A DNA stretch of 64,000 bases. Source: a virus. The translations under genes were made by a program, and so were the position numbers. The stretch spans positions 9,970-73,969 of the IMG/VR virus record IMGVR_UViG_3300029194_000183, one strand, 5' to 3'. Below, piece by piece: positions 1-64,000 of the stretch. Below the pieces are notes generated by a model that saw only the letters and a program-made list of their open reading frames with translations, did no database searches and had not been told where the DNA came from. Position 1 is the first letter of the stretch, and the number at the start of each line of letters is the position of its first letter.

Positions 1-715
1 CATTGTGGAGACTGTTGGCCCGGACGGCTTCTACAACGAATGGGCCGACAGCGGCAACTACTATGTGGATTTCGATATTTCCACGGACCGCATCTACAAG
101 GCCACCGGTGATGACAATGAAAACGGCATGGACACGCTGGTCATCGGCGAGGACTACTGGAATGAGGAAACGCTGGGCAAGCTGACCATCCGTAAGACCG
201 GCAATGCCTTGACAGGAAAGATCGAAACCAACGATTTGATTGACCCCTGGATGACCGGCGAGGCCGATTCCGACTTTGCCTATACACTGCGCCCGCTGGC
301 CGGTGCGGAATACACCATTACGGCTGCCGAGGACATTTACACGCAGGACCGCCAGCTGGATGCCAACGGCAGCCGCACGCTCTGGTATGCCAAGGGCGAC
401 GTGGTAGCGGTTGTTACCACCGGTGATGGCAGTGCAGACACTTCTGTGTTTGCGCCGTCCCGAACCAAGGCAACCTATGATTTTCTGTCGGTCATTCACG
501 ACGGCACGCTCGGCGAGGTCAGTATTACCCTGCCGTTGGGCAGCTACCATGTGGAGGAAACCAAGTCGCCCTATGGGTATGTCGGCACGACAGACAGCTA
601 CGATGTGACCTTTAGAAACTCCCTCGGTACTTTCAGGCATAAACAGGATTCAACGTTGGTCGCAGAGCAAACCACCATATTTAGCGTTTCTATATTTCTT
701 CGCGTCAATATATAG
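1..715 (+). pseudogene. 3'-disrupted fragment of a Cna B-type (SpaA/isopeptide-fold) cell-surface adhesin gene; the ORF enters from upstream of the window
   Basis: Frame is open from the window start. It contains the Cna-B-like motif LPLGSYHVEETKSPYGYVGTTDSYDVTFRN. After that only about 30 aa of non-domain sequence precede a stop, with no LPXTG sorting signal. Confidence 0.5.
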
Positions 716-721
716 TATTCA

Positions 722-880
722 GTCACGAGGACAGGGGTGCCATCAGGAATAAACATCCGTTTGGACACGAGGCAGATTTCCGCCCCTCCCAGGCTTCGGC
801 AATTTAGACACGAGGAAATAAGTGCGGTCGGGAATAAACACCCGTTCAGACACGGAGCAACTGCCCTCTGAAAGTCAAAA
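722..880. repeat. Two imperfect ~50-bp direct repeats at the host/element junction
   Basis: Each repeat reads (ga)cacgagg-N17-ggaataaacaYccgtt-N3-gacacgRgg. Four copies of cacgagg/cacggag lie within 160 bp. Confidence 0.35.
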
Positions 881-957
881 AAAGCAGCCCACCGGGTAGC
901 CTTTCCTTCCTGCTGATCTCTCAGCTCGTTGGAAAGCAACCTGGTGGGCTGCTGCAT
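880..957 (-). terminator. Stem-loop (gcagcccaccgg ... cctggtgggctgc) followed by a T-run on the minus strand
   Basis: A roughly 11-bp GC stem with a long loop, A7 on the plus strand (T7 on the minus strand), immediately downstream of minus-strand gene 1019–1453. Confidence 0.4.
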
Positions 958-1018
958 TTTCTATTCAATTTTCTCTGCGACTACGGAGCCTAGTCGTTTC
1001 TTCTCCAGACTCTCACAG

Positions 1019-1453
1019 TCAAATATTCTCTGACTCAGAAGCCGACTGCGCTGACTCCTGCGTGCTTTCGTTCTCCTTGTCCACCCTTCCCTCGAAAATG
1101 GGAATGGCGCGACACAGGTCGTAATTCACGAGTCTCTGCTGCGGATACTCAACACCCGGCAGCCGGTAGGACCTTGTTCTGTCCCAGCCACAGCTCTGAT
1201 AAATCAGGCGCACAAGATTCTTGCTTTTGATCTCATATCGGTCATCCTGATTTTTCTTCGGAACACGATTGGCCCCCTCTGCGTCCATTCCACACGCTTG
1301 TATTGCAAACATCTGCTTGGTCGGATTGTAGAGGAAGTGATAGAATTCCGGGCGGCCAATAGATTCAAGGGCGCTCCGGAAGACTGTGATACGACCGTCT
1401 GCATATCGAAATGTAATCCCCAGCATATTCTGCTGCCATGTCTTTGCTGGCAC
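1019..1453 (-). CDS. Hypothetical protein, a stand-alone paralog of the serine-recombinase C-terminal domain (possibly DUF4368-like)
   Basis: Segments ITFRYADG...KQMFAIQACGMDAEGANRV...LVRLIYQSCGWDRTRSYRLPGVEY...VNYDL align with the C-terminal region of recombinase 2129–4090 and with ORF 1513–2250. Confidence 0.4.
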   Translation of the reverse strand: MPAKTWQQNMLGITFRYADGRITVFRSALESIGRPEFYHFLYNPTKQMFAIQACGMDAEGANRVPKKNQDDRYEIKSKNLVRLIYQSCGWDRTRSYRLPGVEYPQQRLVNYDLCRAIPIFEGRVDKENESTQESAQSASESENI

Positions 1454-1512
1454 AATTTTTCCTCCTTCCTGAAAAAGGGTAGACTCCCCCCCTTGGTGCT
1501 CAAATTCAATTT

Positions 1513-2250
1513 TTATAGATTTTGCTGTTGTCCGGGCATACCCGTAAGCATTCCAACCGAGACAAAACCATCCATTTGCCTCAGCTCAGACTCTTGGCGA
1601 TGCTGCTCAACAGGCATGCCAAATGTACCCGCGATGTCATCTGGGTAGTAACCCTTCCGAGGATTCACAGGCTGTTCTTCCGTATTCTCTTCGGCCACTG
1701 TCGTAGGTTGTTGATCAGCAGACTGCTTCTTTTTACACTCGTGGAACACCTCGGCCGCCACAAGGTCAAACACATAGAGCGCTTCGCCCTCGAACTCGAT
1801 GCGGTATCCGAGGATCTTATACCGGCAGTCACCGGACCAATCCATTTCCTTATAAAGCAATTCTGAAAATAACCTGCAGGACATTTTCCGACTCTTACGC
1901 TTGTCCGGTTTTGCGATACACCAGCGCAGAGCATCCCTGTCATTTTCATTACAGCCTTTAACTACAAGCCGCTTTAAGTCGCTGTTAAACATGATGTTGA
2001 CGTACACCACATCCTCCAAACCTGCAATGCAGGCCGTGTTGAATGTGATGCTGTCTTTCCTTATTATAATGGCGGGATCTCGAAGATGTGCAAAAAGTTC
2101 CCTCCGGGCGACCTGATAGCCATCATAATCAAAGGTCTGCTCGATCTCCGTTCTCCTCTGTTCCCGCTCCGACATCTGCTCCGCACTCAGTTCCAACGCC
2201 TGCGGATTCTCCATCTCCATTGTCTGCTGATTCGCCATCTCCATGTTCAT
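1513..2250 (-). CDS. Hypothetical protein homologous to the C-terminal extension of the adjacent large serine recombinase; start uncertain
   Basis: SITFNTACIAGLEDVVYVNIMFNSDLKRLVVKGC...RWCIAKP...MDWSGDCRYKILGYRIEFEGEALYVFDL matches LSFNTACLKKFENVEYVELLLNSVNRCIAVRPC...HWGKL...MDWDQDLKYRFRGDFIENDDQKVMLFQLD of the 653-aa recombinase. The ORF overlaps the recombinase 3' end, so the true start is probably an internal Met. Confidence 0.45.
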   Translation of the reverse strand: MNMEMANQQTMEMENPQALELSAEQMSEREQRRTEIEQTFDYDGYQVARRELFAHLRDPAIIIRKDSITFNTACIAGLEDVVYVNIMFNSDLKRLVVKGCNENDRDALRWCIAKPDKRKSRKMSCRLFSELLYKEMDWSGDCRYKILGYRIEFEGEALYVFDLVAAEVFHECKKKQSADQQPTTVAEENTEEQPVNPRKGYYPDDIAGTFGMPVEQHRQESELRQMDGFVSVGMLTGMPGQQQNL

Positions 2251-4090
2251 CTGGTATAGGCCACCCTTCTATTATTTTCTCTGCTTCATGTAAAAGTTCT
2301 TCAAGGTCTTCTGAGGTCAATGTACTGTATTCGGCCAGTTCCTTTGCCGGCCGCAAAACATCCCAGTCAGCCGCATAGTGCCTCTGCTCCAGTAGATTAA
2401 TCTCTCCGATGCTGGTAATCGGTCTTCCAAATGTGTCCTCCCATTCCGGAGGCAAAATGTAAATAATCTGCTTAACTGTCCTCCCTGCGATTTCAGCTCG
2501 GTCATCTGTTTCAGCTTCTTTGGGCGGAAGAACGATGTTCTCCGTCTTTACCATTTCAGGTTCGTCCAGTTGAAACAGCATAACCTTTTGGTCATCATTC
2601 TCGATAAAGTCACCACGGAAACGGTATTTCAGGTCCTGATCCCAATCCATAATGTCAAACAGCGTTTTCGCCAGTCCACGGCACGACTTGGACAGCGCAC
2701 ACCACCGCCCTTCGCGCAGCTTTCCCCAGTGAATTGCATTTGGATTGTTCCCATCACACGGTCGAACAGCAATACACCTGTTCACTGAATTCAACAGCAG
2801 CTCTACATACTCCACATTCTCAAATTTTTTGAGGCAGGCCGTATTAAAGCTCAGTTTTCCATCTGCTATTGTCATCGCAGGGTTTTGCGTAGTAGAGAAA
2901 TACTGAGACCGAACCACCTCATAGCCACGCATGTCTAATCCTGCTTTATATTCAATCTGCCGCGTGTCCTCCAACTCGCTCATAACACTTTCAGATGCCT
3001 TTTGATATTCATCCGTTGAGAATCCGGTCCAGTCTTTATCCAGTGGTACATATCCTCGAAGGATTCCATTGTCAACAACGCTTAGTACAGGCAAGGGCCT
3101 AGCTTTCTTCGCATAGGCACGTGATGCCCGAAGAAAATTTGCTGCTTCATATACAGTTCGAGAAACTATGGCTTCATGATGATTTTTTCTTCTAAACTGC
3201 GTTCTTTCACCATTGTTCTTTTTGGCTTTGTGTGTCAAAAAATTAGGGGTAAATGTCTTCCACGCCCTAATGTCACCACAATGACGTTCATTTGCAACAA
3301 TCTCGGCCAGTGTGCTTGCGCTCCACTCATAACTTCCCTGCTTTGTCTTGCGTTTATAGGCTTTAAGCAATTCTGCAATATCAGAAAATGAAACACCATT
3401 CAAGTAAAGATAGTAGATTGCTTTTACAGTTTCAGCTTCGTCCTCATTGACGATAAGGTCACCATCTTCGTCCCGGTCATAGCCAAGCAGCTCTGGTGTT
3501 AAAAACAGTCCCTTCCTAAACCGGCGTTCAATCGACCAGTTCATAATGACCGATTTTGAATGGGATTCTTCTTCAGCAACCGAGGCCAAAATCGTCAAGA
3601 TCATTCGTCCATTATTGTCAAGCGTATAAATGTTGTCTGCTTCAAACTGAACACCTACAGGCGGTTCAAGGTTTTTCAGAAGGTCAATAACAGAAAGGCA
3701 ATCAACGATGTTTCTTGCAAATCGAGCAATCGACTTGGTCATGATCAAATCTATTTTCCCGGCTTTACAATCCTCAATCATCTGGAGCATGCCTTTTCGG
3801 TGTGCAATAGATGTTCCGCTTATACCTTCATCTGCATAGATTCCAACAAGTTCCCATCCAGGATGTCCTGTAATGTACTCAGCATAATAATTCTTTTGAA
3901 GTTCATAAGAAGATGTCTGTTCGTCATTATCCGTTGAGACCCGAACATAGGCCGCCACACGGCGAATTCCACCGCTCTCCATAAAATCCGCAGTAGGCTT
4001 TGCAGGGATTATTTCGATTTCAGACGCATCCGTGCCTTTATATTTATCACGGATTTTCTGCTTACGGTCTTGTCCACTGTTTTCTTTCAC
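2129..4090 (-). CDS. Large serine recombinase (resolvase catalytic domain, recombinase domain, Zn-ribbon, C-terminal extension)
   Basis: RRVAAYVRVSTDNDEQTSSYELQ...KSIARFARN...ESHSKS motifs. 653 aa. Confidence 0.9.
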   Translation of the reverse strand: MKENSGQDRKQKIRDKYKGTDASEIEIIPAKPTADFMESGGIRRVAAYVRVSTDNDEQTSSYELQKNYYAEYITGHPGWELVGIYADEGISGTSIAHRKGMLQMIEDCKAGKIDLIMTKSIARFARNIVDCLSVIDLLKNLEPPVGVQFEADNIYTLDNNGRMILTILASVAEEESHSKSVIMNWSIERRFRKGLFLTPELLGYDRDEDGDLIVNEDEAETVKAIYYLYLNGVSFSDIAELLKAYKRKTKQGSYEWSASTLAEIVANERHCGDIRAWKTFTPNFLTHKAKKNNGERTQFRRKNHHEAIVSRTVYEAANFLRASRAYAKKARPLPVLSVVDNGILRGYVPLDKDWTGFSTDEYQKASESVMSELEDTRQIEYKAGLDMRGYEVVRSQYFSTTQNPAMTIADGKLSFNTACLKKFENVEYVELLLNSVNRCIAVRPCDGNNPNAIHWGKLREGRWCALSKSCRGLAKTLFDIMDWDQDLKYRFRGDFIENDDQKVMLFQLDEPEMVKTENIVLPPKEAETDDRAEIAGRTVKQIIYILPPEWEDTFGRPITSIGEINLLEQRHYAADWDVLRPAKELAEYSTLTSEDLEELLHEAEKIIEGWPIPDEHGDGESADNGDGESAGVGTECGADVGAGTEENGDRADL

Positions 4091-4099
4091 GGTTTCACC

Positions 4100-5071
4100 T
4101 TATTCCCTGAGCGTCCAGTACCACTGGCGCATTTTTCTATAGCTTTGTATTCCCAGCACATGTTTTGTCTCAGCTATGGTTCTGCGACTTATTCCAGCTT
4201 CTCCAAGCCTTTCATAGATTTCTTTTGATGCCATATCACCTTTTACAAGATACTGCTTCAAAAGAGCGCAAGCCATTTCTGTTTTTGTCTTATACTCCAA
4301 AGTCTGCACTTCTTGTTTTTCATCGCAGCTTTCAGATATGGAATCCAGCCATTGGAACCCGTAATCCTCTGTTATCGAGAAACTGATTTTAGACCCATCT
4401 GGTCCTAAGCTGTTTTTTATCTGGTGAACGACACGGATATCCATGTTTTCTGCATCGCGCTCAATCTGCAACACACTTCTTGCAGCCGCCACCACGTCAA
4501 TGCTTCCAAGGCTTCTATACAAGCCTTTTATGCCTTCCTTTTTGTTCAAGTGCCCTATCAGCACAATGGCGCAATCATAGGTAGCCGCCCACATTCCAAG
4601 GTGCTGCATCAGCCGCCTTGCTTTTCCAGCAATCTGCAAATCGGAGTCACTGGAGAGGTATGCTTGAATTGGGTCAATCACAACAAGCCTCGGTCGAAAC
4701 GCAACGATTGCATCCCTAATGCGTTCATCATCGAGTGTCAGCCCACTGTTGACTTCTTCATTGATAAATGCCACTTTGCTGCAGTCAGCCCCCTGTTCTT
4801 CCAGCCTGGGTTTTATCGTATCTGCGACCCCATCTTCCGAGCATTGGTAGATAACCCTCTGTGGTTGCTCCAATAATTTACCGTCAGGAAAGGTACCTCC
4901 TGTGGTTATTTCAGCAATCAGGTTCATCATCATTGTGGACTTGCCATCACCGGGGTCTCCCTGTAGCAAGGTTATTTTTCCAATTGCAATATATGGATAC
5001 CAGAGCCAGCGAACTGGCGATGATTCGACCTCACTATACAGCGTCAAAAGTCCTTCTTGCACTCGTCCCAA
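4100..5071 (-). CDS. RecA-like/AAA_25-type P-loop ATPase with C-terminal HTH
   Basis: Walker A LLQGDPGDGKST; Walker B-like LVVIDPIQ; C-terminal ASKEIYERLGEAGISRRTIAETKHVLGI. The start is a non-ATG codon. Confidence 0.6.
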   Translation of the reverse strand: MGRVQEGLLTLYSEVESSPVRWLWYPYIAIGKITLLQGDPGDGKSTMMMNLIAEITTGGTFPDGKLLEQPQRVIYQCSEDGVADTIKPRLEEQGADCSKVAFINEEVNSGLTLDDERIRDAIVAFRPRLVVIDPIQAYLSSDSDLQIAGKARRLMQHLGMWAATYDCAIVLIGHLNKKEGIKGLYRSLGSIDVVAAARSVLQIERDAENMDIRVVHQIKNSLGPDGSKISFSITEDYGFQWLDSISESCDEKQEVQTLEYKTKTEMACALLKQYLVKGDMASKEIYERLGEAGISRRTIAETKHVLGIQSYRKMRQWYWTLRE

Positions 5072-5129
5072 TCCCCCGTTCCCGCATTGTATAACCCTTA
5101 GAGTTCTTCAGTTTTATTATACATCTGCA

Positions 5130-5200
5130 CTGGCGAGTTGACTGTCAAGCAGTAGACGACACGTTTTTCTAAATGTCAACTACTGCTTGACATTTGATAG
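5130..5200. promoter_or_regulatory. Imperfect inverted repeat (TTGACtGTCAAGCAGTAG ... CTACTGCTTGACAttTGA) between divergent operons; candidate operator with -35-like TTGACA boxes
   Basis: An 18-bp arm pair centred between the minus-strand ATPase/recombinase operon and the plus-strand XRE gene. A TATAAT sits on the minus strand at about 5108–5113. Confidence 0.3.
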
Positions 5201-5329
5201 AAAATATTCTCTAAGGATGCAACACCGTAAGGGGAGGAAGGTTGCATCCTTACCGCATTAATTTGCTATGTGTTTTGTTCGGCGCAATAATTGTCTTGTT
5301 CTTATGCGGGCCAGTTTGGAGGTAAAGCC

Positions 5330-5671
5330 ATGCCTATAGACTACCCTGCGCTCGGAAAACGTATAGCGTTTTTTCGGAACCAGTCTCACCTCACGCAAGA
5401 AGACTTTGCATACGAGGTTCATCTTTCCCGTCAATACATCAGTCAGCTCGAAACCGCTGCCTGCCGACCAAGTCTTGAAACAATCGTAGAGATTACAAAC
5501 ACTCTCGGCGTTTCTACAGATGACTTGCTTGTCGATAGTCTGACCCACTCCGTTTCCACAGCAGACACCGAAGTTCATCGGCTTCTGATTGACTGCAACG
5601 AACTCGAAGCTGAAATTCTCACTCGTACCTTGAAAGAATTACGCGCCATCCTTTACAGCCTCGGCGTATAA
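5330..5671 (+). CDS. XRE-family HTH transcriptional regulator
   Basis: LGKRIAFFRNQSHLTQEDFAYEVHLSRQYISQLETAACRPSLETIVEITNTLGVSTDDLL is a classic HTH_3 helix-turn-helix. RBS GGAGG lies before ATG 5330. Confidence 0.75.
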   Translation: MPIDYPALGKRIAFFRNQSHLTQEDFAYEVHLSRQYISQLETAACRPSLETIVEITNTLGVSTDDLLVDSLTHSVSTADTEVHRLLIDCNELEAEILTRTLKELRAILYSLGV

Positions 5672-5757
5672 ACAAAAATTGCCCGCATAAGCCACCGCTG
5701 CACCTTCTTTTCCAGAGGGTGCTTCTGTGGTCTATGCAGGCTGTATGTAACCAAGGT

Positions 5758-6126
5758 CTACCTTTTAGTTGAAGTCCAGCAATCGTACAGGAAATCTAAC
5801 AGCCCTGTGGCTACTGTTTGAACTGTAACCGATCCGTTCACCGACTTAAGCTGGGCCTCCATTGTCTGCCATAATTCTGGCGCAAGCTCAGTTTTCTGGC
5901 CTACTGCTCCCAGAGCGTATTCTACCGAATCGTTCACCAAACCAGACAGGGTTCTCCCATCGACCGTCACTGCCCCTCTCTCCAAGCTTATCACTGCATC
6001 CATTTTCTTTTTCGCGTCGGACCATGGCAAATTCATCAAGTAAACTTTGATTGCTGCGGCAACTACCACTTCTGGCCCAGTCAATCCATAGGATTCAATA
6101 TGTACCTGTTCAAGTTCATGCTTCAT
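5758..6126 (-). CDS. Hypothetical protein
   Basis: RBS GGGAGG precedes ATG (MKHELEQ...). No recognisable domain. Confidence 0.4.
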   Translation of the reverse strand: MKHELEQVHIESYGLTGPEVVVAAAIKVYLMNLPWSDAKKKMDAVISLERGAVTVDGRTLSGLVNDSVEYALGAVGQKTELAPELWQTMEAQLKSVNGSVTVQTVATGLLDFLYDCWTSTKR

Positions 6127-6206
6127 ACAAGTTCCTCCCAATCGTGTGTCTCTGGCACCCAGCATAAAGCAAAACTCTATACATAGCAATCCCATCCAAA
6201 ACAAAA

Positions 6207-6277
6207 AGGCCCACCGGGTCACCATCTTCTTTTGCTTATTCGCAAAGCTAGAAAGTGACCCGGTGGGCTGTATCAGT
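6207..6277 (-). terminator. Stem-loop ggcccaccgggtcac ... gtgacccggtgggcc followed by a T-run on the minus strand
   Basis: Roughly 15-bp inverted repeat arms; the minus strand reads ...gtgggcctttttgttttgg. Located just downstream of recombinase gene 6273–7487. Confidence 0.45.
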
Positions 6278-7487
6278 TTTTCTCAACTTCAATATGGTCT
6301 GGATATACCAGTACCTTCGATACTTCCTTTTCAAACCGTTCCTGATCCATGTTCAGCCACTCAAGTTCTCGCAGGATTGCATCGATAAGTTCTTCTTCCT
6401 TAATAAAGCGGTTGCCGCATCGCTCATTGCCTTTTCCTTTTTGCCGGTTTCGGCAGTTCCACGCTTTATAGGTGCTTTGCGTCTTGAAACCGCCAGCAGC
6501 TTTCAAAGTCCGGCGCAAAAAGGGAGTACCACATTCTCCACAGAATACTTTGCCGTAGAGGAAGTGATGCTCCCTGTTCGTTTTATGAATACCGACCTTT
6601 GCCAGTTCTTTTCGTTTTTCCAGAATTTCCTGTGCCTTATCCCATGTCTCCCGATCTATGATTGCTTCATGGTCATCCCACAGATAATTGGATTCCACCT
6701 TCTGATTCGGATTGGGCTTCTTGGTCAGGTAGTCCAACGGAGCTTTCTTCTGCAACCGCTTGTCACCCACATAGGTTTCATTTGAAACCATGTACCGGAG
6801 AGTTTCTACTCCAAACCCCTTTTTACTGTGCAACGATTGAGCCCCCAGCTCTTCCAAACCTTTAGCGATTTGCCTATAGCTCTCGCCTTCGATGAATCTG
6901 CGGAATACTTCCTTTACAATCCAAGCGTCCTTGTTGGGAACCAGCTCGCCATCCACACAGTCGTAGCCGAGAATACGATTATTGCCGAGATTGTACTCAC
7001 CTCGTGCAAATCGGCTTGCATAAGCAGCCTTTTCATTTTCACTGATAGAATGACTTTCATCCTGTGCCACTGCTGCCAAGATGGATAGGACGAAATCACA
7101 GGTTGGATCATCTGTGCGGATATTTTGTTCCTCAAAAATGATTGTAACCCCCAGCGTTCTAAACCATTTGGCATACTGCTGGCAATCCACCATGTTCCGA
7201 GAAAACCGGGAAATACTCTTGCAAATGATAATATCCAGCTTCTTGGCTTCGGCGGCCGCCGCCATTTCCTGAAAGCCCGGTCGATTTTTCACTCGTGTAG
7301 CAGAATGCCGGTCAGCATATACCTTAACCAGTTCCCAGTCGGGATGACTTTGGATCAGCTCCTCGTAATACTTCTGCTGAGTTTCAAAGCTTTCATCCTG
7401 CTCGTTGCGAAAAGTGCTGACACGGCAATACGCGGCCACACGTTTCTTTGCCACTGGGATTTTTGGCATTACCTTTTTAATAATCAT
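6273..7487 (-). CDS. Serine recombinase (third gene of the tandem triplet)
   Basis: KKRVAAYCRVSTFRNEQDESFETQ...KSISRFSRN...DESHSIS plus a C-terminal Cys-rich Zn-ribbon (CGECGTPF...CRNRQ). Confidence 0.9.
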   Translation of the reverse strand: MIIKKVMPKIPVAKKRVAAYCRVSTFRNEQDESFETQQKYYEELIQSHPDWELVKVYADRHSATRVKNRPGFQEMAAAAEAKKLDIIICKSISRFSRNMVDCQQYAKWFRTLGVTIIFEEQNIRTDDPTCDFVLSILAAVAQDESHSISENEKAAYASRFARGEYNLGNNRILGYDCVDGELVPNKDAWIVKEVFRRFIEGESYRQIAKGLEELGAQSLHSKKGFGVETLRYMVSNETYVGDKRLQKKAPLDYLTKKPNPNQKVESNYLWDDHEAIIDRETWDKAQEILEKRKELAKVGIHKTNREHHFLYGKVFCGECGTPFLRRTLKAAGGFKTQSTYKAWNCRNRQKGKGNERCGNRFIKEEELIDAILRELEWLNMDQERFEKEVSKVLVYPDHIEVEKN

Positions 7488-8988
7488 TTGCTGCTACTCC
7501 ATTCTCCTTGGCACGGAGGTTCTTTGCCGTCTGCATGGCAGCATTACGCTGTGCCTCCCGCGTATTCACTGACTTCTTATCAGCCCGCACCACGCTCACC
7601 GGCTTGTTCTCGCTCCGCTGCGCACGGTCCAGCGAGTTCCGATAAAGCTCTGCCACATGGGTCGGTTCCTCAACCTTGGATGCATTCAAAGCAACCTCGC
7701 TCTCCAGACCACATTTCCAGAACACCCGCATGGTGTCCTGTTTAAATTCAATGTGCCCCACCAAGTCATCCAGCCAGTAATACTGGACGGTGTCCAGTTT
7801 CGGGCTCTCTGCCTTGATTTCCAGCATCCTCTGCATAGCTACCGTCCGCTTCTTTTCCTTGATTTCAAGGGTGTTGTAGGCTTCCAGCAGGGCAGCATCC
7901 ACAAGATACCCTTTGACCGCATACCCACGGCAGCCGTCCACATCAAAGCAGCCAAGGATGCGCTTGTGGCTGTTCACTTTCATGACCCTCGGAATCATCT
8001 TCTTCCCACACAGCGGGCAGACAATGTTTGTATCGAAGTAGGGATACCGGCTGTACTCCCCATGCGGAGATTTCAGTTCCATAATGCGCTGTACCTGCTG
8101 GTAGGTATGGCGGTCGATAATAGGAACATGGTGGTTCCTGACGTTGTAGACCGGAATCACAGTCGAGTCGTTCCGGACACTCCTATGGGAAATATGGTCA
8201 ACACTGACCCATTTCTGAAGCCGCATATCACCAATGTACTTCTCGTTCTCAAGGAGATACTTAAGGGCGGTCTTGTTCCACGTCTGCTTGCCCCTTGCGG
8301 AAGGAGCCTGTATAAAGGTCAGCTCATCCAGAATGTCCGTCATGGGGATGCCGTACTGGTACATTTTGAAAATCATCCGCACAATGGCAGCTTCGTCCGG
8401 TTCAATGACAATTTCACCGTCCTTGGTCTTCCGATAGCCATAGGTCTTGGTCCAGCGCGACTCACCACTTTCAAACCGCTTGCGAATGCCCCATTTCAGG
8501 TTTTCGGAGATGGAACGGCTTTCCTCCTGTGCAAAAGCCGCCATGACCGTCAGAATCAGTTCGGACACCGACGTTGCCGTATCCAGTCCTTCCTTTTCAA
8601 AGTAAAGCTGGACACCGATGCTCTGAAGATGGCGCACATAGGACAGACATTCGACCGTGTTGCGGGCAAATCGAGAGATACTTTTTGCCATGATATAATC
8701 GACCTTGCCTGCCTCGCAATCCTCCATCATCCGCAAGAACTCTTTACGCTTTTTCACGCTGGTTCCGCTGATGCCCTCATCGGCGTAGACATCCACCAGC
8801 ATCCAGCCAGGGTGCTGGGCAATCTTAGCGCGGAAGGCTTTCATCTGCTCCTCCAAGCTGTGGAGCTGAATCTCCTGGTCCGTGCTGACACGGGCATAGA
8901 CTGCAACGCGGACTGTTTTCAAGGTGCTAAGTGCCTGAAAGCCAAGCTTCTGTACCCCAGTGTCTACCTTTTCTACTGTAATTTCCAT
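7477..8988 (-). CDS. Serine recombinase (second gene of the tandem triplet)
   Basis: VRVAVYARVSTDQEIQLHSLEEQ...KSISRFARN...ESRSIS plus Zn-ribbon CPLCGKK...GCFDVDGC. The stop overlaps the start of 6273–7487. Confidence 0.9.
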   Translation of the reverse strand: MEITVEKVDTGVQKLGFQALSTLKTVRVAVYARVSTDQEIQLHSLEEQMKAFRAKIAQHPGWMLVDVYADEGISGTSVKKRKEFLRMMEDCEAGKVDYIMAKSISRFARNTVECLSYVRHLQSIGVQLYFEKEGLDTATSVSELILTVMAAFAQEESRSISENLKWGIRKRFESGESRWTKTYGYRKTKDGEIVIEPDEAAIVRMIFKMYQYGIPMTDILDELTFIQAPSARGKQTWNKTALKYLLENEKYIGDMRLQKWVSVDHISHRSVRNDSTVIPVYNVRNHHVPIIDRHTYQQVQRIMELKSPHGEYSRYPYFDTNIVCPLCGKKMIPRVMKVNSHKRILGCFDVDGCRGYAVKGYLVDAALLEAYNTLEIKEKKRTVAMQRMLEIKAESPKLDTVQYYWLDDLVGHIEFKQDTMRVFWKCGLESEVALNASKVEEPTHVAELYRNSLDRAQRSENKPVSVVRADKKSVNTREAQRNAAMQTAKNLRAKENGVAANDY

Positions 8989-9000
8989 GTACTTTTCTCC

Positions 9001-9942
9001 TTATTGCCATTTGGGGTCGCTCAGGACCTTCTGCTGTTCATCATTGTATTTTTTTCGTCCGGAGTGGAGCAAGCCCATCTGAATCATGGTCTGCACACGC
9101 TCGAACTGTTCTCTGCTGACAATGCCTTCATGATGGTCCTCCAGATGAACTTGGGCGCGTTCTCCCCTGTTCCGCTTGCTGTATCGGTGGCCGTTCTTGC
9201 CGTAGGCCGTGTAGTAGCAATCCGTCCAGTAATCCCCCATGTATGCGACATTTTTCAGCATATTGGGTAGTCGATTTCGATTCTGAGACCATGACACACC
9301 GGTATTTTCCTCATCCTCCATCTTATCCAAGCAAGCTCGGATATCTGCGTAGCAGACTCCTTTTGCCGCTTGGTCAAAGGCATAGCGGACACGGCGGGCC
9401 TCGGATTCTTCAATTCTCCATTCACCCTGCTTGTTGACCCTGCGAAAGCCGTAGGTCACACGGCCGGTCGGAATGCCCTGGTCATGGAGATAGGCGATGC
9501 CTGCTCGAACATTCTCACCGATGCTCTTGGACTCCTCCTCGGCAATGATGGCAAGGATGTGGAAGAACAGCTCGCTCTGGCCATTCATCGTGTTAATGCC
9601 CTCTTTTTCAAAAATGACCGGGATGCCCAGCTCTTTCAGCCTACGCACCACGGTCACACAGTCAAGCATATTTCGGGAGAAACGGGAGATGGACTTGGTA
9701 TAGATGATGTCGATTTTGCCATCCATGCAATCTTGAATCATCTGTCGGAATTCCGGCCGACCCTGCGTACTGCGTCCGCTGCCTTCATCCGCATAGACCT
9801 TTACGAGTTCCTCATCGGGGTTATTGGAGAGCAGCTCTGTGAAGTAGCTTTTCTGAATCTCATAGGAACCTTCCTGACACTCCATGCCGGTGCTGACTCT
9901 GCAATAGGCCGCCGCCCTTTTCTGTTTCACTACAATTTCCAT
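9001..9942 (-). CDS. Serine recombinase (first gene of the triplet; shorter, lacks an obvious Zn-ribbon)
   Basis: MEIVVKQKRAAAYCRVSTGMECQEGSYEIQ...KSISRFSRN...ESKSIG. A strong RBS AAGGAGG lies 8 nt before ATG 9942. The longer ORF start at 10023 has no RBS. Confidence 0.85.
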   Translation of the reverse strand: MEIVVKQKRAAAYCRVSTGMECQEGSYEIQKSYFTELLSNNPDEELVKVYADEGSGRSTQGRPEFRQMIQDCMDGKIDIIYTKSISRFSRNMLDCVTVVRRLKELGIPVIFEKEGINTMNGQSELFFHILAIIAEEESKSIGENVRAGIAYLHDQGIPTGRVTYGFRRVNKQGEWRIEESEARRVRYAFDQAAKGVCYADIRACLDKMEDEENTGVSWSQNRNRLPNMLKNVAYMGDYWTDCYYTAYGKNGHRYSKRNRGERAQVHLEDHHEGIVSREQFERVQTMIQMGLLHSGRKKYNDEQQKVLSDPKWQ

Positions 9943-10084
9943 TGCGTCATCCTCCTTGGGGTAGTCGTATAATGCCGCATGTATGGCTGAATAGCAAGTT
10001 CTGTCGCCCAGATAAATCGGCATATTACCGACAAACTATCTGCCTGACAGAACGCCTGAATTGCAGCATATATGACAAATGTAA

Positions 10085-10116
10085 AGGGCTTCCCGGTTGG
10101 ATTTGGGAAGCCCGGA
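10085..10116 (-). terminator. Hairpin gggcttccc-N10-gggaagccc downstream of the endolysin gene
   Basis: 9-bp perfect stem. The minus-strand T-run is weak (ctttacattt). Confidence 0.3.
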
Positions 10117-10184
10117 GTGCGGCGTTTGAATCAGCCCGGTCTATGTGCCAGAGAGTGCTTTTGTGTCATCGCAACGAGGTGATA

Positions 10185-11666
10185 TTAGACCTTCTTGACG
10201 TAATCGAGGCTGATCCAGCCGTTACGCTTGCCGGCAAAGGACTTCAGCAATCCCCACTTGGATGCACCCTTACCTGTTGCCTCCGCAACAATGGTGAACA
10301 CACCCTTGCCAGTAAAACCACGGAAGCCATAGTTCGTGCCGGGGCCTTTGCGGATGCGCAGGTCAGAGATAGACACCCGGACCGTGTAGGGCTGAAATGC
10401 CGTGCTGGTGGGATAGACCGCCTTGCCGTTCTCATCGAACACCGAGTAGCCGGGATTCTTGTCAGCACACGCCTTGGCGTTGCTCAGGTCACGGAAAGCT
10501 CCCTTCTGAGATGCAGTATCCGACCAGTTCTTGCGCACACGGTACAGGGTCGCGGCGGGTGTGACAGGCGTAACAGATGCTGCCACATCGAACTGGGTCA
10601 GGTTCCACTGCTCAATGACCCGGCAGAGGTTCTGCATATAGTCAAGGCTCGTCGCATAACCGCCATCCTTGATGATCTGCACCGCTTTCTTATAGTCCGT
10701 GCAGCCTGCCAGTCCCTCGTACCGCTTCTTGCTGCCGTTCATGGCACCCAGCAAATAAGCGGAGTGATCTGCAATGGAGTCCTCAATGGAGCCGTACTTG
10801 CGGAAGTCGGCCGTGACGGTCACATAGCTGCCATCCGTGTTCTGCTCTCCGGTCTGCATGGTGTAGACGGAATGCCCATCCCACGCAGAGCCAGCCCAGC
10901 TGTTCCCCGACAGCGAGGATTTCATGCCAAAGCAGTTATTGGCATTCTGTGCCAGCTCGGACTTGCCGTAGCCGGATTCCAGAATGAACTGCGCCATGGA
11001 CACGCTGGCAAGGATGCCGGACTGCTTCTGGTTTGCGGTAAACAGCGTGGCCACCTTTGTCACAACCTCTGCGGACTCCATATCCTTCAAAGAAGCTGCC
11101 TGCAAGCCAGTGGACGCAACAGGAGTGCCCAGTGCCGCCGTTACCTTGGCCGCCAGATCACTGAGGCGGCTGTACAGCCAGTCGCCGGGGCAGGCTTTGT
11201 TCGCATACCAGCGGTGGACGGTCAGAACCATCTCATCCGATGCCGGCGCATAGTTCAGCGTCTTGTTCTTGTCCCCCAGCCAGAGCAGCTTGGTCTTACC
11301 GTTCCGCTTGCAGATGTCGGTACAGAGCTTGATAAGCGAAGTGTAGACGGCACTGTTCATGGCGTATGGGTGGGTCAGGTCACTGGCGCACTCGATAGTG
11401 ATAGCCCGCTGATCGTTTGCTGCACTGGAAGAGCACCAGCTCCGGTTCTTTTCTTCGACACAGAGCGACACACGGCCGTCCTTGCCGATGCCGTAGTTAC
11501 AACTTGCCTGACGACTCGGGCTGATGAAGCAGCCACAGATACTTTCCGCAGACAACTGCCCCACCACACAGTGCGGGGTGATGCGGTCGATGCTGTGTGT
11601 CCGCTGCCCAGAATGGTTCGGGCTGAGGTTCGTATAAACCACTAAGGGACTGTTAGTGTATGCCAT
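10185..11666 (-). CDS. Endolysin: N-acetylmuramoyl-L-alanine amidase (Amidase_2/PGRP-like) + glucosaminidase + SH3b cell-wall-binding repeats
   Basis: N-terminus IDRITPHCVVG...NYGIGKDGRV...ITIECA...HRWY..CPG. Middle FILESGYGKSELAQNANNCFGMK is the glucosaminidase signature. The C-terminus carries two SH3b-like repeats (YRVRKNWSD... and YTVRVSISDLRIRKGPGTNY). Confidence 0.85.
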   Translation of the reverse strand: MAYTNSPLVVYTNLSPNHSGQRTHSIDRITPHCVVGQLSAESICGCFISPSRQASCNYGIGKDGRVSLCVEEKNRSWCSSSAANDQRAITIECASDLTHPYAMNSAVYTSLIKLCTDICKRNGKTKLLWLGDKNKTLNYAPASDEMVLTVHRWYANKACPGDWLYSRLSDLAAKVTAALGTPVASTGLQAASLKDMESAEVVTKVATLFTANQKQSGILASVSMAQFILESGYGKSELAQNANNCFGMKSSLSGNSWAGSAWDGHSVYTMQTGEQNTDGSYVTVTADFRKYGSIEDSIADHSAYLLGAMNGSKKRYEGLAGCTDYKKAVQIIKDGGYATSLDYMQNLCRVIEQWNLTQFDVAASVTPVTPAATLYRVRKNWSDTASQKGAFRDLSNAKACADKNPGYSVFDENGKAVYPTSTAFQPYTVRVSISDLRIRKGPGTNYGFRGFTGKGVFTIVAEATGKGASKWGLLKSFAGKRNGWISLDYVKKV

Positions 11667-11734
11667 AGAAGATTCCTCCCAATAGAAAAAAGCCCGGATT
11701 GCTCCGGGCCAGACTGTGTTGATTTGGTTTTTGG

Positions 11735-12394
11735 TCAGGGCAGAAGCAGCTTCATGCCGATTCGGATGGCATTGGAAGTCAGGCCGTTCAGCTCACGGAT
11801 GTCCGTGTAGTGGGTACCGCTGCCGAGCTTACGCTCTGCGATGCGCCACAGGTTGTCCCCTGCTACGACTTCGTACACATCTCTGCCGACAAAGACATAG
11901 GCATCATCCTCGTTCAGCACATAGGCAATGCCGTCCTCCTCCTCCGGGCACTTGATCTTCAGCCAGTTGTCGCAGACCTCCAGCACCTCCACGATGGTGT
12001 TCATCGGGTACACAGTCACGACCTCTGCTTCGAGACTGGGTTCCTTGCGGATGTTCATCAGGGTCTTCAGCTTACCGAAAGCAACGGCATCCGGCTGTGG
12101 CTCTGCGGACGGGAAGTCCTCTTCGCCATCGCCGGGTGCATCATCGCTGGGCTTGTCCTCTTCCGGGAGATCCATTACAGGCTTCTCCTCAGCGGTTTCT
12201 TCCCGGGTCGTGGGCTCATCCGCCGGATAGATGACCGTGCCGTCCTCGGCAAAAACATGGCTGCCGGGGTTCTCGTCACACTTCGCCTTGGCATTTGCCA
12301 GCAGCTTATATGCACCGAGCTGGGATGCGTCATCGTTCCAATCGGTCCGAACACGATAATAGCCGGTGTTCAGCTTTGCAGGATATTCATTCAT
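11735..12394 (-). CDS. Cell-wall-binding protein (SH3b-like repeats + C-terminal LysM) with no catalytic domain
   Basis: The N-terminus YYRVRTDWNDDASQLGAYKLLANAKAKCDENPG is paralogous to the endolysin SH3b module. The C-terminus YEVVAGDNLWRIAERKLGSGTHYTDIRELNGL is LysM. RBS GGAGG precedes ATG 12394. Confidence 0.6.
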   Translation of the reverse strand: MNEYPAKLNTGYYRVRTDWNDDASQLGAYKLLANAKAKCDENPGSHVFAEDGTVIYPADEPTTREETAEEKPVMDLPEEDKPSDDAPGDGEEDFPSAEPQPDAVAFGKLKTLMNIRKEPSLEAEVVTVYPMNTIVEVLEVCDNWLKIKCPEEEDGIAYVLNEDDAYVFVGRDVYEVVAGDNLWRIAERKLGSGTHYTDIRELNGLTSNAIRIGMKLLLP

Positions 12395-12593
12395 AGTCGT
12401 TCCTCCATCTAAAATTAGGGAGAGGTCGCCCTCTCCCAATAGACTCCTTCATAAAGCGCACGATTTTTTGGCTTTGGGGAGGTACTTTTCAGAAAACTTC
12501 TCTCATTATGCTTACTGAAATTCAGCATTTGGTACCCAGTTCTCCAAATTTCCCTCTCATAAAGGACAATGAAAATGGCGAAAAGTTGTATAG

Positions 12594-13025
12594 TTACCCT
12601 TCTTTTTCGTCATCTTTCTCCGGGATATGCTTCTCGTTGGTCAGCTGGATCAGCATATCCTTCAGCTTCTCCGGGATGGGAATGCCGATTACGGCAGAGT
12701 TCTCCAGGATGGACAGGCCTTCATTGGACAGGTAGAAGAAAATCACAGCGGTGCGAATCGCTGCGCCGTTCTGAAGCACCTGCGTATCGATAACATTCGC
12801 CACGCCCACCAACAGGAAGATGCACACCTTCTTGGCAATGCCCTTAAAGCCCACCTCGCTGGACAGCTCCTTGCGGATGCCCGCCGCAAGGATGCCGGTG
12901 AAGTAGTCGGTCACCACAAAGATGATGAGTGCGTAGAGGAAGCCATCAAAGCCTCCGAAGAACCAGCCGAGAAAACCGCCCAGTGCCGCAAAAGCAAACT
13001 GGAGCTTGTCGATTACATTCTGCAT
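12594..13025 (-). CDS. Holin (TcdE / phage_holin_4-like, multi-TM)
   Basis: MQNVIDKLQFAFAALGGFLGWFFGGFDGFLYALIIFVVTDYFTGILAAG... gives three predicted TM helices and a charged C-terminus, placed in the lysis cassette. Confidence 0.7.
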   Translation of the reverse strand: MQNVIDKLQFAFAALGGFLGWFFGGFDGFLYALIIFVVTDYFTGILAAGIRKELSSEVGFKGIAKKVCIFLLVGVANVIDTQVLQNGAAIRTAVIFFYLSNEGLSILENSAVIGIPIPEKLKDMLIQLTNEKHIPEKDDEKEG

Positions 13026-13132
13026 ACTTGTACCTTGCCTTTCCTGCCCTTTGCAGGGCATAAAAAATAGGACGGTGCTCCGTCCTTGTGTAATGGTGTT
13101 CTATATAAACACAGCCGTGTGGCTGTGGGGTA

Positions 13133-15751
13133 TTAAAGGATGAGCCGTTCCAGCAAGCTCTGGAAGGACGCAGCGATGATCTCATGCCCCTTTTCATCGG
13201 GATGCACGCCATTGCCGCCGTCCTTAGAGAATGCGAGCTTGCGGAAATTCTCATCATCAGGTCGCAGGTTGGATTCGTGGTACAGATCCAGGCACGGGAT
13301 GCTGCGCCGCTTGCAGATCTCAACGATTGCCTCCGAGTACTTCGCCATACCGCAGGTTGTCTTAGAAGGCATACTGCCGACCCACGGAGTCGGGGTCACG
13401 ATACCCAGCCGAGCCAGAGGGATGCGTTCGTAGATGGCGTCAATAGTTGCGTTGATGCAGCCACAGATTGTATCGGTACCCGTATCCGTGACAGTTCCCA
13501 GCGTCTGGTCAGACGAGAGATCGTTGCCGCTGCCGAAGATGGTGATCACATCGGCATCCTCCGGGATATCACTGACGCGCTGGTAAAATGCTCGGTTGAT
13601 ATCCTTCCGCCGCATATAACCAGTTCCACTGACACCGAGGTTCACGGTCTTAATGCCTGTCTTTTCGGCGATATAGTCGAAGTAGTGCTTCGTAGTACGG
13701 CTATTGCTTTCCGTCAAGCTGTCACCAAGGCACACCCATGTGCGGCCATACCACTTAGGTTTCATGCCGATAAAATAGCCACGAGTCATAGGCTGGATGC
13801 CGCAACTCTGCATACCGTTGATGCATGCAACCCGAATAGAAACTGCTCGTGCCGGAGAAGTCACAACCTTATTCTCAATCTTGCGATCAGTATTGCCTGT
13901 GTTGTTTTCGCCGCCGACCCGATTTCCGTTCACATCGTAAAATGCATAGAGGCCGTACCCGGCTTTTCCGGCTGCGCTGATGCAGTACGGGGTATACGGT
14001 TCCACAGTGATAGGCTCGGACAACCGGTAATTCGTGTTACCAGTCGGCTCTTTCACTATGGCACCTGTTGTCGGATTCAGGAGCATTCCGTTGTTTTCGG
14101 TAACTTTGACAGCTTCTCCAATAGCATATTCGTAGTTCTCGTCCACGATCTTGCTTGCCAGATAGTTTTCCAAGCCGGAGATTCTGCTATCGCGTTCTGC
14201 CGCCTGTTCTGCTGCTGTGCCGACCAACTCTGCCGAAGGATAGCTGATTCGTGTAACCTTTTTGATTACACCCGTGAAATGGTTGTTCTCCACCCATGCG
14301 ATACGTACCGTTGCAGCAGTTGCCGGAACAGGAGAAATGCGGTCGTAGTAGGTTCGAATCATATCGGTCTTCTGCTGGAACCCTCCTACCACCTTATCAT
14401 TCTCATCATAAAAGGCATACAGGTACTTACTCCAGCCGCCGGATACCGTAAATGCATACAATTCACCAGGGCTGACCGGAATCGGCTCGGATACACGGAA
14501 TGCCGTGTTCTCACTCGACAGTGGCACAACCTCTCCTGCTTTTTCATTGATGCACCGGTTGGCAGTATAGGTGAACTCAACTGCTTCCCCTTCCACGACC
14601 GCAGCACTCAGAAGCGTATTCTGCTCCCCGGTTGCCGCTGCAATCAGATCGGCCTTCGCCTTTTCCAGACCAGTCTCCACCGCAACCATCCGGGATTCAG
14701 GTTTCTCGTTCAGCTCATTTGTCGGGAAAAGGAAACGAGTCACTTCCTCCACCTTACCCATAAAATTCGAAACCTGAATCCAGGTGATACGCATACTGAC
14801 CGCCCCAACCGGCGCGATTACGATTCGATTCTCGATTTTACCGGACTTGTTATCCGGCGCGATCTCACCAGCAAGAACATTCTCGTCGCTGTCATAGAAA
14901 GCATAGTAGTATTTTTTCCAGCCACTAGATGCAGTGATAATATACACATGGCCTGCCACAACAGGGATCATCTCCGAGGTGTGCCAGTGACTGTCGCTTT
15001 CATTCGCCAGCGTACCCACCGTGCCGTTCAGATTGATGAAGGTCCGAATCGTGAAATCAAAGGTCAATTCCTTTGTCTCACGACCAGTCGCCTCATCCAG
15101 AAGCTGGGACACGATTGTAGTAAGCCAATCATCCCACAGACCGCGTGTCTTTTCCGCCGAGCGCATTGCTTCGCCTAGTGAGGCATGGGTCGTACCCTGG
15201 TTGTCCACGCGGGCATCCAGAATCTCACTGTCAGCGGTCATGCCTCCGGCGATACTGTCCATCCGCTTATTCAGCGTGGTCTTAGCATCGTTCAGTTCCT
15301 TACGGCCGGTATTCAAATCAGTTTGGGCCTGTTCGACCTTGCCGGAAAGAGTTTCTGTAGTCTGCTGCAGGCTCTCCTGCATACGGCTTTCCGTTTCTGT
15401 GAGCTCCTGACTGATAGCCGTATGCGTATCCGTCAGTTCTTTGCTCATGGCTACATGAGTTTCGGAAAACTCCTTGCTCATGTCTGCCTTAGTCTGTGCA
15501 AGATCAGTGTGCATCTGTTGAACATCGGCATCCACATCCAGTTCCAGTTGATGCACCTGCGCCGAATACTCCGCACAGATAGCCCAGTATTCCGCACTGT
15601 CCAACAACGTACCCGCCGGGACGGACTTGCGGCTGATATAGCTGTCGCCCGTCTCCGGCTGGTACACGATACTGAGCATCTCGTACTTGCTGTTCTTGCT
15701 CCATACGCCGCAATGCTTCGGCACAATGCGGCCGCCTACGAATTCACCCAT
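13133..15751 (-). CDS. Tail fiber protein: shared N-terminal anchor, three ~110-aa tandem putative carbohydrate-binding repeats, C-terminal SGNH/GDSL hydrolase
   Basis: The N-terminal 170 aa are about 60% identical to the N-terminus of 15894–20858. Repeats carry the YAFYD motif. The C-terminus has VCLGDSLTE...GSGND...DGVHP SGNH motifs. Confidence 0.7.
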   Translation of the reverse strand: MGEFVGGRIVPKHCGVWSKNSKYEMLSIVYQPETGDSYISRKSVPAGTLLDSAEYWAICAEYSAQVHQLELDVDADVQQMHTDLAQTKADMSKEFSETHVAMSKELTDTHTAISQELTETESRMQESLQQTTETLSGKVEQAQTDLNTGRKELNDAKTTLNKRMDSIAGGMTADSEILDARVDNQGTTHASLGEAMRSAEKTRGLWDDWLTTIVSQLLDEATGRETKELTFDFTIRTFINLNGTVGTLANESDSHWHTSEMIPVVAGHVYIITASSGWKKYYYAFYDSDENVLAGEIAPDNKSGKIENRIVIAPVGAVSMRITWIQVSNFMGKVEEVTRFLFPTNELNEKPESRMVAVETGLEKAKADLIAAATGEQNTLLSAAVVEGEAVEFTYTANRCINEKAGEVVPLSSENTAFRVSEPIPVSPGELYAFTVSGGWSKYLYAFYDENDKVVGGFQQKTDMIRTYYDRISPVPATAATVRIAWVENNHFTGVIKKVTRISYPSAELVGTAAEQAAERDSRISGLENYLASKIVDENYEYAIGEAVKVTENNGMLLNPTTGAIVKEPTGNTNYRLSEPITVEPYTPYCISAAGKAGYGLYAFYDVNGNRVGGENNTGNTDRKIENKVVTSPARAVSIRVACINGMQSCGIQPMTRGYFIGMKPKWYGRTWVCLGDSLTESNSRTTKHYFDYIAEKTGIKTVNLGVSGTGYMRRKDINRAFYQRVSDIPEDADVITIFGSGNDLSSDQTLGTVTDTGTDTICGCINATIDAIYERIPLARLGIVTPTPWVGSMPSKTTCGMAKYSEAIVEICKRRSIPCLDLYHESNLRPDDENFRKLAFSKDGGNGVHPDEKGHEIIAASFQSLLERLIL

Positions 15752-15893
15752 GATTTCATTCTCCCTTCTGCTTGCTCAAAGGCTTTCCAACGTCTTTTTC
15801 GCAAGCAGGGAGGAGGATGAAAATCAGCTTTCAGGAGTACCCCCCCCCGAAAATTTCTTTCATATTATCATTTTTATTCATAATTTTCCTTTC

Positions 15894-18800
15894 TCAGAGG
15901 GCATTTACCTCTGCATCCATAGCGATACACTTCAGACGATACCAGTTGATAATCTGGCTCATATTGTTGGTGTTCGTTCCGGGAATCTTTGGCCACAACA
16001 CCACTTCATGATCCAGCAGCCCCTTCGGGATGTCCACAAGGAAGTTTGAAACCACCGTCTGAACATTACCCTCGCTCAGAACGTTCTTTCGGAGTGAGGC
16101 ATACCGGGACTTAATCTTTGCTCTGTAGCAGTTGTACAGGATTCCCATCAGCTTGTGGCTGCCGGCAAACCCTTTGAGCGTCGTAACCGTATCCGGGTTA
16201 TAGTAGACCTTACCGTTCCAGCAGTTACCGAATGCGGTGTCAAGATCGTACTCGGAGAACGCCCACTTCACGCCATCAAAGGTCATCAGGATATAGTTCT
16301 TGTCGAGGTTATCGGTCAGTGCGAACATGGAGGTAATGATAAAGTAGTCCACGGCGCTGTCAAGATCCAGATACGGACTGAGTGCCGACTCCACATCTGC
16401 TGCGGTAGTGCCGCTGAAGTTCATAACAGCACGAATCAGGGTATTCACGCTGTCCTTGACCCACTGGGTATTGGATTCGTCCGGCACATACTCCATCTCG
16501 AAGTCGGTCTTATCCACCTTAGCTTCCTCAGCAAACTGCGTTCCCTTGGCGTGCGTTTCGGCCGTCAGGATACACTCCTTGGCTCCATCGCTCATACCGA
16601 ACATCCACTTATCCTTCGGAATGTTCAGCGTGTAGATGCCCTGATACTCGTCGTTGATTGCCACCATGATAGGGAACCCATCAATGGCACCGCCGTTGGG
16701 CAGATCATACAGCTTTTCGTTGCGTTTCGGGCGAGTACGCACCGCCTGCCCCCACAGTTTGGCCGCAACGATGTTTCGGCAATGGCTGAAATCGATATAA
16801 TTGGCTTTCAGGCAGTACTTCTTCTGAGCGCCCCACTTCTCAACGATCGTTCGCTTTTCATCGAAGGTGATGGTGAAGTTCTTCTTATCGTATGCGAGGC
16901 TGGAAGCACCTTGCCATTTCAGCGTACAGTTGCCAGTCAGCTCACCGTAGGCGTAGGCCAGCTTGACCTTGTTCTCCTTGCTGATTCCCTTCATGGAGCC
17001 GGTCAGTTTCAGGAGAGGCAGGTTGTAGCTTTCATACGGAAACCCGATGTCCTCCTCCGGTTCTTCCTCTTTCTCCTGTGCAAAGGCCAGCATATCTGTC
17101 TGACTGAGCTTGCCCTCGACCACATAGACGTGCAGGATATGATCCTCCAGCGTCATTTCCTTGCGGTAGTTGATACGCAGCCGGACATCCATCGAGGCAT
17201 CCGGCGCAAAGGTCCCAAACGGAGACTTCTGCACATTGAAAGCAAGGCCCATACCATTCTGCTTGACGGCCGCGCCGGTGGTCTTGTCCACCAGCGTCAT
17301 GTTGTAGTCCACCGTCTTATCGGTATCCCGGACAAGAATGGTGTAGGACTGCCCTGCCTCCAGATGGAAAACCTCGCTGATGTTGGTATAGGTCGTGGTG
17401 CTTGCCGTACCAAAGGTACCGTTCAACATGATGCCCGCCGGGTCCGGCATACCAATCGAATTCAAGCGGTAAACTCCCGTACCATCCAAGAATCCCTTAT
17501 TGCCGAGCATCCGCACAAGATTCTTCTTGCGGACATCATCCTTGACAGCTGCCATCTCGGAAATGACCGCTGCAAGCGTATCGCTCTTGGGATAGGCGTA
17601 GAAGTCATCTGCACTCCAATCCTGACCCTCGTACATATAGGCATGGATCAGGTGGTTGCTGAACACAGCGCCGGTAGCATAGATGCCCATTTGGTAGTCG
17701 CCTGTCGTATCCGGGATAACCTGTTCAAAGCGCCCGCCGATTGCAGAGGCACCACGGTTCGTACCACCCTGCTGCAAACAGGCACTGGAAGTGGTTCTAT
17801 AGAAGAACATGGAATAAGGCGCGGGTGGGTCATCGTCCACGATATGCACTGTGTAGGCCTTTCCCTTTTCCAGATGCATCGGCTCGGAGATGCGAAGGAT
17901 GGTCGCATTCAACTCACTGGACATCAGGCCATTGACAATGATACCCGCTCCATCCAAAACGCCGAGGGCAGTTGCCGTTGCCGACACATCGCCGGCATTG
18001 CTGCGAACCACCGAATCAATGGTCTTCACCATATTGTTCATCCGTGCTCGATCAGACACCGTCAAGATATTTTCCAAGCCATTGTGCGTGGAAATCCATC
18101 GAGCATCCTCGCGGTCAGACAATACCTGGACCCTCTGGTCTGCATCCACCTTGACCTGCAGGAGTTCAGAATACTCTGCCCACGAGCGCATCTGCTGCTC
18201 GGTATAGGCCCCCTCCACCAAATATACACGGATATGCTGCCCGTCAAAAGTCGTAGCCGTATCGCATACGACACGCGCACGGCAGGAGTAGTCCTTATCA
18301 GCAGTAAAGGTGTACACATGGCGGTTCTTCGTATTCACGGACACTGTTGCACCATTGATCTGAATGGAGCCGTAGGTCACTTCATCACCGAGGAATACCG
18401 TAAGGGCGGGACAATCTTCATCCTCACGCACAAGCAACGTATAGGTTTTTCCGGAAGTCAACGGCACAAGGGTTGTGCAGCGGATGCTGTTCAGAGCCAG
18501 AGTACCACCCATATTGCCCACGATCTTCACGGATGCCTGATCGATATCGCTGTCCGCAATCATCTGAATCTTAGCATTTGTCTGCGGATTCGAGTCTCCA
18601 TAGTTGATCGTTCGGAACAGATTCTTGCTCCGGACATTGTCATGCACAGCGGCCAGACTCGTAAAGCTCCCGTTGAGGTCGTTGAACTCCACAAGGCCAC
18701 GAACTGTGTCGTAGGCGTAGACTCCTTCCAGAACAAACAGGTGCATCTCGCAATTTGGAAAATTCAAATCCTGGCTGGTATAGATACCCGGACGATAGTA

Positions 18801-20858
18801 ACCGCTTTCATCCGGAGTAAACGTCACCGGGATAATTCCGTGAACACTAAAGCCCTTATTGAGGCCATCCACCTGCATACAGCCACTCTTGCTATTGCCA
18901 TAGAGATAAACCTCACAAGATGGCATACTTTCATCGCTCCGGACGTACAGCGTATACTTTTTTGTTCTGTCGAGCCAGATGGACTCTCCGAAATACAGGG
19001 TATTTCTTCCCTGCTTGGGACCAAGGCTTCCATTGATGACCGTACCGGAGGCAACCCCCGAACTCACAGCCGTTGCACAAACCTGTCCGTCAGAGGCGCT
19101 TGCCTGAAAATCGATGGTGCGGATCATGTTGTTCCGGCGCAGCGGATCACTGATACGGTTGAGTGCGTTCAGATTACCAATCAAGCCTTTCGTGGCCGCG
19201 GATGCCTCTTTTGCCGGAAGATAGGTGCGGAGTTCGCTCTCCGAATAACGTCCTTCCACCAGATAGACCTGAATCGCACGATTGTCAAACACCGTATCCT
19301 GCTGCACCCAGATCCGCAGCTGATGCTTACCGGTCTGATGCGCCGGAATCAAACCACACGGGCTGTGAATGACATTGAATGCACGGGTCGCGCCGTTTTC
19401 CATGACATCTTTCCATGTGGTCTCATCCAACAGATAGACGGAGTATTCCAGATCCTTACGCTCATCCAACAGGAAGAGCGTATAGTCCTTCTCTTTATCC
19501 AGCATAAACGGGCTGGAAATCTGGACTGCATAGGTTCCAGCAGTCGGTCCCAGTTGTCCGTTCAGCACGGTTGCACCGAGGTTCAACGCACCAACTGGAG
19601 TCGATGTCCAAAGGGGTTCATTTTCTTCATTTTTCAGAATCACCTGTTTCATGACAATGAGATTGTTTTTTCTCACTTCATCTCGAACAGAGGCGATTTC
19701 TGCTACATTTCCCGACACATCAGCAACTGTAGAAAGCCCAAAGAAATCTCTCTGAGTATACTCGCCCTCCACAACGTACAGGTGAAGTTCATGATTCTCG
19801 AATTCACAGTTGGTCGAATAGATGCCTGCACGGAACATACCGCCGTTGTCGAACACAGCCGTTGCAATCTTCGTGTTTGCCGGCGTAAAGCCGCGGTTGA
19901 TACCGCCAACCTGCAGACAGTTTCCCGTGCCCACCTCATAGAAGTAGATGCCATACCCCACCTTGGGGGTAGTCTCATCAATGAAAACGGTGTATGGCGT
20001 GCCCGCTTTGAATGCCATGGGCTCCGTAAAGCGCAGGACACTTACATCATTTTCCCCTTCCTTCAAGGCACCGTTGATGATGACACCAGCCCGGTCGCCA
20101 TGTCCCAGCGAAACTGCTGTTGCCTTGACATCTCCAGAGGTATTGCTGGCACTGAAGTCCACCGTGTGTACCATATTCGCAGTGCGCATGGCATCACTGA
20201 CAGCAGCCATCCGGCCAATGTGGTTCACAGCCTCTTCCTGGTCTGCCCGTGCGCTCTCGAAACCGCTGCGGATATGCGCACCCAGATTCTCATGCGTGTT
20301 GCCGTCCGCATCCACACGAGCATCCAGAATCTCCGCATCCGAGGTCTTTCCCCCGGCAATGCTGTCCATCCGTTTGTTCAGCGTATCCTTGGCATCCTTC
20401 AGTTCCTGCCGGCCGGTGTTCAGGTCGGACTTGGCTTGTTCGACCTTGCCAGTCAACTCCGAACTGGTCTGTTCCAGATTCTCATTGACACGCTGTTCCG
20501 TTTCGGACAGCTCCTGACTGATCGCCTTGTGCGTATCATCCAGTTCCTTGCTGATTGCCGTATGGGTCTCCTGGAACTCCTGACTCATGGCATTCTTAAC
20601 TGCTGTAACATCACTGTGCATCTGCTGGACATCCACGTCCACGTCCTGTTCCAGCTTCCGCATCTGTGCGGAATAATGGGCACACAGCGACCAGTAACTC
20701 TCATCTGCCAGCGAGACACCCACAGGCACAGCCTTACGGCTGATATAGCTGTCACCGGTCTCGCCGTCCAGCACGATCATCAAGGGTTCATAGGTCTTCT
20801 TCTGGTCCCAGACACCCACATGGTCCGGTACCACTCGCTTGCCAACAAACTCTCCCAT
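15894..20858 (-). CDS. Giant tail fiber / receptor-binding protein (1654 aa): shared N-terminal module, about six tandem ~200-aa repeats, C-terminal CotH-like domain
   Basis: The N-terminus MGEFVGKRVVPDHVGVW...YWSLCAHYSAQ is paralogous to 13133–15751. Internal repeats carry (L/V)Y(V/L)VEG(E/R/A/K)Y...RKNN motifs. The C-terminus KANYIDFSHCRNIVAAKLWGQ...FPIMVAINDEYQGIYTLNIPKDKWMF resembles the CotH family pattern. Confidence 0.65.
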   Translation of the reverse strand: MGEFVGKRVVPDHVGVWDQKKTYEPLMIVLDGETGDSYISRKAVPVGVSLADESYWSLCAHYSAQMRKLEQDVDVDVQQMHSDVTAVKNAMSQEFQETHTAISKELDDTHKAISQELSETEQRVNENLEQTSSELTGKVEQAKSDLNTGRQELKDAKDTLNKRMDSIAGGKTSDAEILDARVDADGNTHENLGAHIRSGFESARADQEEAVNHIGRMAAVSDAMRTANMVHTVDFSASNTSGDVKATAVSLGHGDRAGVIINGALKEGENDVSVLRFTEPMAFKAGTPYTVFIDETTPKVGYGIYFYEVGTGNCLQVGGINRGFTPANTKIATAVFDNGGMFRAGIYSTNCEFENHELHLYVVEGEYTQRDFFGLSTVADVSGNVAEIASVRDEVRKNNLIVMKQVILKNEENEPLWTSTPVGALNLGATVLNGQLGPTAGTYAVQISSPFMLDKEKDYTLFLLDERKDLEYSVYLLDETTWKDVMENGATRAFNVIHSPCGLIPAHQTGKHQLRIWVQQDTVFDNRAIQVYLVEGRYSESELRTYLPAKEASAATKGLIGNLNALNRISDPLRRNNMIRTIDFQASASDGQVCATAVSSGVASGTVINGSLGPKQGRNTLYFGESIWLDRTKKYTLYVRSDESMPSCEVYLYGNSKSGCMQVDGLNKGFSVHGIIPVTFTPDESGYYRPGIYTSQDLNFPNCEMHLFVLEGVYAYDTVRGLVEFNDLNGSFTSLAAVHDNVRSKNLFRTINYGDSNPQTNAKIQMIADSDIDQASVKIVGNMGGTLALNSIRCTTLVPLTSGKTYTLLVREDEDCPALTVFLGDEVTYGSIQINGATVSVNTKNRHVYTFTADKDYSCRARVVCDTATTFDGQHIRVYLVEGAYTEQQMRSWAEYSELLQVKVDADQRVQVLSDREDARWISTHNGLENILTVSDRARMNNMVKTIDSVVRSNAGDVSATATALGVLDGAGIIVNGLMSSELNATILRISEPMHLEKGKAYTVHIVDDDPPAPYSMFFYRTTSSACLQQGGTNRGASAIGGRFEQVIPDTTGDYQMGIYATGAVFSNHLIHAYMYEGQDWSADDFYAYPKSDTLAAVISEMAAVKDDVRKKNLVRMLGNKGFLDGTGVYRLNSIGMPDPAGIMLNGTFGTASTTTYTNISEVFHLEAGQSYTILVRDTDKTVDYNMTLVDKTTGAAVKQNGMGLAFNVQKSPFGTFAPDASMDVRLRINYRKEMTLEDHILHVYVVEGKLSQTDMLAFAQEKEEEPEEDIGFPYESYNLPLLKLTGSMKGISKENKVKLAYAYGELTGNCTLKWQGASSLAYDKKNFTITFDEKRTIVEKWGAQKKYCLKANYIDFSHCRNIVAAKLWGQAVRTRPKRNEKLYDLPNGGAIDGFPIMVAINDEYQGIYTLNIPKDKWMFGMSDGAKECILTAETHAKGTQFAEEAKVDKTDFEMEYVPDESNTQWVKDSVNTLIRAVMNFSGTTAADVESALSPYLDLDSAVDYFIITSMFALTDNLDKNYILMTFDGVKWAFSEYDLDTAFGNCWNGKVYYNPDTVTTLKGFAGSHKLMGILYNCYRAKIKSRYASLRKNVLSEGNVQTVVSNFLVDIPKGLLDHEVVLWPKIPGTNTNNMSQIINWYRLKCIAMDAEVNAL

Positions 20859-20875
20859 TCTAGTTCCTTTCCGGC

Positions 20876-21625
20876 TTACGCCTCGTTGTATCTCACGATG
20901 AGGTGTCCCTCATCGTCCATCTCAAAAATCAGACCCAGCGCATCCCAGCTCTGGAACACCAAATGTCCATCCATATTGATGGACGAGGTGACCATGCCTT
21001 CCGCGATATCCTTCGCCACTTTATCAATGGTGCTGGACACAGACCCCTGCGCCAGTCCAAGCTTATCGTCCGAGCGCATCACGAGGTATCCGTCATCGGT
21101 GATGAGGAATTCCAGGATGCCCTTGGCGGCAGCATCCAACGCCTGCTTATAGGTCAGCGTGGCGATCTTGCCGTTCTTGACCGCTGCACGAGCCACATTC
21201 AGCACCAGACTGAACGAACCGATCACATCTCCCTCATCGGACAGAAGGTAGATGTCAATCGGGAACCTGCCGTATACTTCGGTCATAAAGGATGTGACCG
21301 TCAGGATGACCGCACCGTCATCTACGAACACAAGGTCCGGGCGGGTCTCACTGGAATACTGAAACACTGCACCGTCCGGCCGAGTAGCCGAGTAGCTGAC
21401 GATGGTGTCCTTACTGACCTTATACTCCAGCGAGTTCTGATACAGCCGACACCGCACTTTTCGGGCTTGGTTGTCGTACTGCTTGACCGGGATGTGGGTC
21501 GGGATCAGATTCTCTGTGAATGACAGTTCCACGTCCTGAAACACCGTGAACGACTTAGTCACCAGTGCCTCCTGCGCCGGTTCCTCCGCTGTCTGTACCA
21601 CTGCTTTCGCCTTCCTGTTTGCCAT
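20876..21625 (-). CDS. Baseplate/upper baseplate (BppU N-domain-like) protein
   Basis: FTVFQDVELSFTENLIPTHIPVKQYDNQARKVRCRLYQN resembles the BppU_N motif. RBS GGAGG precedes ATG 21625. An alternative GTG start at 21562 overlaps the upstream stop (GTGACTAA) and also has an AGGAGG RBS. Confidence 0.5.
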   Translation of the reverse strand: MANRKAKAVVQTAEEPAQEALVTKSFTVFQDVELSFTENLIPTHIPVKQYDNQARKVRCRLYQNSLEYKVSKDTIVSYSATRPDGAVFQYSSETRPDLVFVDDGAVILTVTSFMTEVYGRFPIDIYLLSDEGDVIGSFSLVLNVARAAVKNGKIATLTYKQALDAAAKGILEFLITDDGYLVMRSDDKLGLAQGSVSSTIDKVAKDIAEGMVTSSINMDGHLVFQSWDALGLIFEMDDEGHLIVRYNEA

Positions 21626-23495
21626 CTTCTTCGCCTCCTCCCTCTGTCGGGGTATCCGGATCGGGCTCAGGCGTTGTCGGCTCATAGCCTACCGTCTGCC
21701 AAATTTCTCCGTCCCACAGCTTCAGCCGCAGGGCGGTTGTATCGATCCAGAGTGCATTCGTTTTCGGATTCTTTGGTGCTGCCTCCTGCGCACAGATGGG
21801 CGGAGCATACCGCTCATCCAGTTTCGCAAGCAACGTTTCGGACAGCTTATCCGCTGTTCCGTACCGCTCGTCCAGCTTTTTAATCAGCTCTTCTGACAAG
21901 GCAGACGCGGTTTTATATCGTTCATCCAACTGTGCAAGCAGCACCTCGGACAGCTTATCTGCCGTACCGTAGCGTGCGTCCAGGCTTTTGATGAGTTCTT
22001 CCGACAAGGCGGATGCCGTCTTATACCGCTCATCCAACTGGTCGAGCAGTTCTTCAGTCAGTTCTCCGGCTTTCTTATAGCGTTCATCCAGCTCCTGCAG
22101 AGTGTTCTCCAGCAGCAACGCCGTCTTGACCGGGGAATCGTCTTTTTCCCAGCCATAGCCCCATGTTTTTCCGCCGTCCGTGGAAATGAATAATCCCGCT
22201 GGGCTGTTTTTCCACGCAAAGGTAGACTTTGCCAGTGACCCGGCATTGAAGGCATACCGCACGGTTTCGCCGTTCACCTCGGTCACGTTCTGGTAGTGCA
22301 GACCGAACAGGCCGGCCAGCAGGGTGCCGTCATAGACCATCGACACGGAAATGCCGCCGATCTGCTCACCCATGCTGGTCTCTACACGGAGCGCGGTGTT
22401 GTAGGCTTCATTGGCTGTGTTCCGGATGCTGCTCAGTGCCGTGGTCAGTGACGAGTTCCGGCTGCTGACCGTGGAGTTCGATAGCGTGATGCCTTCGTAG
22501 CGTTCCAGCAGACAGTCGTATTGTGTTTCGGTCACCTTGGAGCTGACCTCGATGCCGAGCTTGGAAATAAACACATGGACGGTATCGCACAGACTCACCT
22601 GCTCCGCTTCCACCACATCCTCATAGTCCGGGGTATTCCAGAGCTGGATAAAGTCGATGTCGATATCCACCTGTGGCTCGGTCAGGCTGGTGTTCTTCAG
22701 ATAATCCTGTGCAAAGGAGCGCATCATCTCATCCGTGGGCTTATCCTGAAATCCACTGGTGCAATCCAGTACTGTGATCTTCTGGTACGGCACCGACCGC
22801 TGCTCCACCAACACCACCTTTTCCGGCAACTCCGTCACCTCGCCGGTCTCGGAATTCTGCCAGTACGGATGTACACCCGTGATTACGCTCTCAATGTTCC
22901 TCTCCATCTTGAAGTCGATGAGGTTTTTGCCGTAGACGATATGCACGCCGTGGTCTGCGCCCCGGTGATGATGGAGCTTGACGGTGTATCGGTCCCACTC
23001 GTACTCTCCGCCAAAGGTGTCCAGCACCGAGCCGTCGATACCGCCGAGGCAGTTCCGAAAAGAGGACGGCACCGAGAGCCGAAAAGAGGCGCTGGAGGAG
23101 ATATCCGTCCAGACCTCAAAGGGGCACTCGGATGCCGCGTGGTTTCCCAGCCCCGCCAGCGCACCGGTGCAGCTGGTCGTGGCAAAAGGAGAAACCGTAA
23201 TGAAGTTTAGCTGATACGAGATGTGCCTTGCCTTGACAGTCAGCTTGCCGTCAATCGGCGTTGCGATTTTGTAGATACGGAACGGCTGCGATCTGCCTGT
23301 GTCGGATGGCTTTGCAAGGATGATGTTCCCTTCTTCCAGCTGATCCGCATGGATACCATCTGCTGGGTAGACCATCTCCAGCTCAAAGCTGCCATTGCGC
23401 TTTTCCGTCACCACACAGGAATGAGCATCTGCCATCTTGCCGATGCCGTTGTTGTCAAACTTTGTCTCCATGGATGCATACAGACAAGGGATCAT
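21555..23495 (-). CDS. Tail-associated lysin / prophage tail endopeptidase (Tal) with C-terminal coiled repeats
   Basis: The N-terminus METKFDNNGIGKMADAHSCVVTEKRNG...FRIYKIATPIDGKL is typical of the phage minor structural protein N-terminal region. Six LDERYKxA..LSEELIKxL repeats follow. The tail is Gly/Thr/Glu-rich. Confidence 0.65.
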   Translation of the reverse strand: MIPCLYASMETKFDNNGIGKMADAHSCVVTEKRNGSFELEMVYPADGIHADQLEEGNIILAKPSDTGRSQPFRIYKIATPIDGKLTVKARHISYQLNFITVSPFATTSCTGALAGLGNHAASECPFEVWTDISSSASFRLSVPSSFRNCLGGIDGSVLDTFGGEYEWDRYTVKLHHHRGADHGVHIVYGKNLIDFKMERNIESVITGVHPYWQNSETGEVTELPEKVVLVEQRSVPYQKITVLDCTSGFQDKPTDEMMRSFAQDYLKNTSLTEPQVDIDIDFIQLWNTPDYEDVVEAEQVSLCDTVHVFISKLGIEVSSKVTETQYDCLLERYEGITLSNSTVSSRNSSLTTALSSIRNTANEAYNTALRVETSMGEQIGGISVSMVYDGTLLAGLFGLHYQNVTEVNGETVRYAFNAGSLAKSTFAWKNSPAGLFISTDGGKTWGYGWEKDDSPVKTALLLENTLQELDERYKKAGELTEELLDQLDERYKTASALSEELIKSLDARYGTADKLSEVLLAQLDERYKTASALSEELIKKLDERYGTADKLSETLLAKLDERYAPPICAQEAAPKNPKTNALWIDTTALRLKLWDGEIWQTVGYEPTTPEPDPDTPTEGGGEEDGKQEGESSGTDSGGTGAGGTGD

Positions 23496-23513
23496 CCCGC
23501 TCCACCTCCTTCC

Positions 23514-24299
23514 TCACAGCGTCCACCAGCGCGGAGTCACTTCCACCGCCGTGATTCCGCCCGTCCATGCGATCTGCGTTTTTCCAGCCGGCAGTTCCGG
23601 GAAGTCGTCCGAGAGGATGGTTTCATTGCAAAAGCCGCCAGCATTGTAGGCATTGTGCGTCTCGCAGTTCAGCAGGACATAGTCCTTGATGCTGTGGATG
23701 GTAATGGATTCATCGCCCACATACAACACACCGCCCGAATCTCCGTAGACCTTGAAGATGGGCTGTGCCGGGAATGCGAATGGGTTCATGAGGTTGCTCC
23801 GGCTTTCCAGCCGCACAGTCTTCTGCCCTTCCACGCTCCACCGCTGGGGCTTGCAGTTGAACACCAGATTCATCTTGGCGGCTTTCTGCGCCGTCACATC
23901 GAACTCCATCGCTTCCGTACAGACAGCCATTCGGAAGAAATCCGGATCGTAGGTGTCCTGCAGCTTTTGGTAGCCGACCGGAGACAGCAGCCACGACTTG
24001 ACCGCTGCGGTCTTAGCGGGCAGACCGTTAAAGAAGAACGCTTCATACTTGATATCCACATTCTGATACCGCCGCCGACCCGCTTTGGCATTCTCGCTGA
24101 TGATGTCTCCGTTTCGGCCGGGAACCGACGTGCTTTCCACATCTACTGCCGGGGAATCATACACACCGGGTCCGGACAAATATAAAAGGAAGTCCTTGCT
24201 GGACTTCCCGGCAAAGGACAGATACTGCCGTGCAAACCGGCCCTTCAAATCAAATTGGGATACTGTCTTTTTCTCGGGCAAATAGCCCATACGCATCAC
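23514..24299 (-). CDS. Distal tail protein (Dit, siphovirus tail component)
   Basis: Position between tape measure and Tal, size 261 aa, and the typical sequence KKTVSQFDLKGRFARQYLSFAGKSSKDFLLYL... Confidence 0.7.
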   Translation of the reverse strand: MMRMGYLPEKKTVSQFDLKGRFARQYLSFAGKSSKDFLLYLSGPGVYDSPAVDVESTSVPGRNGDIISENAKAGRRRYQNVDIKYEAFFFNGLPAKTAAVKSWLLSPVGYQKLQDTYDPDFFRMAVCTEAMEFDVTAQKAAKMNLVFNCKPQRWSVEGQKTVRLESRSNLMNPFAFPAQPIFKVYGDSGGVLYVGDESITIHSIKDYVLLNCETHNAYNAGGFCNETILSDDFPELPAGKTQIAWTGGITAVEVTPRWWTL

Positions 24300-24302
24300 C
24301 TC

Positions 24303-27300
24303 TTACTTGTAGACCGAATCGTCCTGGTCGATCATCTCATTGATCTTGTCAGCCACGATCTGTGCCAGTTCGTTATCGTTCCGGGCGTTGTAGCCGTTCA
24401 CTGTGATGTGAACGCCACCCAGATTCGTGTTCTTTGTCGTTCCGCCGCCGGCCAGAGCAGCCTGCGGAAGATTCCAACCGCTTGTGTTCAGCCGGGGAAT
24501 ATTGATCTCCGGCAGGCTGAAGGAGCAGATTCCCGCCATCCCCTGCTGAACCTTAGAGGCCATAGACCGGATCTGCTTCAGCAGACCGCCCTCGCTGGCC
24601 TTGATGCCGCCAGTCAGCAGCTTCATGAAGTCAGGCATATAGGTGTCGGCATCTGCCAGCGGTCCTTCGTCCGGCACCGAGAAGTGCAGGAAACTGCGGA
24701 TGCCGTTTGCCACGCTCTTGGCGGCATTGCCGACCCACGACACGCCTTTCTTGATGCCTCCAGCGATACCGCTGACCACATCCTTGCCCCAGTTCACCGC
24801 CGAGGAAGCCACGTTCTTGACGCCGCTCCAGATGGAGGATGCCACGTTGCCGATGGCAGACGCCGCATTGGAGATGCCATTCTTAATGGCAGTCACACCA
24901 TTGGAGAACACAGAAGTGACCTTATTCCAGATGTTGGTCACGCCCTCCCGGAAACCATCGCAGTTCTTCCAGAGAGCGGCCAGCCCAAGGCCGACACCGC
25001 CGACTGCGGCCACCGCAATACCAGCAGGGCCAGCAAGACCAGCCAGTGCTGTACCTGCCGAGGCAAGCACACCGCCAGCCGAAGAAGCGATACCAGCCAA
25101 TGCACTGCCTGCACCGGCTGCAAGACCAGACACCGTTGTGCCAACAGAACCGAACAGCCCCGCAATCGCAGAACCGGCCGAGCCAGCGATACCGCCCAGC
25201 GTAGAGCCTACGCCGGAGAGTAACCCAGACAGGCTGCTGCCGACACCGCCGAGTTTGGAGAGGACACCGGTCGCTACACTGCCAAGGTTCGACAAGATGC
25301 CGGTTCCGCTGCTGCCAAGGCTGCCCAGCCTCGAGATAACACCGGTGATTCCTTGTCCCAGACCACCCATCTTGGAGGTCAGCCCGGAGATCAGGTTTCC
25401 GAAGTTTGAGACGATCTGCCCGCCATCGGCGTTTCCAATCTTCGACAGGAAACTCCCCACCTTTGTCAGCAGACCACCGCCGCCATCCGTTCCCAGTGCA
25501 TTGCCGAGGTTCGTGAGCGTCTCGCCCAAGCTGCCGAAGGTACTCTTCATGGAGCCGAGCTTGTCCACGATTCCGGTGACAGTGCTGACCGTATCACCCA
25601 CCTTGCTGATGCCCTCGCCCAGTCCTTTCAGAAAATCCGAGTTGAAGGTGTCACCGAGGCTGCGGATCGCGTTGCCCAGAGAACTGGTCTGGTCGCTCAA
25701 GTCTCCGATGGAGGTCTTCATGTCGGAGAAGCCCTGCTTCACTTCATCGCTCATGCTGCTGACCGATGTTTTGGTGATCTTTTCAAGGTCACTCCAGACA
25801 GACTTAAACTCGCTGGACATGCCTTCCAGACCGTTCATGAGCCCAGTTCGGATGCCGGATGCCAGTCCGCTTGCAGCAGACCGTACTCTGTTGGTGCTGC
25901 CAGTGATCGTTGAAGCAAATCCGCTCACCACAGACCTCACCTTATCGCCCATGTCTCCCACGGGCGTGTTCAGGTTGGTTTTCATGGAGCCGGACAGGGT
26001 CTTGACTGCCTTGACGACCTTGCCTTGATTCTTCTTGATACCACTCGCCAGCAGCTTCATGAAGTCCGGCATATACTCGTCCGCATCAGACAGAGGGCCA
26101 GTGTCAGGCACAGAGAAATGCAGCAGACTTCTGACCTTACTTGCCACATTCTCTGCAGCCCGGACGACCGAGCCAGCCGCCGCACGAACACCGGCCGCCA
26201 TCTGGGAGCAGATGTCACTGCCCCAGCTGTATGCCGAAGAAGCAATGGAGCTGAGAGAGTTAAAGCTGCTCTTGATGCCGGACACACCGGAAGAAACCGT
26301 GGAGCGCAGGTTCGACATTGCGCCGGACACCGCCGACTGCACGCCGGAGAAAGTAGAGCTGGTCGTGGACTTGACTCCGTTCCAGCCCGTGGATACCGTG
26401 GACTTCACAGAGTTCACAGCCGAAGTTGCCGTATTACGGATAGTATTCCAACTGGAACTGAGGACCGACTGGATGCTCGACCAACTGCTGCCGGTCAGGC
26501 TGCGGAGGTTGTTCCATCCCGCCGTGACGGAACTTTTGACCGCATTGACTGAGCTGGTGGTTGCACTCTTGATGCTGTTCCAGCTCGTATTCAGCACGGT
26601 CTGGATGGAATTCCAACTGGACGTTGTCAAACTTCGCAGATTCGTCCACCCGGTCGTGACGGAAGTTTTCACTGCGTTGACCGATGCTGTTGTCGCACTC
26701 TTGATGCTGTTCCAGCTCGTGTTCAGTGCCGTTTGGATGGAACTCCAACTGGATGTTGTCAACGTGCGCAGGTTTGTCCATCCATTGGTAACGGAAGTCT
26801 TCACTGCGTTCACGGCTGTGGTGCTTGCCGTTTTAATGGAATTCCAGCTTGCCGTCAGGCTCGACTGGATGCTGGACCAGCTGGATACCGTCAGGGAACG
26901 AAGCTGTGTCCAGCCGTTCGTCACTGCGGTCTTCACACTGTTCAGGCTGGTTGTCACGGAAGTCGTAATTCCGGTCCATGCCGTAGTGAGGTTGGTCTTG
27001 ACCGCATTCCATGCCGTAGTGGTATCCGAAGCGATGCCGGACCACGCTGCCGACATGGATGCCTTGATGCTATCGATCTGGGTCGTCACAGACTGTGCCA
27101 TGCCAGTACAGGCAGTCGATACGGAGGTAGACACACCCGACCATGCGGTCTGGGCTTCCGCCTCCACACCGGACCATGCGTTAGAGGTATCCGTTTTCAT
27201 CTGGGTGGTAGAGTCACTGGTCTTGCCGGTGATGGCATCCCAGATACCACCAAAGAATCCGGAGATTCCTTCCCATGCGCTGGAGATGCCGGACTTGATA

Positions 27301-30128
27301 CCCTCCCACGCAGTGCTTGCCGTAGACTGGATGCCTTCCCATGCCCCAGACAGCCCGGTGGCCACCGTTTCTACCGCCGAGGTCACGCCGAACTGGATAC
27401 CGTCCCAAGCTGTAGAGATCGCACCCTTGATGCCATCCCACGCAGATGAGGCAGTTGTCTGGATGCCCGTCCATGCAGTCGAAAGCCCAGAGCCGAGCGT
27501 CTCAACCGCGCTGGACACAAAGGAGGAGATTCCCTCCCACGCGCCGGAAATAACACCCGAAATGCCCTCCCACACAGTCGATGCCGCCGACTTGATGTTC
27601 TCCCAGGCTGTAGACCAGTCGCCGGAGATCACGCTCATGACCGTCGAGATGACGGCCGAGATTGCATCCATAACCCCGCTGACCACGCCGGAGATTGCCT
27701 CCCAGACCGTAGAGAATACCGTCTGCAAGCCGGTCAGGATACCGCCAAGGAAATCCGAGATTCCGGTGAATGTCGACTGTGCGTTCTCGTCCATCTCACC
27801 GGTTTTACCCGTGAAGAACGAGACGATGCCGTTCCAGATACCCTCGAAGAAATCCTTGATCCCCGTCCAAACGCCCGTGAAAAATGCCGAGATTCCATTC
27901 CAGACGGTAGATGCTGTGGTCTGGATGCCCGTCAGGATGCCGGAGAAGAAATCGCTGATTCCTGTCCAGATCCCCTCAAAGAAGCCCTTGACGCTTTCCC
28001 AAACGGTGTTCCAGTCCGTACCGAACCAGCCGAGGAACACATCTGCTACACCCTTCAAGGTGTTCAGCACCGTAGAGAAGATAGACTTGATGCCGTTCCA
28101 GATGCCGGAGAAAATGCCCTTGACTGCCTCCCATGCGCCGCTCCAGTTGCCCTGGAACAGGTTGGAGAAAACATCGAACAGACCAATAAGGGTATCGAGG
28201 ACCGTTCCCAGTACAGTGGACACGACCTGAAAGGCACCCTCGAACACAGGAGCCAACACCTGACAGAATCCATCCCAGACTGCTTTCAGCACCTCGACGA
28301 TATCCTTGAAGTCAAAGCCGAGGGCATTGAGCCGCTGGGTCAGTTGGTCGCAGAAGCCGCGCACCTTTTCGACGATTCCGTTCCAGATGTTGGTGATGGC
28401 GGTGCGGAACTCCTCATTGGTGTTCCAGAGGTGCATGAAGGCAGCGACCAGCGTACCGATGACGGCTACGACCGCCATAACCGGCGCCGAGACCCCACCG
28501 AGTGCTGCGCCCAGCTTCCCGAACAGTCCGGTTGCACCGCCCACCCGGGTGGAGAGCAGTCGGATGCCCTTTGCCAGCGAACTGAATCCTCGCAGAGCCG
28601 TACCAACTGTCGATATGGTCTTTCCCAGTACAATGAGCAGCGGACCGATGGCCGCAGCCAGAGCCGCCACCTTGAGGATGGTTTCTCTGGTGCTGTCATC
28701 CATGCTGTTGAGCTTGTCCACGAATGCCTGCACCGCCGACACGATCTTGCGGATGGTGGGCATCAGGAGGTCGCCAAAAGAAATAGCCAGCTCTTCCAAC
28801 TGAGATTTCAGAATGGTGAGCTGACCATTTAAGTTGTCCTGCATGGTTTCTGCCATGCTCTCCGCAGAACCGTCACAGTTCTCGATGGCACCACGGAGCT
28901 TGTCGATGTCACCTTCGCCGGCATTCATCAGGGCAAGGAAACCGGACATGGCGTTCTTGCCGACCAGCGATTCGGCATTGGCTGCCTTTTCGGATTCGGT
29001 CAGACCGGAGAAAGCCACACGGCAGTCCGCAAGGATATCGTTCAGGCTTCTCATGCTGCCATCTGCGTTGCTGGTAGCAATGGTGACCTCGCCGATGTTT
29101 TTGCCCGCAAAGGTCACTTCGCCAGCAAGGTTGTTCATGATGGATCGCAGCGAAGTACCTGCCTGTGATGCCTTGATACCGCTGTTTGCCATGAGGCCGA
29201 TGGCTTCTGCGGTGTCCTCTGCGCTGAAACCCAGCGCACCGGCGATAGGCGCACAGTACTTGAAGGTCTCGCCCATCATGCTGACGTTGGTGTTTGCATT
29301 GGACGATGCCGCCGCAAGGATGTCCGCAAAGTGACCGGAATCCGCAGCCGACAGACCAAAGGCGGTCAAGGCATCCGTGACAATATCCGAGGTGGTCGCC
29401 AAGTCCTCACCGGATGCAGCAGCAAGGTTCATGATGCCCTCGATACCATCCAGCATATCCCCGGTCTTCCAGCCGGCCATCGCCATGTATTCCATAGCGG
29501 AGGCGGCTTCGGAGGCAGAGAACTTGGTCTTGGCACCCATCTCGCGGGCTTTTTCACGCAGGGAATCAAAGTCAGAGCCAGTCGCGCCGGAAATAGCAGC
29601 GACCTTGCTCATCTCTTGGTCGAAGTCCGCTGCGGTCTTCACCGCCGCAGTTCCTAAACCAGTGACCGCTGCTGTGACAGGTAAGAATTTCTTGCCCGTC
29701 TCCTCGACCTGAGAACCAACCGTCTGGAGTTTCTCACCCACTGCATCGATCTTGGCAAGGGTCACATTGGTGACCGCTGCCTGTTCCTGCAGGGATTTGA
29801 GGTTCTGCTCAGTTTCCACGATCTCACGCTGGAGCGCATCGTATTGCTCCTGTGTGATCTTACCGTCTGCAAGCTGCTGGTTGGCCTGCTCCGCCGCCGT
29901 CTTTAAGGTGGTGAGCTTCTCCTTAGTGGCTTCGATGGCATCCTTCAGCATCCGCTGCTTCTGGGTGACCGCCTCGGTGTTGGAGGGGTCCAGTTTCAGG
30001 AGCTTGTTGACATCCTTCAGCTCAGACTGCGTTGTTTTGATGGTTTTATTGACGCTTTCCAGTGCCTTGGAAAGTTTTGTAGTATCGCCGCCGATCTCAA
30101 CGGTAATGCCTGCGATTCTGGATGCCAT
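24303..30128 (-). CDS. Tail tape measure protein (TP901-family N-terminal region; about 1941 aa from the internal Met)
   Basis: AAISGATGSDFDSLREKAREMGAKTKFSASEAASAMEYMAMAGW...FADILAAASSNANTNVSMMGETFKYCAPIAGALG is the tape measure signature. Extensive W-rich and S/T-rich repeats. The probable start is MASRIAGITVE at 30128, after an alternate-codon ORF start at 30176. Confidence 0.9.
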   Translation of the reverse strand: MASRIAGITVEIGGDTTKLSKALESVNKTIKTTQSELKDVNKLLKLDPSNTEAVTQKQRMLKDAIEATKEKLTTLKTAAEQANQQLADGKITQEQYDALQREIVETEQNLKSLQEQAAVTNVTLAKIDAVGEKLQTVGSQVEETGKKFLPVTAAVTGLGTAAVKTAADFDQEMSKVAAISGATGSDFDSLREKAREMGAKTKFSASEAASAMEYMAMAGWKTGDMLDGIEGIMNLAAASGEDLATTSDIVTDALTAFGLSAADSGHFADILAAASSNANTNVSMMGETFKYCAPIAGALGFSAEDTAEAIGLMANSGIKASQAGTSLRSIMNNLAGEVTFAGKNIGEVTIATSNADGSMRSLNDILADCRVAFSGLTESEKAANAESLVGKNAMSGFLALMNAGEGDIDKLRGAIENCDGSAESMAETMQDNLNGQLTILKSQLEELAISFGDLLMPTIRKIVSAVQAFVDKLNSMDDSTRETILKVAALAAAIGPLLIVLGKTISTVGTALRGFSSLAKGIRLLSTRVGGATGLFGKLGAALGGVSAPVMAVVAVIGTLVAAFMHLWNTNEEFRTAITNIWNGIVEKVRGFCDQLTQRLNALGFDFKDIVEVLKAVWDGFCQVLAPVFEGAFQVVSTVLGTVLDTLIGLFDVFSNLFQGNWSGAWEAVKGIFSGIWNGIKSIFSTVLNTLKGVADVFLGWFGTDWNTVWESVKGFFEGIWTGISDFFSGILTGIQTTASTVWNGISAFFTGVWTGIKDFFEGIWNGIVSFFTGKTGEMDENAQSTFTGISDFLGGILTGLQTVFSTVWEAISGVVSGVMDAISAVISTVMSVISGDWSTAWENIKSAASTVWEGISGVISGAWEGISSFVSSAVETLGSGLSTAWTGIQTTASSAWDGIKGAISTAWDGIQFGVTSAVETVATGLSGAWEGIQSTASTAWEGIKSGISSAWEGISGFFGGIWDAITGKTSDSTTQMKTDTSNAWSGVEAEAQTAWSGVSTSVSTACTGMAQSVTTQIDSIKASMSAAWSGIASDTTTAWNAVKTNLTTAWTGITTSVTTSLNSVKTAVTNGWTQLRSLTVSSWSSIQSSLTASWNSIKTASTTAVNAVKTSVTNGWTNLRTLTTSSWSSIQTALNTSWNSIKSATTASVNAVKTSVTTGWTNLRSLTTSSWNSIQTVLNTSWNSIKSATTSSVNAVKSSVTAGWNNLRSLTGSSWSSIQSVLSSSWNTIRNTATSAVNSVKSTVSTGWNGVKSTTSSTFSGVQSAVSGAMSNLRSTVSSGVSGIKSSFNSLSSIASSAYSWGSDICSQMAAGVRAAAGSVVRAAENVASKVRSLLHFSVPDTGPLSDADEYMPDFMKLLASGIKKNQGKVVKAVKTLSGSMKTNLNTPVGDMGDKVRSVVSGFASTITGSTNRVRSAASGLASGIRTGLMNGLEGMSSEFKSVWSDLEKITKTSVSSMSDEVKQGFSDMKTSIGDLSDQTSSLGNAIRSLGDTFNSDFLKGLGEGISKVGDTVSTVTGIVDKLGSMKSTFGSLGETLTNLGNALGTDGGGGLLTKVGSFLSKIGNADGGQIVSNFGNLISGLTSKMGGLGQGITGVISRLGSLGSSGTGILSNLGSVATGVLSKLGGVGSSLSGLLSGVGSTLGGIAGSAGSAIAGLFGSVGTTVSGLAAGAGSALAGIASSAGGVLASAGTALAGLAGPAGIAVAAVGGVGLGLAALWKNCDGFREGVTNIWNKVTSVFSNGVTAIKNGISNAASAIGNVASSIWSGVKNVASSAVNWGKDVVSGIAGGIKKGVSWVGNAAKSVANGIRSFLHFSVPDEGPLADADTYMPDFMKLLTGGIKASEGGLLKQIRSMASKVQQGMAGICSFSLPEINIPRLNTSGWNLPQAALAGGGTTKNTNLGGVHITVNGYNARNDNELAQIVADKINEMIDQDDSVYK
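26446..26962. repeat. 132-nt (44-aa) tandem repeats (about 4.5 copies) inside the tape measure gene
   Basis: The protein repeats SWSSIQ..L..SWNSIK.A.T.AVNAVKTSVT.GWTNLR.LT.S. The repeats are also visible as reiterated peptides in the overlapping spurious ORFs 26035–28230(+) and 26434–26781(-). Confidence 0.6.
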
Positions 30129-30243
30129 GCGGATAACCACCTCCTCCGGGGCAAAAGTAAAGGCCCATCCGCGCAAGGCGAATAGGCCGAAATTGGGTAT
30201 AAAAATACCCCGTCAGATTTCTCCAACGGGGTACTCGATTAAT

Positions 30244-30570
30244 TTACTTTTCTGGAAAAAGGATACTCATATAGTCTCTGCCACCGTAAATTACACGGTC
30301 AACATAAACTATGTCATTCGGTTTCAAACGGTAAAATGCAAGATAGTTTTTGAAAACAACATAGCGATAGCCGCTGTTGAGTCCATTTTCAAATTCCAAT
30401 TTTGATCCAGACTCAGGAAAGGAAGCGATTCCGTCCACCCGATCCATAATACCATCTACAGTATTCTGAGCAGCACTTGGGTTACAGAGTTCGACTTCGA
30501 TATAATCCCATATCTCGTCAAGGTCTTTTAATGCTCTCGGAGAATACTCTATTTTACTTTGCATTTGCAC
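30244..30570 (-). CDS. RelE/ParE-family type II toxin
   Basis: YSPRALKDLDEIWDYI...GSKLEFENGLNSGYRYVVFKNYLAFYRLKPNDIVYVDRVIYGGRDY has the ParE/RelE fold pattern. 108 aa; overlaps the antitoxin by 17 nt. Confidence 0.7.
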   Translation of the reverse strand: MQMQSKIEYSPRALKDLDEIWDYIEVELCNPSAAQNTVDGIMDRVDGIASFPESGSKLEFENGLNSGYRYVVFKNYLAFYRLKPNDIVYVDRVIYGGRDYMSILFPEK

Positions 30571-30847
30571 GGGCCCTGAAGTGATTTCTTACATCTTCCG
30601 AAGAAATCCATCCTTCTTCCTCTCCTGATCGTCTGCCCTCAGCCAACTCGCACATCAGGCGAAGCTGTGCATTCATCCGATCATACTTCTCTGCCTTTTC
30701 TCTCTGTTCTTCCTGCTCATCAATGTTCATGACTGTATAGCAGCCACGTCCGTTTTTCGTCAGGTATAAAGGCTTTCCAACCTGAACCGTTTCGAGAACA
30801 GTCGCATAGTTTCTCAAATCAGAGATTGGTTTGATGTTAGGCATAAT
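30554..30847 (-). CDS. Phd/YefM-family antitoxin
   Basis: MPNIKPISDLRNYATVLETVQVGKPLYLTKNGRGCYTVMNIDEQEE is the Phd/YefM signature. It lies upstream of and overlaps the toxin. Confidence 0.7.
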   Translation of the reverse strand: MMPNIKPISDLRNYATVLETVQVGKPLYLTKNGRGCYTVMNIDEQEEQREKAEKYDRMNAQLRLMCELAEGRRSGEEEGWISSEDVRNHFRARANAK

Positions 30848-30938
30848 AAAGCCCCCTTTCTCGGTTCCTATCTTTATTATACCTCCTGTCAGTGTCAAAT
30901 TCAACACCTAATTTGGTGCTAAATTTTACAATTCCGTC

Positions 30939-31130
30939 TTAGAAAACATCCATATCATGTTGCGATGCCAGCTCTCGATACGGATACTCATCGTTCTGCC
31001 GCTCTGTGAACATATCATTGACCAACCCGATGGTCAGCAAGTCGAGGTCGGCTATGCTGATACCGAGCTGAACACAGCGCAGCATGAAGAGCGGGGTGGT
31101 CATTACCCGCTCACTTTTGCGAGGTTTTTT
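30939..31130 (-). CDS. -1 frame extension giving a gpGT-like chaperone fusion (translated only after frameshifting from 31103–31480)
   Basis: ORF 30939–31226 is in the -1 frame. Past the slip site it reads KKPRKSERVMTTPLFMLRCVQLGIS... This matches the conserved G/GT arrangement of siphovirus tail chaperones. Confidence 0.5.
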   Translation of the reverse strand, partial: KKPRKSERVMTTPLFMLRCVQLGISIADLDLLTIGLVNDMFTERQNDEYPYRELASQHDMDVF

Positions 31131-31480
31131 CTTGCCTCTACCTCCGTCTGGACATTCAGACCCCACAGTTCGATCAGCTGAGGCAGAATCTGGTAGATAG
31201 AGAAGGTATTGAAGTTTTCCAGCCACTCATCCGGGGTGTCCGGCACCTGGTCCGGATGGGCGTGCTTCGCCATAATATAGGCGATATTCTCGAACATCTC
31301 CAGACTAAACAGGTCAAGGCTGGAGCTTTCCTCATCGTTATCCCCCACGCTCTTTTCCAGAGAACGCAGGTCTTTGTAGATATCCCGGCCGAACTTAATG
31401 CGATACAGCCTCGGCACGGCTGCGCTGGCGCGGAAATCAACCTGCTGTCCATCGATCTCGATTTTCTTCGTAATAGCCAT
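31103..31480 (-). CDS. Tail assembly chaperone (gpG-like)
   Basis: Placed between the major tail protein and the tape measure. Its 3' end carries the slippery heptamer A_AAA_AAC and overlaps a -1 frame ORF. Confidence 0.6.
   Translation of the reverse strand: MAITKKIEIDGQQVDFRASAAVPRLYRIKFGRDIYKDLRSLEKSVGDNDEESSSLDLFSLEMFENIAYIMAKHAHPDQVPDTPDEWLENFNTFSIYQILPQLIELWGLNVQTEVEARKNLAKVSG
31124..31130 (-). promoter_or_regulatory. Programmed -1 ribosomal frameshift slippery site A_AAA_AAC
   Basis: The minus strand reads ...gag gca AGA AAA AAC ctc gca aaa gtg agc ggg taa. The X_XXY_YYZ heptamer lies 8 codons before the gpG stop. Confidence 0.55.
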
Positions 31481-31546
31481 AAGTCAAATCCTCCATTTCA
31501 TGTAGAAAGGGCAGAGCCTCCGCCCTGCCCTCAGTTCGTGTCGCGC

Positions 31547-32380
31547 TTACTCTGCCGGGTCGATACTGACCAGTGCATTGCTGCCGCTGACGGTGGGCAG
31601 CTTGCCATCCCATTTCTGGATCTTCTGGTACTCGATCAGAGGTTCCGACAGGCTCTCTGCAATCTTGCGGTTCGCTTCGGCCTGTGCATCCGCAGCAATG
31701 GAAGTCTTCTGTGCCTCTGCCTCGGCGTTGGTGATCGCCACTTGCTTGTCGGCTTCTGCCTTTGCAATGGCGGCCTCGTTCTCGATTTTCTGCTTGTCAG
31801 CGTTCTGCTGGGCAATGGACTTCTGCTGGATGGCAGTGTTGTATGCCTCTTCAAAATCCATGTTGTTGATGACCACCTTATTGATGAACACAGCACCCTC
31901 GCCATACTTCTGGTTCAGGGACTCTGCCAGCTTCTGCTGGGCCAGAGGCTCGATCTTTGTGCGGTTGGTCACTTCATTGGGGCCAAGCTCGGCCATGGCG
32001 GACTTGATGGCAGATGCCACCAACTCGTCACCAACCAGATTCTTGGTGTCAGACACATTTGCGTACAACCATGCGCTCCTTTCGGGAAGCACCTGATAGG
32101 TCACGATCACATCTGCGGCATACACAGGAGTCTTGTCGGAGGCTTCGCCCCAGATCTGTGCCTCGATGTGCTTGTCCTGCTGCTTGTTGGACACGGTATG
32201 GATGCTCTGGACAAACGGAATGGTGAAGTTGAGCTTGCCGCTCTGGATGGTGGCCTCCTGAATCTGGCCGAAGCTGGTCTTCACGCCCGTGTAGCCGGTT
32301 GGGACGATGGTCACCGACTGGAACAGCAGGAAGGCCACGAAGATGACAGTGAACAGGGAAAATACACGATGCTTTTTCAT
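31547..32380 (-). CDS. SPFH/band-7 (stomatin/prohibitin/HflK-C-like) membrane protein; moron inside the tail module
   Basis: N-terminal TM helix (VFSLFTVIFVAFLLF), then the SPFH core TGYTGVKTSFGQIQEATIQSGKLNFTIPFVQSIHTVSNKQQD, then an Ala/Glu/Lys coiled-coil tail. Confidence 0.75.
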   Translation of the reverse strand: MKKHRVFSLFTVIFVAFLLFQSVTIVPTGYTGVKTSFGQIQEATIQSGKLNFTIPFVQSIHTVSNKQQDKHIEAQIWGEASDKTPVYAADVIVTYQVLPERSAWLYANVSDTKNLVGDELVASAIKSAMAELGPNEVTNRTKIEPLAQQKLAESLNQKYGEGAVFINKVVINNMDFEEAYNTAIQQKSIAQQNADKQKIENEAAIAKAEADKQVAITNAEAEAQKTSIAADAQAEANRKIAESLSEPLIEYQKIQKWDGKLPTVSGSNALVSIDPAE

Positions 32381-32439
32381 ATTGAAAATCTCCTTACACA
32401 ATAATGTAGGAAGCAGAGCCGAAGCCCTGCCTCGGTTTA

Positions 32440-33048
32440 TCAGCCCTGAGGATCAGTCTCCTCAGTCACCACACTGGATGCCTCTGCCTGCGGCTCATAG
32501 ACCTTCTCGTACCACTTGTTGTAGACATCGTCGCTGGTGTTGGTGCCGGTCTTAGCCTTGACATAACCGTTTGCCAGCGGGGTCGCCTGCAGGGTCAGGG
32601 TGTCGGTCTTGACCTCCTTGCTGTCCTCGTTGGTGTCACCTTCGATGGACGGACGGCTCGCCACGCAGTTGTACATGACATGACGGATATGCCGCTGGTC
32701 GCCATCAAACTCAAACAGGAATGCGAAGTGCTCCAGCTCGGCATTGGCGTTTTCCGCCAGAACGCCGTTTCCATCCAGTTCCTCGTGCATAATGTCCGTG
32801 AGGAAGGACTCCGGAATCAGGGCGATTTCCAGATCACCCTCATAGCCGGAGTTGTTATTCACGACATAGTAGGCGATATTGTCCGCATAGAACGGCTCAA
32901 TATCACCATTGGCATCCAGGGACAGACTGACCGCACCGGGGATGCGTACCGGGGTATCGTAGGTGACGCCGCCGTCCTCGTCAAAGGTCGCCTTGGCGTA
33001 ATGGCAGTTTTTCAGGCCATACTTGACCTTGTTGCTTTTCTTGCCCAT
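32440..33048 (-). CDS. Major tail protein (phi13/TP901-1-like)
   Basis: N-terminus KVKYGLKNCHYAKATFDEDGGVTYDTPVRIPGAVSLSLDANGD, 202 aa, placed upstream of the chaperone genes. Confidence 0.75.
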   Translation of the reverse strand: MGKKSNKVKYGLKNCHYAKATFDEDGGVTYDTPVRIPGAVSLSLDANGDIEPFYADNIAYYVVNNNSGYEGDLEIALIPESFLTDIMHEELDGNGVLAENANAELEHFAFLFEFDGDQRHIRHVMYNCVASRPSIEGDTNEDSKEVKTDTLTLQATPLANGYVKAKTGTNTSDDVYNKWYEKVYEPQAEASSVVTEETDPQG

Positions 33049-33085
33049 TGCTTTCTCCTCTCGTGAAAAAAGCCCTGTGGCTGAC

Positions 33086-33403
33086 TCAGACGGTCAGCTC
33101 ATACAGGACTTCATACATCTTCTCCGTCTCGATCCAAACCTCGCTCTTTTCATAAAAGAGTTCATGTTCGGTCAGGACTTCTTCGATTGCTGCCTCTGTA
33201 TCCGGATCTTTGTAATCGGTGTATACCTCGATAGCCAGCCGATTGAAATGGTGGTACACGAGGTTGTCTGCGCCGAAGTTTTTCGCTCTCGGGTACAGGA
33301 AACAGATGAACGGTGGGTCGGGGCTCTCCCCTTCTGCGAAATGGTCATACGCATAGGGTAGTCCCATTTCTTCCACCATTGCCTTGACTTCTGCGTGGGT
33401 CAT
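33086..33403 (-). CDS. Hypothetical tail component, possibly the tail terminator (by position only)
   Basis: 105 aa; RBS GGAGG precedes ATG (MTHAEVKAMVEE...). It sits between the gp10-like protein and the major tail protein. There is no sequence-level recognition. Confidence 0.3.
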   Translation of the reverse strand: MTHAEVKAMVEEMGLPYAYDHFAEGESPDPPFICFLYPRAKNFGADNLVYHHFNRLAIEVYTDYKDPDTEAAIEEVLTEHELFYEKSEVWIETEKMYEVLYELTV

Positions 33404-33411
33404 AGTGCCTC

Positions 33412-33789
33412 CTATCCCAGTGCCTTCTTGATAAGGGACTGAAGCAGATCTACGCCCTCCTGCTCGGCAGGAGCAATGTGCGGTCTTGCCGCCACACGCC
33501 CACCGCCGCGCTTGGCGTGCCCATTTTCCAAAAGGTGCGCCAATTGGTATCGGTCCTTGGAATGGACGACCATCTGGAGGCTCTGGCTGGATTCTTCCTG
33601 TTTTGTTGCCACCCAACTGGATTTATACCGACCTGTCCGAGACGGTGCGCCTGTCTCGATTTGTTCCTTGACCGTCTTGGCCGACTTTCGAACAGCCCGT
33701 TTGACCTCGAAGGATGCCAGCTTTGCATATTCCTGCAAGCCTTCATTGATGGCTTCTGCCATCCCGTCAATGCTCACGGTCTTGCTCAT
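33412..33789 (-). CDS. HK97 gp10-like tail completion / neck protein
   Basis: ...PSRTGRYKSSWVATKQEESSQSLQMVVHSKDRYQLAHLLENGHAKRGG has the family-typical TG.LR.S..V motif. RBS GGAGG precedes ATG 33789. Confidence 0.6.
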   Translation of the reverse strand: MSKTVSIDGMAEAINEGLQEYAKLASFEVKRAVRKSAKTVKEQIETGAPSRTGRYKSSWVATKQEESSQSLQMVVHSKDRYQLAHLLENGHAKRGGGRVAARPHIAPAEQEGVDLLQSLIKKALG

Positions 33790-34118
33790 TTCTGCCTCCG
33801 TTCCAGCCTGCAATGCAGCTTTGTGGTTTTCTTATTGTAGTTCATGGGGTCAACTGACGTTATGTCATAAAGCTCACCACGAAACAGTACCCGGAACCCG
33901 GTGGAGGTCAATTTATTGACCTCACTGCACCATCGCACCGTGAACACCACGCTTTTCTGCTCGGCTGTGACTTCACCTTCATCCTCCTGCGCCTCATAGG
34001 TCGAAGCGTAGGCGAAGCAGGTGTAATAATCCACCCATGCGTTCCGATGATTTCCGACCTTATCGGTCATGTGCTTGCTCTGCTGGATCGTGATCCTCTC
34101 GTTCAGCTTATCGATCAT
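33786..34118 (-). CDS. Head-tail adaptor / head closure protein (SPP1 gp16-like)
   Basis: ITIQQSKHMTDKVGNHRNAWVDYYTCFAYASTYEAQ...TVRWCSEV...ELYDITSVD matches the head-tail adaptor family pattern. ATGA overlap with the downstream gene. Confidence 0.65.
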   Translation of the reverse strand: MIDKLNERITIQQSKHMTDKVGNHRNAWVDYYTCFAYASTYEAQEDEGEVTAEQKSVVFTVRWCSEVNKLTSTGFRVLFRGELYDITSVDPMNYNKKTTKLHCRLERRQK

Positions 34119-34456
34119 CAGAACACCCCCTCCCTCACAGCGAACAGAATGGAACGAAGCGTCAGCATCAACTGCTTATGGTCCGCTTCGTCCCGGTGTT
34201 CGTACAAATAGCCCAGCGCATATAGAATTGCCACACGGCAAGTGCTGCGGAGGGCTTCCAATTCCCTCGTTGGTGTGACCCCGTTCTCGGCATCCCGGTC
34301 AGCGGCATTGACTGCCTCCCACTGGTCGTCCGTGAGCCGGCCCACATCCTTGCACATCTGCTCGGCCGAGGAAAGCAGGATACCGATCAGGGCATCTTCA
34401 TCCCCGCTGTCCACGCGCAGATAGGTCTTCGCTTCAAAAAGCGGGATCAGAGCCAT
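34118..34456 (-). CDS. Head-tail connector (gp6-like / QLRG family)
   Basis: LIPLFEAKTYLRVDSGDEDALIGILLSSAEQMCKD is typical of gp6-like connector proteins. 112 aa, directly downstream of the major capsid gene. Confidence 0.6.
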   Translation of the reverse strand: MALIPLFEAKTYLRVDSGDEDALIGILLSSAEQMCKDVGRLTDDQWEAVNAADRDAENGVTPTRELEALRSTCRVAILYALGYLYEHRDEADHKQLMLTLRSILFAVREGVF

Positions 34457-34477
34457 GATCGGTCATCCCCTCTCTTA

Positions 34478-35683
34478 TCAGCCGCCGGCAGCCATCTGGA
34501 GGAGCTGCACGGACTCAGGCAGGATCAGCTTGCCATCGACACGCTGGGTGGTCAGGAAGCCGACCTGATCCGTGCGGGCATACAGCTCGTTCAGGCGACG
34601 GAAAGTGCGGTTCTGGCGGTCAGCCACCCAGTAGTAGCTGTAGTCACCAAAGGCCATGACCTTGTTGCCGCCCTTGATCTCCGGCATAAAGGCGGAGGTC
34701 TTCAGAGGACGGTTCAGCAGAGTATCGGGCTTGCCGATCTCCAGACCCGGCTTCCAGATATAGTTGCCGTTGTTGTCCTTGATGGTCATCAGCTGCAGCA
34801 CCAGTGCCTCGTTGCAGAGGAACTGCGCCTTCTTGCGGTAAGGAGCCTTCAGCGCATAGTACAGCTTGAAAATCTCATCAAAGGTGACTGCATCCTGCTT
34901 AGCAGCCTTGACACCGACCTTTGCGCCACCGGTCTCAGCCAGCAGACCCAGAGGCTTACCAACACCGTCACCGGTGATGAAGGCACGCTCCTCCGCATTG
35001 CCCATACGCACACCGAACCGGCGTGCAATATAGGTGGCGAGGTCAAAGGCGGAATCGTTCAGCAGCTCGTTGGAGATCTTGATCATGGTACCCAGCTTAT
35101 AGGCGGACAGCATGGTCTGGCCGAAGGTCGCATCGCTTTCGGGGATCTCCTCGCCCTCATCGATCCAGCTTGCCTCGCCGGTATCCTCTGCGATAGGGAT
35201 CTTGCGGGTGCCGGAGCTGGTACGGATGACAGTCGCCATGCCACGGAAGATGTTGTTCTCTTCCAGTGCCTCCACCAACTTCTTCTCGAACTCATCGGGA
35301 ACGGTAAAGCCGCCCTCGGTGTCCTCGCCCACAGACAGAGCGTTGCGGACCTCACCGTAATGACCACGGTTGCGGATCATGTTCCAGAAGTTCTCGGCGT
35401 ACTCGGCAGTAGCAGTCGGCTTCACATCCTTCTTGCTGCCGTTCTTGGGATCGGCATGGACGGGGTTGGAAGTGGGCGCAGACAGCTGTGCCTCGATCTG
35501 TGCCTGCTGTTCCAGCCGCTCGATCTCAGCACCCAGGTCCTTGACCTCCTGTGCCATCTTGTTGTACTGCTCCACAGCCTCGGCCTTGACCAGACCGTTA
35601 TCGCCGCGGTTCTTTTCCAGGAAAGCCTTGGTCTGCTCCCAGAGGGTATTGCGCTTGGTGCGCAGTTCCAGAATCTTACTCAT
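34478..35683 (-). CDS. Major capsid protein, HK97 family
   Basis: Length about 400 aa. An N-terminal coiled scaffolding-like region is followed by GGFTVPDEF...LGTMIKISNELLNDSAFDLATYIARRFGVRMGNAEERAFITGDGVGKPLGLL. Confidence 0.9.
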   Translation of the reverse strand: MSKILELRTKRNTLWEQTKAFLEKNRGDNGLVKAEAVEQYNKMAQEVKDLGAEIERLEQQAQIEAQLSAPTSNPVHADPKNGSKKDVKPTATAEYAENFWNMIRNRGHYGEVRNALSVGEDTEGGFTVPDEFEKKLVEALEENNIFRGMATVIRTSSGTRKIPIAEDTGEASWIDEGEEIPESDATFGQTMLSAYKLGTMIKISNELLNDSAFDLATYIARRFGVRMGNAEERAFITGDGVGKPLGLLAETGGAKVGVKAAKQDAVTFDEIFKLYYALKAPYRKKAQFLCNEALVLQLMTIKDNNGNYIWKPGLEIGKPDTLLNRPLKTSAFMPEIKGGNKVMAFGDYSYYWVADRQNRTFRRLNELYARTDQVGFLTTQRVDGKLILPESVQLLQMAAGG

Positions 35684-35737
35684 AGTGTTGTACCTCCATG
35701 AATTTCGTGTTTTCGGCATGAAAAAAGCCGGGGCGCA

Positions 35738-36568
35738 TCATTTCATGCACTCCAGCTGTTTCATCAGGACATTGTAGGAATAATCCCCTGCCTCGGTCTT
35801 GCCGTCCATGTCAAGGACAGGACCAGCTTCCGCAGGGGGATCACTGGGCGGTTCCGTTTGAGCCGCAGGGGTATTAGGCTTGACTCCCAGACGATTCAGG
35901 ACGATTAGATCCATCTGACGGCTGGAGAAAAGGTGCCCTGCCGCATCCTGCTGGAACGGCTTCTTTTCTTCGCCCTCGCCCGGTTCCTCATCGGGAGTCT
36001 GTTCCGGTTCATCGGATGCTTTCTGCTTTGCTTCAAAGAGCACCTCATCCGCAAAGCCCAGCTCGACCGCTTTCTTGGCATTCATCCACGTCTCATTGCT
36101 CATGAGGTTTGCAATGCGGGCATGGGACAGGCCACTCTTGGATGCGTAGGCGTTGATGATGCTCTCCTTGACCTCGTTCAACACCTCGATAGCTTTCTCC
36201 ATATCCTTGGTGTTCCCCATCGCAACGGTACTGGGGTCATGGATCATCAGCATAGCAACCGGGCTCATCTGGACGGTATCTCCGGCCATCGCCACAACGG
36301 ATGCCGCAGATGCAGCAATCGCATCGATCTTGACCGTGATGCTGCCCTTGTAGTCCTTGAGCATGGTATAGATCTCGGCAGCAGCAAACACATTACCGCC
36401 CGGACTGTTGATCCAGACGGTCACATCACCCTCACCGGCATTCAGCTCATCCCGGAACATCTGCGGTGTAATTTCATCACCCCAGAAAGATTCCTCGTCG
36501 ATGGGGCCTTCCAGCCGGAGGGTTCTGGTCTCGTCACTGTCCTTGATCCAGTTCCAGAACTTTTTCAT
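35738..36568 (-). CDS. Prohead maturation protease (ClpP/S14 family)
   Basis: GPIDEESFWGDEITPQMFRDELNAGEGDVTVWINSPGGNVFAAAEIYTMLKDYKGSITVKIDAIAASAASVVAMAGD. Confidence 0.85.
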   Translation of the reverse strand: MKKFWNWIKDSDETRTLRLEGPIDEESFWGDEITPQMFRDELNAGEGDVTVWINSPGGNVFAAAEIYTMLKDYKGSITVKIDAIAASAASVVAMAGDTVQMSPVAMLMIHDPSTVAMGNTKDMEKAIEVLNEVKESIINAYASKSGLSHARIANLMSNETWMNAKKAVELGFADEVLFEAKQKASDEPEQTPDEEPGEGEEKKPFQQDAAGHLFSSRQMDLIVLNRLGVKPNTPAAQTEPPSDPPAEAGPVLDMDGKTEAGDYSYNVLMKQLECMK

Positions 36569-37965
36569 CTACTTCTCCTTCCACTTTTCTTCGGCATACT
36601 CTCACTCTGCCGGTTATCGCTGTCAGGGTTTTCTTCCTCTGGCTGTGTCTGCTGAGGCTGATTCTGCTGGGCAGCGGCAGCCTTGTTCTGCTGCGCCAGT
36701 CCTGCGTCTTTCAACTTCACATAGCCGCCGTTCAGGTAGTAGTCGTCACCGCCCTGGTCAGCCGGGATCAGATCCATGTTTTCCAGACGATGGATATCGT
36801 TGGGAGACAGAAAACCGTTGCTGATGCCGGTGGCATAGCCATTCATCCGGCTCTGGTAGTCGCCGCGCAGCAGACCGTCCACATTGAACTTTGGAAAGTA
36901 GGTATCCTGCTCTTCCTCCAGCAGCAGATCCTTGATGATGCCCTGCTCAATGCGAACGAGCCACGGAGTCAGGGAATGCATCACGAAGTTCAGCGACTGG
37001 TATTCGATGTTGGAGAAGGTCGCATGGGACAGATCCGCTACCAGATGCGGCGGCACACGAAAGATACGGCAGATTTCCGTCACAGAGAACTGCTTGGATT
37101 CAAGGAACTGACTGTCCTCCGGCGGCAGCGACACAGGCTTGTAGGTCATGCCCTCTTCGAGAACAGCCACCCGATGCGCATTTGCCGCACCGCCATAGGC
37201 TGCTTCCCAGTTATCCCGGACCCGGTTGGGGTCCTTGATGATGCCGGGATGTTCCAGAACACCGCTCGGCTGGGCTCCGTTTTTGAAGAAAGCCGAACCG
37301 TACTTGTCCACTGCAATGGAAGTGCCGAGGCTGTTCTTCATCATGGCAATCGGCGAGAAACCAATCAGGCCATTGAAGCCCAGACCCGGAACATGGAAAA
37401 TCTCATCCCTGCGGAAGTAGATATCCTTGTTCTGCTCTCCCGGCACTTCATCGGTGTAAGCGTGGTAGATATAATAGAGTTCGCCGCTTTCGTCCCGGTC
37501 CACTTCGACGTTTTCCGGCAGAAGCGGGTACAGACCAAGAATCGTATTCTTGCCGTCCCGGACGATCTGTGCGTAGGCGTTGCCCCACAGCAGCAGATGG
37601 GTCATCAGAGTTTCCCAGAACACAAAAGCGGTCATTTCCGGATTCGGCTGCCGGTACAGAATCTTGTACAGCGGATGGTCCCGCGCTTTTTCCTTGTTGC
37701 CGTTGTCATCCGTCACCCGGTACAGGTGCAGCGGCAGTGCTGCAATTGACTCTGCCAGCAGACGGACACAGGCATACACGGTCGGGATCTGCATGGCGGC
37801 CTTTTCATCCACCTGTTCCCCGGCATTGGATCGGCCAAACACAAAGGTCTGCCCGGAATCACGGACATTGTCCGTAACCTGGGGCAGACCTTCTTTCGGT
37901 GATGGGGTTTCAGGTTGGGGAGAGTCTCTTGGGTTTTCAAAACCCAGCCATTCCCAGAATGTCAT
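36565..37965 (-). CDS. Portal protein (HK97 family)
   Basis: IPTVYACVRLLAESIAALPLHLYR...WGNAYAQIVRDGKN...FSPIAMMKNSLGTSIA. 466 aa, with a C-terminal Gln-rich tail. Confidence 0.85.
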   Translation of the reverse strand: MTFWEWLGFENPRDSPQPETPSPKEGLPQVTDNVRDSGQTFVFGRSNAGEQVDEKAAMQIPTVYACVRLLAESIAALPLHLYRVTDDNGNKEKARDHPLYKILYRQPNPEMTAFVFWETLMTHLLLWGNAYAQIVRDGKNTILGLYPLLPENVEVDRDESGELYYIYHAYTDEVPGEQNKDIYFRRDEIFHVPGLGFNGLIGFSPIAMMKNSLGTSIAVDKYGSAFFKNGAQPSGVLEHPGIIKDPNRVRDNWEAAYGGAANAHRVAVLEEGMTYKPVSLPPEDSQFLESKQFSVTEICRIFRVPPHLVADLSHATFSNIEYQSLNFVMHSLTPWLVRIEQGIIKDLLLEEEQDTYFPKFNVDGLLRGDYQSRMNGYATGISNGFLSPNDIHRLENMDLIPADQGGDDYYLNGGYVKLKDAGLAQQNKAAAAQQNQPQQTQPEEENPDSDNRQSESMPKKSGRRSR

Positions 37966-38210
37966 CAGGCGTTATCCCCCTTCTCCAGCTCCGGCAGACC
38001 GGCCAGGCTGGTTCCGAGGGAGGCCACGCCAGCCACAATCGCTGCGCTGCCTACCGCCATCCAGTCCACCGTGCCGCTGGGCATCTGTGTCACGACCAGT
38101 GCTGCACCGGTCTGGAACATGGTCTTTGCGGCGCGGATACTTGCTGCGCGCCACCAGCCTGCACTCATCAGATACTTCATATTCTTATCCTCCATGCTTT
38201 TGTGTATCAA
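37965..38210 (-). CDS. Small two-TM membrane protein; possible holin-like (r1t/phiLC3-type pattern)
   Basis: WWRAASIRAAKTMFQTGAALVVTQ...VDWMAVGSAAIVAGVASLGTSLAGLPE shows the pattern R..RT..QT then a TM helix, W, a second TM helix, then LP(E). Located unusually between the large terminase and the portal. Confidence 0.35.
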   Translation of the reverse strand: MIHKSMEDKNMKYLMSAGWWRAASIRAAKTMFQTGAALVVTQMPSGTVDWMAVGSAAIVAGVASLGTSLAGLPELEKGDNA

Positions 38211-39832
38211 AAAACGATCATGTCACGTTCATCGTAGATGCTGCCCTGCTGCTGTCCTTCATTTCGGATGCAGCGGTCTAGTGCCATGATCGCAGCGACG
38301 ATACCGTCAATTTTCTCCGGCGACTTTGCCTTGGTAGGCTTGATATTGCCGGCCGGATCAGTGTCCACGACCACATTGCCAGCCATCCATGCCATGATGG
38401 GGTTGCCGCCGTGAACGATACGTCCTTCCATCAGGAGCTTATAGAACTCCTTGGTGGGCGGGCTCATATCCTTAAATCCTTGTCCGAAAGGTACGACCGT
38501 GAATCCCATCCCCTCTAGGTTCTGGGTCATCTGCACCGCTCCCCATCGGTCAAAGGCGATTTCCAAAATATGATAAGTCTTGCCCAGTTCTTCGATGACT
38601 TTTTCGATGAACCCGTAATGGATGACATTGCCCTCGGTCGCCATCAGGTAGCCCTGCTGGAACCAAATGTCATAGGGCACAGATGCCCTGCGCACACGCT
38701 GGGGAATCGTATCCTCCGGAATCCAGAAGAACGGTAGCATGATGTACTTTTCCTCCGGGGTTCTGGGCGGGAACATCAGCACAAAAGCCGTGATGTCACC
38801 GGTGCTGGACAAGTCCAGTCCACCGTAGCAGTCACGGCCTTTGAGAGCTTCCATATCGATTGGTTGGTTGCCGAGGTCATAGATGTGTTCCGGGATAAAT
38901 CGGGTCAGTGAGGACACCCACATATTCAAACGGAGCTGCTTGAACACATTCTCCTCTGCGGGATTATCCAGCGCCTCCTGAAACGCATCCCTGACACGCT
39001 GGATCTGGATGGTCTGTCCCAGTGAGGGATTGGCTTTGTACCAGTTGGCTTCATCATGCCAGTCATCTTCATCGGTCAGTCCATAGACCACCGGATAGAA
39101 TGTGTGGTCTATCTTGCGACCGGCAAGAAGGTCAAGGGCTTTCATGTGCAACTCATAGCAGATGCTCTCCTTGTCCGTACCGGCCGTGGTGATCAGGAAG
39201 AACAGCGGCTGTTCACGGGCATCACCGGAACCTTTGGTCAGAACGTCGTAGAGCTTGCGGTTGGGCTGGGCATGGACCTCATCCAGCACAAGCCCTGACA
39301 CGTTCAGGCCATGCTTCGTACCGACTTCCGCCGACAACACCTGATAGAATCCAGCGTTGCTGTAGTTCACGATGCGCTTGGTCGCTGCCATGATCTTGCA
39401 GCGTTTCATGAGAGCCGGGGTCATCTGCACCATCTGATTGGCGACATCAAAGACAATGGATGCCTGCTGGCGGTCTGCCGCAGCACCATAGACTTCGGCA
39501 GAGGGTTCGTTATCAGCAAAAAGCAGATACAGTGCTACCGCAGCGGCAAGCTCGGACTTGCCGTTCTTCTTGCCGATTTCGACATACGCCGTGCGGAACT
39601 GACGGTTGCCGCGCTCATCCACAATGCCAAACACATCCCGGATGATCTGCTCCTGCCAAGGGAGCAGCCAGAACCGCTTGCCGGCCCACTTGCCTTTGGT
39701 GTGCCGGAGGTTCTCGATGAAGGTCACAGCCCGGTCAGCTTTAGCGGCATCATAGTGGCAGGTCGGCAACATGAACCGGCTGGGCTTGTAATCTTTCAGT
39801 TTCGGATAGTTTTTAGGTCTTGTCTCTGCCAT
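38207..39832 (-). CDS. Terminase large subunit (Terminase_1 family)
   Basis: Walker A-like YVEIGKKNGKSELAA, Walker B LVLDEVHA, and the C-terminal nuclease region ...GGLDLSSTGDITAFVLMF...IAFDRWGA. Confidence 0.9.
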   Translation of the reverse strand: MAETRPKNYPKLKDYKPSRFMLPTCHYDAAKADRAVTFIENLRHTKGKWAGKRFWLLPWQEQIIRDVFGIVDERGNRQFRTAYVEIGKKNGKSELAAAVALYLLFADNEPSAEVYGAAADRQQASIVFDVANQMVQMTPALMKRCKIMAATKRIVNYSNAGFYQVLSAEVGTKHGLNVSGLVLDEVHAQPNRKLYDVLTKGSGDAREQPLFFLITTAGTDKESICYELHMKALDLLAGRKIDHTFYPVVYGLTDEDDWHDEANWYKANPSLGQTIQIQRVRDAFQEALDNPAEENVFKQLRLNMWVSSLTRFIPEHIYDLGNQPIDMEALKGRDCYGGLDLSSTGDITAFVLMFPPRTPEEKYIMLPFFWIPEDTIPQRVRRASVPYDIWFQQGYLMATEGNVIHYGFIEKVIEELGKTYHILEIAFDRWGAVQMTQNLEGMGFTVVPFGQGFKDMSPPTKEFYKLLMEGRIVHGGNPIMAWMAGNVVVDTDPAGNIKPTKAKSPEKIDGIVAAIMALDRCIRNEGQQQGSIYDERDMIVF

Positions 39833-40311
39833 TATCCGTCACCCCCCCCCAGCAGGCTTTCCATCTCATCAGCGGCATTCGCAGGTTCGCCGTCCGATGC
39901 AATGATCCGGCTTCGGGAAGAAGGTGTCAGACCGAACTGTTCAGCAAACCGGTTCATGATTTTCAGATAGGTCTGGGCAATGGACACCTGCGGCACTTGC
40001 TGCCAGTAGCCAGAGGGTGTTTTGACGATGGTGCCGTGCTGGGTGATGAACTCCTCCGCCTCTTTCCATCTGGCGTATGCTTGGCAATAGCCCGCGAACG
40101 CCGCCATATCAACTTCGGTCAGGATGCCGATGGCTTCCATCTGCTTGGCAAGCCGCCGCCATTCTTTTTTTGCTTCCGGCTCCAGCCATTTCGGACACGC
40201 CGGTGCTTTCTTCGTGGGCTTCGGTTCGCTGGTGTTCAGCGGATGCTTGCCCGGATTGCCTTCCAGCTCTTTCATGGCGGTCGGCTTCGGTTTTCTGCCT
40301 CTGGTAGCCAT
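39832..40311 (-). CDS. Terminase small subunit (P27 family)
   Basis: MATRGRKPKPTAMKELEGNPGKHPLN...KEWRRLAKQMEAIGILTEVDMAAFAGYCQAYARWKEAEEF. Confidence 0.7.
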   Translation of the reverse strand: MATRGRKPKPTAMKELEGNPGKHPLNTSEPKPTKKAPACPKWLEPEAKKEWRRLAKQMEAIGILTEVDMAAFAGYCQAYARWKEAEEFITQHGTIVKTPSGYWQQVPQVSIAQTYLKIMNRFAEQFGLTPSSRSRIIASDGEPANAADEMESLLGGGDG

Positions 40312-40337
40312 TGGCTCCCCCTCCTCTCCTCAAAAAA

Positions 40338-40374
40338 TGGGCAAAAGAAAAAGGACCTCCGAAGAAGTCCTTTG
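40338..40374 (-). terminator. Rho-independent terminator upstream of terS
   Basis: Minus strand reads aaaggacttcttcggaggtcctttttctttt: a 7-bp stem, a ttcg loop, then T5CT4. Confidence 0.4.
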
Positions 40375-40433
40375 TATATCAAACACGGTGGATACGAGAC
40401 ACAGCCCCCTGCGGGGCGTGTGTCCTTTGTGAG

Positions 40434-40811
40434 TTATGCGTTGGGGTTGGCTTCTTTCCAGGCCTCGTACTCATCGACCAGCTCTGCCTCCTCGATGACC
40501 TGCCAGACCGCGCAGAATCGGATGCGCTGGTGGGCGATGTCCTCGGCTGTCCAGCTTTCCGGCTCGTGGCTCATGTCGTGGTAGGCGTCCATCTCGGCTT
40601 TCGTCCGCTGGAAAAGGATGTCTTTGAGCCGCAGACTTTCGGCGTTGTTCCGCAGGGTGTATCGCTTGTCGTCTGCCGCCCTGCAAAGCTTGCCAAGGTC
40701 ATCGCAGTTGATACTCATGTCCTGCTTGAATTTGATCTCGATGCCGGTCAGCTCTCGCTCGGTGGCAGCCGCCTGAATGCTGGCAAGGTAGGTTTTGGCT
40801 TTCTTCATCAT
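40434..40811 (-). CDS. Hypothetical early protein
   Basis: GGAGG RBS precedes ATG (MMKKAKTYL...). Preceded by promoter cassette R1. Confidence 0.45.
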   Translation of the reverse strand: MMKKAKTYLASIQAAATERELTGIEIKFKQDMSINCDDLGKLCRAADDKRYTLRNNAESLRLKDILFQRTKAEMDAYHDMSHEPESWTAEDIAHQRIRFCAVWQVIEEAELVDEYEAWKEANPNA

Positions 40812-40837
40812 GGTTCGTTTCCTCCGTGTGTTTTGTT

Positions 40838-40925
40838 TTCCGTAGGGCTTCTCCCCTTCGGTGTGACTGTATATTACCGTCACGGGGGAGGTATATCAAG
40901 CGGCTATGCTGCACGATCATTCGCC
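40838..40925 (-). promoter_or_regulatory. Conserved promoter/leader cassette copy R1 (minus-strand: TTGATA-N17-TAATAT, leader hairpin, GGAGG)
   Basis: Minus strand reads gatcgtgcagcatagccgcTTGATAtacctcccccgtgacggTAATATacagtcacaccgaaggggagaagccctacggaa. Confidence 0.5.
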
Positions 40926-41015
40926 CACAGGCTTGTTGGATTTATGTGTATATCTGCACCCGGAGGATTCACCGCAACGAGCAAAAGCCCCCCGCAGGGA
41001 GCCCCCGCCCATATC

Positions 41016-41300
41016 TCAGTGTGCGTTCCGGATGCACCATTCGATGGCGTGTCCGGCATCCGAGAAGACCTCATCCGAAATCTTCAGCAGTTCCAGCCGG
41101 CACTCGATCGATGAAAGCCCTTCCTTGGGGTCCTCAGCGAATCCGTAAACCGCAGCCTCCACGCTGCCCTTCCAGTTCGTTTTGGCAACCAGAACCCGGT
41201 CGCCAAACTGCAGGATGCTGTCGTTGCAGGGACTGAGCAGGTCGTAGTAGCTCTCGATGCTGATGCTGTGTTCCGGGAAGTTGTTCAGATGCTTCTTCAT
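41016..41300 (-). CDS. Hypothetical early protein
   Basis: RBS GGAGG precedes ATG MKKHLNN. Preceded by cassette R2. Confidence 0.45.
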   Translation of the reverse strand: MKKHLNNFPEHSISIESYYDLLSPCNDSILQFGDRVLVAKTNWKGSVEAAVYGFAEDPKEGLSSIECRLELLKISDEVFSDAGHAIEWCIRNAH

Positions 41301-41317
41301 GGTGAAATCCTCCGTGT

Positions 41318-41413
41318 TTTTTCATTCCGTAGGGTCTTCCCCTTTCGGTATGCACATATTACCGTCATGTGGGGAGGATAGCAAGCGGCTATACTGCACG
41401 ATCATCCGCCCGG
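41318..41413 (-). promoter_or_regulatory. Promoter/leader cassette copy R2 (TTGCTA-N17-TAATAT)
   Basis: Minus strand reads gatgatcgtgcagtatagccgcTTGCTAtcctccccacatgacggTAATATgtgcataccgaaaggggaagaccctacggaa. Confidence 0.5.
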
Positions 41414-41433
41414 AATACCGGGCAGAATGTACA

Positions 41434-41652
41434 TCACTCTCCGTCCTCGGCATCCTGTTCAATGAATTCCCGGATTACTTCATAAAAGAGCTGGGGGTCG
41501 TATTCCAGCGGCTCACGACCTTGAGAAAAATCAATTTCAATCTGGTCCTTGACCATCTCCTTGGCAGCTTCCAGCGTGAAGCCAGCCTTATCCTCGTCAT
41601 TCATATTGTTGTAGATGTCCACGATAAGGTCCATGGCTTTTTCATCGTTCAT
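41434..41652 (-). CDS. Hypothetical small acidic early protein
   Basis: GGAGGaatgagt ATG (MNDEKAMDL...). It has no cassette of its own; a hairpin ccacacag-ccc-ctgtgtgg lies upstream. Confidence 0.4.
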   Translation of the reverse strand: MNDEKAMDLIVDIYNNMNDEDKAGFTLEAAKEMVKDQIEIDFSQGREPLEYDPQLFYEVIREFIEQDAEDGE

Positions 41653-41772
41653 ACTCATTCCTCCGTTGCCCCACCACCTCGCCACACAGCCCCTGTGTGG
41701 GGCTTGTGCGGTTTGGTTGGGGGAGTTTGTTGGCTTGCATCTGCGCCCCCCTTTGTGGGGGCTGTGTCGGGC

Positions 41773-41967
41773 TTACTTCTCCGCCTTGCCCAGAAGGTAG
41801 GCTTCCTCCATGGCTTTCTGGATGCCCCAGACGGGAACCTCGATGAAATCCTCGCTGTCGCAGCCGCGCGCTTCAAGGTCGCCTCGGCTTTCCACCTCCA
41901 CCATCAGGCGCTTTGCGATGTCCAGCAGGGCTTTCTGCTGCTTCTTGGTCAGGGTCTGCTTTTTCAT
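41773..41967 (-). CDS. Hypothetical small early protein
   Basis: MKKQTLTKKQQKALLDIAKRL... Preceded by cassette R3. Confidence 0.4.
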   Translation of the reverse strand: MKKQTLTKKQQKALLDIAKRLMVEVESRGDLEARGCDSEDFIEVPVWGIQKAMEEAYLLGKAEK

Positions 41968-41974
41968 GTCTATG

Positions 41975-42060
41975 TACCTCGCTTTCGTTTTTGTGACTGT
42001 ATATTACCGTCACGTCTCACAGATAGCAAGGCCGCAGATCACACGATCATTCACGCCAGG
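41975..42060 (-). promoter_or_regulatory. Promoter/leader cassette copy R3 (TTGCTA-N17-TAATAT)
   Basis: Minus strand reads aatgatcgtgtgatctgcggccTTGCTAtctgtgagacgtgacggTAATATacagtcacaaaaacgaaagcgagg. Confidence 0.5.
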
Positions 42061-42133
42061 ATCGGTGTATATTTGAGAGTCCAGGCACAGGAAAAGGGGC
42101 CGCCCTTTCAGGCAAGCCCCCGCCGTTTTCTGC

Positions 42134-42583
42134 TCAGTAGTCTTCTTCCTCATCGTAGTCATCTTCGCAGTCGTCGTAGTCCTCTTCCTCATCGCAGCTG
42201 TCGTCCCAGTCTTCCGCCATATCGCGGTAATCCCACATATCCTTGGTGGGCTGGCTGCGAAGGTCGGGGTTCTGCTTGATGTAGTCGGCAACCGCACCCT
42301 CAAGGGTATCCAGAACCTTTTCGTAGGCATCCTCGCTGAAGATCTCCCAAAGGGCTACGGTCAGGCTGCTGATTTCTGCGTTGCCCTTGGCGATCAGGAA
42401 CCGGGCCGCGGGGTTGCAGGTTTCTTTGCCGTAGCCCTGGTTGACCATGTCGCCGTCGTTGAAGAATCGGTACCCGATCCGTGCGGTGGCTCTGACCAGT
42501 TCTCCGGCGAGGCTATCCGCCTTGCCACTCGTGGGAACCAGTTCCTCGAAAAGCTTATTGATGCGGTTTTCATTCTTCGTCAT
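42134..42583 (-). CDS. Hypothetical early protein with a strongly acidic C-terminal tail (possible DNA mimic)
   Basis: The C-terminus reads DMWDYRDMAEDWDDSCDEEEDYDDCEDDYDEEEDY. RBS GGAGG precedes ATG. Preceded by cassette R4. Confidence 0.45.
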   Translation of the reverse strand: MTKNENRINKLFEELVPTSGKADSLAGELVRATARIGYRFFNDGDMVNQGYGKETCNPAARFLIAKGNAEISSLTVALWEIFSEDAYEKVLDTLEGAVADYIKQNPDLRSQPTKDMWDYRDMAEDWDDSCDEEEDYDDCEDDYDEEEDY

Positions 42584-42611
42584 TTTTGTATCCTCCAGCG
42601 TGTTTTTTGTG

Positions 42612-42702
42612 TTTTCCGTGGGGTTTTCCCTTTCGGTATGCACATATTACCGTCACTTTCGTACACTATCAAGCGGCTATGATACACGATCATTCGCCCC
42701 TG
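42612..42702 (-). promoter_or_regulatory. Promoter/leader cassette copy R4
   Basis: Plus strand reads ttccgtggggttttccctttcggtatgcacatattaccgtcac...atcaagcggctatgatacacgatcat, the reverse complement of a TTGATA-N17-TAATAT promoter plus leader hairpin. Confidence 0.5.
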
Positions 42703-42787
42703 GATTTGTGTACATTCGGGCGGTATGACATTGGATGGACACGAGCAAAAGGCCGGTTTCCCAGCCCCTTGCCCCTATCCGTCCGGT

Positions 42788-43048
42788 TTACTTGCGGATT
42801 TCGAGGTAGCTTGTATTGCCCCAGCAATCCGTGGTCTTGAACCGCACCCTCTGCTCGGTTTCCCGGTCGAAGGCAACCTTCCTCAGAAGTTTCATCTTCT
42901 GGATGCGCCGCAGAAGGTCTGCTGCGTTCTCGGCATCTTCGATGGCATCCTGGATCTCGACCACCGAGCAGTCGGTGCCGTACCAAAGGTTGCTGAGTGC
43001 CTCCGGAATGCCGTTGGCAGTGAAAAGTCGGATGTTCGTGTAGGTCAT
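42788..43048 (-). CDS. Hypothetical early protein
   Basis: MTYTNIRLFTANGIPEALSNLWYGTDCSVVEIQD... Preceded by cassette R5. Confidence 0.4.
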   Translation of the reverse strand: MTYTNIRLFTANGIPEALSNLWYGTDCSVVEIQDAIEDAENAADLLRRIQKMKLLRKVAFDRETEQRVRFKTTDCWGNTSYLEIRK

Positions 43049-43059
43049 GGTGTTTATCT

Positions 43060-43138
43060 CCCTTCGTTTTTGTGACTGTATATTACCGTCACTCAGGGGT
43101 GATAGCAAGCGGCTAATGTACACGATCATCTAGCCCAG
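43060..43138 (-). promoter_or_regulatory. Promoter/leader cassette copy R5
   Basis: Plus strand reads gtgactgtatattaccgtcactcaggggtgatagcaagcggctaatgtacacgatcat. Confidence 0.5.
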
Positions 43139-43154
43139 CACTCCGGAAAATGTG

Positions 43155-43709
43155 TCACTTTGCGCCGTCGTGGTATTCCTCGATATACTGCCTTCCGTCC
43201 GGTTCGGTGACCACCGCAGGGTAGCGCACACGGCTGCCGTGCCGGGTCAGGAGCTCGGCGGCAAGGTCTGCAAGTTCTCCGAGGATCTCCATGTTCCATT
43301 GGAGGTCGTCATCCTCCGCCATGACCTTGCAGAATTCATACGCAGCGTTGTAGATCTCATCGTTGCGGGCACTCTGGGCATCCGAAAGCTCCAGTTCCTC
43401 GTCCGTTTCCGGCGCCGTGGATTTCGGGCACTCTGCCCAGCGCCCTTCGTAGGTCTCGCCAGCCTCACAGCCGTCGGCGTCGTATTCGTTGACCCGAACC
43501 CACCGGTTCGACTGGAACACTCGCTCGGTGATGCCGTTCTTCCGGATGCTGAGCATCACCTTCTCCCCATTTTCATTGACACCCCACAGGGCGTCCGGGT
43601 AATCCCCGAACTCCTGAATCATCTGGCGGCGAGTGGCAAGGTCGCCAAAATTGGCGGCCAATACATTGAGCCGGATCGTGTCCAGCTTCTTGTCCAGTTC
43701 CATTTTCAT
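43155..43709 (-). CDS. Hypothetical early protein (184 aa)
   Basis: RBS AAAGGGGAG precedes ATG MKMELDKK. In an operon with 43727–43933. Confidence 0.45.
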   Translation of the reverse strand: MKMELDKKLDTIRLNVLAANFGDLATRRQMIQEFGDYPDALWGVNENGEKVMLSIRKNGITERVFQSNRWVRVNEYDADGCEAGETYEGRWAECPKSTAPETDEELELSDAQSARNDEIYNAAYEFCKVMAEDDDLQWNMEILGELADLAAELLTRHGSRVRYPAVVTEPDGRQYIEEYHDGAK

Positions 43710-43726
43710 GTTCGTTCTCCCCTTTC

Positions 43727-43933
43727 TCAGAATTCCAAGGTCTCCAGAACCTCGTCCGTGCCTGTCTCCCAGTCGTGGCGGGTCAGGCGGATTCGGCTGT
43801 ACATCTCGGCGCTGTCCGGCTCATCGAAAAGCCGGAAGCATTCTCTGGCAACCCCCTCATCGGTGTACTGCTGGGTCTCGTCGGGCTGGCCGTCCAGCCG
43901 GGTGAAGGTGATCTCGTAGGTGTAGCGTTCCAT
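43727..43933 (-). CDS. Hypothetical small early protein
   Basis: RBS GGAAGG precedes ATG MERYTYEITF. Preceded by cassette R6. Confidence 0.4.
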   Translation of the reverse strand: MERYTYEITFTRLDGQPDETQQYTDEGVARECFRLFDEPDSAEMYSRIRLTRHDWETGTDEVLETLEF

Positions 43934-43944
43934 GTTTTTCCTTC

Positions 43945-44030
43945 CTTTCCGTTTCGGTATGTGCATATTACCGTCGTTTCGGCATAATAGCAAGGCCATA
44001 AAACGTCATATTATCGACGATCATCAGCTC
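43945..44030 (-). promoter_or_regulatory. Promoter/leader cassette copy R6 (TTGCTA-N17-TAATAT)
   Basis: Minus strand reads gatgatcgtcgataatatgacgttttatggccTTGCTAttatgccgaaacgacggTAATATgcacataccgaaacggaaagg. Confidence 0.5.
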
Positions 44031-44039
44031 ATATCTTTG

Positions 44040-44138
44040 GTAGATCTATGTCGATAAATGGCCTTGATAAATATGTGTTTTAGAGCGAATATACAGACAC
44101 CGAAAGGAAAACACACACGGAAAACGGAGGCAGCCACC
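44040..44138 (+). promoter_or_regulatory. Plus-oriented copy (R6') of the promoter/leader cassette, back-to-back with R6
   Basis: Plus strand reads tcgataaatggccTTGATAaatatgtgttttagagcgAATATAcagacaccgaaaggaaaacacacacggaaaacGGAGGcagccacc ATG. Confidence 0.5.
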
Positions 44139-44387
44139 ATGAAAAAGACCATCAGCGAGATTGAAAGCATCATCGAGGACCGCATTGCAGAGCTTGAAGA
44201 AGAATACGAGCTGGACATTTTCGACCGCAACGACATTCGGGAAGAAGAATACCGCAAGGGCGGTTGGAAACACGACCCCTTCCCCGAAGAACTGGAGGAG
44301 GAAGAGGACGAGGAAGAAGAATGGCATTACATGAGCCTTGAGCAGCAGCTCTACGAAGTCGGCATGAGCATGCGGGATTTCCTTTAA
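44139..44387 (+). CDS. Hypothetical acidic protein (82 aa), the only plus-strand gene in the early region
   Basis: GGAGG RBS precedes ATG MKKTISEIESIIEDRIAELEEEYELD...EELEEEEDEEEEWHYM. Followed by a hairpin terminator. Confidence 0.45.
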   Translation: MKKTISEIESIIEDRIAELEEEYELDIFDRNDIREEEYRKGGWKHDPFPEELEEEEDEEEEWHYMSLEQQLYEVGMSMRDFL

Positions 44388-44404
44388 GGGAATCCGCCAA
44401 GGAA

Positions 44405-44450
44405 CCCCCAGCAAAGGCTGGGGCTGTTCCTCGTTGTCCCCGTTTTCCGT
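44405..44450 (+). terminator. Plus-strand terminator after 44139–44387
   Basis: ccccagcaaaggctgggg stem-loop followed by ctgttcctcgttgtccccgttttcc. Confidence 0.35.
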
Positions 44451-44479
44451 TGACCATATACACAGTTCTGTTTCCGTAA

Positions 44480-44545
44480 GATTGTGGAAGATCCTGCTCT
44501 TTCCCGGCTTGCTATTCTTGCAAACCAGAGCTAATATACAGTAAA
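44480..44545 (+). promoter_or_regulatory. Orphan plus-strand copy of the promoter cassette (TTGCTA-N17-TAATAT) with no downstream ORF
   Basis: Plus strand reads cccggcTTGCTAttcttgcaaaccagagcTAATATacagtaaactgggaaaggg. It shares the TAATATacagt leader start with R1, R3 and R5. Confidence 0.4.
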
Positions 44546-44635
44546 CTGGGAAAGGGTTCTCGACGATCCGAGGCCCCCACCAGCCCACAAGCCAGCCCCT
44601 CCTGCCTTGGCAGAAGGGGCCGTTTTCTTTATTCG
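44545..44635 (+). ncRNA. Candidate ~90-nt small RNA (orphan promoter to intrinsic terminator)
   Basis: The predicted TSS lies about 7 nt after TAATAT. The terminator is cccctcctgcc-tt-ggcagaagggg followed by ccgttttctttattc. There is no ORF with an RBS in between. Confidence 0.25.
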
Positions 44636-45000
44636 GGCTGTGTGCCGTCGCTGGTTTGGATGGCTGCGAGTCCCGATGCGGTGCGAACGAAAAGTTCCGG
44701 ATTCCAGAACCGTTTCCTGAACCTGTCCATGAGTTCCGGCGACAAGTCCGTGAAGTCTTCCTCACCCACCCCGCAGAGGAAGAAGCTACCTCGGATCGGC
44801 TGTTTCAGTTCCCGGATATACCGGCTGAACAGCTTATCCGTAAACAGTCCGTTGTCATCCGTGACCAGGGCGACCGGTTCCGGCCACGGGTATGTCGCCG
44901 TGATGCAGTCGCAGTCCAGCACCTTATAGTATTCTTCCAGCGTGGGCTGGATATCGATCTCCTTCGGATGTTCCATCGGCTCGACCAAAAGCACCTTCAT
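44629..45000 (-). CDS. DUF3846-like protein
   Basis: MKVLLVEPMEHPKEIDIQPTLEEYYKVLDCDCITATYPWPEPVALVTDDNGLFTDK...GSFFLCGVGEEDFTDLS matches the DUF3846 pattern. ATGA overlap with the upstream gene. Confidence 0.5.
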   Translation of the reverse strand: MKVLLVEPMEHPKEIDIQPTLEEYYKVLDCDCITATYPWPEPVALVTDDNGLFTDKLFSRYIRELKQPIRGSFFLCGVGEEDFTDLSPELMDRFRKRFWNPELFVRTASGLAAIQTSDGTQPE

Positions 45001-45456
45001 TCGACCCACCCCGCTTTCACGATTGCCCAGTCGGTCAGCGGTGTTGCTTCTCCAAGAAAGTCTTCCATCGCTTCGACCGTACCGCAGGTGTTGCACACCA
45101 TGATCTCTGCGTAGCGGCTGAGGGCTTGCTGCTGGTGGTCGTAACAGTCCGGCTCAGCGCCGCACCGTGGGCAACGTGGGCCCGCCTGTCGCGCCTTACC
45201 GAGGTGGTCGAGCGATTCCTTTACCTCGGTCTCGGACGCCACACGGTGGCAACTGTCCGCACCGTAGGCAACGTTCAGGCTGCCGCCTGTATCCCAGGAA
45301 ACCATCACATTGCCGGCATCGTCCACACCACGGCAGGTTCCCTGCGTGCCCAAGGCCGGTGCCTGGGCATCTTCCATTCGGTCCAGCACCACACGGCAGC
45401 CGACCGGGAACTGTGTCCGCAGAGTTTCTACGGTCTTTCTATCCGGAAATCTCATC
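44997..45456 (-). CDS. DUF4314-like protein with C-terminal Zn-ribbon
   Basis: FPVGCRVVLDRMEDAQAPALGTQGTCRGVDDAGNVMVSWDTGGSLNVAYGADS is the DUF4314 pattern, followed by CPRCG...CNTCG. The start overlaps the GGCT gene stop (ATGA), with an AAGGAGG RBS. Confidence 0.5.
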
Positions 45457-45934
45457 CCTGCACCTCCTTGATCATCTTCTCCGCGAGTTTCTTGTTGTTG
45501 GTACACTTCTTCAGTGCGCCCTCCAAGATGTGCATCGGGAAATGAAATGCCTTATAGCCATCGTGAAGGACTCGATAGTAGTACAGACTCGGCATTTTCT
45601 GCCCATAGTCGTGTTCCATGATATAGACCATGGCGGTGACGGTCATGGGCTCCGCATCCTTGCTCACCACCTCGACCGTCATATTTTCCTTGCGGTAGTA
45701 GTGCGGGAAGCCCTCATAGATGTCGAGGTTCTTCTCATCGCCAGCGGAGATTTCCCACACCAGGACCGGTGTGTTCTTTCCCTTGTTCGGCAGGATGGTC
45801 GCGCAGCCGTGGAAGGCCAGCTCCCAGTCTTCCAAAACAGCCTGGCCCACAATGCGGGCATCCGGGCACCGCTGTGCCATCTGCTCCACCGACAAGTTGC
45901 TGCCGTATGCGATGTAATACTTCTTTTCGTTCAT
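45452..45934 (-). CDS. GGCT/AIG2-like gamma-glutamyl cyclotransferase family protein (copy 1)
   Basis: YYIAYGSNL hallmark, then PVLVWEISAGDEKNLDIYEGFPHYY with the catalytic-Glu motif. Preceded by cassette R7. Confidence 0.7.
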   Translation of the reverse strand: MNEKKYYIAYGSNLSVEQMAQRCPDARIVGQAVLEDWELAFHGCATILPNKGKNTPVLVWEISAGDEKNLDIYEGFPHYYRKENMTVEVVSKDAEPMTVTAMVYIMEHDYGQKMPSLYYYRVLHDGYKAFHFPMHILEGALKKCTNNKKLAEKMIKEVQG

Positions 45935-45944
45935 AGTCGCTTGC

Positions 45945-46045
45945 TCCTTTCGTTTCCGCTGTTGTCTGGCGGTATGCTATATATGCCTCTGTTTTGCCCG
46001 AATAGCAAGGCCAATGTGCATCATATCCTGCACAATGATTTCCTC
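45945..46045 (-). promoter_or_regulatory. Promoter/leader cassette copy R7 (TTGCTA-N19-TATATA; more divergent)
   Basis: Minus strand reads attggccTTGCTAttcgggcaaaacagaggcaTATATAgcataccgccagacaacagcggaaacgaaaggagc. Confidence 0.4.
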
Positions 46046-46066
46046 ACAGGATCGGCAAAATTGTAC

Positions 46067-46608
46067 TCAGTCGATTTCTTTGAGGAACTCCACCGCTGCC
46101 GCCTTTCCGATGCTGGAAGACAGCCCACTGTGCAATGTATCTGTCGGGAATCCCCACTCCGTATACCCGTCTGCCAATAAGTCGAAGTACTCATGGCTGG
46201 GGCAGCCGAGCTGCCTTTCTTCGTGTAAGATGTATGCCATACAGGTTTTCAGCTTCTTCATCCGATGCCCATCCAGATTCCAGACGGGAAGCTGGAACTG
46301 CTTCTTGTAATAGTACCGAGGGCAGCCCTCATACCGATCCAGCAGCAGTTCATCAAACTCGGAAAGCAGCCATACCACAGCTGGGACGCTTTCATTGGCA
46401 TCCTGCTCGATGGTGGCGTAGCACCCAGTCTTGCTTTTCTTGAACAGGAGTCGGTATCCGTAGATTTCGGTAACACCGACCGGCACCGCATAGGGGCATC
46501 TGTGCCCCATCCGCTCCATGTCAAGGTTGCTGCCGTAGGCAAGATAGTACCGGGACGGCTTTCTGCTGATCCCACCCTTGTCGAACCGGAAGTGATCAAT
46601 CACCGACC
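46067..46608 (-). CDS. GGCT/AIG2-like cyclotransferase family protein (copy 2); start approximate (probable GTG)
   Basis: SRYYLAYGSNLDMERMGHRCPYAVPVG...PAVVWLLSEFDELLLDRYEGCPRYYY. The upstream part of the ORF overlaps the small gene 46596–46826. Confidence 0.6.
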
Positions 46609-46826
46609 TCACCGCCTTCCGCTGCGGAAAAGTCCACGCCGTCAAAGTCCTCAGCTTCCAGAACGATCTGTCCGTTGTGCCACCAGTCGCTGACCGCCTG
46701 GACGGCCTCATCCATCGTGGGTTCCTTGATCTCAGATTCGTTGACCTCGACCACCCGTTTGAGGGTCTCGGTGATGACCACCCGGAACGTTCTGCCGGGT
46801 GCGGTTTCTCTGGTTTCATTTTTCAT
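46596..46826 (-). CDS. Hypothetical small acidic protein (76 aa)
   Basis: Strong RBS GAAGGAGG precedes ATG MKNETRETAP. Sits between the amidoligase and GGCT copy 2. Confidence 0.4.
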   Translation of the reverse strand: MKNETRETAPGRTFRVVITETLKRVVEVNESEIKEPTMDEAVQAVSDWWHNGQIVLEAEDFDGVDFSAAEGGEVGD

Positions 46827-46896
46827 GGCGTATCGCCCTCCTTCTACCGCCTAAAGGGCGGTTGCCCGCCCGATAGGTGCCCGTGCAAGTCGGCGC

Positions 46897-47832
46897 TTAT
46901 GCGTTGCGCCAGCTTGCGTTGCCCTCCATATTCCGCAGAAGGATCTCCCGTGCTGTTTTGAACTCGTCCCCGATGAAACCCAGCCGAAGCATCCAGCACC
47001 GCATTGCGTATTTCTCGTTGTCAGTCTGCTGGGGCTTGGGGCTTGCGGTCTTCACCATCTTGGCAAGCTGGCTCATTGCGAGGCAAAGCTGGATGTAGGC
47101 TTTCAGCTCACCGGCGTGCAGTCCGTTCTGCTTGCCGTCGCTGGGGTCGGCAAACTGGAAAAGCCGGAATTCAATCGTGCCCTTGGTGAAGGTGGCGTGG
47201 AGGTTCAGCATATGGTATCGGCTTTCATTGTAATGTGCCGTTCTGCCGTAGTCTGCGTGGTTGCCGGCGTACCAGATGTCGGCAAGCTCAGTCATGGTCG
47301 TCGGCTTTCTCTTGTTCAGCTGGTCAAGGAATCGGGGGTCGACCACTCGGCAGTACTGTCCGGTTCTGCCTGCATCGATGCGAATCGCTCTGCCGATCTG
47401 TTCTTCGTGGGCGGCCATGATGTTGACCAGATTCCGCAGGGTCTTGGGGGTGTGGCTACCCTTGCCGATGTGGATGTGAACGCCGCATCCCCGGCTGGGG
47501 CTGGACTTTGCGCCAGCCTTGCGGAGCAGTCGGATGATTGCCTGCAAGGTCTCGATGTCCTCGTAGGTAAGGATGGGGGTCACCATCTCGCACTTTTCAG
47601 CTTCCGGTCCGTGGATGCTGATGTCTCGCTGGAATTTCCAAACCCTGCCCTGCTGGTCCTTGCAAGCCCAGCTCATGTACCCGTACTCGCCGGCTGCGTA
47701 CCATGCGGTCGTTCCGAAGAACTCGGCAACCTTTCTGGCGGCTTTCTCGCGGGTGATGTTGTTCATCTCAACCTCGACCCCGATGGTCTGCATCTTCATG
47801 GCTTCGATCTGCTCTCTGGTCTTATCGTTCAT
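46897..47832 (-). CDS. Amidoligase_2-family protein (glutamine-synthetase/GCS2-like fold), putative
   Basis: IGVEVEMNN...CEMVTPIL...GCGVHIHIG show the E-x-E and H-x-H metal/ATP-site-like motifs. RBS AAAGGAG precedes ATG MNDKTREQ. Preceded by cassette R8. Confidence 0.6.
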   Translation of the reverse strand: MNDKTREQIEAMKMQTIGVEVEMNNITREKAARKVAEFFGTTAWYAAGEYGYMSWACKDQQGRVWKFQRDISIHGPEAEKCEMVTPILTYEDIETLQAIIRLLRKAGAKSSPSRGCGVHIHIGKGSHTPKTLRNLVNIMAAHEEQIGRAIRIDAGRTGQYCRVVDPRFLDQLNKRKPTTMTELADIWYAGNHADYGRTAHYNESRYHMLNLHATFTKGTIEFRLFQFADPSDGKQNGLHAGELKAYIQLCLAMSQLAKMVKTASPKPQQTDNEKYAMRCWMLRLGFIGDEFKTAREILLRNMEGNASWRNA

Positions 47833-47849
47833 GGTGTTTATCTCCTTTT

Positions 47850-47945
47850 GTCTTGTTCTGTTCCCCTTGCGGTATGTGCATATTACCGTCATGTGGGGAG
47901 GATAGCAAGGCCATAAAGGGTCAAATAATCACCGATCATTCAAGG
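47850..47945 (-). promoter_or_regulatory. Promoter/leader cassette copy R8 (TTGCTA-N17-TAATAT)
   Basis: Minus strand reads tgtacacgatctttgccttgaatgatcggtgattatttgaccctttatggccTTGCTAtcctccccacatgacggTAATATgcacataccgcaagggg. Confidence 0.5.
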
Positions 47946-48063
47946 CAAAGATCGTGTACATTATGGCAAAAAACACACTTGATACTGTACATTTTCAGAG
48001 TTAATATCGGTACAATGGAAGAAGCTCTCTCTTATCCGGCGGTCCCCATAAGGGGTCAGGAGC

Positions 48064-49215
48064 TTACGCTCCCGCCTCCTGTGCCTGGGGTGCGCCGTCT
48101 GCCCCACAGTCGGGCTGTGTGGGGGCTTCCGCTGCCGCTTCGGCCGTTTCCTCGGCGGCAGAAACGCCGCCGTGTGCCGCCTGTTTTGCGGCTTTCAGGG
48201 CATCTCGCTTAGCCTTTTCCTTAACCCGGAACTTTTCGGCATCTTCCTCGGTGCGGAATGCCGCATGACCGGAAAGGTTCTGCATCAGGAGTTTGCGGAT
48301 GGTCTTGTGTTCATCTCCGTTCAGACCCAGTCGGATCAGCCAGATGCGGAGTGCGTACTTCTCATTGGCATCGTTGATGGTCTTTGCCTGGATTCGCTTC
48401 TGAGCGATTGCCATCCGGTTCATGGCGGCGCAGAGTTCCGTGTAGGCACGGACCTTCTCCTGCGTCAGCGGACCGGCAAAAGCCAGGCTGATCTTCTCCG
48501 CCGTGATCTGGATGCCGGTCATGCCGGTGGTACCGGCACCCAGGCGGTATTCTTCCAGCTCATCCAGCATTTCGCTCACCGTATGGGGCGTTGCCTGTTC
48601 CAGTGCGTCCAGAAGTCCCTGCGACACCGTGAAGTTCGTACCCATCGCTTTGTTCAGCAGAGGGCCTCGGCTGTACATGAGGTTCAGGAAATTCCGCAGG
48701 CTCTGGGCGGTATGCCCGGACATCGGCAGGCTGATGGTCAGCTCATCCACATCCTGCAAGGTCGGCTGTTCGGTCGGAGCAGGTGCCTCATCCGCATCGG
48801 TGTCATTCACAGTGTCCATCGGCTTGTTCTCGTCCACCGGTTCCTGAGCTTCCGGGGATTCCACGGCAGTTGTGTCCGGTTCCTCGGTGGGCTGGATATC
48901 CTCGGTGATGTCCACGGTCTCATCCGACCCTTCGCACTCCGATTCCGAGCTCTCCTCGCAGGCGGTTTCGGTTTCCGAGGTCTCCGGGGTCTCCGCGCCT
49001 TCCTCACGGATAATGCCCTCGTCCAGCAGCGTCCGGATGATCTCCGGCGCAGCGTTATCTTCGATCACAAGCGTTCCCTCCTTTTCTACTGTGTAACTGC
49101 CGACGATGTAAGCGCAGCGCGGCATGAAAGTGTACCGGGAATGAAGCCCGGTCAACTCCATCAGGCGGCTTACCAGAACCTTGCGGTCATCAATATTCAG
49201 TGCGTACTTTTTCAT
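48064..49215 (-). CDS. Amidoligase-paralog protein with acidic N-terminal region (possibly non-catalytic)
   Basis: The C-terminal 200 aa (SGHTAQSLRNFLNLMYS...NEKYALRIWLIRLGLNGDEHKTIRKLLMQNLSGHAAFR) align with the C-terminal half of 46897–47832 (GSHTPKTLRNLVNIMAA...NEKYAMRCWMLRLGFIGDEFKTAREILLRNMEGNASWR). It lacks the N-terminal E-x-E region. Preceded by cassette R9. Confidence 0.45.
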   Translation of the reverse strand: MKKYALNIDDRKVLVSRLMELTGLHSRYTFMPRCAYIVGSYTVEKEGTLVIEDNAAPEIIRTLLDEGIIREEGAETPETSETETACEESSESECEGSDETVDITEDIQPTEEPDTTAVESPEAQEPVDENKPMDTVNDTDADEAPAPTEQPTLQDVDELTISLPMSGHTAQSLRNFLNLMYSRGPLLNKAMGTNFTVSQGLLDALEQATPHTVSEMLDELEEYRLGAGTTGMTGIQITAEKISLAFAGPLTQEKVRAYTELCAAMNRMAIAQKRIQAKTINDANEKYALRIWLIRLGLNGDEHKTIRKLLMQNLSGHAAFRTEEDAEKFRVKEKAKRDALKAAKQAAHGGVSAAEETAEAAAEAPTQPDCGADGAPQAQEAGA

Positions 49216-49234
49216 GGCTTTGTGCCCCTTTCTT

Positions 49235-49335
49235 TGTTTTCGGTAGCACATATATCGCTCTGAATCGATGAAATAGCAAGGCCATTTCTCGACATTCTTC
49301 ATATTCGACCTTTTACACGATCCGTACAAAACACG
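49235..49335 (-). promoter_or_regulatory. Promoter/leader cassette copy R9 (TTGCTA-N19-TATATG; divergent)
   Basis: Minus strand reads ggatcgtgtaaaaggtcgaatatgaagaatgtcgagaaatggccTTGCTAtttcatcgattcagagcgaTATATGtgctaccg. Confidence 0.4.
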
Positions 49336-49419
49336 ACTGTGCAAGATCATCCGATATGTACGCCCACGGTATCACGGGGTAGCCTTTACCTCGTAATACA
49401 GTGGGCCATTTTATTGGTT

Positions 49420-50238
49420 TCAGCCGACTCTTGCTTCCAGCGCAGCGATGCGCTGCTCAAACTCAGCCGTCTTATTTTCCAGAGCTTCCAGACGCTCGGC
49501 CTCGGTCAGGGGCTTTTTCTCCTCGTCAAGGATCAGGTAGCGTTCCATGACGTAACCGGGAATGGTCTCATAAGTCACAGCGCACCAGCCATCTTCCTGC
49601 CCGATCACGTCCAGCCGGGCACCGTTGGGAATCCAGGCAAGACGGTCAGCGGTTCTTTCGGGAGCCTGCCGCAGACTCAATCTTCCGCCCGTAACGGTTG
49701 CCTTGCAATGAACTGCCAGCATATTGACCTTTTCCATCTCTACCTTCTCCTCTCGATTACTTTTATAGTTGATGCCTTTCAGCCGGCCGCCGAACTTCCA
49801 CCTGCCCAGAACTGAGTCACGGTGGATGCTGTTTCCTTCCACGCTGGTGGAGCAATGGGTGATCTCCAGCGGATGCACTCTTGTGATCACGCCCACATGG
49901 TAGTAGTCCCGCAGGTCTCCGGTACAGTTTACACCTCCCGACTTGTACCGGTCCGGCAAACTGTAGCTGCTGTCGCCGGGGTTCCGGGCTTTGAATACGA
50001 TCTCACCCACGAACAAGTGTGCGGTTTTGAGTTTCACAAAGTCCGCCATCTGTTTCCGGGCTGCGTAGTTACTGCCGTGGTAGCCGTTCCAGCTTCCACC
50101 GGCTCTGCGGACTGCGCCGATGATAAGACCAATGCAGTCACAGGTACCATCCGTACCGCTGCCGCCGATGCGATAGTCTGGTTTCGTAGCACAGATGGTC
50201 TCGAGCTGCTCAAGAAAAGCAGTCAGGGTGATGCTCAC
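49420..50238 (-). CDS. NlpC/P60-like papain-fold cysteine peptidase with SH3b-like domain and C-terminal coiled coil
   Basis: GTDGTCDCIGLIIGAV carries the Cys nucleophile context, and ...YYHVGVITRVHPLEITHCS the His. The SH3b-like segment reads GGRLSLRQAPERTADRLAWIPNGARLDVIGQEDGWCAVTY. GTG start overlaps the MTase stop (GTGA). Confidence 0.5.
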   Translation of the reverse strand: MSITLTAFLEQLETICATKPDYRIGGSGTDGTCDCIGLIIGAVRRAGGSWNGYHGSNYAARKQMADFVKLKTAHLFVGEIVFKARNPGDSSYSLPDRYKSGGVNCTGDLRDYYHVGVITRVHPLEITHCSTSVEGNSIHRDSVLGRWKFGGRLKGINYKSNREEKVEMEKVNMLAVHCKATVTGGRLSLRQAPERTADRLAWIPNGARLDVIGQEDGWCAVTYETIPGYVMERYLILDEEKKPLTEAERLEALENKTAEFEQRIAALEARVG

Positions 50239-52583
50239 TCCGATTCACTCCCATTCTCAGGCGATCCGGCCACCCAGACGATGCCGGACAGTACAAAAAA
50301 GACACACGGCAGTGCGACACCATTGCCCCAGAGCTTATACTCTGCGGCATCCGAATACGGGTCTGCCAGCCATTTTCGGATCTGCTTTTCCGTCTTCGGC
50401 TTCTTGGCGTGGGTCACCAGTCTGCGGTGCGTTTCAAACACATCCTGCCAGAAAGCGATTTCATCCTCGGTGGGATTCTCAGTTTCGATGTCATGGCACC
50501 ACCAGTCCGGGAAACCCTGCAGCCGAGCGCACTCAGTCGGGGTCAGACGGCGAACCGTATAGGACACGGGGATCGGCTGTGCGTCCGGGTTATCGATGAC
50601 CAGCCGGTCATTAAAAGCGTCCTGCCCGTTGAAGCCGCTGGGATGCGCCCCGGTCGCCACCGTTCCCGACACGCCATCGTTCAGGTGCGGCACCGGCGCT
50701 ATGGTGGTGGGGTCTTTAAAGTCCCGGGCCATAAGGGTGGGAGATACATTCTCCTCGACCCTCATGAAGGAGCCGGTGGTCATGGCGTAAACATCTTCCG
50801 GTGCGCAGACTGCGTGACGGTCAGTGGCATCCAGCGTAAAGCAGACATCTTCGTTGATGCCGTCACCTTGCGGACCATTCTCGTCTTTGCGGCCGATCAT
50901 GTTGCCCTGCAGCACGAAGGTCTGCATCTGGTCGCTTCGGGTCGCCATGAGCGCACCGGACTTTCCATGCAGGTCGATCAGCTCATTGCGCTGATTCACA
51001 TGGAATGCCGTCACGTCATCCGGCTGCGCCACAAAGGTCTGCTGTTTCATTCCCGGTTGTGCAGACAGCGAACCCGCCGTCTCGCCCAGATTCCGGACTT
51101 CATCCCGCTGGTTCTGGGTAAAGGCTACTGCCGGAGCCCCGCCATGGGTGCAGGCCAGAGGCGGTGCCACCTGTTCGTCTACCGTGCAGTTCGACTTGCC
51201 TCCACCCTGATCCACGCAGACAACAGGTTCACAGATACACAGCCCACCCTGGTTACAGGTCGGGTCACCGCCGCTGCGATCAAGCGTCCGGGAAGTTTCC
51301 GCTTCATAGAATCCGCTGTGGGGGTTATCCGACATCATGGAATGGCTGGCCTTGGAGCAGACACCGTAGCACTTAGGCACGAACACGGTCTGGTCGTTGT
51401 TGCAGCCGAGGGTAGCAGATTTTTCCTCCTGCCAGATAGCACCTTTGCCGCCACCCTCACATCCAGAACGAATTTTCAGTGTGACTGCAGGTGAGTTTTC
51501 CACCTCTTTCCCGCTGTTTTCCACGCCATCCAGAACCAGCGGAACATTGCCGCCGCCCGTACCGCATCTACTGGTCAGAGTCTGTACCTTGCCATCCTTG
51601 GAAATTTTCACTCGACTGTCAGTCGGATGATTTTCCAAAGCGATGGCGGCAGGCACGACTCCGGCCCGGAGAGTGGGAGAACGTTCTTTCTCATATCCGA
51701 TGCTCCTCGCATTGGCGGAGTGTTCGGTGCAAAAACCTGCGGATTCCAAAACGCAAGGCGGGTGATGTGCCTCTGCACGGAGGGTGGAGGTCACCTCCTC
51801 GGTCACATCCATCCTCTCCCCGCCCTGATCGTTCAGGCAGATTCTTCCGCAGCAGCCTGCCGTTCCAGTGCCGCCTTCAGCACCGGAGGCAGCTCTTTGC
51901 CACGTACGGAAGCTCTCCGCAGAATACCCAGACACGCCTTCGGACTCAAATAATACTTTTGGAGCACCGTGGTCTGCAAAATCTGCGACAAGGTAGATGC
52001 GTTTTCTCCTTTGGGGTACGCCCCACCATTGAGCGTCAAGAACTCGATATGCGACGCTCCATCCGTCTCCCAGATAGTAATCTGCATCGGGCCAGCCTTT
52101 TTTGTCAGGCGCAGGCACCTCGGTGGACGGTTCCTTAACACCGATGACGGCCTCGAGGACTGCTTTGAAGTCCTGCCCTTTGTTGGACGAGAAGGCGCCT
52201 GGGACATTCTCCCATACGATAAATCTTGGTTTTGCTCCATTGGTCTTACACCTCATTTCCTTCACGATTCGAATCGCTTCATAGAACAGGCTGGACCGTG
52301 AACCATCCAGACCGTCTCTTTTACCGGCAATGGACATATCCTGACAAGGACTGCCAAAGGTGATGATATCCACCGGCGGCAAGTCTGAGCCGTTGATGGC
52401 GGACACATCCCCGTAGTGCTTCACCTCCGGCAGACGCTTGGTCGTGACCCGGATGGCGAAGGGTTCCACTTCGCTGCTCCACAGCGGCGTGATACAACCT
52501 GTCAGTAAACCGCCCAAAGGGAAACCCCCGGAGCCATCAAAGAGGCTGCCGAGGGTCAGTTGGATATTCGATTCGGTGCTCAT
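50235..52583 (-). CDS. DNA (cytosine-5)-methyltransferase with an expanded multi-module target-recognition region
   Basis: Motifs I FDGSGG, IV GSPCQDMSIAG, VI ENVPG, VIII QRRKRIY, IX RRLTPTECARLQGFPDWW, X GNGVALP. About 470 aa between motifs VIII and IX hold at least 6 segments of the form (S/T)(P)TL....G.GGG..P(L/V). Confidence 0.85.
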   Translation of the reverse strand: MSTESNIQLTLGSLFDGSGGFPLGGLLTGCITPLWSSEVEPFAIRVTTKRLPEVKHYGDVSAINGSDLPPVDIITFGSPCQDMSIAGKRDGLDGSRSSLFYEAIRIVKEMRCKTNGAKPRFIVWENVPGAFSSNKGQDFKAVLEAVIGVKEPSTEVPAPDKKGWPDADYYLGDGWSVAYRVLDAQWWGVPQRRKRIYLVADFADHGAPKVLFESEGVSGYSAESFRTWQRAASGAEGGTGTAGCCGRICLNDQGGERMDVTEEVTSTLRAEAHHPPCVLESAGFCTEHSANARSIGYEKERSPTLRAGVVPAAIALENHPTDSRVKISKDGKVQTLTSRCGTGGGNVPLVLDGVENSGKEVENSPAVTLKIRSGCEGGGKGAIWQEEKSATLGCNNDQTVFVPKCYGVCSKASHSMMSDNPHSGFYEAETSRTLDRSGGDPTCNQGGLCICEPVVCVDQGGGKSNCTVDEQVAPPLACTHGGAPAVAFTQNQRDEVRNLGETAGSLSAQPGMKQQTFVAQPDDVTAFHVNQRNELIDLHGKSGALMATRSDQMQTFVLQGNMIGRKDENGPQGDGINEDVCFTLDATDRHAVCAPEDVYAMTTGSFMRVEENVSPTLMARDFKDPTTIAPVPHLNDGVSGTVATGAHPSGFNGQDAFNDRLVIDNPDAQPIPVSYTVRRLTPTECARLQGFPDWWCHDIETENPTEDEIAFWQDVFETHRRLVTHAKKPKTEKQIRKWLADPYSDAAEYKLWGNGVALPCVFFVLSGIVWVAGSPENGSESE

Positions 52584-53350
52584 ACAGCCTCCTCTCCGAG
52601 CATCTGCTCTTTTGCTTTCAGGTAGAAGTCCCTGGACACTTCAAATCCGTAGCTGTCACGTCCCAGTTCTCTGGCCGCCCGGAGCGTTGCACCGCTGCCG
52701 GCGCAAGGATCAATGACCACATCTCCGGGATCGGTAAAGATCTCGATCAGGCGTTTCAGCACGGACACCGGTTTCTGAGACGGATGGATCTTTGGATAGT
52801 CCTTGCCATCCCGTTTCCAGTCAAACCAGTTGAAGATCATGTGGGACTTGCCGTCTTCACCGACGTTGTTGAACTTCGGGAGCTTGCCCCGGTAGAGGAC
52901 CAGCGCATACTCCGTTGCACCCACGATCTTCATGTTGGCTTTCAAGACCTGCGGGCTGTAGTTCTTACAGAAGGTCAGCGGGATATAGTTCTTGAAGCCG
53001 TACTTCTCAGCTTCCGTGATGACCTTGGGGATCTGCTGGAACGCACAGAACACGATCATGCACGGTGCGCCCTTTTCCCCTTTCATGGGTTCTTTCTTCA
53101 GCAGCCGGTTACAGAAATGGAAATATTCTGCGATATTGAAAGTGAAGTCGGTGTTGAATGCCGCTTTCCGGGCCTTATCGCTCTCTCCATTCCGGTTATC
53201 TCCGTCTACATACCAATCCGGGCGGCTGGCGTAGAAGTCCGACCCGATGTTATACGGGATGTCGGCGATCACCAGCTGTGCCTTGGGGATGTTGTAGGAC
53301 TTGAAGTTCTGGAAGTTGTCATGGAACAGGACACATCTGGGTTCAGTCAT
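52580..53350 (-). CDS. DNA methyltransferase (N6-adenine/N4-cytosine class, DPPY-type)
   Basis: QLVIADIPYNIG motif IV variant; SAM-binding motif VIDPCAGSGATL near the C-terminus. RBS AGGAGG precedes ATG MTEPRCV. Confidence 0.75.
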   Translation of the reverse strand: MTEPRCVLFHDNFQNFKSYNIPKAQLVIADIPYNIGSDFYASRPDWYVDGDNRNGESDKARKAAFNTDFTFNIAEYFHFCNRLLKKEPMKGEKGAPCMIVFCAFQQIPKVITEAEKYGFKNYIPLTFCKNYSPQVLKANMKIVGATEYALVLYRGKLPKFNNVGEDGKSHMIFNWFDWKRDGKDYPKIHPSQKPVSVLKRLIEIFTDPGDVVIDPCAGSGATLRAARELGRDSYGFEVSRDFYLKAKEQMLGEEAV

Positions 53351-54611
53351 CTGCGCCCTCCTGTTCCGGCTGGAAGGACGCCACCTCATCGAACTTCAGC
53401 TTTTGACCGTCACGGAGGACATACACATCCTCGTAGCGACCTTCGCTGTGTTCGATATAGCGCTTGACGATAACATCCACGAACTTGGGGTCAAGCTCAA
53501 TGCCCCGGCACACCCGGTCAGTCTCCTCACAGGCGATCAAGGTCGAGCCGCTGCCGAGGAAGGGGTCAAGGACGATGCCGTTGGTCATGGTGGAGTTGCG
53601 GATGGGATAGCTCATCAGGCCGATGGGCTTCATAGTCGGGTGGTCCTTGTTTGCTTTGGGACGGTCGTACTCCCAGATGGTGGTCTGCTTACGGTCAGAG
53701 TACCACTGGTGCTTGCCCTTCAGTTTCCATCCATAGAGGCAGGGTTCATGCTGCCACTGATAGGGACTGCGACCCAGCACCAGAGCATTCTTTTTCCAGA
53801 TACAGCACCCGGACAGATAGAATCCCGCATCCTTGAATGCCTTTCGGAAATTCAGACCTTCCGTGTCGGCGTGGAAAATGTAGATGGAACCATCATCTGC
53901 CAGATGACCGTGCATCTGCTTGAACGCCGCCAGCAGGAACTCGTAGAATTCCGAGTCGCCCATGTTGTCGTTCAGGATCTTGCCAGCCGTTTCTTCCACG
54001 TCCACATTGTACGGGGGATCGGAAAGCACAAGGTTGGCCTTCACGCCGTCCATCAGGGTGTCGTAGCATTCGGCCTTGGTGGAATCGCCGCACAGAACTC
54101 TGTGCTTGCCCAGCATCCAGAGGTCGCCCGCTTTGGAAAAGCACGGCTGTTTCAGCTCGGACTCCACATCGAAGTCATCTTCTTTGACCTCTTTGTTGTG
54201 GACCTTGTTGAACAGCGTCTCGATCTCAGGCGGGTCAAAACCCGTCTTGCCCAGGTCGAAGTTGGATTCCTCGATGTCTTTGAGCAGGTCGGCCAGCAGG
54301 GTGTCATCCCATGCGCCCGTGATTTTGTTGAGCGCAATGTTCAGCGCCTTTTCTCTGGTCTTGTCGATGTCCACCACCGCACACGGAACTTCCGTGTAGC
54401 CCAGATCCATGGCAACGGTCAAACGCTGATGGCCGCCAATAATTGTCATGTCGGCATTGACCACCAGCGGGTCGGCAAACCCGAACTCCGTAATGGAGTT
54501 CTTAATCTTCTCGTACTCCTTATCCCCCGGCTTCAGTTTTTTCCGGGGATTGTATGCGGCCGGCTTGAGTACGGACACCGGCAGCATTTTCAGTTCAGCG
54601 GTTGCTTTCAT
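53343..54611 (-). CDS. ParB-like nuclease domain fused to an N6/N4 DNA methyltransferase
   Basis: The N-terminus LPVSVLKPAAYNPRKK...GGHQRLTVAMDLGYTEVPCAVVD is ParB/Srx-like. MTase motif IV is VLSDPPYNVD and motif I is LDPFLGSGSTLIACE. RBS GAAGGAGG. Confidence 0.8.
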   Translation of the reverse strand: MKATAELKMLPVSVLKPAAYNPRKKLKPGDKEYEKIKNSITEFGFADPLVVNADMTIIGGHQRLTVAMDLGYTEVPCAVVDIDKTREKALNIALNKITGAWDDTLLADLLKDIEESNFDLGKTGFDPPEIETLFNKVHNKEVKEDDFDVESELKQPCFSKAGDLWMLGKHRVLCGDSTKAECYDTLMDGVKANLVLSDPPYNVDVEETAGKILNDNMGDSEFYEFLLAAFKQMHGHLADDGSIYIFHADTEGLNFRKAFKDAGFYLSGCCIWKKNALVLGRSPYQWQHEPCLYGWKLKGKHQWYSDRKQTTIWEYDRPKANKDHPTMKPIGLMSYPIRNSTMTNGIVLDPFLGSGSTLIACEETDRVCRGIELDPKFVDVIVKRYIEHSEGRYEDVYVLRDGQKLKFDEVASFQPEQEGADD

Positions 54612-54622
54612 GTAGTCCTCCT

Positions 54623-54856
54623 TCACACGCACATGACCTCAGAGAACGGCACGAAAAAGGAGCCGAACTGAAAGCCCGACTCCAACTCATCGCTATCCCC
54701 GCCCATCTCCGACTGCGGCTTTTCCGTAATCGGATACCACTCCGGGTTCTCCCCGTTCATGGAGGCAAGGACCCTGTCCTCTGCATGATCGATCTCATGT
54801 ACGCAGATGCCCCCGGTGTTGAACATCGGGAACACGCCGATTGTCTTATTCTCCAT
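54623..54856 (-). CDS. Hypothetical small protein (77 aa)
   Basis: RBS AAAGGAG 9 nt before ATG MENKTIGVF. Confidence 0.35.
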   Translation of the reverse strand: MENKTIGVFPMFNTGGICVHEIDHAEDRVLASMNGENPEWYPITEKPQSEMGGDSDELESGFQFGSFFVPFSEVMCV

Positions 54857-55148
54857 CGCTATGTTCTCCTTTCGCCCTGCCCTTGTTGGCACAGGCACGG
54901 CTGCAATATTTTCTCGGAAGCCCGTACTGGTGACGGTAGGAAAACTCCCTGCCGCACACCGGGCAGACCTTTGACCGCACGGTCTTCCAGTTCTGCGGTC
55001 GCGGATGGGTGTTGTTCCACTTGGAGCGGCATTCCGGGGAGCAAAACTTTCGTGGTCTGCCCCGGTGGTTCGGAACGATGGCAGTTCCGCACTGCGGACA
55101 GAAGGCAAACGCCATGTCCTTGACCATTTCCGCTGTGTAATCCTGCAT
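54846..55148 (-). CDS. Zinc-ribbon protein (two CxxC-x15-CxxC units)
   Basis: CPQCG...CSPEC and CPVCG...CSRAC. Confidence 0.4.
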   Translation of the reverse strand: MQDYTAEMVKDMAFAFCPQCGTAIVPNHRGRPRKFCSPECRSKWNNTHPRPQNWKTVRSKVCPVCGREFSYRHQYGLPRKYCSRACANKGRAKGEHSDGE

Positions 55149-55547
55149 CTGTCCTCACCTGCCCCTCATTTTTCGCCGTTTCTGTGGCGTTTTCAGTGGA
55201 AAATCTCAAAAAGCATACGAAAAGAGGCAAAGTGAAAATCGGACCTGCCCCGCCGGGTTACATTGTTTTTGCGGCGTCCGATTTTCGACTGCCTCTGTTC
55301 CTCCCGGAACAAGCTAAAGCGTATGAAAAGTTCTGTATTGCAAGGTTTTTCACACGCTTTGGTTCGTTTCGGGGGAAAACAAAAGGCACCGGAGCGTTCA
55401 CCCCGATGCCCTCATCTTCACCTTGTTCATTTTGCGCCGTTAATTTCGGGACCCCCGGCCTATGAATTTTGCGTTTTTTCACACGAAAGGGGCCACCGGT
55501 CTCCGTGTGACTTCACTGTAGAGAAGTGACCCCGGCCCCGGCGGGGG

Positions 55548-55907
55548 TCAGTATTGGTACACCGGGTTGATGTCTTTGGTCAGAGTCTTGCGGTCATGGC
55601 ATTGCTTACAAAGCGGCTGCCAGTTAGCATCGTCCCAGAAAAGTCTGGGATCGCCACGGTGCGGTGTGATGTGGTCCACCACGGTGGCTTTCGTGTATTT
55701 TCCCTGCCTCATGCACTCGGCGCAGAGCGGATGGGCTTGGAGATACTGCTTGCTTATTTTTTGCCACTGTCGTGTGTAGCCCCGCTTTCCGGCAGAGCGC
55801 GTCACTTCCGGGTGCAGCGGCAGGTGCTTCTCACAGTAGAGGATGCCGGGTTCAACCAGCTCCGGGCAGCCGGAGTGTCGGCATGGCACCTTGGGTCTGC
55901 GGGGCAC
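55548..55907 (-). CDS. HNH endonuclease
   Basis: CRHSGCPELV...YCEKHL...HPLCAECMRQGKYTKATVVDHITPHRGDPRLFWDDANWQPLCKQCHDRKT shows the HNH/Zn-finger motif with catalytic His and Asn. Confidence 0.75.
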   Translation of the reverse strand: MPRRPKVPCRHSGCPELVEPGILYCEKHLPLHPEVTRSAGKRGYTRQWQKISKQYLQAHPLCAECMRQGKYTKATVVDHITPHRGDPRLFWDDANWQPLCKQCHDRKTLTKDINPVYQY

Positions 55908-55910
55908 GGG

Positions 55911-56978
55911 TCATTCCTCCCACGGCAGACCGGGCTTGCCGAAGTGACCGTAGGCACTGACCTTGTTGTAGTCAACGTCCAGCAGACCCAGACGCTTGAT
56001 GATGCCCTGCGGAGTCAGGTCGTAGCTGTCACGGACGTAGGCTTCGATGAACTCCGGTGCTTCATGCTCCGTACCGAAGCACTCCACCGACACGCCCACC
56101 GGCTGTACCACGCCGATGGCGTAGGCCAACTGGACTTCACACTTGTCAGCGTAGCCGGCCTGTACGATGTCCTTGGCGATCTTCCGCGCCATATATGCTG
56201 CGGAGCGATCCACCTTGGTGGGGTCCTTGCCGGACAGTGCGCCACCGCCCATTCGACCGATGCCGCCGTAAGTATCACACGCCAGCTTCCGACCGGTCAC
56301 ACCGCAGTCGGCATAACTGCCGCCCAGCACGAACCGGCCGGTGGGATTGACGAGCTTCTGGAAGTCACCGTCCAGTCCGTACTCACAGGCGGCAAGCACC
56401 ATCATGGATTCGATAATGTGGCGGAAGTCGCTGACCTCCACGTCCGGGCTGTGCTGCACGGAGCAGAGGAACGTAGTGATTCGGCCGGTGTCGTAGTCGT
56501 AGCTGACCTGCGCCTTGGCATCTGCCCGGAACATCTTGGACGGATGGTTCTTCAGCAGTTGCAGGAACTTGGTGGCGACCATGTAGGGGATCGGCATCTG
56601 TTCGGCGGTCTCGTTGGTGGCGTAGCCGTACATGATGCCCTGGTCACCGGCACCGCCCTTATCCACGCCCAGTGCAATATCCGGCGACTGCATATCGACC
56701 AGGATGCCGATGCGGAGCAGTTCCCGGAAATCAAAGCCCATCTTGTCTGCACCGATACGGGTGATGACCTCATGGACGATCTGCTGGTAGTTGGGCTGGT
56801 AATCGGTGGTGACCTCGCCAGCGATAAAGAGCTGGCTGCGTTTCAGCAGACACTCGGTTGCCACACGGGCGTTCTTGTCGTGCTGGAGGATGTCGGTCAC
56901 AATGGCATCTGCGATCTGGTCGCAGATCTTGTCCGGGTGGCCGTTGCTGACCTGCTCACAGGTGATAATCTTGCTCAT
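55911..56978 (-). CDS. metK: S-adenosylmethionine synthetase (methionine adenosyltransferase) homolog, phage-encoded
   Basis: GHPDKICDQIADA, GAGDQGIMYGYATNE, GGGALSGKDPTKVDRSAAYMARKIAKDIV and DTYGG are MetK signature motifs. 355 aa, slightly shorter than bacterial MetK. Confidence 0.9.
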   Translation of the reverse strand: MSKIITCEQVSNGHPDKICDQIADAIVTDILQHDKNARVATECLLKRSQLFIAGEVTTDYQPNYQQIVHEVITRIGADKMGFDFRELLRIGILVDMQSPDIALGVDKGGAGDQGIMYGYATNETAEQMPIPYMVATKFLQLLKNHPSKMFRADAKAQVSYDYDTGRITTFLCSVQHSPDVEVSDFRHIIESMMVLAACEYGLDGDFQKLVNPTGRFVLGGSYADCGVTGRKLACDTYGGIGRMGGGALSGKDPTKVDRSAAYMARKIAKDIVQAGYADKCEVQLAYAIGVVQPVGVSVECFGTEHEAPEFIEAYVRDSYDLTPQGIIKRLGLLDVDYNKVSAYGHFGKPGLPWEE

Positions 56979-57059
56979 AGCTGTTCCTCGCTTTCATGTA
57001 TCACAAAGCAGGCCGCCTTTGCCGTTGCCCACAAACGTAGGCTCCCACAAAAGCTGCCT

Positions 57060-57360
57060 GCTCAGTATCGTGTGGTTTTCATCTTTTTGTTGCTGGCCTG
57101 TTGCCGGTTCTTCCCTCACAAAATGAGGGGTCAGATTCTTGAAAAGCATTGTTATTACGATGTTTTCAAGGCTTTCATTCTACTCTTTTTATCTTTTGTT
57201 GCTAATGTTGCTGGTAAAAAGTAAATCGCATATAAAAGAAAAGAATAATAAAAAAATAGGGTTTTGAGTCGCAACATCAGCAACACGTCCAAAAGCGCCG
57301 ATATATCAGCGTTTTTCTGTTGCCGGTCTGTTGCCGATGTTGCTGGTCGAGGCTCAGAAG
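57060..57360. repeat. Iteron array (at least 9 copies of TGTTGCYRR, spaced 9–11 bp, one inverted pair) around an AT-rich tract; candidate replication origin
   Basis: gttgctggcctgttgccgg; gttgctaatgttgctgg; the AT-rich stretch aaaagtaaatcgcatataaaagaaaagaataataaaaaaatag; the inverted pair cgcaacatcagcaacacg; gttgccggtctgttgccgatgttgctgg. Non-coding, directly downstream of the primase gene. Confidence 0.5.
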
Positions 57361-57450
57361 TGGTCTTGCAGTTCTGTAAAACCCAACTTTTGTGGCCATG
57401 GTGAGTCGCTTTCACGACTGAGCCGTGCCGCCCTTGTGTTCACTCTGCGG

Positions 57451-59859
57451 TCACTCCGGCACTACATTGAAGTCGCCTTTTGTGGTTTCGGAGAGGCAGA
57501 ATTCCACGCCCAAAACGATCTGTGTTGTACTGCCGACACCATCCGCCGGACGCTTTTTCTGCACTGTGTACCTCTTGTCGATCTCGGCATTCAGCACCTT
57601 GGCCGAGTCTGCCCTGTACCCGTTTTCAGCACACCATTCCTTGTAGCGTGTATAAACGGCAGCACGGCGAAGCTCACTATCTGCTTTCGGCTGGAGGCAT
57701 TCACTGAAGAACTGCCCCATCTTATCCGAGAACATCTGGTAGTCCATGGTGGCCTGTACGACAGAGTCTGGCATCTCCAACCCCTGACTGCGGAACATCT
57801 TATAGCCTTCGAGCATCCAGTTCAGGATGCCGGACATATTTTCCGGTTCTGCAAAGAAGCCCTTCAATCCCTTATCCTGCTCTTTTTCATCAAAGTGGCG
57901 GTCAAAGGGAATGATTTTGATTCGACCGGACTCGAACAAAGTCAGATCCGTGATGTTCGGACGATGGTTCGTGTTGATGAAGATCTTGAAGTTCGGGCGG
58001 AACTCAAAACTGTTCTCGTGCAGATACCGAGCGGTAATCGTATCGTTGCCGGTCAGTCGCTTGGTCAGAGCTGCATCCAACGTGATCTTCTTCTCAGGCT
58101 CAGAAATGTTGACGAACCGGGAGCCGGCAAGACGAGCGATCTCCTCAGACGGTCCACCACTCTGGGCATTGAACTTTGCCTGCAGCATGGTGGGGTCGGC
58201 GTTTTTGCCGTACTCGCCCATGATCCGCAGGATGCTTTCCATGGTGGTGCCCTTGCCGTTTCGGGAAGTAGGACCATAGAGGATGAACAGACATTCCATC
58301 CTCGTATCACCGGTCAAGGCGTATCCGATGGCTTTTTGCAGATAGTCGGCTCTCGCCTTATCTCCTTGCATGATTTCTGTGATGAAAGTCCGCCAGCGAG
58401 GACAGTCTGCTTTCGGGTCATAGATGACCGGGGACACCTTTGTGAGGTAGTCGTCCGGGCGGTGTTCCCGGAACTCCATCGTCCGCAGATCCAGCGTTCC
58501 GTTCTGGCAGTTGAACAGGTAGATGTCCCGGTCGTAGTGTTTCATGGACAGTGGGAACACAGACTTTGCATCCTTCAGCATGGTTTCCCGATGCTTTCGG
58601 AGCTGGAGCTTCCGCACCCGGTCGATGAATCGCTTTCGAGCATCCTCCTCTGTGATCGTCAGGGCAAACACATACAGCTTGTCCGCCAGCAACTTCGCCA
58701 GTTCCGCCACCTTGAGGTTTTCCGTGTCCGGCTGCCAGACCTTCCCGTCGTAAACATACCAGATGCCACGCTCACTGTTATACCGGGCGATGGGCTTGAA
58801 GAAATCGGCAAACATATTGCCCATACCGATCTCATCCCTGCCGTATCTGGGATTCGTGTGCGGAGCCATCTCATCCAGTGACAGGGTGAGCTTGGTGATG
58901 TCCGGCTGGAACTCCGGGGATTTAGACTCCGGGTCAAGGTTTGTGAACTCCTCGTCCACGATGTCCTGTGCGTTGACCGGAACGTACACCGCTGCACAGG
59001 TGTTGACGGTGTTCCGAATGGAGATTGCGCCGTAAGTCGTACCGGCCTGCCGGCGATCCCACTTGTCACGCATCAGGCCGGAGGTTCGGAAGATGCGGTC
59101 CATCTGTTCTTCATCGCAGCCGCACCAGAACGCGAGGATGGACAGAAGTGCCATGTCCGCATCCGACTGGCTGTCATAGAGTTCTTCCCAGTCACCGGCA
59201 TAGAGCTTCTTGAACTTGTCACCGTTGCTGGCTTCATCAGCATGGGCAATGACCGCGTCATCGTCCAAATACGAGTGATGCCGGAGCTGTGTGTTCTGCA
59301 CCTGCTTGTTGCGCTTCATCAGCGAGTCCAGCAAGGTGGTCATAGCCGTCTCATCGTTGGGGATCTCCCCTGTGCGGTAAACATCTCCCGTCACGGTGAC
59401 GAAGCGGTTTGTCGCACCGGGCATATACACTTCCAGCCCTTTGCTGCGGTTGTTGATGTAATAGACTGTCTTGTCGTAGACAAAATCTTCCGGCACGCAA
59501 AAAAAGCCTCGCAGTCCCTTACCGGACGGAGACTTCTCAACGTATGCCGTGGGGAAAATGGAAAGGACGGTCGCTGCTGTGTCGTTCAGCGTCCCGTCCT
59601 CTCTGAAACAGTGGTCGATATCAAAAGCGCCGATGCCGTTGCCGACCGCAATGCCGATGCCGTCATAACCGCCCATCGCATAAGCCATGAGGGTAGTCTT
59701 GAAATCGCCAAAGGTGCGCAAGTCGTTGATTCTGGCGCGGTCACCGTTGGCCGGATTGTACGGCATCTTGGTCTTCTGACCGCTTCGCTTTTCAAACTTC
59801 CAGACGCAGAACCGGCAGTCACTTTTCAGTCTCGCAGGGATATTCTTGATGTCTACCAC
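57451..59859 (-). CDS. Primase-helicase (prim-pol N-terminal domain + P4/D5-type SF3 helicase)
   Basis: The N-terminal bifunctional primase/polymerase-like region reads ...GIGIAVGNGIGAFDIDHC... The central primase C-terminal region is present. Walker A is ILYGPTSRNGKGT, and a D5_N-like region follows. 802 aa. GTG start with a GAAGGAGG RBS. Confidence 0.85.
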   Translation of the reverse strand: MVDIKNIPARLKSDCRFCVWKFEKRSGQKTKMPYNPANGDRARINDLRTFGDFKTTLMAYAMGGYDGIGIAVGNGIGAFDIDHCFREDGTLNDTAATVLSIFPTAYVEKSPSGKGLRGFFCVPEDFVYDKTVYYINNRSKGLEVYMPGATNRFVTVTGDVYRTGEIPNDETAMTTLLDSLMKRNKQVQNTQLRHHSYLDDDAVIAHADEASNGDKFKKLYAGDWEELYDSQSDADMALLSILAFWCGCDEEQMDRIFRTSGLMRDKWDRRQAGTTYGAISIRNTVNTCAAVYVPVNAQDIVDEEFTNLDPESKSPEFQPDITKLTLSLDEMAPHTNPRYGRDEIGMGNMFADFFKPIARYNSERGIWYVYDGKVWQPDTENLKVAELAKLLADKLYVFALTITEEDARKRFIDRVRKLQLRKHRETMLKDAKSVFPLSMKHYDRDIYLFNCQNGTLDLRTMEFREHRPDDYLTKVSPVIYDPKADCPRWRTFITEIMQGDKARADYLQKAIGYALTGDTRMECLFILYGPTSRNGKGTTMESILRIMGEYGKNADPTMLQAKFNAQSGGPSEEIARLAGSRFVNISEPEKKITLDAALTKRLTGNDTITARYLHENSFEFRPNFKIFINTNHRPNITDLTLFESGRIKIIPFDRHFDEKEQDKGLKGFFAEPENMSGILNWMLEGYKMFRSQGLEMPDSVVQATMDYQMFSDKMGQFFSECLQPKADSELRRAAVYTRYKEWCAENGYRADSAKVLNAEIDKRYTVQKKRPADGVGSTTQIVLGVEFCLSETTKGDFNVVPE

Positions 59860-59873
59860 GTTCTCGCCTCCTT

Positions 59874-60254
59874 CTAGGTAGTAGTGTCGGCAGTGCCCAT
59901 GTTAAAGAACACCGCAATGGCCTGCTCCACTTCCCGCTGCTTGGCGGTAGAGGTCAGGCTGCCCAGCTTGTTCAGCAGGGCGTTCTTTCCGATGGTCGTG
60001 ACCTGCTCTGCCAGTGCGACAGAGTTGCGCAGATACGCATGGTCATTGATCATCTGGCAGTCTGCCTCTGCGATCTGGATGTGCGTGGGCAGACCCAGCT
60101 TCTTCTGCACGGTGGTCAGCGGGATCACCGTGAGGGTGCTGGAAAAGCGGTTCGCCACATCGTTGCTAATGACCAGCACAGGGCGGCTGCCGCTTTGCAC
60201 GGAACTGCCGTAATGGTCGCCCAGCTCGGCAAACCAGATTTCAAACCGCTGCAC
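59874..60254 (-). CDS. MazF/PemK-fold protein (type II toxin-like endoribonuclease fold); start uncertain
   Basis: MVQRFEIWFAELGDHYGSSVQSGSRPVLVISNDVANRFSSTLTVIPLTT...PTHIQI...NSVALAEQVTTIGKNALLNKLGSL matches the MazF/PemK pattern (G-D-I-w-x-d, RP-vLViSND, P-T). No recognisable cognate antitoxin is found upstream. Confidence 0.55.
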   Translation of the reverse strand: MQRFEIWFAELGDHYGSSVQSGSRPVLVISNDVANRFSSTLTVIPLTTVQKKLGLPTHIQIAEADCQMINDHAYLRNSVALAEQVTTIGKNALLNKLGSLTSTAKQREVEQAIAVFFNMGTADTTT

Positions 60255-60569
60255 CATCTGCTGCGGTGTTTCCTGCTGCGGTATGTCCTGCCGCAACGCT
60301 TCCTTCTGGGCAGACTTTTCAGATCGGGCCGTGTGCTGCTTGCGGAGCAGCCGCCCTTTCTGGTTGATGTATTTATTCACATGAGGTCTTGAACGACCGT
60401 TCTTATTCTTGCGACCCAATGAAAACTCACCTCTTTTTCCCGGTCGATAGACCTTGGGTTGATGTAAAAGTAAAAAGCCGGACAGAGAAATCACAGCTTT
60501 GGCGGCGAAGCAATCGCCGCAACAAAAAAGCCGAAGCAAAGTCATTTCTGACCGCCTCGGCAATACGCT

Positions 60570-60610
60570 TCTCTATCCAGCTTTTCCAGTATAAATTATA
60601 CCAAATTGAG
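60570..60610 (-). promoter_or_regulatory. Extended -10 promoter (TGgTATAAT) with a weak -35 TTTACG, pointing at the mazF-like/primase operon
   Basis: Minus strand reads ctTTTACGgtacgccctcaatTTGgTATAATttatactgg. It is followed within about 120 nt by two hairpin+T-run structures (gccgaggc...gcttcggcTTTTTTg and tccggcTTTTTa). Confidence 0.35.
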
Positions 60611-60685
60611 GGCGTACCGTAAAGAAATGATTTTGTCAAGAAACCCTTGAAAATGTCAATAAACTACTGTAATGTGCGGTCTAGT

Positions 60686-61123
60686 TCAACTTTTTTCTTC
60701 AAGTTTTCGCAGCTCCAAAGCAAGCAGCTCCAAGCCCAACTTTTTGAAGTGTCGGGCACGATTTACTCCAAGTACATGATCTTGCAAATCACAGATTTCT
60801 TTGAGTGCTTTACCGTCCAAATAAAAGCCAACAACAGCCGCTCTTGCATTGGCATGTGGAATTGCCCATATCGCACGGATCAGCTTCTCCAGTGACTCCC
60901 ATTTCTGCTGACACTTCTTTTCCTTTTCTTCGAGCATGAATTGATACAGTTCTTGCTCGTTCTGGCTCACGGCTTTACCCAGACTTTCCTTGATGTCTGA
61001 CATTTCCTGCTCCATAGCCAGCAGTTCCTCTCGAATGTGGGGAATCGCCTTGCAACATTCAAGAGCGTGGTTCACCTCCGCCTCAGTTGGCGGATGATTT
61101 CCCAGAATACTCGGTCTTGCCAT
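60686..61123 (-). CDS. Putative phage transcriptional regulator (ArpU/RinA-like), weak call
   Basis: 145 aa; ...IREELLAMEQEMSDIKE... with a C-terminal HTH-like segment LKEICDLQDHVLGVNRARHFKKLGL. Its position just before the packaging module is typical of late activators. Confidence 0.3.
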   Translation of the reverse strand: MARPSILGNHPPTEAEVNHALECCKAIPHIREELLAMEQEMSDIKESLGKAVSQNEQELYQFMLEEKEKKCQQKWESLEKLIRAIWAIPHANARAAVVGFYLDGKALKEICDLQDHVLGVNRARHFKKLGLELLALELRKLEEKS

Positions 61124-61694
61124 TCTGTTTTCCTCCTCTCATGCGGTCTTTGTACTCCAAGACGACCGCAATTTTCTCTAGTGCCCTCTCCCGTTCAGCC
61201 TCCACAGTCTTCCGCCCCAGCACCTTGCCGGAGCTATCCTCCACCGTAGGGATGGCTTTCCGCTGCACAAAGAGCTGATGGGCAACAAGCTGTGTCCGTC
61301 CTCGCAGACTGCGCAGCCCGATTTCAAACAACTCGATCTCCTCACAGACCCGGCGGTAAGGAGTGATCAGTTCTTCCTCCCGGCGCTCCTGAATTTCTCG
61401 GTTCATGGATGCCAGTACCTTGTCGCAGTTGAGGACGGTGCGTTCCACCGGGTTGGACGTACCGCTTGTTTTAACTCGCTCGCCCTGCTCATGCGCTCCC
61501 TGCGACAGCTTGTAGATGACCTCGTCCCGGGTATAAAACCAGGCGTGGGATTCGTCGATCTGCCGCTTGAGTTCCTGCTTTCTCGCCAGAAGCTGTGGAT
61601 AGGAATCGGCCAGTTCTCTGGCTTTTTCCATATAATCCGGTGTCCCAACAGAGGTCTGCGCCTCACCGGGATGTGTTTCTTCGCTCATGGTCAA
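61083..61694 (-). CDS. Putative RinA-like regulator / hypothetical protein
   Basis: N-terminus ...ARELADSYPQLLARKQELKRQIDES... resembles the RinA-family N-terminal pattern (ELY.YPE.KKEI..LR.EI). 203 aa; overlaps the downstream ORF by 40 nt. Confidence 0.3.
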   Translation of the reverse strand: MTMSEETHPGEAQTSVGTPDYMEKARELADSYPQLLARKQELKRQIDESHAWFYTRDEVIYKLSQGAHEQGERVKTSGTSNPVERTVLNCDKVLASMNREIQERREEELITPYRRVCEEIELFEIGLRSLRGRTQLVAHQLFVQRKAIPTVEDSSGKVLGRKTVEAERERALEKIAVVLEYKDRMRGGKQNGKTEYSGKSSAN

Positions 61695-61721
61695 GCCCTC
61701 CTTTCTGACCGATGTTCTGTA

Positions 61722-62057
61722 TCACATGACTGCCGCAGCCGAGAGATTCCTTTTAGCAGCTTTTCTCTCGGCTCGTTCCCGTGCCTTTGCCCTGCCTCGC
61801 TCCCAGCGTTCAACATTGATATCTGCCTGCCGCTTTGCCTCCTGCATCAGGATTTCCGGGTCCAGTTCAGTCAAAGTCCGATACCACTTCGAGTGGAAGA
61901 ATCGCTCCAGCTTCTTTTTGCTGGACCGGTGTTTCCATTCCTCCGGCTCCTGCACCAGCTTGAACAGTGCTTTCCGATAATCCTTGAATGCCTGCAAAAC
62001 GATGGCGTTTGCCAGTTCTGCGTAGCACTCGGCATACTCAACATTTCCCATCGCCAC
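61722..62057 (-). CDS. Hypothetical protein
   Basis: 111 aa, basic C-terminus. No domain recognised. Confidence 0.35.
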   Translation of the reverse strand: MAMGNVEYAECYAELANAIVLQAFKDYRKALFKLVQEPEEWKHRSSKKKLERFFHSKWYRTLTELDPEILMQEAKRQADINVERWERGRAKARERAERKAAKRNLSAAAVM

Positions 62058-62754
62058 TCTCCTTTGTGTCGTACCACGGCTTCACGAGCCGCTTGCCCTC
62101 AAGGCTGCAAGGATAGAGCTGGATGTCGTACCACGCCAGCTCATACATCTCATCCAGCAGACGGCGGTTGGGTTCCGGCAGGTTTGCGGCATACTGGATG
62201 AACGCCTCGATAAACCGGGACTGGCTCGTTTCATCCTTCATCTGCCGTGCATAAACCGCCTCAGCGAACCGAAAGCACTGTTTCTTGTGCTGCTGAATCC
62301 AGTCGTACTTCCAAGTGATGGCTTTGAGGAGCGTTTTGCGGCTCTCATCCGACGTGACCTTGGGCATGGCCGCCTGCTGGCCCTTTTCTCGCAGACGGGT
62401 GTAGCGTTCCCACGCTCTGTCCTCACTGCTGAAAATCAGCCGACAGCGTAGTTCCTCCAGTCGGACGACATACATAAGCCGACTGATTTCATTTTCGTAG
62501 AGGTCTTTGACCAGAAAGTCAAAGTTCATTTTGAGGTCAGCGGTGCGGCGCACCGGATTGTCCCCCAGCAGCTCACAGAGCAAGCCGGGTTCCCGGATGG
62601 GACGGAACATCGCATACGGAATTGTGAAGCCAACTTCATCGTGCTTGGGCTTGGTTGCTGCCACCGGCTTGGTAGTTTTATAGCGGTAATCGCTGTGTTC
62701 AAGGCTCAGACCAGTATTGCGGTCTTTCTCGTTCAAAAACAAAATCTTATCCAT
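62038..62754 (-). CDS. Hypothetical protein (about 238 aa from the internal Met)
   Basis: ATG (MDKILFLNEKD...) lies 7 nt after a GGAGG RBS and overlaps the helicase stop (ATGA). The upstream part of the track ORF is the antisense continuation of helicase coding. Confidence 0.4.
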   Translation of the reverse strand: MDKILFLNEKDRNTGLSLEHSDYRYKTTKPVAATKPKHDEVGFTIPYAMFRPIREPGLLCELLGDNPVRRTADLKMNFDFLVKDLYENEISRLMYVVRLEELRCRLIFSSEDRAWERYTRLREKGQQAAMPKVTSDESRKTLLKAITWKYDWIQQHKKQCFRFAEAVYARQMKDETSQSRFIEAFIQYAANLPEPNRRLLDEMYELAWYDIQLYPCSLEGKRLVKPWYDTKESGDGKC

Positions 62755-62756
62755 TC

Positions 62757-64000
62757 TCATTCCTCCAGCCGTGCTTTGACGGCAGAAATCAGCTTTTCTT
62801 GTGTCATGTCTTTCTGTTCCAAGGCTGCCATCACATCCTCGTCCACTGTGTCCTTTGTGATGATGTGGTGGATGGTGACCACCTGTGTCTGGCCCTGCCG
62901 CCAGAGGCGGGCATTGGTCTGCTGGTAGAGTTCGAGACTCCATGTCAGACCGAACCAAATCAGGATGTGTCCGCCCTGTTGGATGTTCAGACCATGTCCA
63001 GCCGATGCCGGGTGGATCAGGGCAACCGGGATCTTGCCGGCATTCCAATCCTTGATGTCATCGCTGGTCTTGATGTCGCGCACCGGGATCTTGAGCTTCG
63101 TCAGATGGTTGATGATGCGCTCCCGGTCATGCTTGAACCAGTAGGCCACCAGCACCGACTGTCCATTGGCAGCTTCGATGAGGTCTTCCAGTGCCTCCAG
63201 CTTGTGGTCATGCAGGATTCGCGCTTTGCTGTTCTCGTCATAGACCGCGCCATTGCTCATCTGCAACAATTTTCCAGTCAGCGATGCAGCGTTGGCAGCA
63301 TCTATGTCCCCGTCCTTCAAGGGGATCAGGAGGTCTTGCTTGAGCATATCGTAGAGCTTGCGTTCCTCGGCGTTCATCTCAACCTCATATCGAGTCGGGA
63401 TGCAGTCCGGCATATTCAGGTAGTCCAGAGCCTTCATGGAGATGGTGATGTCCGAAATGCGCTGGTAGATCAGCTCCTCGGCTCCCTCTTTGGGCTTGTA
63501 CTGGAATACCACACCGCTGGACGGATTCATGGATGCTGCCTTGAAGTAGGCTTCTCGGTAGCGGCCGATGAACTTGCCCAAACGCTGACCTCCATCCAAA
63601 ATTCCGATTTCACTCCAGAGGTCCATGAGGCCATTGGAGGACGGTGTGCCGGTCAGTCCGACCCAGCGTTTCACATATGGGCGGACTTTGCGCAGAAACT
63701 TAAAGCGCTGGGACTGGTAGTTCTTGAACGATGACAGCTCATCGATCACGACCATGCCAAAATCCCAGCGCATTCCGTTCTTCTCGTAGTACTCCACCAG
63801 CCACTTGACGTTTTCCCGGTTGACCACATAGATCATAGCCGGATGGTGGACAGCAGCGATGCGTGTCTTCACATCGCCCACGACGATTGAAATGTCCAGA
63901 TTTTTCAGGTGATCCCACTTCTCGATCTCAGCCGGCCATGTGTCTCTTGCGACACGCAGCGGCGCAATGATGAGAACCTTGTTGACCTCAAATGTGTTCA
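62757..64000 (-). CDS. SNF2-family helicase, C-terminal part (5' end beyond the window)
   Basis: DExx box VVIDELSSFKN; helicase C motifs ...LVAYWFKHDRERI...ALIHPASAGHGLNIQQGGHILIWFGLTWSLELYQQTNARLWRQGQ. Motif I is not present, so the ORF continues past 64000. Confidence 0.8.
   Translation of the reverse strand, partial: NTFEVNKVLIIAPLRVARDTWPAEIEKWDHLKNLDISIVVGDVKTRIAAVHHPAMIYVVNRENVKWLVEYYEKNGMRWDFGMVVIDELSSFKNYQSQRFKFLRKVRPYVKRWVGLTGTPSSNGLMDLWSEIGILDGGQRLGKFIGRYREAYFKAASMNPSSGVVFQYKPKEGAEELIYQRISDITISMKALDYLNMPDCIPTRYEVEMNAEERKLYDMLKQDLLIPLKDGDIDAANAASLTGKLLQMSNGAVYDENSKARILHDHKLEALEDLIEAANGQSVLVAYWFKHDRERIINHLTKLKIPVRDIKTSDDIKDWNAGKIPVALIHPASAGHGLNIQQGGHILIWFGLTWSLELYQQTNARLWRQGQTQVVTIHHIITKDTVDEDVMAALEQKDMTQEKLISAVKARLEE

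Follow-up and report, generated by a model that had tools for sequence, protein, structure and literature searches.

Amidoligase modules in phages

Phages have been known since 2009 to pair an amidoligase with a gamma-glutamyl cyclotransferase (GGCT) (Iyer et al. 2009, as cited in PMC5498523, PMC11318856 and PMC11253131), and descriptions of the arrangement also cover the LM41 and Terrisporobacter prophages. The same literature agrees with the original prediction for the present DNA, that such neighbourhoods are known from comparative genomics but have no established substrate. The locus analysed here therefore adds one member to a known module.

Where phage cassettes of this kind have been interpreted, it has been as cell-wall modification (PMC5498523, PMC11253131, PMC11318856 and PMC10580990, each of which cites Iyer et al. 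2009); published work proposes this role, not counter-defence. In phiEco32-type cassettes, peptidoglycan precursors would be modified, leading to superinfection exclusion: stem peptides would gain an unusual amino acid or peptide link from the ligase, GGCT and peptidases would trim the product, and the altered receptors would block other phages. The phiEco32-type cassette, however, has three further components, an ATP-grasp ligase, a GAT-II amidotransferase and another active amidoligase, and none of them is among the scanned ORFs, which argues against this interpretation here.

The locus and its core enzymes

The window is a stretch of 64,000 nucleotides from IMG/VR virus record IMGVR_UViG_3300029194_000183, and the phage is a Heliusvirales-like temperate siphovirus, a prophage of gut Clostridia. 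Eight genes, all on the minus strand, lie between the replication and methylation genes (an island of MetK and three methyltransferases) and the terminase. They encode a protein with an NlpC/P60 fold and SH3b domain, a dead amidoligase paralog, an Amidoligase_2 enzyme, a DpnD/PcfM-like protein, two GGCTs, a DUF4314 protein with a Zn-ribbon and a DUF3846 protein. The families originally named are present on this strand with Pfam scores far beyond chance, but that inventory omitted the DpnD/PcfM gene between the amidoligase and the first GGCT; coordinates given here follow refined gene starts, which replace the earlier ones. Of the five to eight amide-bond enzymes first proposed, what remains is a single ligase with one or two cyclotransferases. 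As a whole, the locus is best explained as a two-enzyme gamma-glutamyl-amide module within a DNA-protection and establishment island, an explanation to which we give an even chance of being right.

The first core component is the amidoligase (46897..47832, minus strand, 311 aa; Pfam Amidoligase_2, 1.4e-53), predicted to be an ATP-dependent carboxylate-amine ligase of GS/GCL fold. Its supposedly intact motifs, E20-x-E22 and H119-x-H121, are real and are accompanied by E221-x-R223; a comparison of 63 diverse family members shows each of them conserved in at least 90%, and the E/H/R motif residues are more than 95% conserved among close relatives. Overall identity is 65-88% across phages whose TerL proteins are 58-98% identical. 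No solved structure for Amidoligase_2 is detectable by sequence or profile; the predicted structure (pLDDT 95.9) is nearest to glutamate-cysteine ligases, followed by glutamine synthetases and PafA/Dop. The amidoligases of Salinivibrio phage CW02 and Pseudomonas phage tf, two phages listed with the phiEco32-type cassette, have the same fold, a point in favour of the cell-wall interpretation.

The second core component is GGCT1 (46067..46603, minus strand, 178 aa; Pfam GGACT 1.1e-07 and AIG2_2 3.2e-06; PHROG 2520, 1.3e-34), a gamma-glutamyl cyclotransferase whose GTG start falls within the final bases of the DpnD gene. A second paralog, GGCT2 (45452..45934, minus strand, 160 aa; Pfam GGACT, 5.5e-12), is 37% identical to it and has a counterpart second copy in 54 of 118 relatives. 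Profile searches thus place these two adjacent proteins in GGACT/AIG2_2 families, both above Pfam cut-offs. GGCT1 has YGSNL and LDRYEG motifs, while GGCT2 aligns end to end with its closest solved relative, human GGCT (2pn7, E=1.3e-6), its YGSNL and Glu74 matching the YGSNL and catalytic Glu98 of the human enzyme; GGCT1 shares these motifs. Judged by these motifs both proteins keep the catalytic apparatus, as had been claimed.

Proposed chemistry

The conserved core would form a cytoplasmic gamma-glutamyl-amide module of two enzymes. The Amidoligase_2 protein, having the fold of GS and Glu-Cys ligases, would use ATP to convert a glutamate-type carboxylate to an acyl-phosphate, and the activated carboxylate would combine with an amine to give a gamma-glutamyl-X amide, where X might be a small molecule, a peptide or an exposed amine. 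The adjacent GGCT, of which there are two paralogs here, would then cleave the amide by intramolecular cyclisation into 5-oxoproline and the free amine, so that the pair would install and remove a gamma-glutamyl group. That group might act as a transient tag, a protecting group or an intermediate in a gamma-glutamyl-cycle-like shunt. Such ligation and cyclotransferase cleavage is, we infer, rather probable, given family membership, intact motifs, fold, strict pairing, a dedicated promoter-like cassette and the lack of export signals, all eight proteins being free of hydrophobic and signal segments. Some other carboxylate, rather than glutamate, might serve as acyl donor. Ligase and GGCT acting on the same bond constitute a futile ATP-consuming cycle unless separated by time, substrate or an intervening step.

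For GGCT and GGACT enzymes to act, the alpha-amine of the gamma-glutamyl group must be free. The D-isoglutamate of stem peptides is N-acylated and so has no free alpha-amine, which counts against modification of the cell wall. Another reading is metabolic takeover, in which glutamate and ATP yield gamma-Glu-X and then 5-oxoproline and X, draining glutamate and ATP or conditioning the host through 5-oxoproline. The closest structural relatives of the amidoligase are small-molecule Glu-Cys ligases, and the closest solved relative of GGCT2, the human enzyme, has gamma-glutamyl amino acids as its substrates; GCL and GGCT together produce 5-oxoproline in the eukaryotic gamma-glutamyl cycle. Both phage enzymes are also predicted to be soluble and cytoplasmic. 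Yet a pure futile cycle has no obvious benefit for a phage about to package its DNA, and metabolic takeover, which we regard as unlikely, would leave unexplained why methyltransferases, the dead paralog and DUF4314 constantly accompany the pair, as well as the two divergent GGCTs of some lineages.

Conservation and genomic setting

In a survey of 118 related loci, the predicted co-conservation holds strictly for amidoligase and GGCT, which lie no more than 3 kb apart at every one (118/118; median gap 282 nt), but fails for the NlpC/P60-SH3b gene, present in only the 8 closest. The pair is also seen in ICE-like contexts outside the Heliusvirales (loci L094 and L097), one such setting adjoining an ADP-ribosylglycohydrolase.

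The NlpC/P60-SH3b gene (49420..50238, minus strand, 272 aa) encodes a predicted cysteine peptidase of NlpC/P60-CHAP fold, an SH3b domain and a C-terminal helix. The SH3b part of the original assignment stands (SH3_3, 8.2e-08); NlpC/P60 stands at fold level only, since the N-terminal domain has no Pfam match even at E=10 but the AlphaFold (AF2) model (pLDDT 81.7) agrees with it. That model matches cell-wall hydrolases combining CHAP or NlpC/P60 with SH3b, Foldseek matches being Ly7917, PlyGRCS, 4hpe, 7cfl and MepS, and Cys35, His114 and His128 are invariant among 30 homologues. A GTGA overlap joins the gene to the stop codon of the C5-methyltransferase gene, to which it is translationally coupled. 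A predicted peptidoglycan peptidase directly upstream in the window would suit modification of the cell wall, but its relatives at 55% identity lie between tail genes and holin, as expected of an endolysin family, and with its narrow distribution this excludes it from the proposed system. It is a displaced endolysin-type gene outside the conserved module. With the module placed among DNA-methylation and establishment genes, and in one ICE-like setting beside an ADP-ribosylglycohydrolase, we think a cell-wall role unlikely.

Pfam matches confirm the island beside the cluster (50235..56978, minus strand throughout): C5-MTase (50235-52583; 92/118 related loci), N4/N6-MTase (52580-53389), ParB-N6/N4-MTase (53343-54632; 107/118) and MetK (55911-56978). 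On the other side, just upstream of the terminase genes, is a small protein with nucleotide-modification-associated domain 4 (Nmad4; 41016..41300, minus strand; Pfam PF18756, 6.8e-20), which has its own cassette. Besides the two enzymes, the island contains MetK, three DNA methyltransferases, a Lar-like Zn ribbon, DpnD/PcfM, DUF3846, acidic small proteins and Nmad4.

This setting raises the question of DNA hypermodification, with ligase and GGCT working alongside methyltransferase-like enzymes and Nmad4 to build or trim an amino-acid-containing base before packaging. The module does lie between the MetK and methyltransferase block and the terminase, the ParB- and C5-MTases are frequent in related loci, and an Nmad4 domain occurs within the same block here and at the equivalent position in Streptococcus phage Javan105. 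The C5-MTase is also unusually long (782 aa, its Pfam domain in three stretches), and in viromes uncharacterised amidoligase genes are found together with those for thymidine hypermodification (PMC8989533). Nevertheless, none of the scanned ORFs encodes a 5-hmdU kinase, aGPT-pyrophosphorylase, dUMP hydroxymethylase, glycosylase or PLP/radical-SAM enzyme, the ligase-GGCT pair occurs with no MTase match at L094, L097 and L107, and the structural relatives of the amidoligase are amino-acid ligases. Hypermodification is accordingly highly improbable.

Since the island is otherwise devoted to protection and establishment of phage DNA, the most likely role of the gamma-glutamyl-amide module is counter-defence or host conditioning before packaging, rather than virion structure or lysis. 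The host-takeover or anti-defence role first suggested is plausible from context, through guilt by association only, and we put counter-defence or establishment below even odds. PADLOC models, which describe defence systems and not anti-defence proteins, matched none of 10 proteins (the eight genes and two downstream small proteins).

The dead paralog and accessory genes

The paralog AmiPar (48064..49215, minus strand, 383 aa) has no Pfam match, but its predicted relationship to the amidoligase is borne out by BLASTP (E=8e-21), PHROG 2443 (2.5e-38) and profile-profile comparison (hhalign, E=3e-31). Its C-terminal two-thirds are homologous to amidoligase residues 108-311, with ExE, HxH and ExR all replaced. 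The long acidic N-terminus described earlier proves to be an 89-aa linker (33 D/E, 2 K/R) behind an N-terminal domain of about 70 aa that is conserved and not acidic. AmiPar is found in 109/118 loci (92%).

The DUF4314 protein (44997..45455, minus strand, 152 aa; Pfam PF14192, 1.1e-25) has a C-terminal CxxC...CxxC zinc-ribbon extension whose similarity to Lar restriction-alleviation proteins is weak and below threshold (TIGR03655, E=0.0086). In 104/118 loci (88%) its gene lies no more than 3 kb from that of the amidoligase, and in most relatives it stands immediately 3' of the dead paralog. AmiPar and DUF4314 also occur in phages without amidoligase and GGCT (AmiPar without the enzyme in Javan105 and NatCom_11393), and they constitute a second module, separable from the enzymes and usually just upstream of them. 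With its catalytic motifs lost and this occurrence in enzyme-free phages, AmiPar is not simply a second ligase; AmiPar and DUF4314 are most likely a non-enzymatic binder or adaptor.

An active and inactive paralog pair resembles PafA/Dop, which suggests pupylation-like tagging: the ligase would join glutamate or a small protein to host or phage lysines through a gamma-glutamyl isopeptide, with the dead paralog as adaptor and DUF4314, small, conserved and directly 3' of it in most loci, as tag or target. DUF4314 has no conserved C-terminal Glu, Gln or Gly, though, the last residue in 116 distinct sequences being E (43), G (22), L (13), I (8) or others. The amidoligase matches small-molecule ligases better structurally than PafA/Dop, GGCTs are not known to act on intact proteins, and the paralog and DUF4314 are found together without the ligase. 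Protein tagging is decidedly unlikely.

Two further accessory genes are less widespread, those for the small acidic DpnD/PcfM-like protein (46596..46826, minus strand, 76 aa; Pfam PF14207, 5e-12; 54/118 loci) and the DUF3846 protein of the last transcription unit (44629..45000, minus strand, 123 aa; Pfam PF12957, 2.9e-23; 50/118 loci).

Promoter-like cassettes

Each gene had been credited with its own strong promoter, but three promoter-like cassettes serve the eight genes. The clearest, TTGCTA-N11-TGACGGTAATAT with conserved flanks (47861..47939, minus strand; repeat families D1-D3, alignment A2), lies upstream of the amidoligase, is conserved at 76 nt from the amidoligase start in about 58 related loci and heads the unit amidoligase-DpnD-GGCT1; the window contains 7 matches to its motif where 0 would be expected. 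Weaker variants (repeat family D5, alignment A2; both minus strand) precede the dead paralog (49241..49284) and GGCT2 (45970..46013). These conserved cassettes divide the region into three putative transcription units, the last of which, GGCT2-DUF4314-DUF3846, has ATGA start/stop overlaps coupling DUF4314 and DUF3846 each to the preceding gene.

A ligase and cyclotransferase pair

The region at 44629-50238, in which all genes lie on the minus strand, centres on an intact ligase of the glutamine synthetase (GS)/Glu-Cys ligase (GCL) fold and one or two intact gamma-glutamyl cyclotransferases (GGCTs), which are strictly co-inherited, soluble, placed behind conserved promoter-like cassettes and set inside a DNA-methylation/establishment island. 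The original prediction had described here a cluster of enzymes that make and break amide bonds, and every family it named was present in the Pfam search: Amidoligase_2 (46897-47832; 1.4e-53), GGACT/AIG2_2 in both GGCT1 (46067-46603; 1.1e-07) and GGCT2 (45452-45934; 5.5e-12), DUF4314 (44997-45455; 1.1e-25), DUF3846 (44629-45000; 2.9e-23) and, representing the NlpC/P60 protein, SH3_3 (49420-50238; 8.2e-08). A further gene, DpnD/PcfM (46596-46826; 5e-12), lies between the amidoligase and GGCT1 and was absent from the original list. With starts refined from sequence, the 272-residue NlpC/P60-SH3b protein (NlpC/SH3) has a GTG start that overlaps the stop codon of a C5 methyltransferase (MTase), GGCT1 has a GTG start overlapping the end of DpnD, and DUF4314 and DUF3846 each overlap the preceding gene through an ATGA start. 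No hydrophobic segment was found in any of the eight proteins, and sequence searches for solved relatives of DUF3846, DUF4314 and DpnD gave nothing meaningful.

The amidoligase scores 182.7 bits with Amidoligase_2 (PF12224), for which the cut-off is 22, and covers profile positions 2-244 of 245. Clustering at 50% identity leaves 4,373 representatives of this large family (E<=1e-3). In a diverse set of 63 of them, the motifs E20-x-E22, H119-x-H121 and E221-x-R223 each occur in 90% or more of the sequences. A solved relative was retrieved neither by the sequence alone nor by a profile of the 63 members. The AlphaFold model built from the same 63-member alignment (pLDDT 95.9, pTM 0.94) has the catalytic fold of glutamine synthetases and Glu-Cys ligases, and this fold points to glutamate gamma-carboxylate chemistry. 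Glu-Cys ligases, glutamine synthetases and PafA/Dop all activate the gamma-carboxylate of glutamate as an acyl phosphate, and it is mainly because these families of structural relatives do so that a gamma-glutamyl amide would be expected as the product. The publications that we found on Amidoligase_2 cite a 2009 prediction and report no biochemistry.

Both cyclotransferases exceed the Pfam cut-offs for GGACT (PF06094, 22.8 bits) and AIG2_2 (PF13772, 27 bits), with 46.7 and 29.6 bits for GGCT2 and 32.9 and 27.9 bits for GGCT1, and both match PHROG 2520 ‘gamma-glutamyl cyclotransferase’. The alignment with human GGCT takes in the full length of GGCT2 (E=1.3e-6), whose YGSNL and LDIYE74G fall on the human YGSNL and LDEQE98G, so that Glu74 occupies the column of the catalytic Glu98; the entry for the E98Q mutant, 3cry, confirms that column. 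GGCT1, with YGSNL and LDRYEG, shares 37% identity with GGCT2. Both proteins are predicted to be active.

In the scheme that these assignments suggest, the amidoligase would use ATP to link a gamma-glutamyl group to an amine X through an amide bond, and the cyclotransferase would free X again, the gamma-glutamyl group leaving as 5-oxoproline. Gamma-glutamyl ligation followed by cyclotransferase removal is probably the chemistry of the pair. A similar protecting-group logic is seen in butirosin biosynthesis, in which the ligase BtrJ puts a gamma-glutamyl group on an amine and the GGCT-fold enzyme BtrG later removes it as 5-oxoproline. BtrJ, however, is an ATP-grasp enzyme and not of the GS fold found here, and the butirosin pathway handles carrier-protein-bound intermediates in an antibiotic gene cluster. 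The Glu-Cys ligase and GGCT of the gamma-glutamyl cycle likewise have the same install-and-remove logic as that proposed for the present pair, which invites the alternative of a metabolic shunt. The amidoligase, though, is only 10-13% identical in sequence to GCLs, is shorter (311 aa against 354-729 aa) and has an extra C-terminal helical module shared with its paralog; unlike the cycle, moreover, the window supplies no glutathione synthetase or 5-oxoprolinase partner. We consider a shunt improbable.

Conservation of the neighbourhood

To measure conservation we took from IMG/VR and the GTDB species genomes 160 loci whose amidoligase is at least 65% identical to that of the window, placed the window proteins on them by tblastn, and counted over the 118 that have 3 kb or more of flanking sequence in both directions. 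Among the hosts are Blautia, Faecalibacterium, Clostridium, Ruminococcus and Oscillospiraceae. The conservation of neighbourhood that the original prediction had proposed as a check is borne out for the central pair, amidoligase and GGCT being adjacent in 118/118 loci, within 3 kb of each other and with a median gap of 282 nt. Also near the amidoligase are the paralog (109/118), the ParB-fused MTase (107/118), DUF4314 (104/118), the large terminase TerL (98/118) and the C5 MTase (92/118), while two GGCTs and DpnD are each found in 54/118, DUF3846 in 50/118 and NlpC/SH3 in 8/118. Most lineages have the order MTase(s), paralog, DUF4314, amidoligase, GGCT, small genes, terminase, and in the relatives the amidoligase is conserved to the same degree as the terminase.

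The enzyme pair also occurs in other company. In one locus (L094, 6203-10487, on a MAG contig labelled Bacteroidales) it is flanked by an ADP-ribosylglycohydrolase (2.7e-63) and an FtsK/SpoIIIE-type ATPase, which suggests an integrative conjugative-element setting, and in another (L097) its neighbours are an SNF2 helicase on one side and a LexA-like repressor/integrase on the other. Conversely, the paralog and DUF4314 are found together without amidoligase or GGCT, between methyltransferases and terminase, in Streptococcus phage Javan105 (L168, 3084-4477) and Oscillospiraceae phage NatCom_11393 (L170, 4039-4967). Since the enzyme pair and the paralog-DUF4314 pair each occur apart, we regard the region as two separable two-gene modules with lineage-specific accessories. 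In Javan105 the paralog and DUF4314 bear the label ‘virulence-related protein’, and DUF5049 and Nmad4 come next.

A predicted pseudoenzyme and its DUF4314 partner

The paralog (48064-49215) matches PHROG 2443 ‘amidoligase enzyme’, as does the amidoligase itself. BLASTP aligns its residues 161-321 with amidoligase residues 120-309 (E=8e-21), and profile-profile comparison, with the paralog set cleaned of true amidoligases, aligns 149-323 with 108-311 (E=3e-31). An apparent full-length homology (E=2e-96) was discarded; it rested on true amidoligases in the paralog set, and the cleaned set aligns significantly only over the C-terminal two-thirds. Homology of the N-terminal parts is suggested only by the common match to PHROG 2443. 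The search for paralog homologues returned only close relatives (76-99% identity), of no use for deep alignment.

Within the aligned region the paralog has ISLPM in place of HIHIG and SLAFAG in place of EFRLFQ. No E-x-E motif was found in its N-terminal domain, where the contaminated full-length alignment had set KYAL against EVEM. The paralog is, as judged from its sequence, a pseudoenzyme. It comprises a conserved N-terminal domain of about 70 residues, an 89-residue acidic linker (33 D/E, 2 K/R) and, at the C-terminus, the region homologous to the amidoligase. What its family conserves most strongly is a C-terminal N-x-KY-x2-R-x2-L-x-RLG-x2-G-x3-K-x2-R, common to paralog and amidoligase and lying past the end of the Pfam model; the module that the two have in common reads KYAxRxWLxRLGxxGxExKxxR.

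A ligase-like protein encoded near a small partner invites comparison with pupylation, in which DUF4314 would be a Pup-like protein tag. Dop is an active deamidase, whereas the paralog lacks catalytic residues, and the window has neither a Pup-like tag with a conserved C-terminus nor a proteasome context. DUF4314 has no conserved C-terminal Gln/Glu: among 116 distinct sequences the last residue is E in 43, G in 22, L in 13, I in 8 and others in the remainder. This variability rules out a Pup-like C-terminal signature, and Pup-like tagging by the system as a whole seems decidedly unlikely. In most relatives the DUF4314 domain stands alone (72-80 aa). That of the window lineage has gained a CxxC...CxxC zinc ribbon at about residues 94-131, which resembles Lar restriction-alleviation proteins weakly and below the cut-off (TIGR03655, E=0.0086).

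The NlpC/P60-SH3b protein

No Pfam family matched residues 1-158 of NlpC/SH3 even at E=10, NLPC_P60 (PF00877) included, and the N-terminal domain has no PHROG or NCBIfam match. As sequence profiles gave nothing, the fold was settled only by structure prediction. The AlphaFold model (pLDDT 81.7) is matched by Foldseek, with probability 1.00, to NlpC/P60 and CHAP hydrolases (4hpe, 7cfl, MepS 8xud, LytE 8i2e and Ly7917 5d74), at target-normalised TM of 0.58-0.71 for single-domain targets. Matches of the model include Ly7917, PlyGRCS, C. difficile CD630_03720 and Acd24020, MepS and LytE, which combine CHAP or NlpC/P60 with SH3b. In a set of 30 homologues C35, H114 and H128 never vary; there are 1,476 homologues in all, one of them named ‘DUF1287’. 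The gene of a 55%-identity homologue has tail-fibre genes on one side and a holin on the other. NlpC/SH3 is assigned to an endolysin family.

The NlpC/P60 peptidase of the original prediction therefore keeps its papain-like fold and Cys-His-His/polar triad, on the AlphaFold and Foldseek evidence, but not its membership of the module, given its presence in 8 of 118 loci and its holin-side homologues. For the cluster as a whole, the pairing of amidoligase and GGCT holds, while neither this protein nor the paralog takes part as an enzyme. NlpC/SH3, which combines an NlpC/P60-CHAP fold, an SH3b domain and a coiled coil, is here translationally coupled to a DNA methyltransferase, at a distance from the lysis genes proper of the phage (10185-12439). 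Across the eight closest relatives its identity is 74-94%, below the >95% of its neighbours.

Promoter-like cassettes

An element of 60-100 nt is repeated in ten copies between 40862 and 49284. It consists of an upstream box, ATGATCGTG, a core, TTGMTA-N11-TGACGGTAATAT, and then ACCGAAAGGG. The core has seven exact or near matches in the window where none is expected, all on the minus strand (40871, 41356, 42001, 42644, 43080, 43965 and 47880). Three copies of the cassette lie within the cluster, before the paralog, the amidoligase and GGCT2, those of the paralog and GGCT2 being weaker variants. In about 58 loci, several with amidoligases only 66-67% identical, the amidoligase copy keeps its distance of 76 nt.

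We read the cassette as a putative promoter because it is repeated, placed before start codons and conserved. Its hexamers are only moderate matches to the plain sigma-70 consensus, and a generic sigma-70 scan found no excess of sites (5 against 4.3 in shuffled sequence) and recovered only two cassettes. The original description of a ‘strong promoter cassette’ before each gene thus goes too far, since the match to consensus does not justify ‘strong’. An invariant TGACGG just before the -10-like hexamer suggests a dedicated regulator or sigma factor.

Downstream of the cluster, several small, mostly acidic proteins are each encoded behind a cassette of their own. Just upstream of the terminase genes, also behind their own cassettes, lie the genes of the Nmad4 (nucleotide-modification-associated domain 4) protein at 41016-41300, which has a counterpart at the equivalent position in Javan105, and of a DUF6900 protein at 41773-41967. 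The only plus-strand gene of the region (44139-44387) encodes 82 very acidic residues (30 D/E). An inverted cassette at about 44040-44140 would be its promoter; the gene converges on the DUF3846 operon, with which it shares a hairpin at 44604-44620.

Known systems and possible roles

The amidoligase/GGCT neighbourhood is already known: the module, widespread and conserved, was recognised years ago. Phage cassettes of amidoligase and GGCT were predicted to modify the cell wall or proteins by Iyer et al. 2009, as relayed in PMC5498523, PMC10580990, PMC11253131 and PMC11318856. The arrangement of two amidoligases followed by a GGCT is described for the phi13-alpha/epsilon prophages of Clostridium clostridioforme LM41 (PMC11318856) and for the active Terrisporobacter phage TPDSL_ph1 (PMC11253131, PP197246). 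These blocks match the window in having PHROG 2443 twice and PHROG 2520 once and in gene order (MTase, C5-MTase-like, short ‘amidoligase’ equivalent to the paralog, small gene, amidoligase, GGCT), and the TPDSL_ph1 amidoligase is 61% identical to that of the window. Both papers annotate the genes only and repeat the hypothesis made for phiEco32, with no remark that the first ‘amidoligase’ is apparently dead or pairs with DUF4314. In comparison the window lineage has an extra DpnD, a second GGCT, DUF3846 and the endolysin-type NlpC/P60 gene. Cultured relatives of this kind are at least as testable as the window locus, and a distant amidoligase is encoded by phages 031MP004 and 035JT001 of Bacillus subtilis, itself a tractable host. 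To these accounts the present analysis adds a two-gene core, the finding that the second ‘amidoligase’ is a predicted pseudoenzyme travelling with DUF4314, and the exclusion of the NlpC/P60 gene from the system.

The published hypothesis is modification of a cell-wall precursor for superinfection exclusion. It derives from the ‘peptidoglycan modification cassette’ of the phiEco32/RIO-1/LUZ24 type (Iyer et al. 2009; Hardies et al. 2013), the function of which, in the account of PMC5498523, is a prediction. Shared with the window are a GGCT and an enzyme of the Amidoligase_2 type, encoded together in a pre-late block of phage genes, and the CW02 and tf amidoligases share the fold of the window enzyme. 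However, that cassette comprises seven genes, among them an ATP-grasp ligase, a GCS2-type gamma-glutamyl amidoligase and a GAT-II amidotransferase; the scan of ORFs across the window found no ATP-grasp ligase, no GAT-II amidotransferase and no second active gamma-glutamyl amidoligase, the second ‘amidoligase’ here lacking all catalytic residues. The phiEco32-type cassette is also one of podoviruses of Proteobacteria, whereas the window module belongs to Clostridia siphoviruses and accompanies methyltransferases. Action on the cell wall is, on balance, unlikely.

The neighbouring genes are the reason for which we favour, tentatively, a role in counter-defence or host-conditioning. Upstream of the cluster, Pfam identifies a D5-type primase/helicase, MetK, a ParB-fused N6/N4 MTase, a second N6/N4 MTase and the 782-residue C5 MTase, the island from MetK to the C5 MTase spanning 50235-56978. 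Such surroundings might equally bring DNA hypermodification to mind, but no Pfam match to a 5-hmdU kinase, aGPT-pyrophosphorylase or dUMP hydroxymethylase was found in the scanned window ORFs, and we judge it very unlikely. A defence system was ruled out in turn by the absence of any match to PADLOC-DB 2.0 models at E<=0.01 among ten proteins, the eight of the cluster and two of the small downstream ones.

A more specific form of the counter-defence reading would have the pair reversibly gamma-glutamylate a macromolecule. The target would be lysines in a protein of the phage or of the host's defences, or else a DNA base that bears an amine and is made with the MTase and Nmad4 genes, and paralog and DUF4314 would serve as target-binding adaptor. 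We regard this as a long shot; if true, phage-host conflict would gain a new type of modification, carried by a highly prevalent human gut phage lineage. Whatever the amidoligase substrate, finding it would show what thousands of genes labelled ‘amidoligase enzyme’ do in phages and mobile elements, and would settle the 2009 prediction.

The surrounding prophage

Among the Pfam assignments are small (39832-40311) and large (38207-39832) terminase subunits, portal, ClpP-type protease, HK97-type capsid and tail proteins, a tape measure protein of 1,957 aa and an amidase/glucosaminidase lysin. The presence of terminase, portal, protease, capsid, tape measure and lysin genes rules out a conjugative element, first suggested by DUF3846, DUF4314 and DpnD/PcfM. 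The closest deposited phages are ‘Ca. Heliusvirales’ genomes from human faeces, an order widespread in the human gut (PMC11283538); that paper makes no mention of the genes of the amidoligase module.

Several other genes merit comment. The C5 cytosine MTase (50235-52583) is unusually long, and its Pfam domain falls in three stretches, implying large insertions; in relatives it often appears as two tblastn pieces. Directly upstream of the primase/helicase gene, a 229-residue protein (59874-60563) has a PemK/MazF toxin domain at its C-terminus. At the end of the prophage are four large serine recombinase genes with Resolvase and Recombinase domains (2129-4090, 6273-7487, 7477-8988 and 9001-10023), the last three contiguous and an AAA_25 ATPase (4100-5071) lying between the first and second. 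The tail region encodes two large proteins with unusual enzymatic domains, one of 1,654 aa (15894-20858) with a C-terminal CotH kinase domain and one of 872 aa (13133-15751) with a GDSL lipase/acylhydrolase domain.

What the first reader, a model, noticed from the sequence alone, without database searches (positions are those of the whole stretch)
50235..52583. 782-aa cytosine-5 methyltransferase with about 470 aa of reiterated target-recognition modules (likely multispecific)
All ten canonical C5-MTase motifs are present. The variable region between motifs VIII and IX is 4–5 times longer than in monospecific enzymes. It contains at least 6 repeats of the TL...G.GGG..P(L/V) signature that marks individual target-recognition domains in the multispecific Bacillus phage MTases (SPR, phi3T, rho11s type). 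One phage enzyme may therefore methylate many different sequences, giving broad protection against host restriction. That would be an unusually large set of target-recognition domains.
Basis: partly seen in the sequence, partly recalled or inferred. Interest (0 to 1): 0.7.

Follow-up and report, generated by a model that had tools for sequence, protein, structure and literature searches.

The report
Gut-phage cytosine methyltransferase with stacked recognition cassettes
A human-gut phage encodes one DNA cytosine methyltransferase carrying about a dozen short, swappable target-recognition cassettes instead of one, which probably lets a single enzyme mark many different DNA sequences and so evade many bacterial restriction systems, although this has not been tested experimentally.

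Summary
The ORF is real (50235-52583, minus strand, 782 aa). It is a canonical SAM-dependent C5-MTase with a ~476-aa region between motifs VIII and IX, 4.8 times that of M.HhaI.

That region holds 12 short units (23-50 aa), each with a T-L-type core. TL occurs 8 times against 1.8 expected.

Comparative evidence supports independent TRD cassettes:
- Near-identical phage enzymes differ by clean loss or gain of whole units: 17 architectures among 62 enzymes.
- Units change order in more distant relatives.
- Several unit types stacked here (M1, M3, M4/5, M10, M11) also occur in 400-480-aa relatives that carry only two units.
- Every unit has dN/dS 0.02-0.17, as constrained as the catalytic core.
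- The SPR/phi3T/rho11s/H2 enzymes show the same architecture. One of their TRDs matches unit M10 (p=0.005).

The catalytic core is only ~23% identical to the Bacillus enzymes, so this is a separate lineage.

AlphaFold2 was uninformative on the array, and no target sequence could be assigned. Intein, foreign domain and CmoX-type carboxymethyltransferase were excluded.

Verdict: probably a multispecific orphan anti-restriction MTase, a much-expanded variant of a known kind. It is abundant in Ca. Heliusvirales gut phages and uncharacterised in the literature I could search.

The parts
51987..52583 (-). Catalytic domain, N-terminal part (aa 1-199): motifs I (FDGSGG), IV (PCQ, catalytic Cys80), VI (ENV), VIII (QRRKR)
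   Evidence: AF2 pLDDT 80-95. dN/dS 0.106.
51825..51986 (-). M0 (aa 200-253): conserved start of the variable region followed by a Gly-rich linker. Present in 132 of 150 representatives.
   Evidence: dN/dS 0.72, the only relaxed segment. Extra cassettes insert after about aa 247 in relatives.
51756..51824 (-). Unit M1 (aa 254-276), core VTSTLRAEAHHPP
   Evidence: Absent in P0072 and P0089. An M1-like unit is one of two TL units in the 433-aa P0242. dN/dS 0.17.
51636..51755 (-). Unit M2 (aa 277-316), core RSPTLRAGVVPAAIAL
   Evidence: A TL-to-TL deletion in P0021 removes 268-304. Found after M7 in P0131. dN/dS 0.027.
51528..51635 (-). Unit M3 (aa 317-352), core KVQTLTSRCGTGGGNVPLV
   Evidence: Present in 95 of 150 representatives. 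An M3-like unit is one of two TL units in the 401-aa P0269, which aligns colinearly with the HhaI TRD. Resembles the phi3T/rho11s/H2 TRD (p=0.03). dN/dS 0.052.
51378..51527 (-). Units M4+M5 (aa 353-402), cores AVTLKIRSGCEGGGKG and SATLGCNNDQTVFV. In representatives that have both they lie adjacent, so probably one cassette.
   Evidence: The recognition region of the 413-aa P0226 is M4/5-like. dN/dS 0.067 and 0.027.
51228..51377 (-). Unit M6 (aa 403-452), core TSRTLDRSGGDPTCNQGG
   Evidence: Present in 93 of 150 representatives. dN/dS 0.043. A 33- or 40-aa cassette inserts just before it in relatives.
51132..51227 (-). Unit M7 (aa 453-484), core VAPPLACTHGGAPAV. Optional.
   Evidence: Absent in many close relatives. 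hhalign to M8 95% and to M4/5 95%. dN/dS 0.021, based on few synonymous sites.
51042..51131 (-). Unit M8 (aa 485-514), core TAGSLSAQPGMKQQTFV
   Evidence: Paralogue of M9. hhalign to M3 82%. dN/dS 0.12.
50925..51041 (-). Unit M9 (aa 515-553), core KSGALMATRSDQMQTFV. Optional; bracketed by a 19-nt direct repeat.
   Evidence: Absent in P0033, P0105 and 11+ IMG/VR enzymes. Direct repeat at 50907-50925 and 51024-51042, spacing 117 nt. An M9-like unit sits after aa 280 in L077.
50790..50924 (-). Unit M10 (aa 554-598), core EDVCFTLDATDRHAVCA
   Evidence: The most widespread unit, in 98 of 150 representatives. Matches the TRD common to SPR, phi3T, rho11s and H2 (EPAFTVNTIDRHGVAI), empirical p=0.005. 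dN/dS 0.033.
50688..50789 (-). Unit M11 (aa 599-632), core VSPTLMARDFKDP
   Evidence: Present in 65 of 150 representatives. It is the last unit before motif IX in several small relatives: P0183, P0257, P0262. dN/dS 0.13.
50568..50687 (-). Unit M12 (aa 633-672), core VSGTVATGAHPSG. Optional.
   Evidence: Absent in P0029, P0095, L024, L039 and L041. dN/dS 0.079.
50235..50567 (-). Catalytic domain, C-terminal part (aa 673-782 plus stop): motif IX (RRLTPTECARLQGFP) and motif X (GNGV, Asn754)
   Evidence: AF2 pLDDT 70-94. dN/dS 0.094.
52580..53389 (-). Neighbouring N6/N4 amino-methyltransferase. Its stop overlaps the C5-MTase start (ATGA).
   Evidence: PF01555 E=1e-24. ORF table.
53343..54632 (-). 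ParB-N domain fused to an N6/N4 methyltransferase
   Evidence: PF02195 and PF01555.
55911..56978 (-). Phage-encoded S-adenosylmethionine synthetase (MetK type), likely supplying the methyl donor
   Evidence: PF00438, PF02772 and PF02773. Present in 58.9% of Heliusvirales genomes (PMC11283538).

Best explanation
The gene encodes an orphan, phage-borne, SAM-dependent DNA cytosine-5 methyltransferase.

Its single catalytic core is served by a tandem array of about 10-12 short target-recognition cassettes. The range is 6-12 if some units work in pairs. Each cassette is built around a conserved Thr-Leu core, like the TL motif of the M.HhaI recognition domain and the TRDs of the Bacillus-phage multispecific enzymes.

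Inferred mechanism: each cassette in turn presents its own recognition loops to the DNA beside the shared catalytic pocket, so the one polypeptide methylates several unrelated short sequences.

Inferred biological role: during lytic growth the enzyme acts with two neighbouring amino-methyltransferases and a phage SAM synthetase. Together they pre-methylate progeny genomes and protect them against many Type II restriction systems in the phage's Clostridia hosts.

Cassettes are gained, lost, duplicated and moved by recombination. One case here is bracketed by a 19-nt direct repeat. The result is a population-level combinatorial repertoire.

Shown here: the enzyme class, the cassette architecture, cassette mobility, and selective constraint on every cassette.
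Inferred: that cassettes confer separate specificities, how many are active, which sequences they target, and the timing and role in anti-restriction.
For: 1. Canonical C5-MTase. PF00145 E=2.7e-41 and HhaI E=2e-17. Catalytic PCQ, ENV, QxRxR and GN(Asn) are all present.

2. Size and content of the variable region. It is 476 aa and contains no other Pfam domain. It has 8 TL against 1.8 expected and 12 TL-type cores. Self-similarity exceeds shuffles. Units are linked by hhalign at up to 95% probability.

3. Cassette gain and loss. Enzymes 86-96% identical in shared regions differ by clean 23-40-aa block indels that each contain one TL core. There are 17 architectures among 62 IMG/VR phage enzymes. 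Every extra block carries its own [S/T/P]-T-[LVIM] core. All four presence/absence combinations occur for M7/M12 and for M9/M12.

4. Reordering. Unit order differs between representatives: P0131, P0138, P0129. An M9-like unit is transposed in L077.

5. Size continuum. The VIII-IX distance in the clade runs from 117 to 701 aa. The smallest members have the M0 scaffold plus two TL units. Five of the query's unit types appear among them: M3-like (P0269), M4/5-like (P0226), M1-like (P0242), M10+M11 (P0262). P0269 aligns colinearly with HhaI recognition loop I, the TL motif and motif IX.

6. Selection. dN/dS is 0.02-0.17 for each of M1-M12, against 0.09-0.11 for the catalytic core.

7. Reference enzymes. 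SPbeta/phi3T, SPR, rho11s and H2 show the same pattern: an invariant core with block indels of one-TL TRDs. The TRD common to all four matches M10 (p=0.005) and another matches M3 (p=0.03).

8. Context. Two further DNA MTases and a SAM synthetase are adjacent, and no nuclease was recognised nearby. Close relatives lie in prophages of different bacterial orders, and a 709-aa homologue is spread at about 95% DNA identity across Bacilli and Clostridia. That fits elements that must survive many restriction backgrounds.
Against: - No methylation data exist for this protein or any relative that I could find.
- AlphaFold2 gave no confident fold for residues 215-680 (pLDDT 20-30). It also failed for the recognition region of a minimal 416-aa relative. 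There is therefore no structural support that each unit can dock as a TRD.
- Sequence similarity of units to characterised TRDs is weak. There are no PDB hits at E<=10. A profile built from the reference TRDs alone did not exceed shuffles. Only M10 survives correction for five tests.
- The smallest family members carry two TL units, not one. Some units may therefore work in pairs, which would roughly halve the number of specificities.
- The phage genome still strongly avoids many palindromes, including GGCC at O/E 0.54. Methylation clearly does not cover everything.
- rho11s shows that intact-looking TRDs can be inactive after a single substitution (combined with my memory of the 1991 Nature paper by the Trautner laboratory).
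Confidence: 0.7

Rival explanations
1. Oligo-specific enzyme. Only one to three cassettes are active. The other TL units are structural supports, halves of two-unit TRDs, or recently silenced pseudo-TRDs like those of rho11s.
For: - Minimal relatives always carry two TL units.
- M4+M5 always co-occur and M1+M2 usually do.
- rho11s carries an intact-looking TRD differing by G->E from the H2 copy. From memory, that copy is known to be inactive.
- Many palindromes are still avoided in the genome.
Against: - Every unit has dN/dS 0.02-0.17, equal to or lower than the catalytic core. That is not expected for silenced remnants.
- Units are lost singly without loss of their neighbours.
- Unit order is not fixed, which argues against a fixed structural scaffold.
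Confidence: 0.17
2. Low-specificity or processive methyltransferase. The repeat array is a general DNA-binding or sliding module, and the enzyme methylates very short or degenerate contexts, in the manner of a GpC- or CpG-type or near-non-specific enzyme.
For: - The AF2-disordered, Gly-rich array could act as a flexible DNA-binding tail.
- A phage SAM synthetase suggests a heavy demand for methyl donor.
- Orphan mobile-element MTases that modify highly degenerate sites are known (PMC12707154).
Against: - A generic binding tail would not need 20 or more distinct, individually conserved unit types that each keep a TRD-like TL core.
- Several of these unit types occur in normal-sized relatives that carry only two units.
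- The genome keeps strong avoidance of several C-containing palindromes. That would be pointless under near-global cytosine methylation.
Confidence: 0.08
3. Not a methyltransferase but a C5-MTase homologue that installs another group, such as CmoX-type carboxymethylation. The neighbouring amidoligases would then elaborate that group into a hypermodified base.
For: Two amidoligase-family genes and two GGACT genes lie directly downstream. CmoX with an amide ligase is a described phage system (PMC12783734).
Against: According to that paper, CmoX has an SPPC motif, an Arg replacing HhaI Asn304, and a CmoA Cx-SAM synthase neighbour.
- The query has SPCQ and GNG (Asn754) (register).
- Its neighbour is a MetK-type SAM synthetase.
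- No CmoA was seen among the 30 ORFs scanned.
- The ligases here are Amidoligase_2 (GS-like), not the AMP-forming CmoY type.
Confidence: 0.03
4. The extra 470 aa is an unrelated insertion (intein, domain swap or assembly artefact), not recognition modules.
For: AF2 gives no fold for the region. Some relatives do carry non-TRD inserts: a ~240-aa helical block in P0128 and an HTH-like block in P0149.
Against: - No Pfam domain other than PF00145 at E<=1.
- The same architecture appears in thousands of independent contigs.
- Purifying selection acts throughout.
- The region is colinear with the HhaI TRD in small relatives.
Confidence: 0.01

Closest known systems
Multispecific C5-MTases of Bacillus temperate phages (M.SPRI, M.Phi3TI/M.SPBetaI, M.Rho11sI, M.H2I)
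   Same: - Phage-encoded orphan C5-MTase.
- One catalytic core with motifs in canonical order.
- The enlarged VIII-IX region is made of contiguous ~35-55-aa cassettes, each with one [ST]-x-T-[LIV] core.
- Relatives differ by whole-cassette indels.
- M10 resembles their shared TRD and M3 resembles another.
   Different: - Separate lineage: the core is ~23% identical, and SPbeta's own >=1e-30 relatives do not include this clade.
- 12 units here against 2-4 there.
- Units are shorter on average (23-50 aa).
- Hosts are gut Clostridia, not Bacillus.
- There is much larger population-level cassette diversity.
- No biochemical data exist.
M.(phi)BssHII (multispecific C5-MTase with several specificities; Trautner/Walter laboratory, cited in PMC8936443)
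   Same: A single C5-MTase with several target specificities encoded by separate TRDs. This is from my memory of the literature; the paper is not held.
   Different: From memory it has about five specificities, with TRDs at separated locations. Here all units are contiguous between motifs VIII and IX.
Monospecific M.HhaI / M.HaeIII
   Same: Same catalytic fold and motifs. A TL-centred recognition region lies just before motif IX. A small relative aligns colinearly through HhaI loop I, the TL motif and motif IX.
   Different: HhaI has one ~100-aa variable region with one TL. The query has ~476 aa with 12 TL-type cores.
Near-non-specific orphan MTases of mobile elements (for example M.EcoGII)
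   Same: The proposed biological role is the same: broad protection of mobile DNA against many restriction systems by one enzyme (PMC12707154).
   Different: Those enzymes reach breadth by relaxed specificity in an adenine MTase. Here breadth would come from multiplying discrete recognition cassettes in a cytosine-5 MTase.
CmoX cytosine-C5 carboxymethyltransferase (Synechococcus phage S-B43)
   Same: A phage C5-MTase homologue with a ParB-domain protein and ligase genes in the neighbourhood.
   Different: The query lacks the SPPC motif, the Arg at the HhaI-N304 position and a CmoA neighbour.

Membership tests
DNA cytosine-5 methyltransferase (PF00145) | Conserved motifs in canonical order, with the catalytic Cys in PCQ (IV), ENV (VI), QxRxR (VIII), motif IX and GN (X) | tested here: met
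   Score 142.5 bits against a cut-off of 22. Motifs I, IV, VI, VIII, IX and X were located individually.
DNA cytosine-5 methyltransferase (PF00145) | Uses SAM to make 5-methylcytosine | not testable with these tools
   Inferred from Asn754 at the HhaI-N304 position and canonical PCQ, and from the contrast with CmoX features.
Multispecific C5-MTase (functional class, SPR/phi3T type) | Enlarged variable region between motifs VIII and IX, composed of several contiguous, non-overlapping TRDs | tested here: met
   476 aa with 12 TL-cored units delimited by natural indels. The reference enzymes have the same build.
Multispecific C5-MTase (functional class, SPR/phi3T type) | TRDs are independent: one can be removed or added without destroying the enzyme | tested here: inconclusive
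   Natural variants lacking or gaining single units are abundant and under purifying selection, which implies they are functional. Activity itself was not measured.
Multispecific C5-MTase (functional class, SPR/phi3T type) | Each TRD confers a distinct target sequence; two or more sequences are methylated | not testable with these tools
   Needs methylome mapping. No published data were found.
Multispecific C5-MTase (functional class, SPR/phi3T type) | Phage-borne orphan with no cognate restriction endonuclease | tested here: met
   The window is a complete temperate tailed phage. Neighbours are MTases, a SAM synthetase, amidoligases and a primase-helicase, with no nuclease family detected. 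Several neighbouring ORFs have no family hit.
SPR/phi3T/rho11s/H2 protein family (orthology) | Close sequence relationship of the catalytic core to the Bacillus-phage enzymes | tested here: not met
   23% identity over motifs I-VIII. It is not among SPbeta's E<=1e-30 phage relatives. It works like them but is a different lineage.
CmoX carboxymethyltransferase | SPPC motif, Arg at the HhaI-Asn304 position, CmoA neighbour | tested here: not met
   SPCQ, GNG (Asn754), a MetK neighbour, and no CmoA among the 30 ORFs scanned.

The most novel reading that the evidence does not exclude
Most of the ~10-12 cassettes are active, which would make this the most multispecific DNA methyltransferase known (eight or more distinct motifs from one polypeptide). 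Gut Heliusvirales phages and other Firmicutes mobile elements would then share a pool of 20 or more interchangeable recognition cassettes. They would shuffle these by recombination as an evolvable, combinatorial anti-restriction library. The array would be intrinsically flexible, with one cassette at a time docking on the catalytic core. No structure of that mechanism has been solved for any multispecific MTase, as far as I know.
Probability: 0.3. Interest if true: 0.8.

Novelty: new variant of a known kind. Interest (0 to 1): 0.62.

Why it matters
If it is multispecific, this family is a natural, very large library of short modules with the form "one cassette, one DNA motif", attached to a common catalytic core.

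- **Recognition code:** correlating cassette content with methylated motifs across hundreds of natural variants could decode C5-MTase sequence recognition. That question has been open since the Bacillus-phage work of the 1980s-90s.
- **Structure:** it could clarify how several TRDs share one active site.
- **Phage ecology:** it would explain how one of the most widespread human-gut phage lineages (Ca. Heliusvirales) copes with the diverse restriction systems of Clostridia, and why these phages carry a SAM synthetase. In the literature both genes are so far filed as "auxiliary metabolic genes".
- **Practical use:** such enzymes could pre-methylate DNA to transform genetically recalcitrant gut anaerobes.

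Tried and rejected
- **AlphaFold2 of the full protein** (36-sequence MSA) and of a minimal 416-aa relative (64-sequence MSA). The catalytic core was confident but the recognition region had pLDDT 20-43 in both. The models are uninformative there, so I did not run fold searches on them.
- **Module sequences against the PDB**. No hits at E<=10.
- **A scoring profile built only from the five Bacillus reference TRD cores**. The top positions fall on unit cores, but nothing exceeds the family-wise shuffle threshold. The signal is mostly the TL dipeptide, so I did not count it as evidence.
- **Gapped BLAST coverage map against representatives**. Alignments bridge across units and hide the modularity. 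I replaced it with per-unit Smith-Waterman.
- **DNA-level repeats**. Only the 19-nt repeat around M9 is meaningful. The units are old and diverged, not recent tandem duplications.
- **Intein or foreign domain.** Rejected.
- **CmoX-type carboxymethyltransferase.** Rejected on three published discriminators.
- **Original TRD-definition papers** (PMC450048, PMC1171429, PMC3837797). These are not held. TRD sizes, the specificities of the reference enzymes and the rho11s pseudo-domain are therefore cited from memory.
- **Target prediction from palindrome avoidance**. Suggestive only: CCGG, GCGC, AGCT, TCGA and GCNGC are not avoided. It cannot be tied to individual units.


Full report
**What is there**

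The ORF at 50235-52583 (minus strand) starts with ATG and encodes 782 aa. It is a clear cytosine-5 DNA methyltransferase: Pfam PF00145 E=2.7e-41, TIGR00675 E=2.1e-40, and M.HhaI as best solved relative at E=2e-17.

The diagnostic motifs are in canonical order:

| Motif | Sequence | Residues |
|---|---|---|
| I | FDGSGG | 15-20 |
| IV | PCQ | 79-81 |
| VI | ENV | 125-127 |
| VIII | QRRKR | 191-195 |
| IX | RRLTPTECARLQGFP | 678-692 |
| X | GNGV | 753-756 |

Query residues 200 and 676 correspond to HhaI residues 170 and 270. The variable region is therefore about 476 aa against about 100 aa, a ratio of 4.8. No other Pfam family matches at E<=1, so there is no intein or recognisable foreign domain.

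**The repeats**

The variable region contains 8 TL dipeptides against 1.77 expected (p<2e-4). The 306-aa core has one. [ST]x[TSAP]L occurs 6 times against 1.0 expected. Counting SL, AL, PL and TV variants gives 12 cores, at aa 267, 304, 335, 368, 391, 433, 475, 505, 544, 583, 616 and 641, spaced 23-42 aa apart.

Ungapped self-similarity is well above shuffles: 24-aa windows scoring >=30 number 21 against 1.7+/-2.7. One pair is an obvious paralogue (491-518 against 530-557). Profile-profile comparison of unit sub-alignments links the units: M7-M8 95%, M4/5-M7 95%, M3-M8 82%, M2-M11 70%. At the DNA level the units are diverged. The only meaningful repeat is a 19-nt direct repeat spaced 117 nt apart, which brackets unit M9 exactly.

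**Evidence that the units are independent cassettes**

Thousands of relatives exist in gut metagenomes. Five observations bear on independence.

1. Whole-unit indels. Enzymes 86-96% identical in shared regions differ by clean 23-40-aa block indels. Each indel spans one TL core. Residues 254-276, 268-304, 453-484, 515-553 and 633-670 can be absent, and 28- or 40-aa blocks can be inserted.

2. Many architectures. Among 62 full-length enzymes from IMG/VR phage contigs there are 17 architectures. Each extra block carries its own [S/T/P]-T-[LVIM] core: IASTLTAAYG, VSSTIGENCGMSTGRN, APTVNAAYGMGGNN, VANTLNTFD, VSPTLTKQNAGGN, AATLSANDG and VEPTMLSRG. All four presence/absence combinations occur for M7/M12 and for M9/M12. 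An M9-like unit sits at a different place in L077.

3. Shuffling. In 50%-identity cluster representatives, the units occur in 10 to 98 of 150 proteins and in different orders. P0131 has M3-M4-M5-M6-M7-M2-M10-M11, and P0129 has M10 before M8.

4. A size continuum. The VIII-IX distance runs from 117 to 701 aa in the same clade. The smallest members consist of the M0 scaffold plus two TL units, and five of the query's unit types appear among them:

| Enzyme | Length | Query-type units identified |
|---|---|---|
| P0269 | 401 aa | M3-like (plus a second TL unit) |
| P0226 | 413 aa | M4/5-like |
| P0242 | 433 aa | M1-like (plus a second TL unit) |
| P0262 | 479 aa | M10+M11 |
| P0183 | 416 aa | M3+M11 |

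P0269 aligns colinearly with M.HhaI through recognition loop I, the TL motif and motif IX. The match is weak (domain i-E about 5).

5. Selection. Nei-Gojobori dN/dS over 52 sequences gives 0.02-0.17 for every unit M1-M12 and 0.066 for the array as a whole. The catalytic core gives 0.09-0.11. Only the Gly-rich M0 linker is relaxed, at 0.72. Decayed repeats or mere spacer are therefore excluded.

**Comparison with the reference multispecific enzymes**

I retrieved M.SPBetaI/Phi3TI, M.SPRI, M.Rho11sI and M.H2I from the phage collection. Their alignment shows the same picture: a near-invariant core, and a variable region differing by whole ~35-55-aa blocks, each with a single [ST]-x-T-[LIV] core.

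The block common to all four is ...EPAFTVNTIDRHGVAI. All four methylate GGCC, which I state from memory. This block aligns with query M10 (...EDVCFTLDATDRHAVCA) with empirical p=0.005. The phi3T/rho11s/H2 block (VSPTLTTMGGGH) aligns with M3 at p=0.03. The other three blocks are not significant.

The catalytic cores are only about 23% identical. The query clade is not among SPbeta's strong relatives. This is therefore a functional analogue in a different lineage, not a family member.

**What did not work**

AlphaFold2 modelled the catalytic domain confidently but gave pLDDT 20-30 for residues 215-680. It did no better on the recognition region of the minimal 416-aa relative, even with a more diverse alignment. 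The low confidence is a limitation for this clade and carries no weight against TRDs.

Units have no PDB sequence matches. A profile made only from the reference TRD cores did not beat shuffles. No target sequence could be assigned.

**Context**

The window is a complete temperate tailed phage. It encodes two serine recombinases, an endolysin, tail proteins, the major capsid protein, portal, TerL and TerS. Its closest annotated relatives are Ca. Heliusvirales gut phages.

The MTase is translationally coupled to an upstream N6/N4 MTase. A ParB-MTase fusion precedes that, and a MetK-type SAM synthetase lies nearby. No nuclease was recognised nearby.

The Heliusvirales papers list the C5-MTase (67% of genomes) and the SAM synthetase (59%) only as common auxiliary genes. 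My literature searches found no description of this architecture.

**Rival considered late**

A phage C5-MTase homologue, CmoX, installs carboxymethylcytosine, which an amide ligase then extends. Two amidoligases lie just downstream of the query. However, the query lacks all three published CmoX discriminators. It has SPCQ and not SPPC. It has Asn and not Arg at the HhaI-N304 position. It has no CmoA among the 30 ORFs scanned.

**Conclusion**

The interpretation, a multispecific anti-restriction methyltransferase, is the best-supported reading at about 0.7 confidence.

The main uncertainty is how many of the 12 units are separate, active specificities. The smallest relatives carry two units. 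M4+M5 always travel together and M1+M2 usually do. I therefore give a range of 6-12 cassettes, and some may be silent.

The genome still avoids many palindromes (CTAG, CGCG, ACGT, GGCC and several 6-mers) while not avoiding CCGG, GCGC, AGCT, TCGA or GCNGC. Protection by methylation is therefore partial. The non-avoided sites are candidate targets, but that is only a lead.

Relative to characterised enzymes, which have 2-5 specificities, this is a large expansion. Within its own metagenomic clade it is typical of the upper range.

Noticed in passing
window 52580-56978 (minus strand): There is a methylation island. A ParB-N/N6-N4 MTase fusion (53343-54632), a second N6/N4 MTase (52580-53389) and the C5-MTase have overlapping stop/start codons. 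A phage MetK-type SAM synthetase lies at 55911-56978.
   Followed up: partly
window 44997-50238 (minus strand): Directly downstream of the MTase lies a cluster of unknown role. It contains an SH3-domain ORF whose N-terminal part looks NlpC/P60-like by eye (49420-50238), two amidoligase-family genes (48064-49350 phrog_2443; 46897-47892 PF12224), two GGACT/AIG2 genes (46067-46819; 45452-45934) and a DUF4314 gene (44997-45506). An amidoligase gene and a gamma-glutamyl cyclotransferase gene also follow the MTase in Heliusvirales phage NatCom_991 (L001). Whether it acts on DNA, for example in hypermodification, or on peptides is open.
   Followed up: partly
window 51825-51986 (aa 200-253 of the MTase): The Gly-rich M0 linker has dN/dS 0.72 with an unusually low dS (0.14). 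Every other part of the gene is at 0.02-0.17. It is also a hotspot for cassette insertion, after about aa 247.
   Followed up: no
whole window: Strong avoidance of some palindromes: CTAG O/E 0.21, CGCG 0.39, ACGT 0.45, GGCC 0.54, GATC 0.67, TGCA 0.67, and GTGCAC and GGATCC absent. There is no avoidance of CCGG (499 sites), GCGC, AGCT or TCGA, and GCNGC is abundant (479). The non-avoided set may mark methylated targets.
   Followed up: partly
L087 (Blautia faecis DFI.3.66) and L088 (Faecalibacterium intestinale CLA-AA-H281): An 83%-identical homologue of the MTase is 99.9% identical at the DNA level between isolates of two different bacterial orders, with 100% identical 500-bp flanks. This indicates either a very broad-host-range prophage or cross-contamination.
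   Followed up: partly
L118, L120-L133, L135: A 709-aa multi-cassette homologue (52% identical to the query) is present at about 92-96% DNA identity, flanks included, in Bacillus, Lysinibacillus, Heyndrickxia, Niallia, Clostridium, Hathewaya, Tissierellaceae and Dehalobacter genomes. This looks like a very broad-host-range mobile element. Its motif IV reads SPCT and not SPCQ.
   Followed up: partly
P0128 (aa ~170-410) and P0149 (aa ~420-520): Some family members carry non-TRD inserts inside the variable region. P0128 has a ~240-aa helical block right after motif VIII, and P0149 has an HTH-like block in the middle of the cassette array.
   Followed up: no
window 57451-60563 (minus strand): A D5-type primase-helicase with an NrS-1 polymerase HBD domain (57451-59859) is followed by a 229-aa protein whose C-terminal half is a PemK/MazF-like toxin domain (59874-60563).
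   Followed up: no
window 2129-4090 and 7477-8988 (minus strand): Two large serine recombinases (integrase/invertase type) lie close together at the left end of the window. The Heliusvirales paper mentions a common DNA invertase possibly linked to host-range switching.
   Followed up: no
P0033 (alignment A1): This NCBI-sourced homologue has two internal duplications, one in the motif IV region and one across units M4-M6. This is either an assembly artefact or a real tandem duplication of cassettes.
   Followed up: no

Follow-up and report, generated by a model that had tools for sequence, protein, structure and literature searches.

Why should a temperate phage carry its own S-adenosylmethionine (SAM) synthetase, MetK, beside several DNA methyltransferases (MTases) that consume SAM? 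This question is raised by a stretch of viral DNA of 64,000 nucleotides (IMGVR_UViG_3300029194_000183:9970-73969), called the window here. The initial annotation offered two answers, namely that the gene boosts the SAM supply for rapid methylation of the phage genome, or that its product forms mixed oligomers with host MetK and manipulates SAM-dependent defences such as BREX or type I/III restriction-modification. Its assignment of the DNA to a phage was borne out by the genes of the window (TerS, TerL, portal, major head protein, tape measure and endolysin, together with three large serine recombinases), which is a temperate siphovirus-like prophage, and by a relative in Clostridium fessum, where a prophage-borne locus encodes a MetK 93% identical to that of the window.

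Using ORF prediction with Pfam, PHROGs and NCBIfam, we found all the genes that had been named (MetK, HNH, ParB_N::MTase fusion, MTase and C5-MTase) on the minus strand, the C5-MTase adjoining positions 52580-56978 but lying just outside them, as had been described. Two further genes in this range, for a 100-aa zinc-ribbon protein and a 77-aa ORF, had gone unmentioned. Along the minus strand, the order is MetK, HNH, zinc-ribbon, ParB_N::MTase fusion, second beta-class MTase and C5-MTase, and metK is located between the replication and packaging genes. The features are as follows.

56979..57450, minus strand: non-coding region upstream of metK, with a cluster of GCAACA dyads, promoter-like hexamers and an AT-rich core
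55911..56978, minus strand: metK, short-type phage SAM synthetase, 355 aa (Pfam, TIGR01034, phrog_1569, 7ll3)
55548..55907, minus strand: HNH endonuclease, 119 aa (PF01844, E 2e-9; phrog_144, E 4.5e-37)
55382..55413, minus strand: intrinsic terminator-like hairpin with U-run (terminator scan)
55303..55373, minus strand: long imperfect hairpin of ~70 nt, conserved (fold z-score -6.3)
54846..55148, minus strand: double zinc-ribbon protein, 100 aa (phrog_2308, E 1e-17)
54623..54856, minus strand: small ORF, 77 aa (read from the sequence)
53343..54632, minus strand: ParB_N::beta-class N6/N4 DNA methyltransferase fusion (PF02195, PF01555, phrog_498, PDLC03229)
52580..53389, minus strand: second beta-class N6/N4 DNA methyltransferase, 269 aa (PF01555, E 1e-24; phrog_67)
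50235..52583, minus strand: long orphan C5-cytosine DNA methyltransferase, 782 aa (PF00145, PDLC03715)

Is the product of metK an intact enzyme? The three MetK domains, PF00438, PF02772 and PF02773, cover residues 4-354 (E 3.6e-27, 1.1e-24 and 1.4e-55), and with the equivalog model TIGR01034 the protein scores 401.3 bits, above the cut-off of 309.4. Furthermore, phrog_1569 matches from end to end (E 5e-135; 2-346 of the 346 profile positions), and the structure of E. coli MetK, 7ll3, is matched with E 2e-95. Over its full length, the phage protein shares 47.6% identity with E. coli MetK, and it retains 15 of the 15 catalytic, metal-, phosphate- or substrate-binding residues of the E. coli enzyme that were checked: His14, Asp16, Lys17, Glu42, Glu55, Gln98, Asp118, Lys165, Phe230, Asp238, Arg244, Lys245, Lys265, Lys269 and Asp271. 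Across 69 distinct relatives, thirteen of them never vary, and each of the remaining two is replaced in a single distant sequence. The median dN/dS against 64 relatives is 0.067, indicating strong purifying selection. The description of the gene as a complete metK homologue is thus confirmed, and so is its being about 30 aa shorter than bacterial enzymes (355 aa versus 384 aa in E. coli); compared with Firmicutes MetK, with a median of 395 aa, it is ~40 aa shorter. The missing residues comprise 5 aa after the gating loop, several deletions of 2-4 aa elsewhere and the last 14 aa. The AF2 monomer model was poor (mean pLDDT 53). The sequence is that of a SAM synthetase that appears catalytically competent, and the retention of the catalytic residues under strong purifying selection points to a self-sufficient enzyme of the normal kind, not to a poison subunit or decoy.

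The small size of the protein is shared by its closest relatives. MetKs at least 52% identical to it have 345-363 aa, while the median of the remaining MetKs is 395 aa, and this short-type clade (phrog_1569) was monophyletic, apart from the long-type MetKs, in 50 of 50 neighbour-joining bootstraps. Its members include the MetKs of ~90 Streptococcus prophages, which bear the annotation SAM synthetase, and those of Ca. Heliusvirales gut phages. The cellular MetKs of Firmicutes belong to the same enzyme family and have the same three domains and catalytic residues, but the long-type ones sampled are only 43-49% identical to the phage MetK (45% for one from Lachnospiraceae). The clade is not exclusively viral, since Oribacterium parvum has a copy in a cellular context, which appears to be an ordinary riboswitch-controlled gene.

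To see how constant the surroundings of the gene are, we counted neighbours in 65 short-type metK loci with at least 5.5 kb of downstream flank. An HNH gene lies no more than 2.5 kb downstream of metK in all 65, and a ParB-MTase is likewise present in 65/65; the C5-MTase is found in 60 and the zinc-ribbon gene, between HNH and ParB-MTase, in 61, although the sample is dominated by near relatives, with MetKs identical to 90% or more, so that these counts overstate the independent support. The second beta-class MTase, present in 42/65, is a variable cassette. The recurring order is primase/helicase, MetK, HNH, a small gene, ParB-MTase, an optional C5-MTase and TerS/TerL, as in Streptococcus phages Javan55 and phi-SsuNJ5 and Clostridium phage NatCom_42228. 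In distant Heliusvirales phages, a long-type MetK directly adjoins a ParB-MTase.

The Streptococcus prophages (Javan phages, phiD12, phi1207.3-type elements and 12/111phiA) share this order with the window, and their MetKs, of 345 aa, are 54-58% identical to its MetK. They differ in host (Streptococcus, versus a Clostridium fessum-like Lachnospiraceae for the window) and have fewer methylases; the ~10 kb of additional genes between methylases and TerS, including an amidoligase and a gamma-glutamyl cyclotransferase, belong to the window. The MetK of the NatCom genomes of Ca. Heliusvirales in GenBank is 62% identical, and it occupies the same block, together with genes for HNH, MTase and gamma-glutamyl cyclotransferase; the window differs from them in having three methylases. 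The NatCom records mis-annotate MetK as 'peptidase'. In TerL, the window shares 76% identity with the Streptococcus Javan and SsuNJ5 phages. By gene order and related TerL, the window fits the replication-to-packaging block of the Ca. Heliusvirales/Javan type, the viral order Ca. Heliusvirales itself being defined by TerL phylogeny.

We next considered what the neighbouring genes encode. The HNH gene starts 3 nt past the metK stop and had been taken as a member of a methylation island. Small packaging-associated HNH proteins of the HK97 gp74 type have ~100-120 aa and adjoin the terminase genes of cos phages; the window protein has this size and the HNH motif, and it also matches phrog_4581, a TerS-fused family. 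Its gene lies ~15 kb from TerS in the window and 3-4 kb from it in the Streptococcus relatives. It is more likely the small packaging-associated HNH of this lineage than a methylation component. No other nuclease was found in the block, and no restriction gene cognate to the ParB-MTase. The zinc-ribbon protein has weaker matches to phrog_1271 and phrog_15471, families whose HNH proteins carry the same domain. The 77-aa ORF overlaps both of its neighbours, the zinc-ribbon gene at the stop and the ParB-MTase gene at the start, and has no family match in PHROG or PADLOC.

The three methylases are orphans. In addition to PF02195 and PF01555, the ParB-MTase matches phrog_498 (E 8e-188) and PADLOC MTase_II PDLC03229 (E 7e-173), and in its translation SDPPYN (motif IV) stands ahead of LDPFLGSGST (motif I); its true start is likely ATG 54611, which is preceded by AGGAGG. 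The second enzyme had been described as a DPPY-type MTase, and an MTase it is, but its motif IV reads DIPY. In the C5-MTase, PF00145 matches in three stretches and the PADLOC orphan family PDLC03715 with E 6e-278. Bacillus phages SPR, phi3T and rho11s encode multispecific orphan C5-MTases of ~440-500 aa, whose motif blocks are split by a variable target-recognition region. The window enzyme resembles them as a phage orphan with split motif blocks but is far longer, with ~500 aa between the blocks. This insert contains ~10 TL-type motifs (6 found by regular expression, the others by eye), suggesting a multispecific enzyme; self-comparison revealed no significant internal repeats.

Turning to the control of the locus, we found 9 of the 34 GCAACA copies of the window upstream of metK, in 57088-57343, and sigma-70-like sites, as consensus matches only, at 57274-57245 and 57205-57177. 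The terminator-like hairpin lies 135 nt past the HNH stop, has 14 pairs and is the best such site in 49000-60800; its stem is maintained in relatives almost wholly by G-U wobble changes. As a candidate by consensus match only, it would close a metK-HNH transcription unit. The hairpin of ~70 nt sits between this terminator and the zinc-ribbon and MTase genes. It is kept in 17 relatives, where 4 pairs vary on both sides yet stay paired, and it matched no Rfam family above threshold. A SAM-I riboswitch stands upstream of metK in 17/20 cellular Firmicutes loci, whereas none was found in the window or upstream of the phage metK, and 11/12 short-type loci lack it. Unlike most cellular metK genes of Firmicutes, the phage gene would therefore escape SAM feedback, and this is the point that the present analysis adds.

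Together, these results lead us to regard metK, with a probability of roughly 60%, as part of a conserved self-methylation block in a lineage of temperate Firmicutes phages that comprises Ca. Heliusvirales and the Streptococcus Javan-type prophages. During lytic growth, metK would be expressed, apparently together with HNH in a unit that has promoter-like sites and a terminator of its own, and SAM synthesis from this riboswitch-free unit would go on whatever the SAM level. The surplus could feed the orphan methylases, that is, the ParB-fused and plain beta-class N6/N4 enzymes and the long C5-MTase, so that replicated genomes would be methylated before packaging and shielded from restriction in the next host. 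The window contains 499 CCGG, 479 GCNGC and 253 GATC sites, so that with a few specificities each genome would take up methyl groups by the thousand. Over a whole burst, this demand would be of the order of the SAM pool of a cell. On this reading, SAM would be limiting.

Of the two answers first proposed, SAM supply for phage methylation is thus the best-supported explanation, by catalytic residues, selection and ParB-MTase synteny, but it is not new, having already appeared in a survey of Heliusvirales (bioRxiv 10.1101/2023.08.29.555303). The authors of that survey found metK in 58.9% of the genomes and a C5-MTase in 67%, and proposed that both help against restriction-modification. That ~40% of the genomes lack metK, yet 67% have the C5-MTase, speaks against an obligatory coupling. 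It also counts against the SAM-supply reading that extra SAM would equally feed SAM-dependent host restriction and BREX. The literature searched contained no experiment tying phage MetK to phage DNA methylation or SAM levels.

Other roles for the gene have to be weighed against self-methylation. Expressed in the lysogen, metK might alter host physiology through SAM-dependent pathways (polyamines, AI-2 or the cell envelope) and thereby benefit the host and so the prophage, with methylation of phage DNA being secondary. This idea draws on the one functional study, of lysogens of the Streptococcus agalactiae prophage 12/111phiA, where removing either the relB-metK region or metK abolished flocculation and aggregation, long chains, glycocalyx and biofilm, and plasmid-borne metK partly restored these traits (PMC8223999). 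The MetK in question is of the same short-type clade and was derived by the authors from a Javan-like prophage family; however, most complemented strains failed to recover and secondary mutations were present (PMC8223999). Moreover, the phage metK lies away from the integrase and lysis modules, the usual moron sites, and in all the related loci counted it is linked to methylases, and we consider such lysogenic conversion unlikely. We give a similarly low rating to the proposal that metK sustains SAM for general needs, not methylation specifically, when expression of host metK collapses as the host is shut off or its chromosome degraded, or when SAM is drained by a host response or by the SAM lyase of a competitor. 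The apparent promoter-like sites and terminator and the missing riboswitch would suit this role, and so would the MetK of Microcystis phage Mel-JY01, which has no methylase in the flanks shown, and that of Faecalibacterium phage FP_Brigit, which lies among replication genes. Nevertheless, no host shut-off or nuclease functions were identified near metK, and its tight linkage in this lineage is to methylases, obvious SAM consumers.

The second of the original answers, in which mixed oligomers of phage and host MetK alter SAM synthesis and so modulate BREX or type I/III restriction-modification, found no support in this analysis and appears improbable. MetK is an obligate oligomer, a dimer or tetramer whose active sites lie at the dimer interface, the tetramer also being given in the literature on the SAM lyase (SAMase) of phage T3, and the catalytic motifs lining this interface are conserved in the phage protein. 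Host MetK is, moreover, a proven phage target in the case of T3, whose lyase destroys SAM and inhibits host MetK, thus disabling SAM-dependent defence. Both proteins are phage-encoded and act on the host SAM economy in a context of restriction and BREX. However, the lyase has a different fold and no sequence relationship to phage MetK, which is the synthase itself, and it works in the opposite direction: more SAM would feed such defences, not starve them. The retained catalytic residues under purifying selection fit an enzyme, not a poison subunit; the identity to sampled long-type cellular MetKs is low; and the protein matched no PADLOC or anti-defence family. The apparently ordinary cellular gene of Oribacterium parvum also counts against mixed oligomers. 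A bolder version, to which we assign an equally slight chance, is that the streamlined, riboswitch-free short-type MetK also co-assembles with the long-type MetK of the host, resetting SAM homeostasis and SAM-dependent immunity, and that in some bacteria the lineage may even have displaced the native metK, Oribacterium parvum being a candidate.

Self-methylation supported by a phage SAM synthetase accordingly remains our preferred reading. The metK-methylase block is common in a widespread phage lineage and has been published before; databases and papers already cover the metK gene, the linkage to methylases and the hypothesis of an anti-restriction role. The suggestion of a noteworthy auxiliary function was overrated, as few auxiliary genes are called more often in gut phages than metK, which makes up 8.6% of them (PMC12180181). 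If the coupling is true, this lineage invests in the methyl donor as well as in the methylases, the opposite of the SAM destruction by T3. It would also account for the frequency of metK, one of the commonest 'metabolic' genes of gut phages, and it reminds us that genes so labelled may serve the modification of phage DNA rather than the metabolism of the host.

Every real gene across 50.2-59.9 kb of the window lies on the minus strand. Assignments in the metK block were concordant across Pfam, PHROGs and NCBIfam.

Features of the metK block, with the sources of each assignment
59859-57451, minus: D5/NrS-1-type primase-helicase, 802 aa (Pfam, PHROGs)
57450-56979, minus: non-coding gap between primase-helicase and metK, 470 bp
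56978-55911, minus: metK, 355 aa (Pfam, PHROGs, NCBIfam, match to solved E. coli MetK)
55907-55548, minus: HNH protein, 119 aa (Pfam, PHROGs)
55547-55149, minus: gap with two hairpins between the HNH and zinc-ribbon genes, 400 bp
55148-54846, minus: double zinc-ribbon protein, 100 aa (PHROGs)
54856-54623, minus: small ORF without a family match, 77 aa
54632/54611-53343, minus: ParB_N::N6_N4 methylase, 429/422 aa (Pfam, PHROGs, PADLOC)
53389-52580, minus: second N6_N4 methylase, 269 aa (Pfam, PHROGs)
52583-50235, minus: C5-cytosine methylase, 782 aa (Pfam, PADLOC)

Profile matches thus recovered all the genes named in the initial annotation, which had described a phage MetK and an HNH nuclease beside DNA methylases. 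Elsewhere the window encodes TerS, TerL, a portal, an HK97-type head protein, a 1957-aa tape measure, an endolysin and three large serine recombinases, indicating that the element is a temperate tailed phage. A locus with a 93%-identical MetK sits within a 1.09-Mb Clostridium fessum scaffold, which points to a host in the Lachnospiraceae. The serine recombinase genes (phrog_95 integrase; 2129-4090, 6273-7487 and 7477-8988, minus strand) form a tandem array at the element's low-coordinate end, where GC is lower, and three is an unusually high number for a single prophage. Between the methylases and TerS lie two amidoligase-like genes (phrog_2443; 48064-49350 and 46897-47892, minus strand) and a gamma-glutamyl cyclotransferase gene (46067-46819, minus strand), a putative peptide or metabolite modification module whose amidoligase/cyclotransferase pair recurs in the gut-phage record NatCom_42228. 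Directly upstream of the primase-helicase is a MazF-like growth inhibitor with a long N-terminal extension (59874-60563, minus strand; phrog_1936, E 1.5e-20), and a MazF-like gene also adjoins MetK in NatCom_42228.

The window MetK aligned end to end with the solved E. coli enzyme (47.6% identity, E 2e-95) and, as had been noted from the sequence, is about 30 aa shorter (355 versus 384 aa). Using this alignment and classical numbering, we mapped 15 catalytic or ligand-binding residues of the E. coli enzyme. Loss of catalytic residues, which would have counted against the initial proposal, was not seen: all 15 are present (His14, Asp16, Lys17, Glu42, Glu55, Gln98, Asp118, Lys165, Phe230, Asp238, Arg244, Lys245, Lys265, Lys269 and Asp271). 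Across 69 distinct relatives 13 of these positions were invariant, and the other two differed in one distant sequence each. The deletions relative to E. coli MetK all fall outside catalytic motifs: 2 residues in a central-domain loop, 5 just past the gating loop, then 4, 3 and 2 residues, and the last 14. The protein scored 401 bits against the NCBIfam metK equivalog model (curated cut-off 309 bits), and median pairwise dN/dS between the window gene and 64 relatives was 0.067. An AF2 model from a 16-sequence alignment was poor (mean pLDDT 53, pTM 0.44) because the alignment, whose members are all at least 76% identical, was too shallow.

The protein matched the full phrog_1569 profile (E 5e-135). 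In a translated search, MetK was present in 139 of 50,697 phage records. About 90 of these are Streptococcus prophages in which it is labelled 'S-adenosylmethionine synthetase' (54-58% identity), and six NatCom gut-phage records carry it at about 62% identity; PV036444.1, the one record of the six that was opened, is classified as Ca. Heliusvirales. The full-length NatCom proteins are labelled 'peptidase', a mis-annotation (PV036444.1, PV036445.1, PV036427.1, PV036428.1, PV036430.1 and PV036448.1; for example, 7998-9047 of L002, a locus from a NatCom record). Exact peptide words alone matched 399 IMG/VR contigs to the window MetK, and its 90%-identity protein cluster has 5,635 members. One further protein, P0006, from an 11-member metagenomic cluster, is 94% identical to the window MetK; its 476 aa hold an HNH domain (PF01844) and the three MetK domains, the product of a MetK-HNH fusion or else of reading through the 3 nt that separate the two genes.

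MetK lengths were bimodal: proteins at least 52% identical to ours measured 345-363 aa (short-type), and the rest (long-type) had a median of 395 aa. The short-type proteins were monophyletic in 50 of 50 neighbour-joining (NJ) bootstraps, and identity to any long-type cellular MetK in our genome sample was at most 49%. Within this sample, these results rule out recent capture of a host metK and indicate, from sequence comparison, that the short-type MetK is an old phage-borne lineage.

We also compared the regulation of cellular and phage metK genes, which is an addition of this analysis. A SAM-I riboswitch lay just upstream of metK in 17 of 20 cellular Firmicutes loci, including those of Lachnospiraceae, Faecalibacterium, Ruminococcus and Acutalibacteraceae. 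With Rfam at gathering threshold the whole window gave no match, and so no riboswitch or leader for the phage gene; permissive thresholds gave only chance-level matches, and 11 of 12 short-type metK loci were without SAM-I. Phage metK would thus be free of SAM feedback. Upstream of metK are sigma-70-like hexamers, and of the terminator-like hairpins in this region the best (55413-55382) lies 3' of the HNH gene, its stem kept in relatives almost wholly by G-U wobble changes. These promoter and terminator calls, which are consensus matches and not proof, suggest that metK-HNH is a separate transcription unit.

Two other non-coding elements were seen in the block. The window has 34 GCAACA hexamers, and nine of them are concentrated within 256 bp (57088-57343) between the primase-helicase stop and the metK start. 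These nine form four dyads with 9-11-nt spacing, one of them inverted, that flank an AT-rich stretch (57215-57262), and they are interspersed with two promoter-like sites. The arrangement resembles an iteron-type replication origin or an operator array. The other element, a conserved imperfect hairpin of about 70 nt (55303-55373, minus strand; fold z-score -6.3), comes right after the putative metK-HNH terminator and precedes the zinc-ribbon and methylase genes; four of its pairs change on both sides yet stay paired in 17 relatives. It matches no Rfam family, with only weak miRNA-like matches on both strands, and could act as a leader or processing site, or be an inverted repeat bound by a protein.

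Gene order around metK is conserved. Javan55, phi-SsuNJ5 and NatCom_42228 share the series primase/helicase, MetK, HNH, small gene, ParB-type methylase, optional C5 methylase and TerS/TerL. The window's TerL shares 76% identity with that of the Streptococcus phages. Of the short-type loci, 65 extend at least 5.5 kb past MetK; an HNH gene within 2.5 kb and a ParB-methylase were present in all 65, the zinc-ribbon gene in 61, the C5 methylase in 60 and the 269-aa methylase in 42, counts that overstate independent support because close relatives dominate the set. Judged by gene order, better evidence of a functional link is that a long-type MetK directly abuts a ParB-methylase in two distant Heliusvirales phages (40-42% identity). 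FP_Brigit and a Microcystis jumbo phage carry MetK without an adjacent methylase.

The HNH protein was ruled out as the nuclease partner of a restriction-modification system, as it has 119 aa, belongs to the phage family phrog_144 and co-occurs with metK, not with any single methylase. Given its size, family and match to a TerS-fused family, the protein probably corresponds to the small HNH of packaging type in such phages, a reading kept tentative by its distance of 15 kb from TerS. The C5 methylase matched a long 'orphan methylase' model (PADLOC PDLC03715, E 6e-278). About 500 aa separate its N- and C-terminal motif blocks, and this insert holds about ten TL-type motifs (S/T-x-T-L; six by regular expression, the others read by eye). 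They hint at a multispecific enzyme with several target-recognition domains, and only hint, since BLASTP self-comparison found no significant internal repeats in the insert.

The window contains 499 CCGG, 479 GCNGC and 253 GATC sites, and a methylase set with a few specificities would use up thousands of methyl groups on each genome. The bacterial SAM pool provides a yardstick for such demand; multiplied by burst size, the methyl groups needed would be comparable to it. Six-base palindromes are depleted across the window (median observed/expected 0.49), with GGATCC (10 expected), GTGCAC (11.8) and GACGTC (5.9) absent, and the four-base palindromes CTAG, CGCG, ACGT and GGCC are scarce. Site avoidance and methylation seem to go together in this phage.

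The best explanation, to which we give a probability of roughly 0.6, is that an active, feedback-free SAM synthetase would provide SAM to the phage's orphan methylases while the phage replicates lytically, and the methylated progeny DNA would be protected in the next host. This was one of two readings in the initial annotation, and a reasonable one; both the MetK observation and the methylase-supply reading are already in databases and in print. Heliusvirales genomes carry S-adenosylmethionine synthetase in 58.9% and a C5 methylase in 67% of cases (bioRxiv 10.1101/2023.08.29.555303), and metK made up 8.6% of all auxiliary genes called in a gut-phage survey, second to dcm (PMC12180181). In the literature searched we found no paper that compares measured SAM or phage methylation in the presence and absence of a phage metK.

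A study of the Streptococcus agalactiae prophage 12/111phiA noted an 'endonuclease-metK' pair and went on to delete and complement it; effects on aggregation, glycocalyx and biofilm were seen, with patchy complementation (PMC8223999). Lysogenic conversion, as that work suggests, is an unlikely main role here, and we rate a general back-up SAM supply during infection just as low. The other initial proposal, that phage MetK forms mixed oligomers with host MetK and so alters SAM-dependent defences, is more improbable still and found no support: the window MetK is conserved as an enzyme and shares less than 50% identity with the long-type cellular MetKs of our sample, and an increase in SAM would benefit SAM-dependent restriction and BREX. 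PADLOC gave no defence or anti-defence family for MetK. Phage T3 gains by destroying SAM, whereas this phage encodes a SAM synthetase.

One loose end of some appeal is a 352-aa short-type MetK in Oribacterium parvum ACB1 (NZ_KE148312.1; 2787-4056 of our extracted locus L091), which shares 59% identity with the window protein. Its surroundings are purely cellular, with TrkH and TrkA upstream and glutamate-synthase-like, tpiA and pgk genes downstream, and a SAM-I riboswitch (73.5 bits) lies directly in front of it. In the NJ tree the protein nests within the phage clade. It may reflect a phage-to-host metK replacement or a cellular source of the phage lineage. If it is the sole copy, the short enzyme can sustain a cell, and such a case would hint at phage-to-host replacement.
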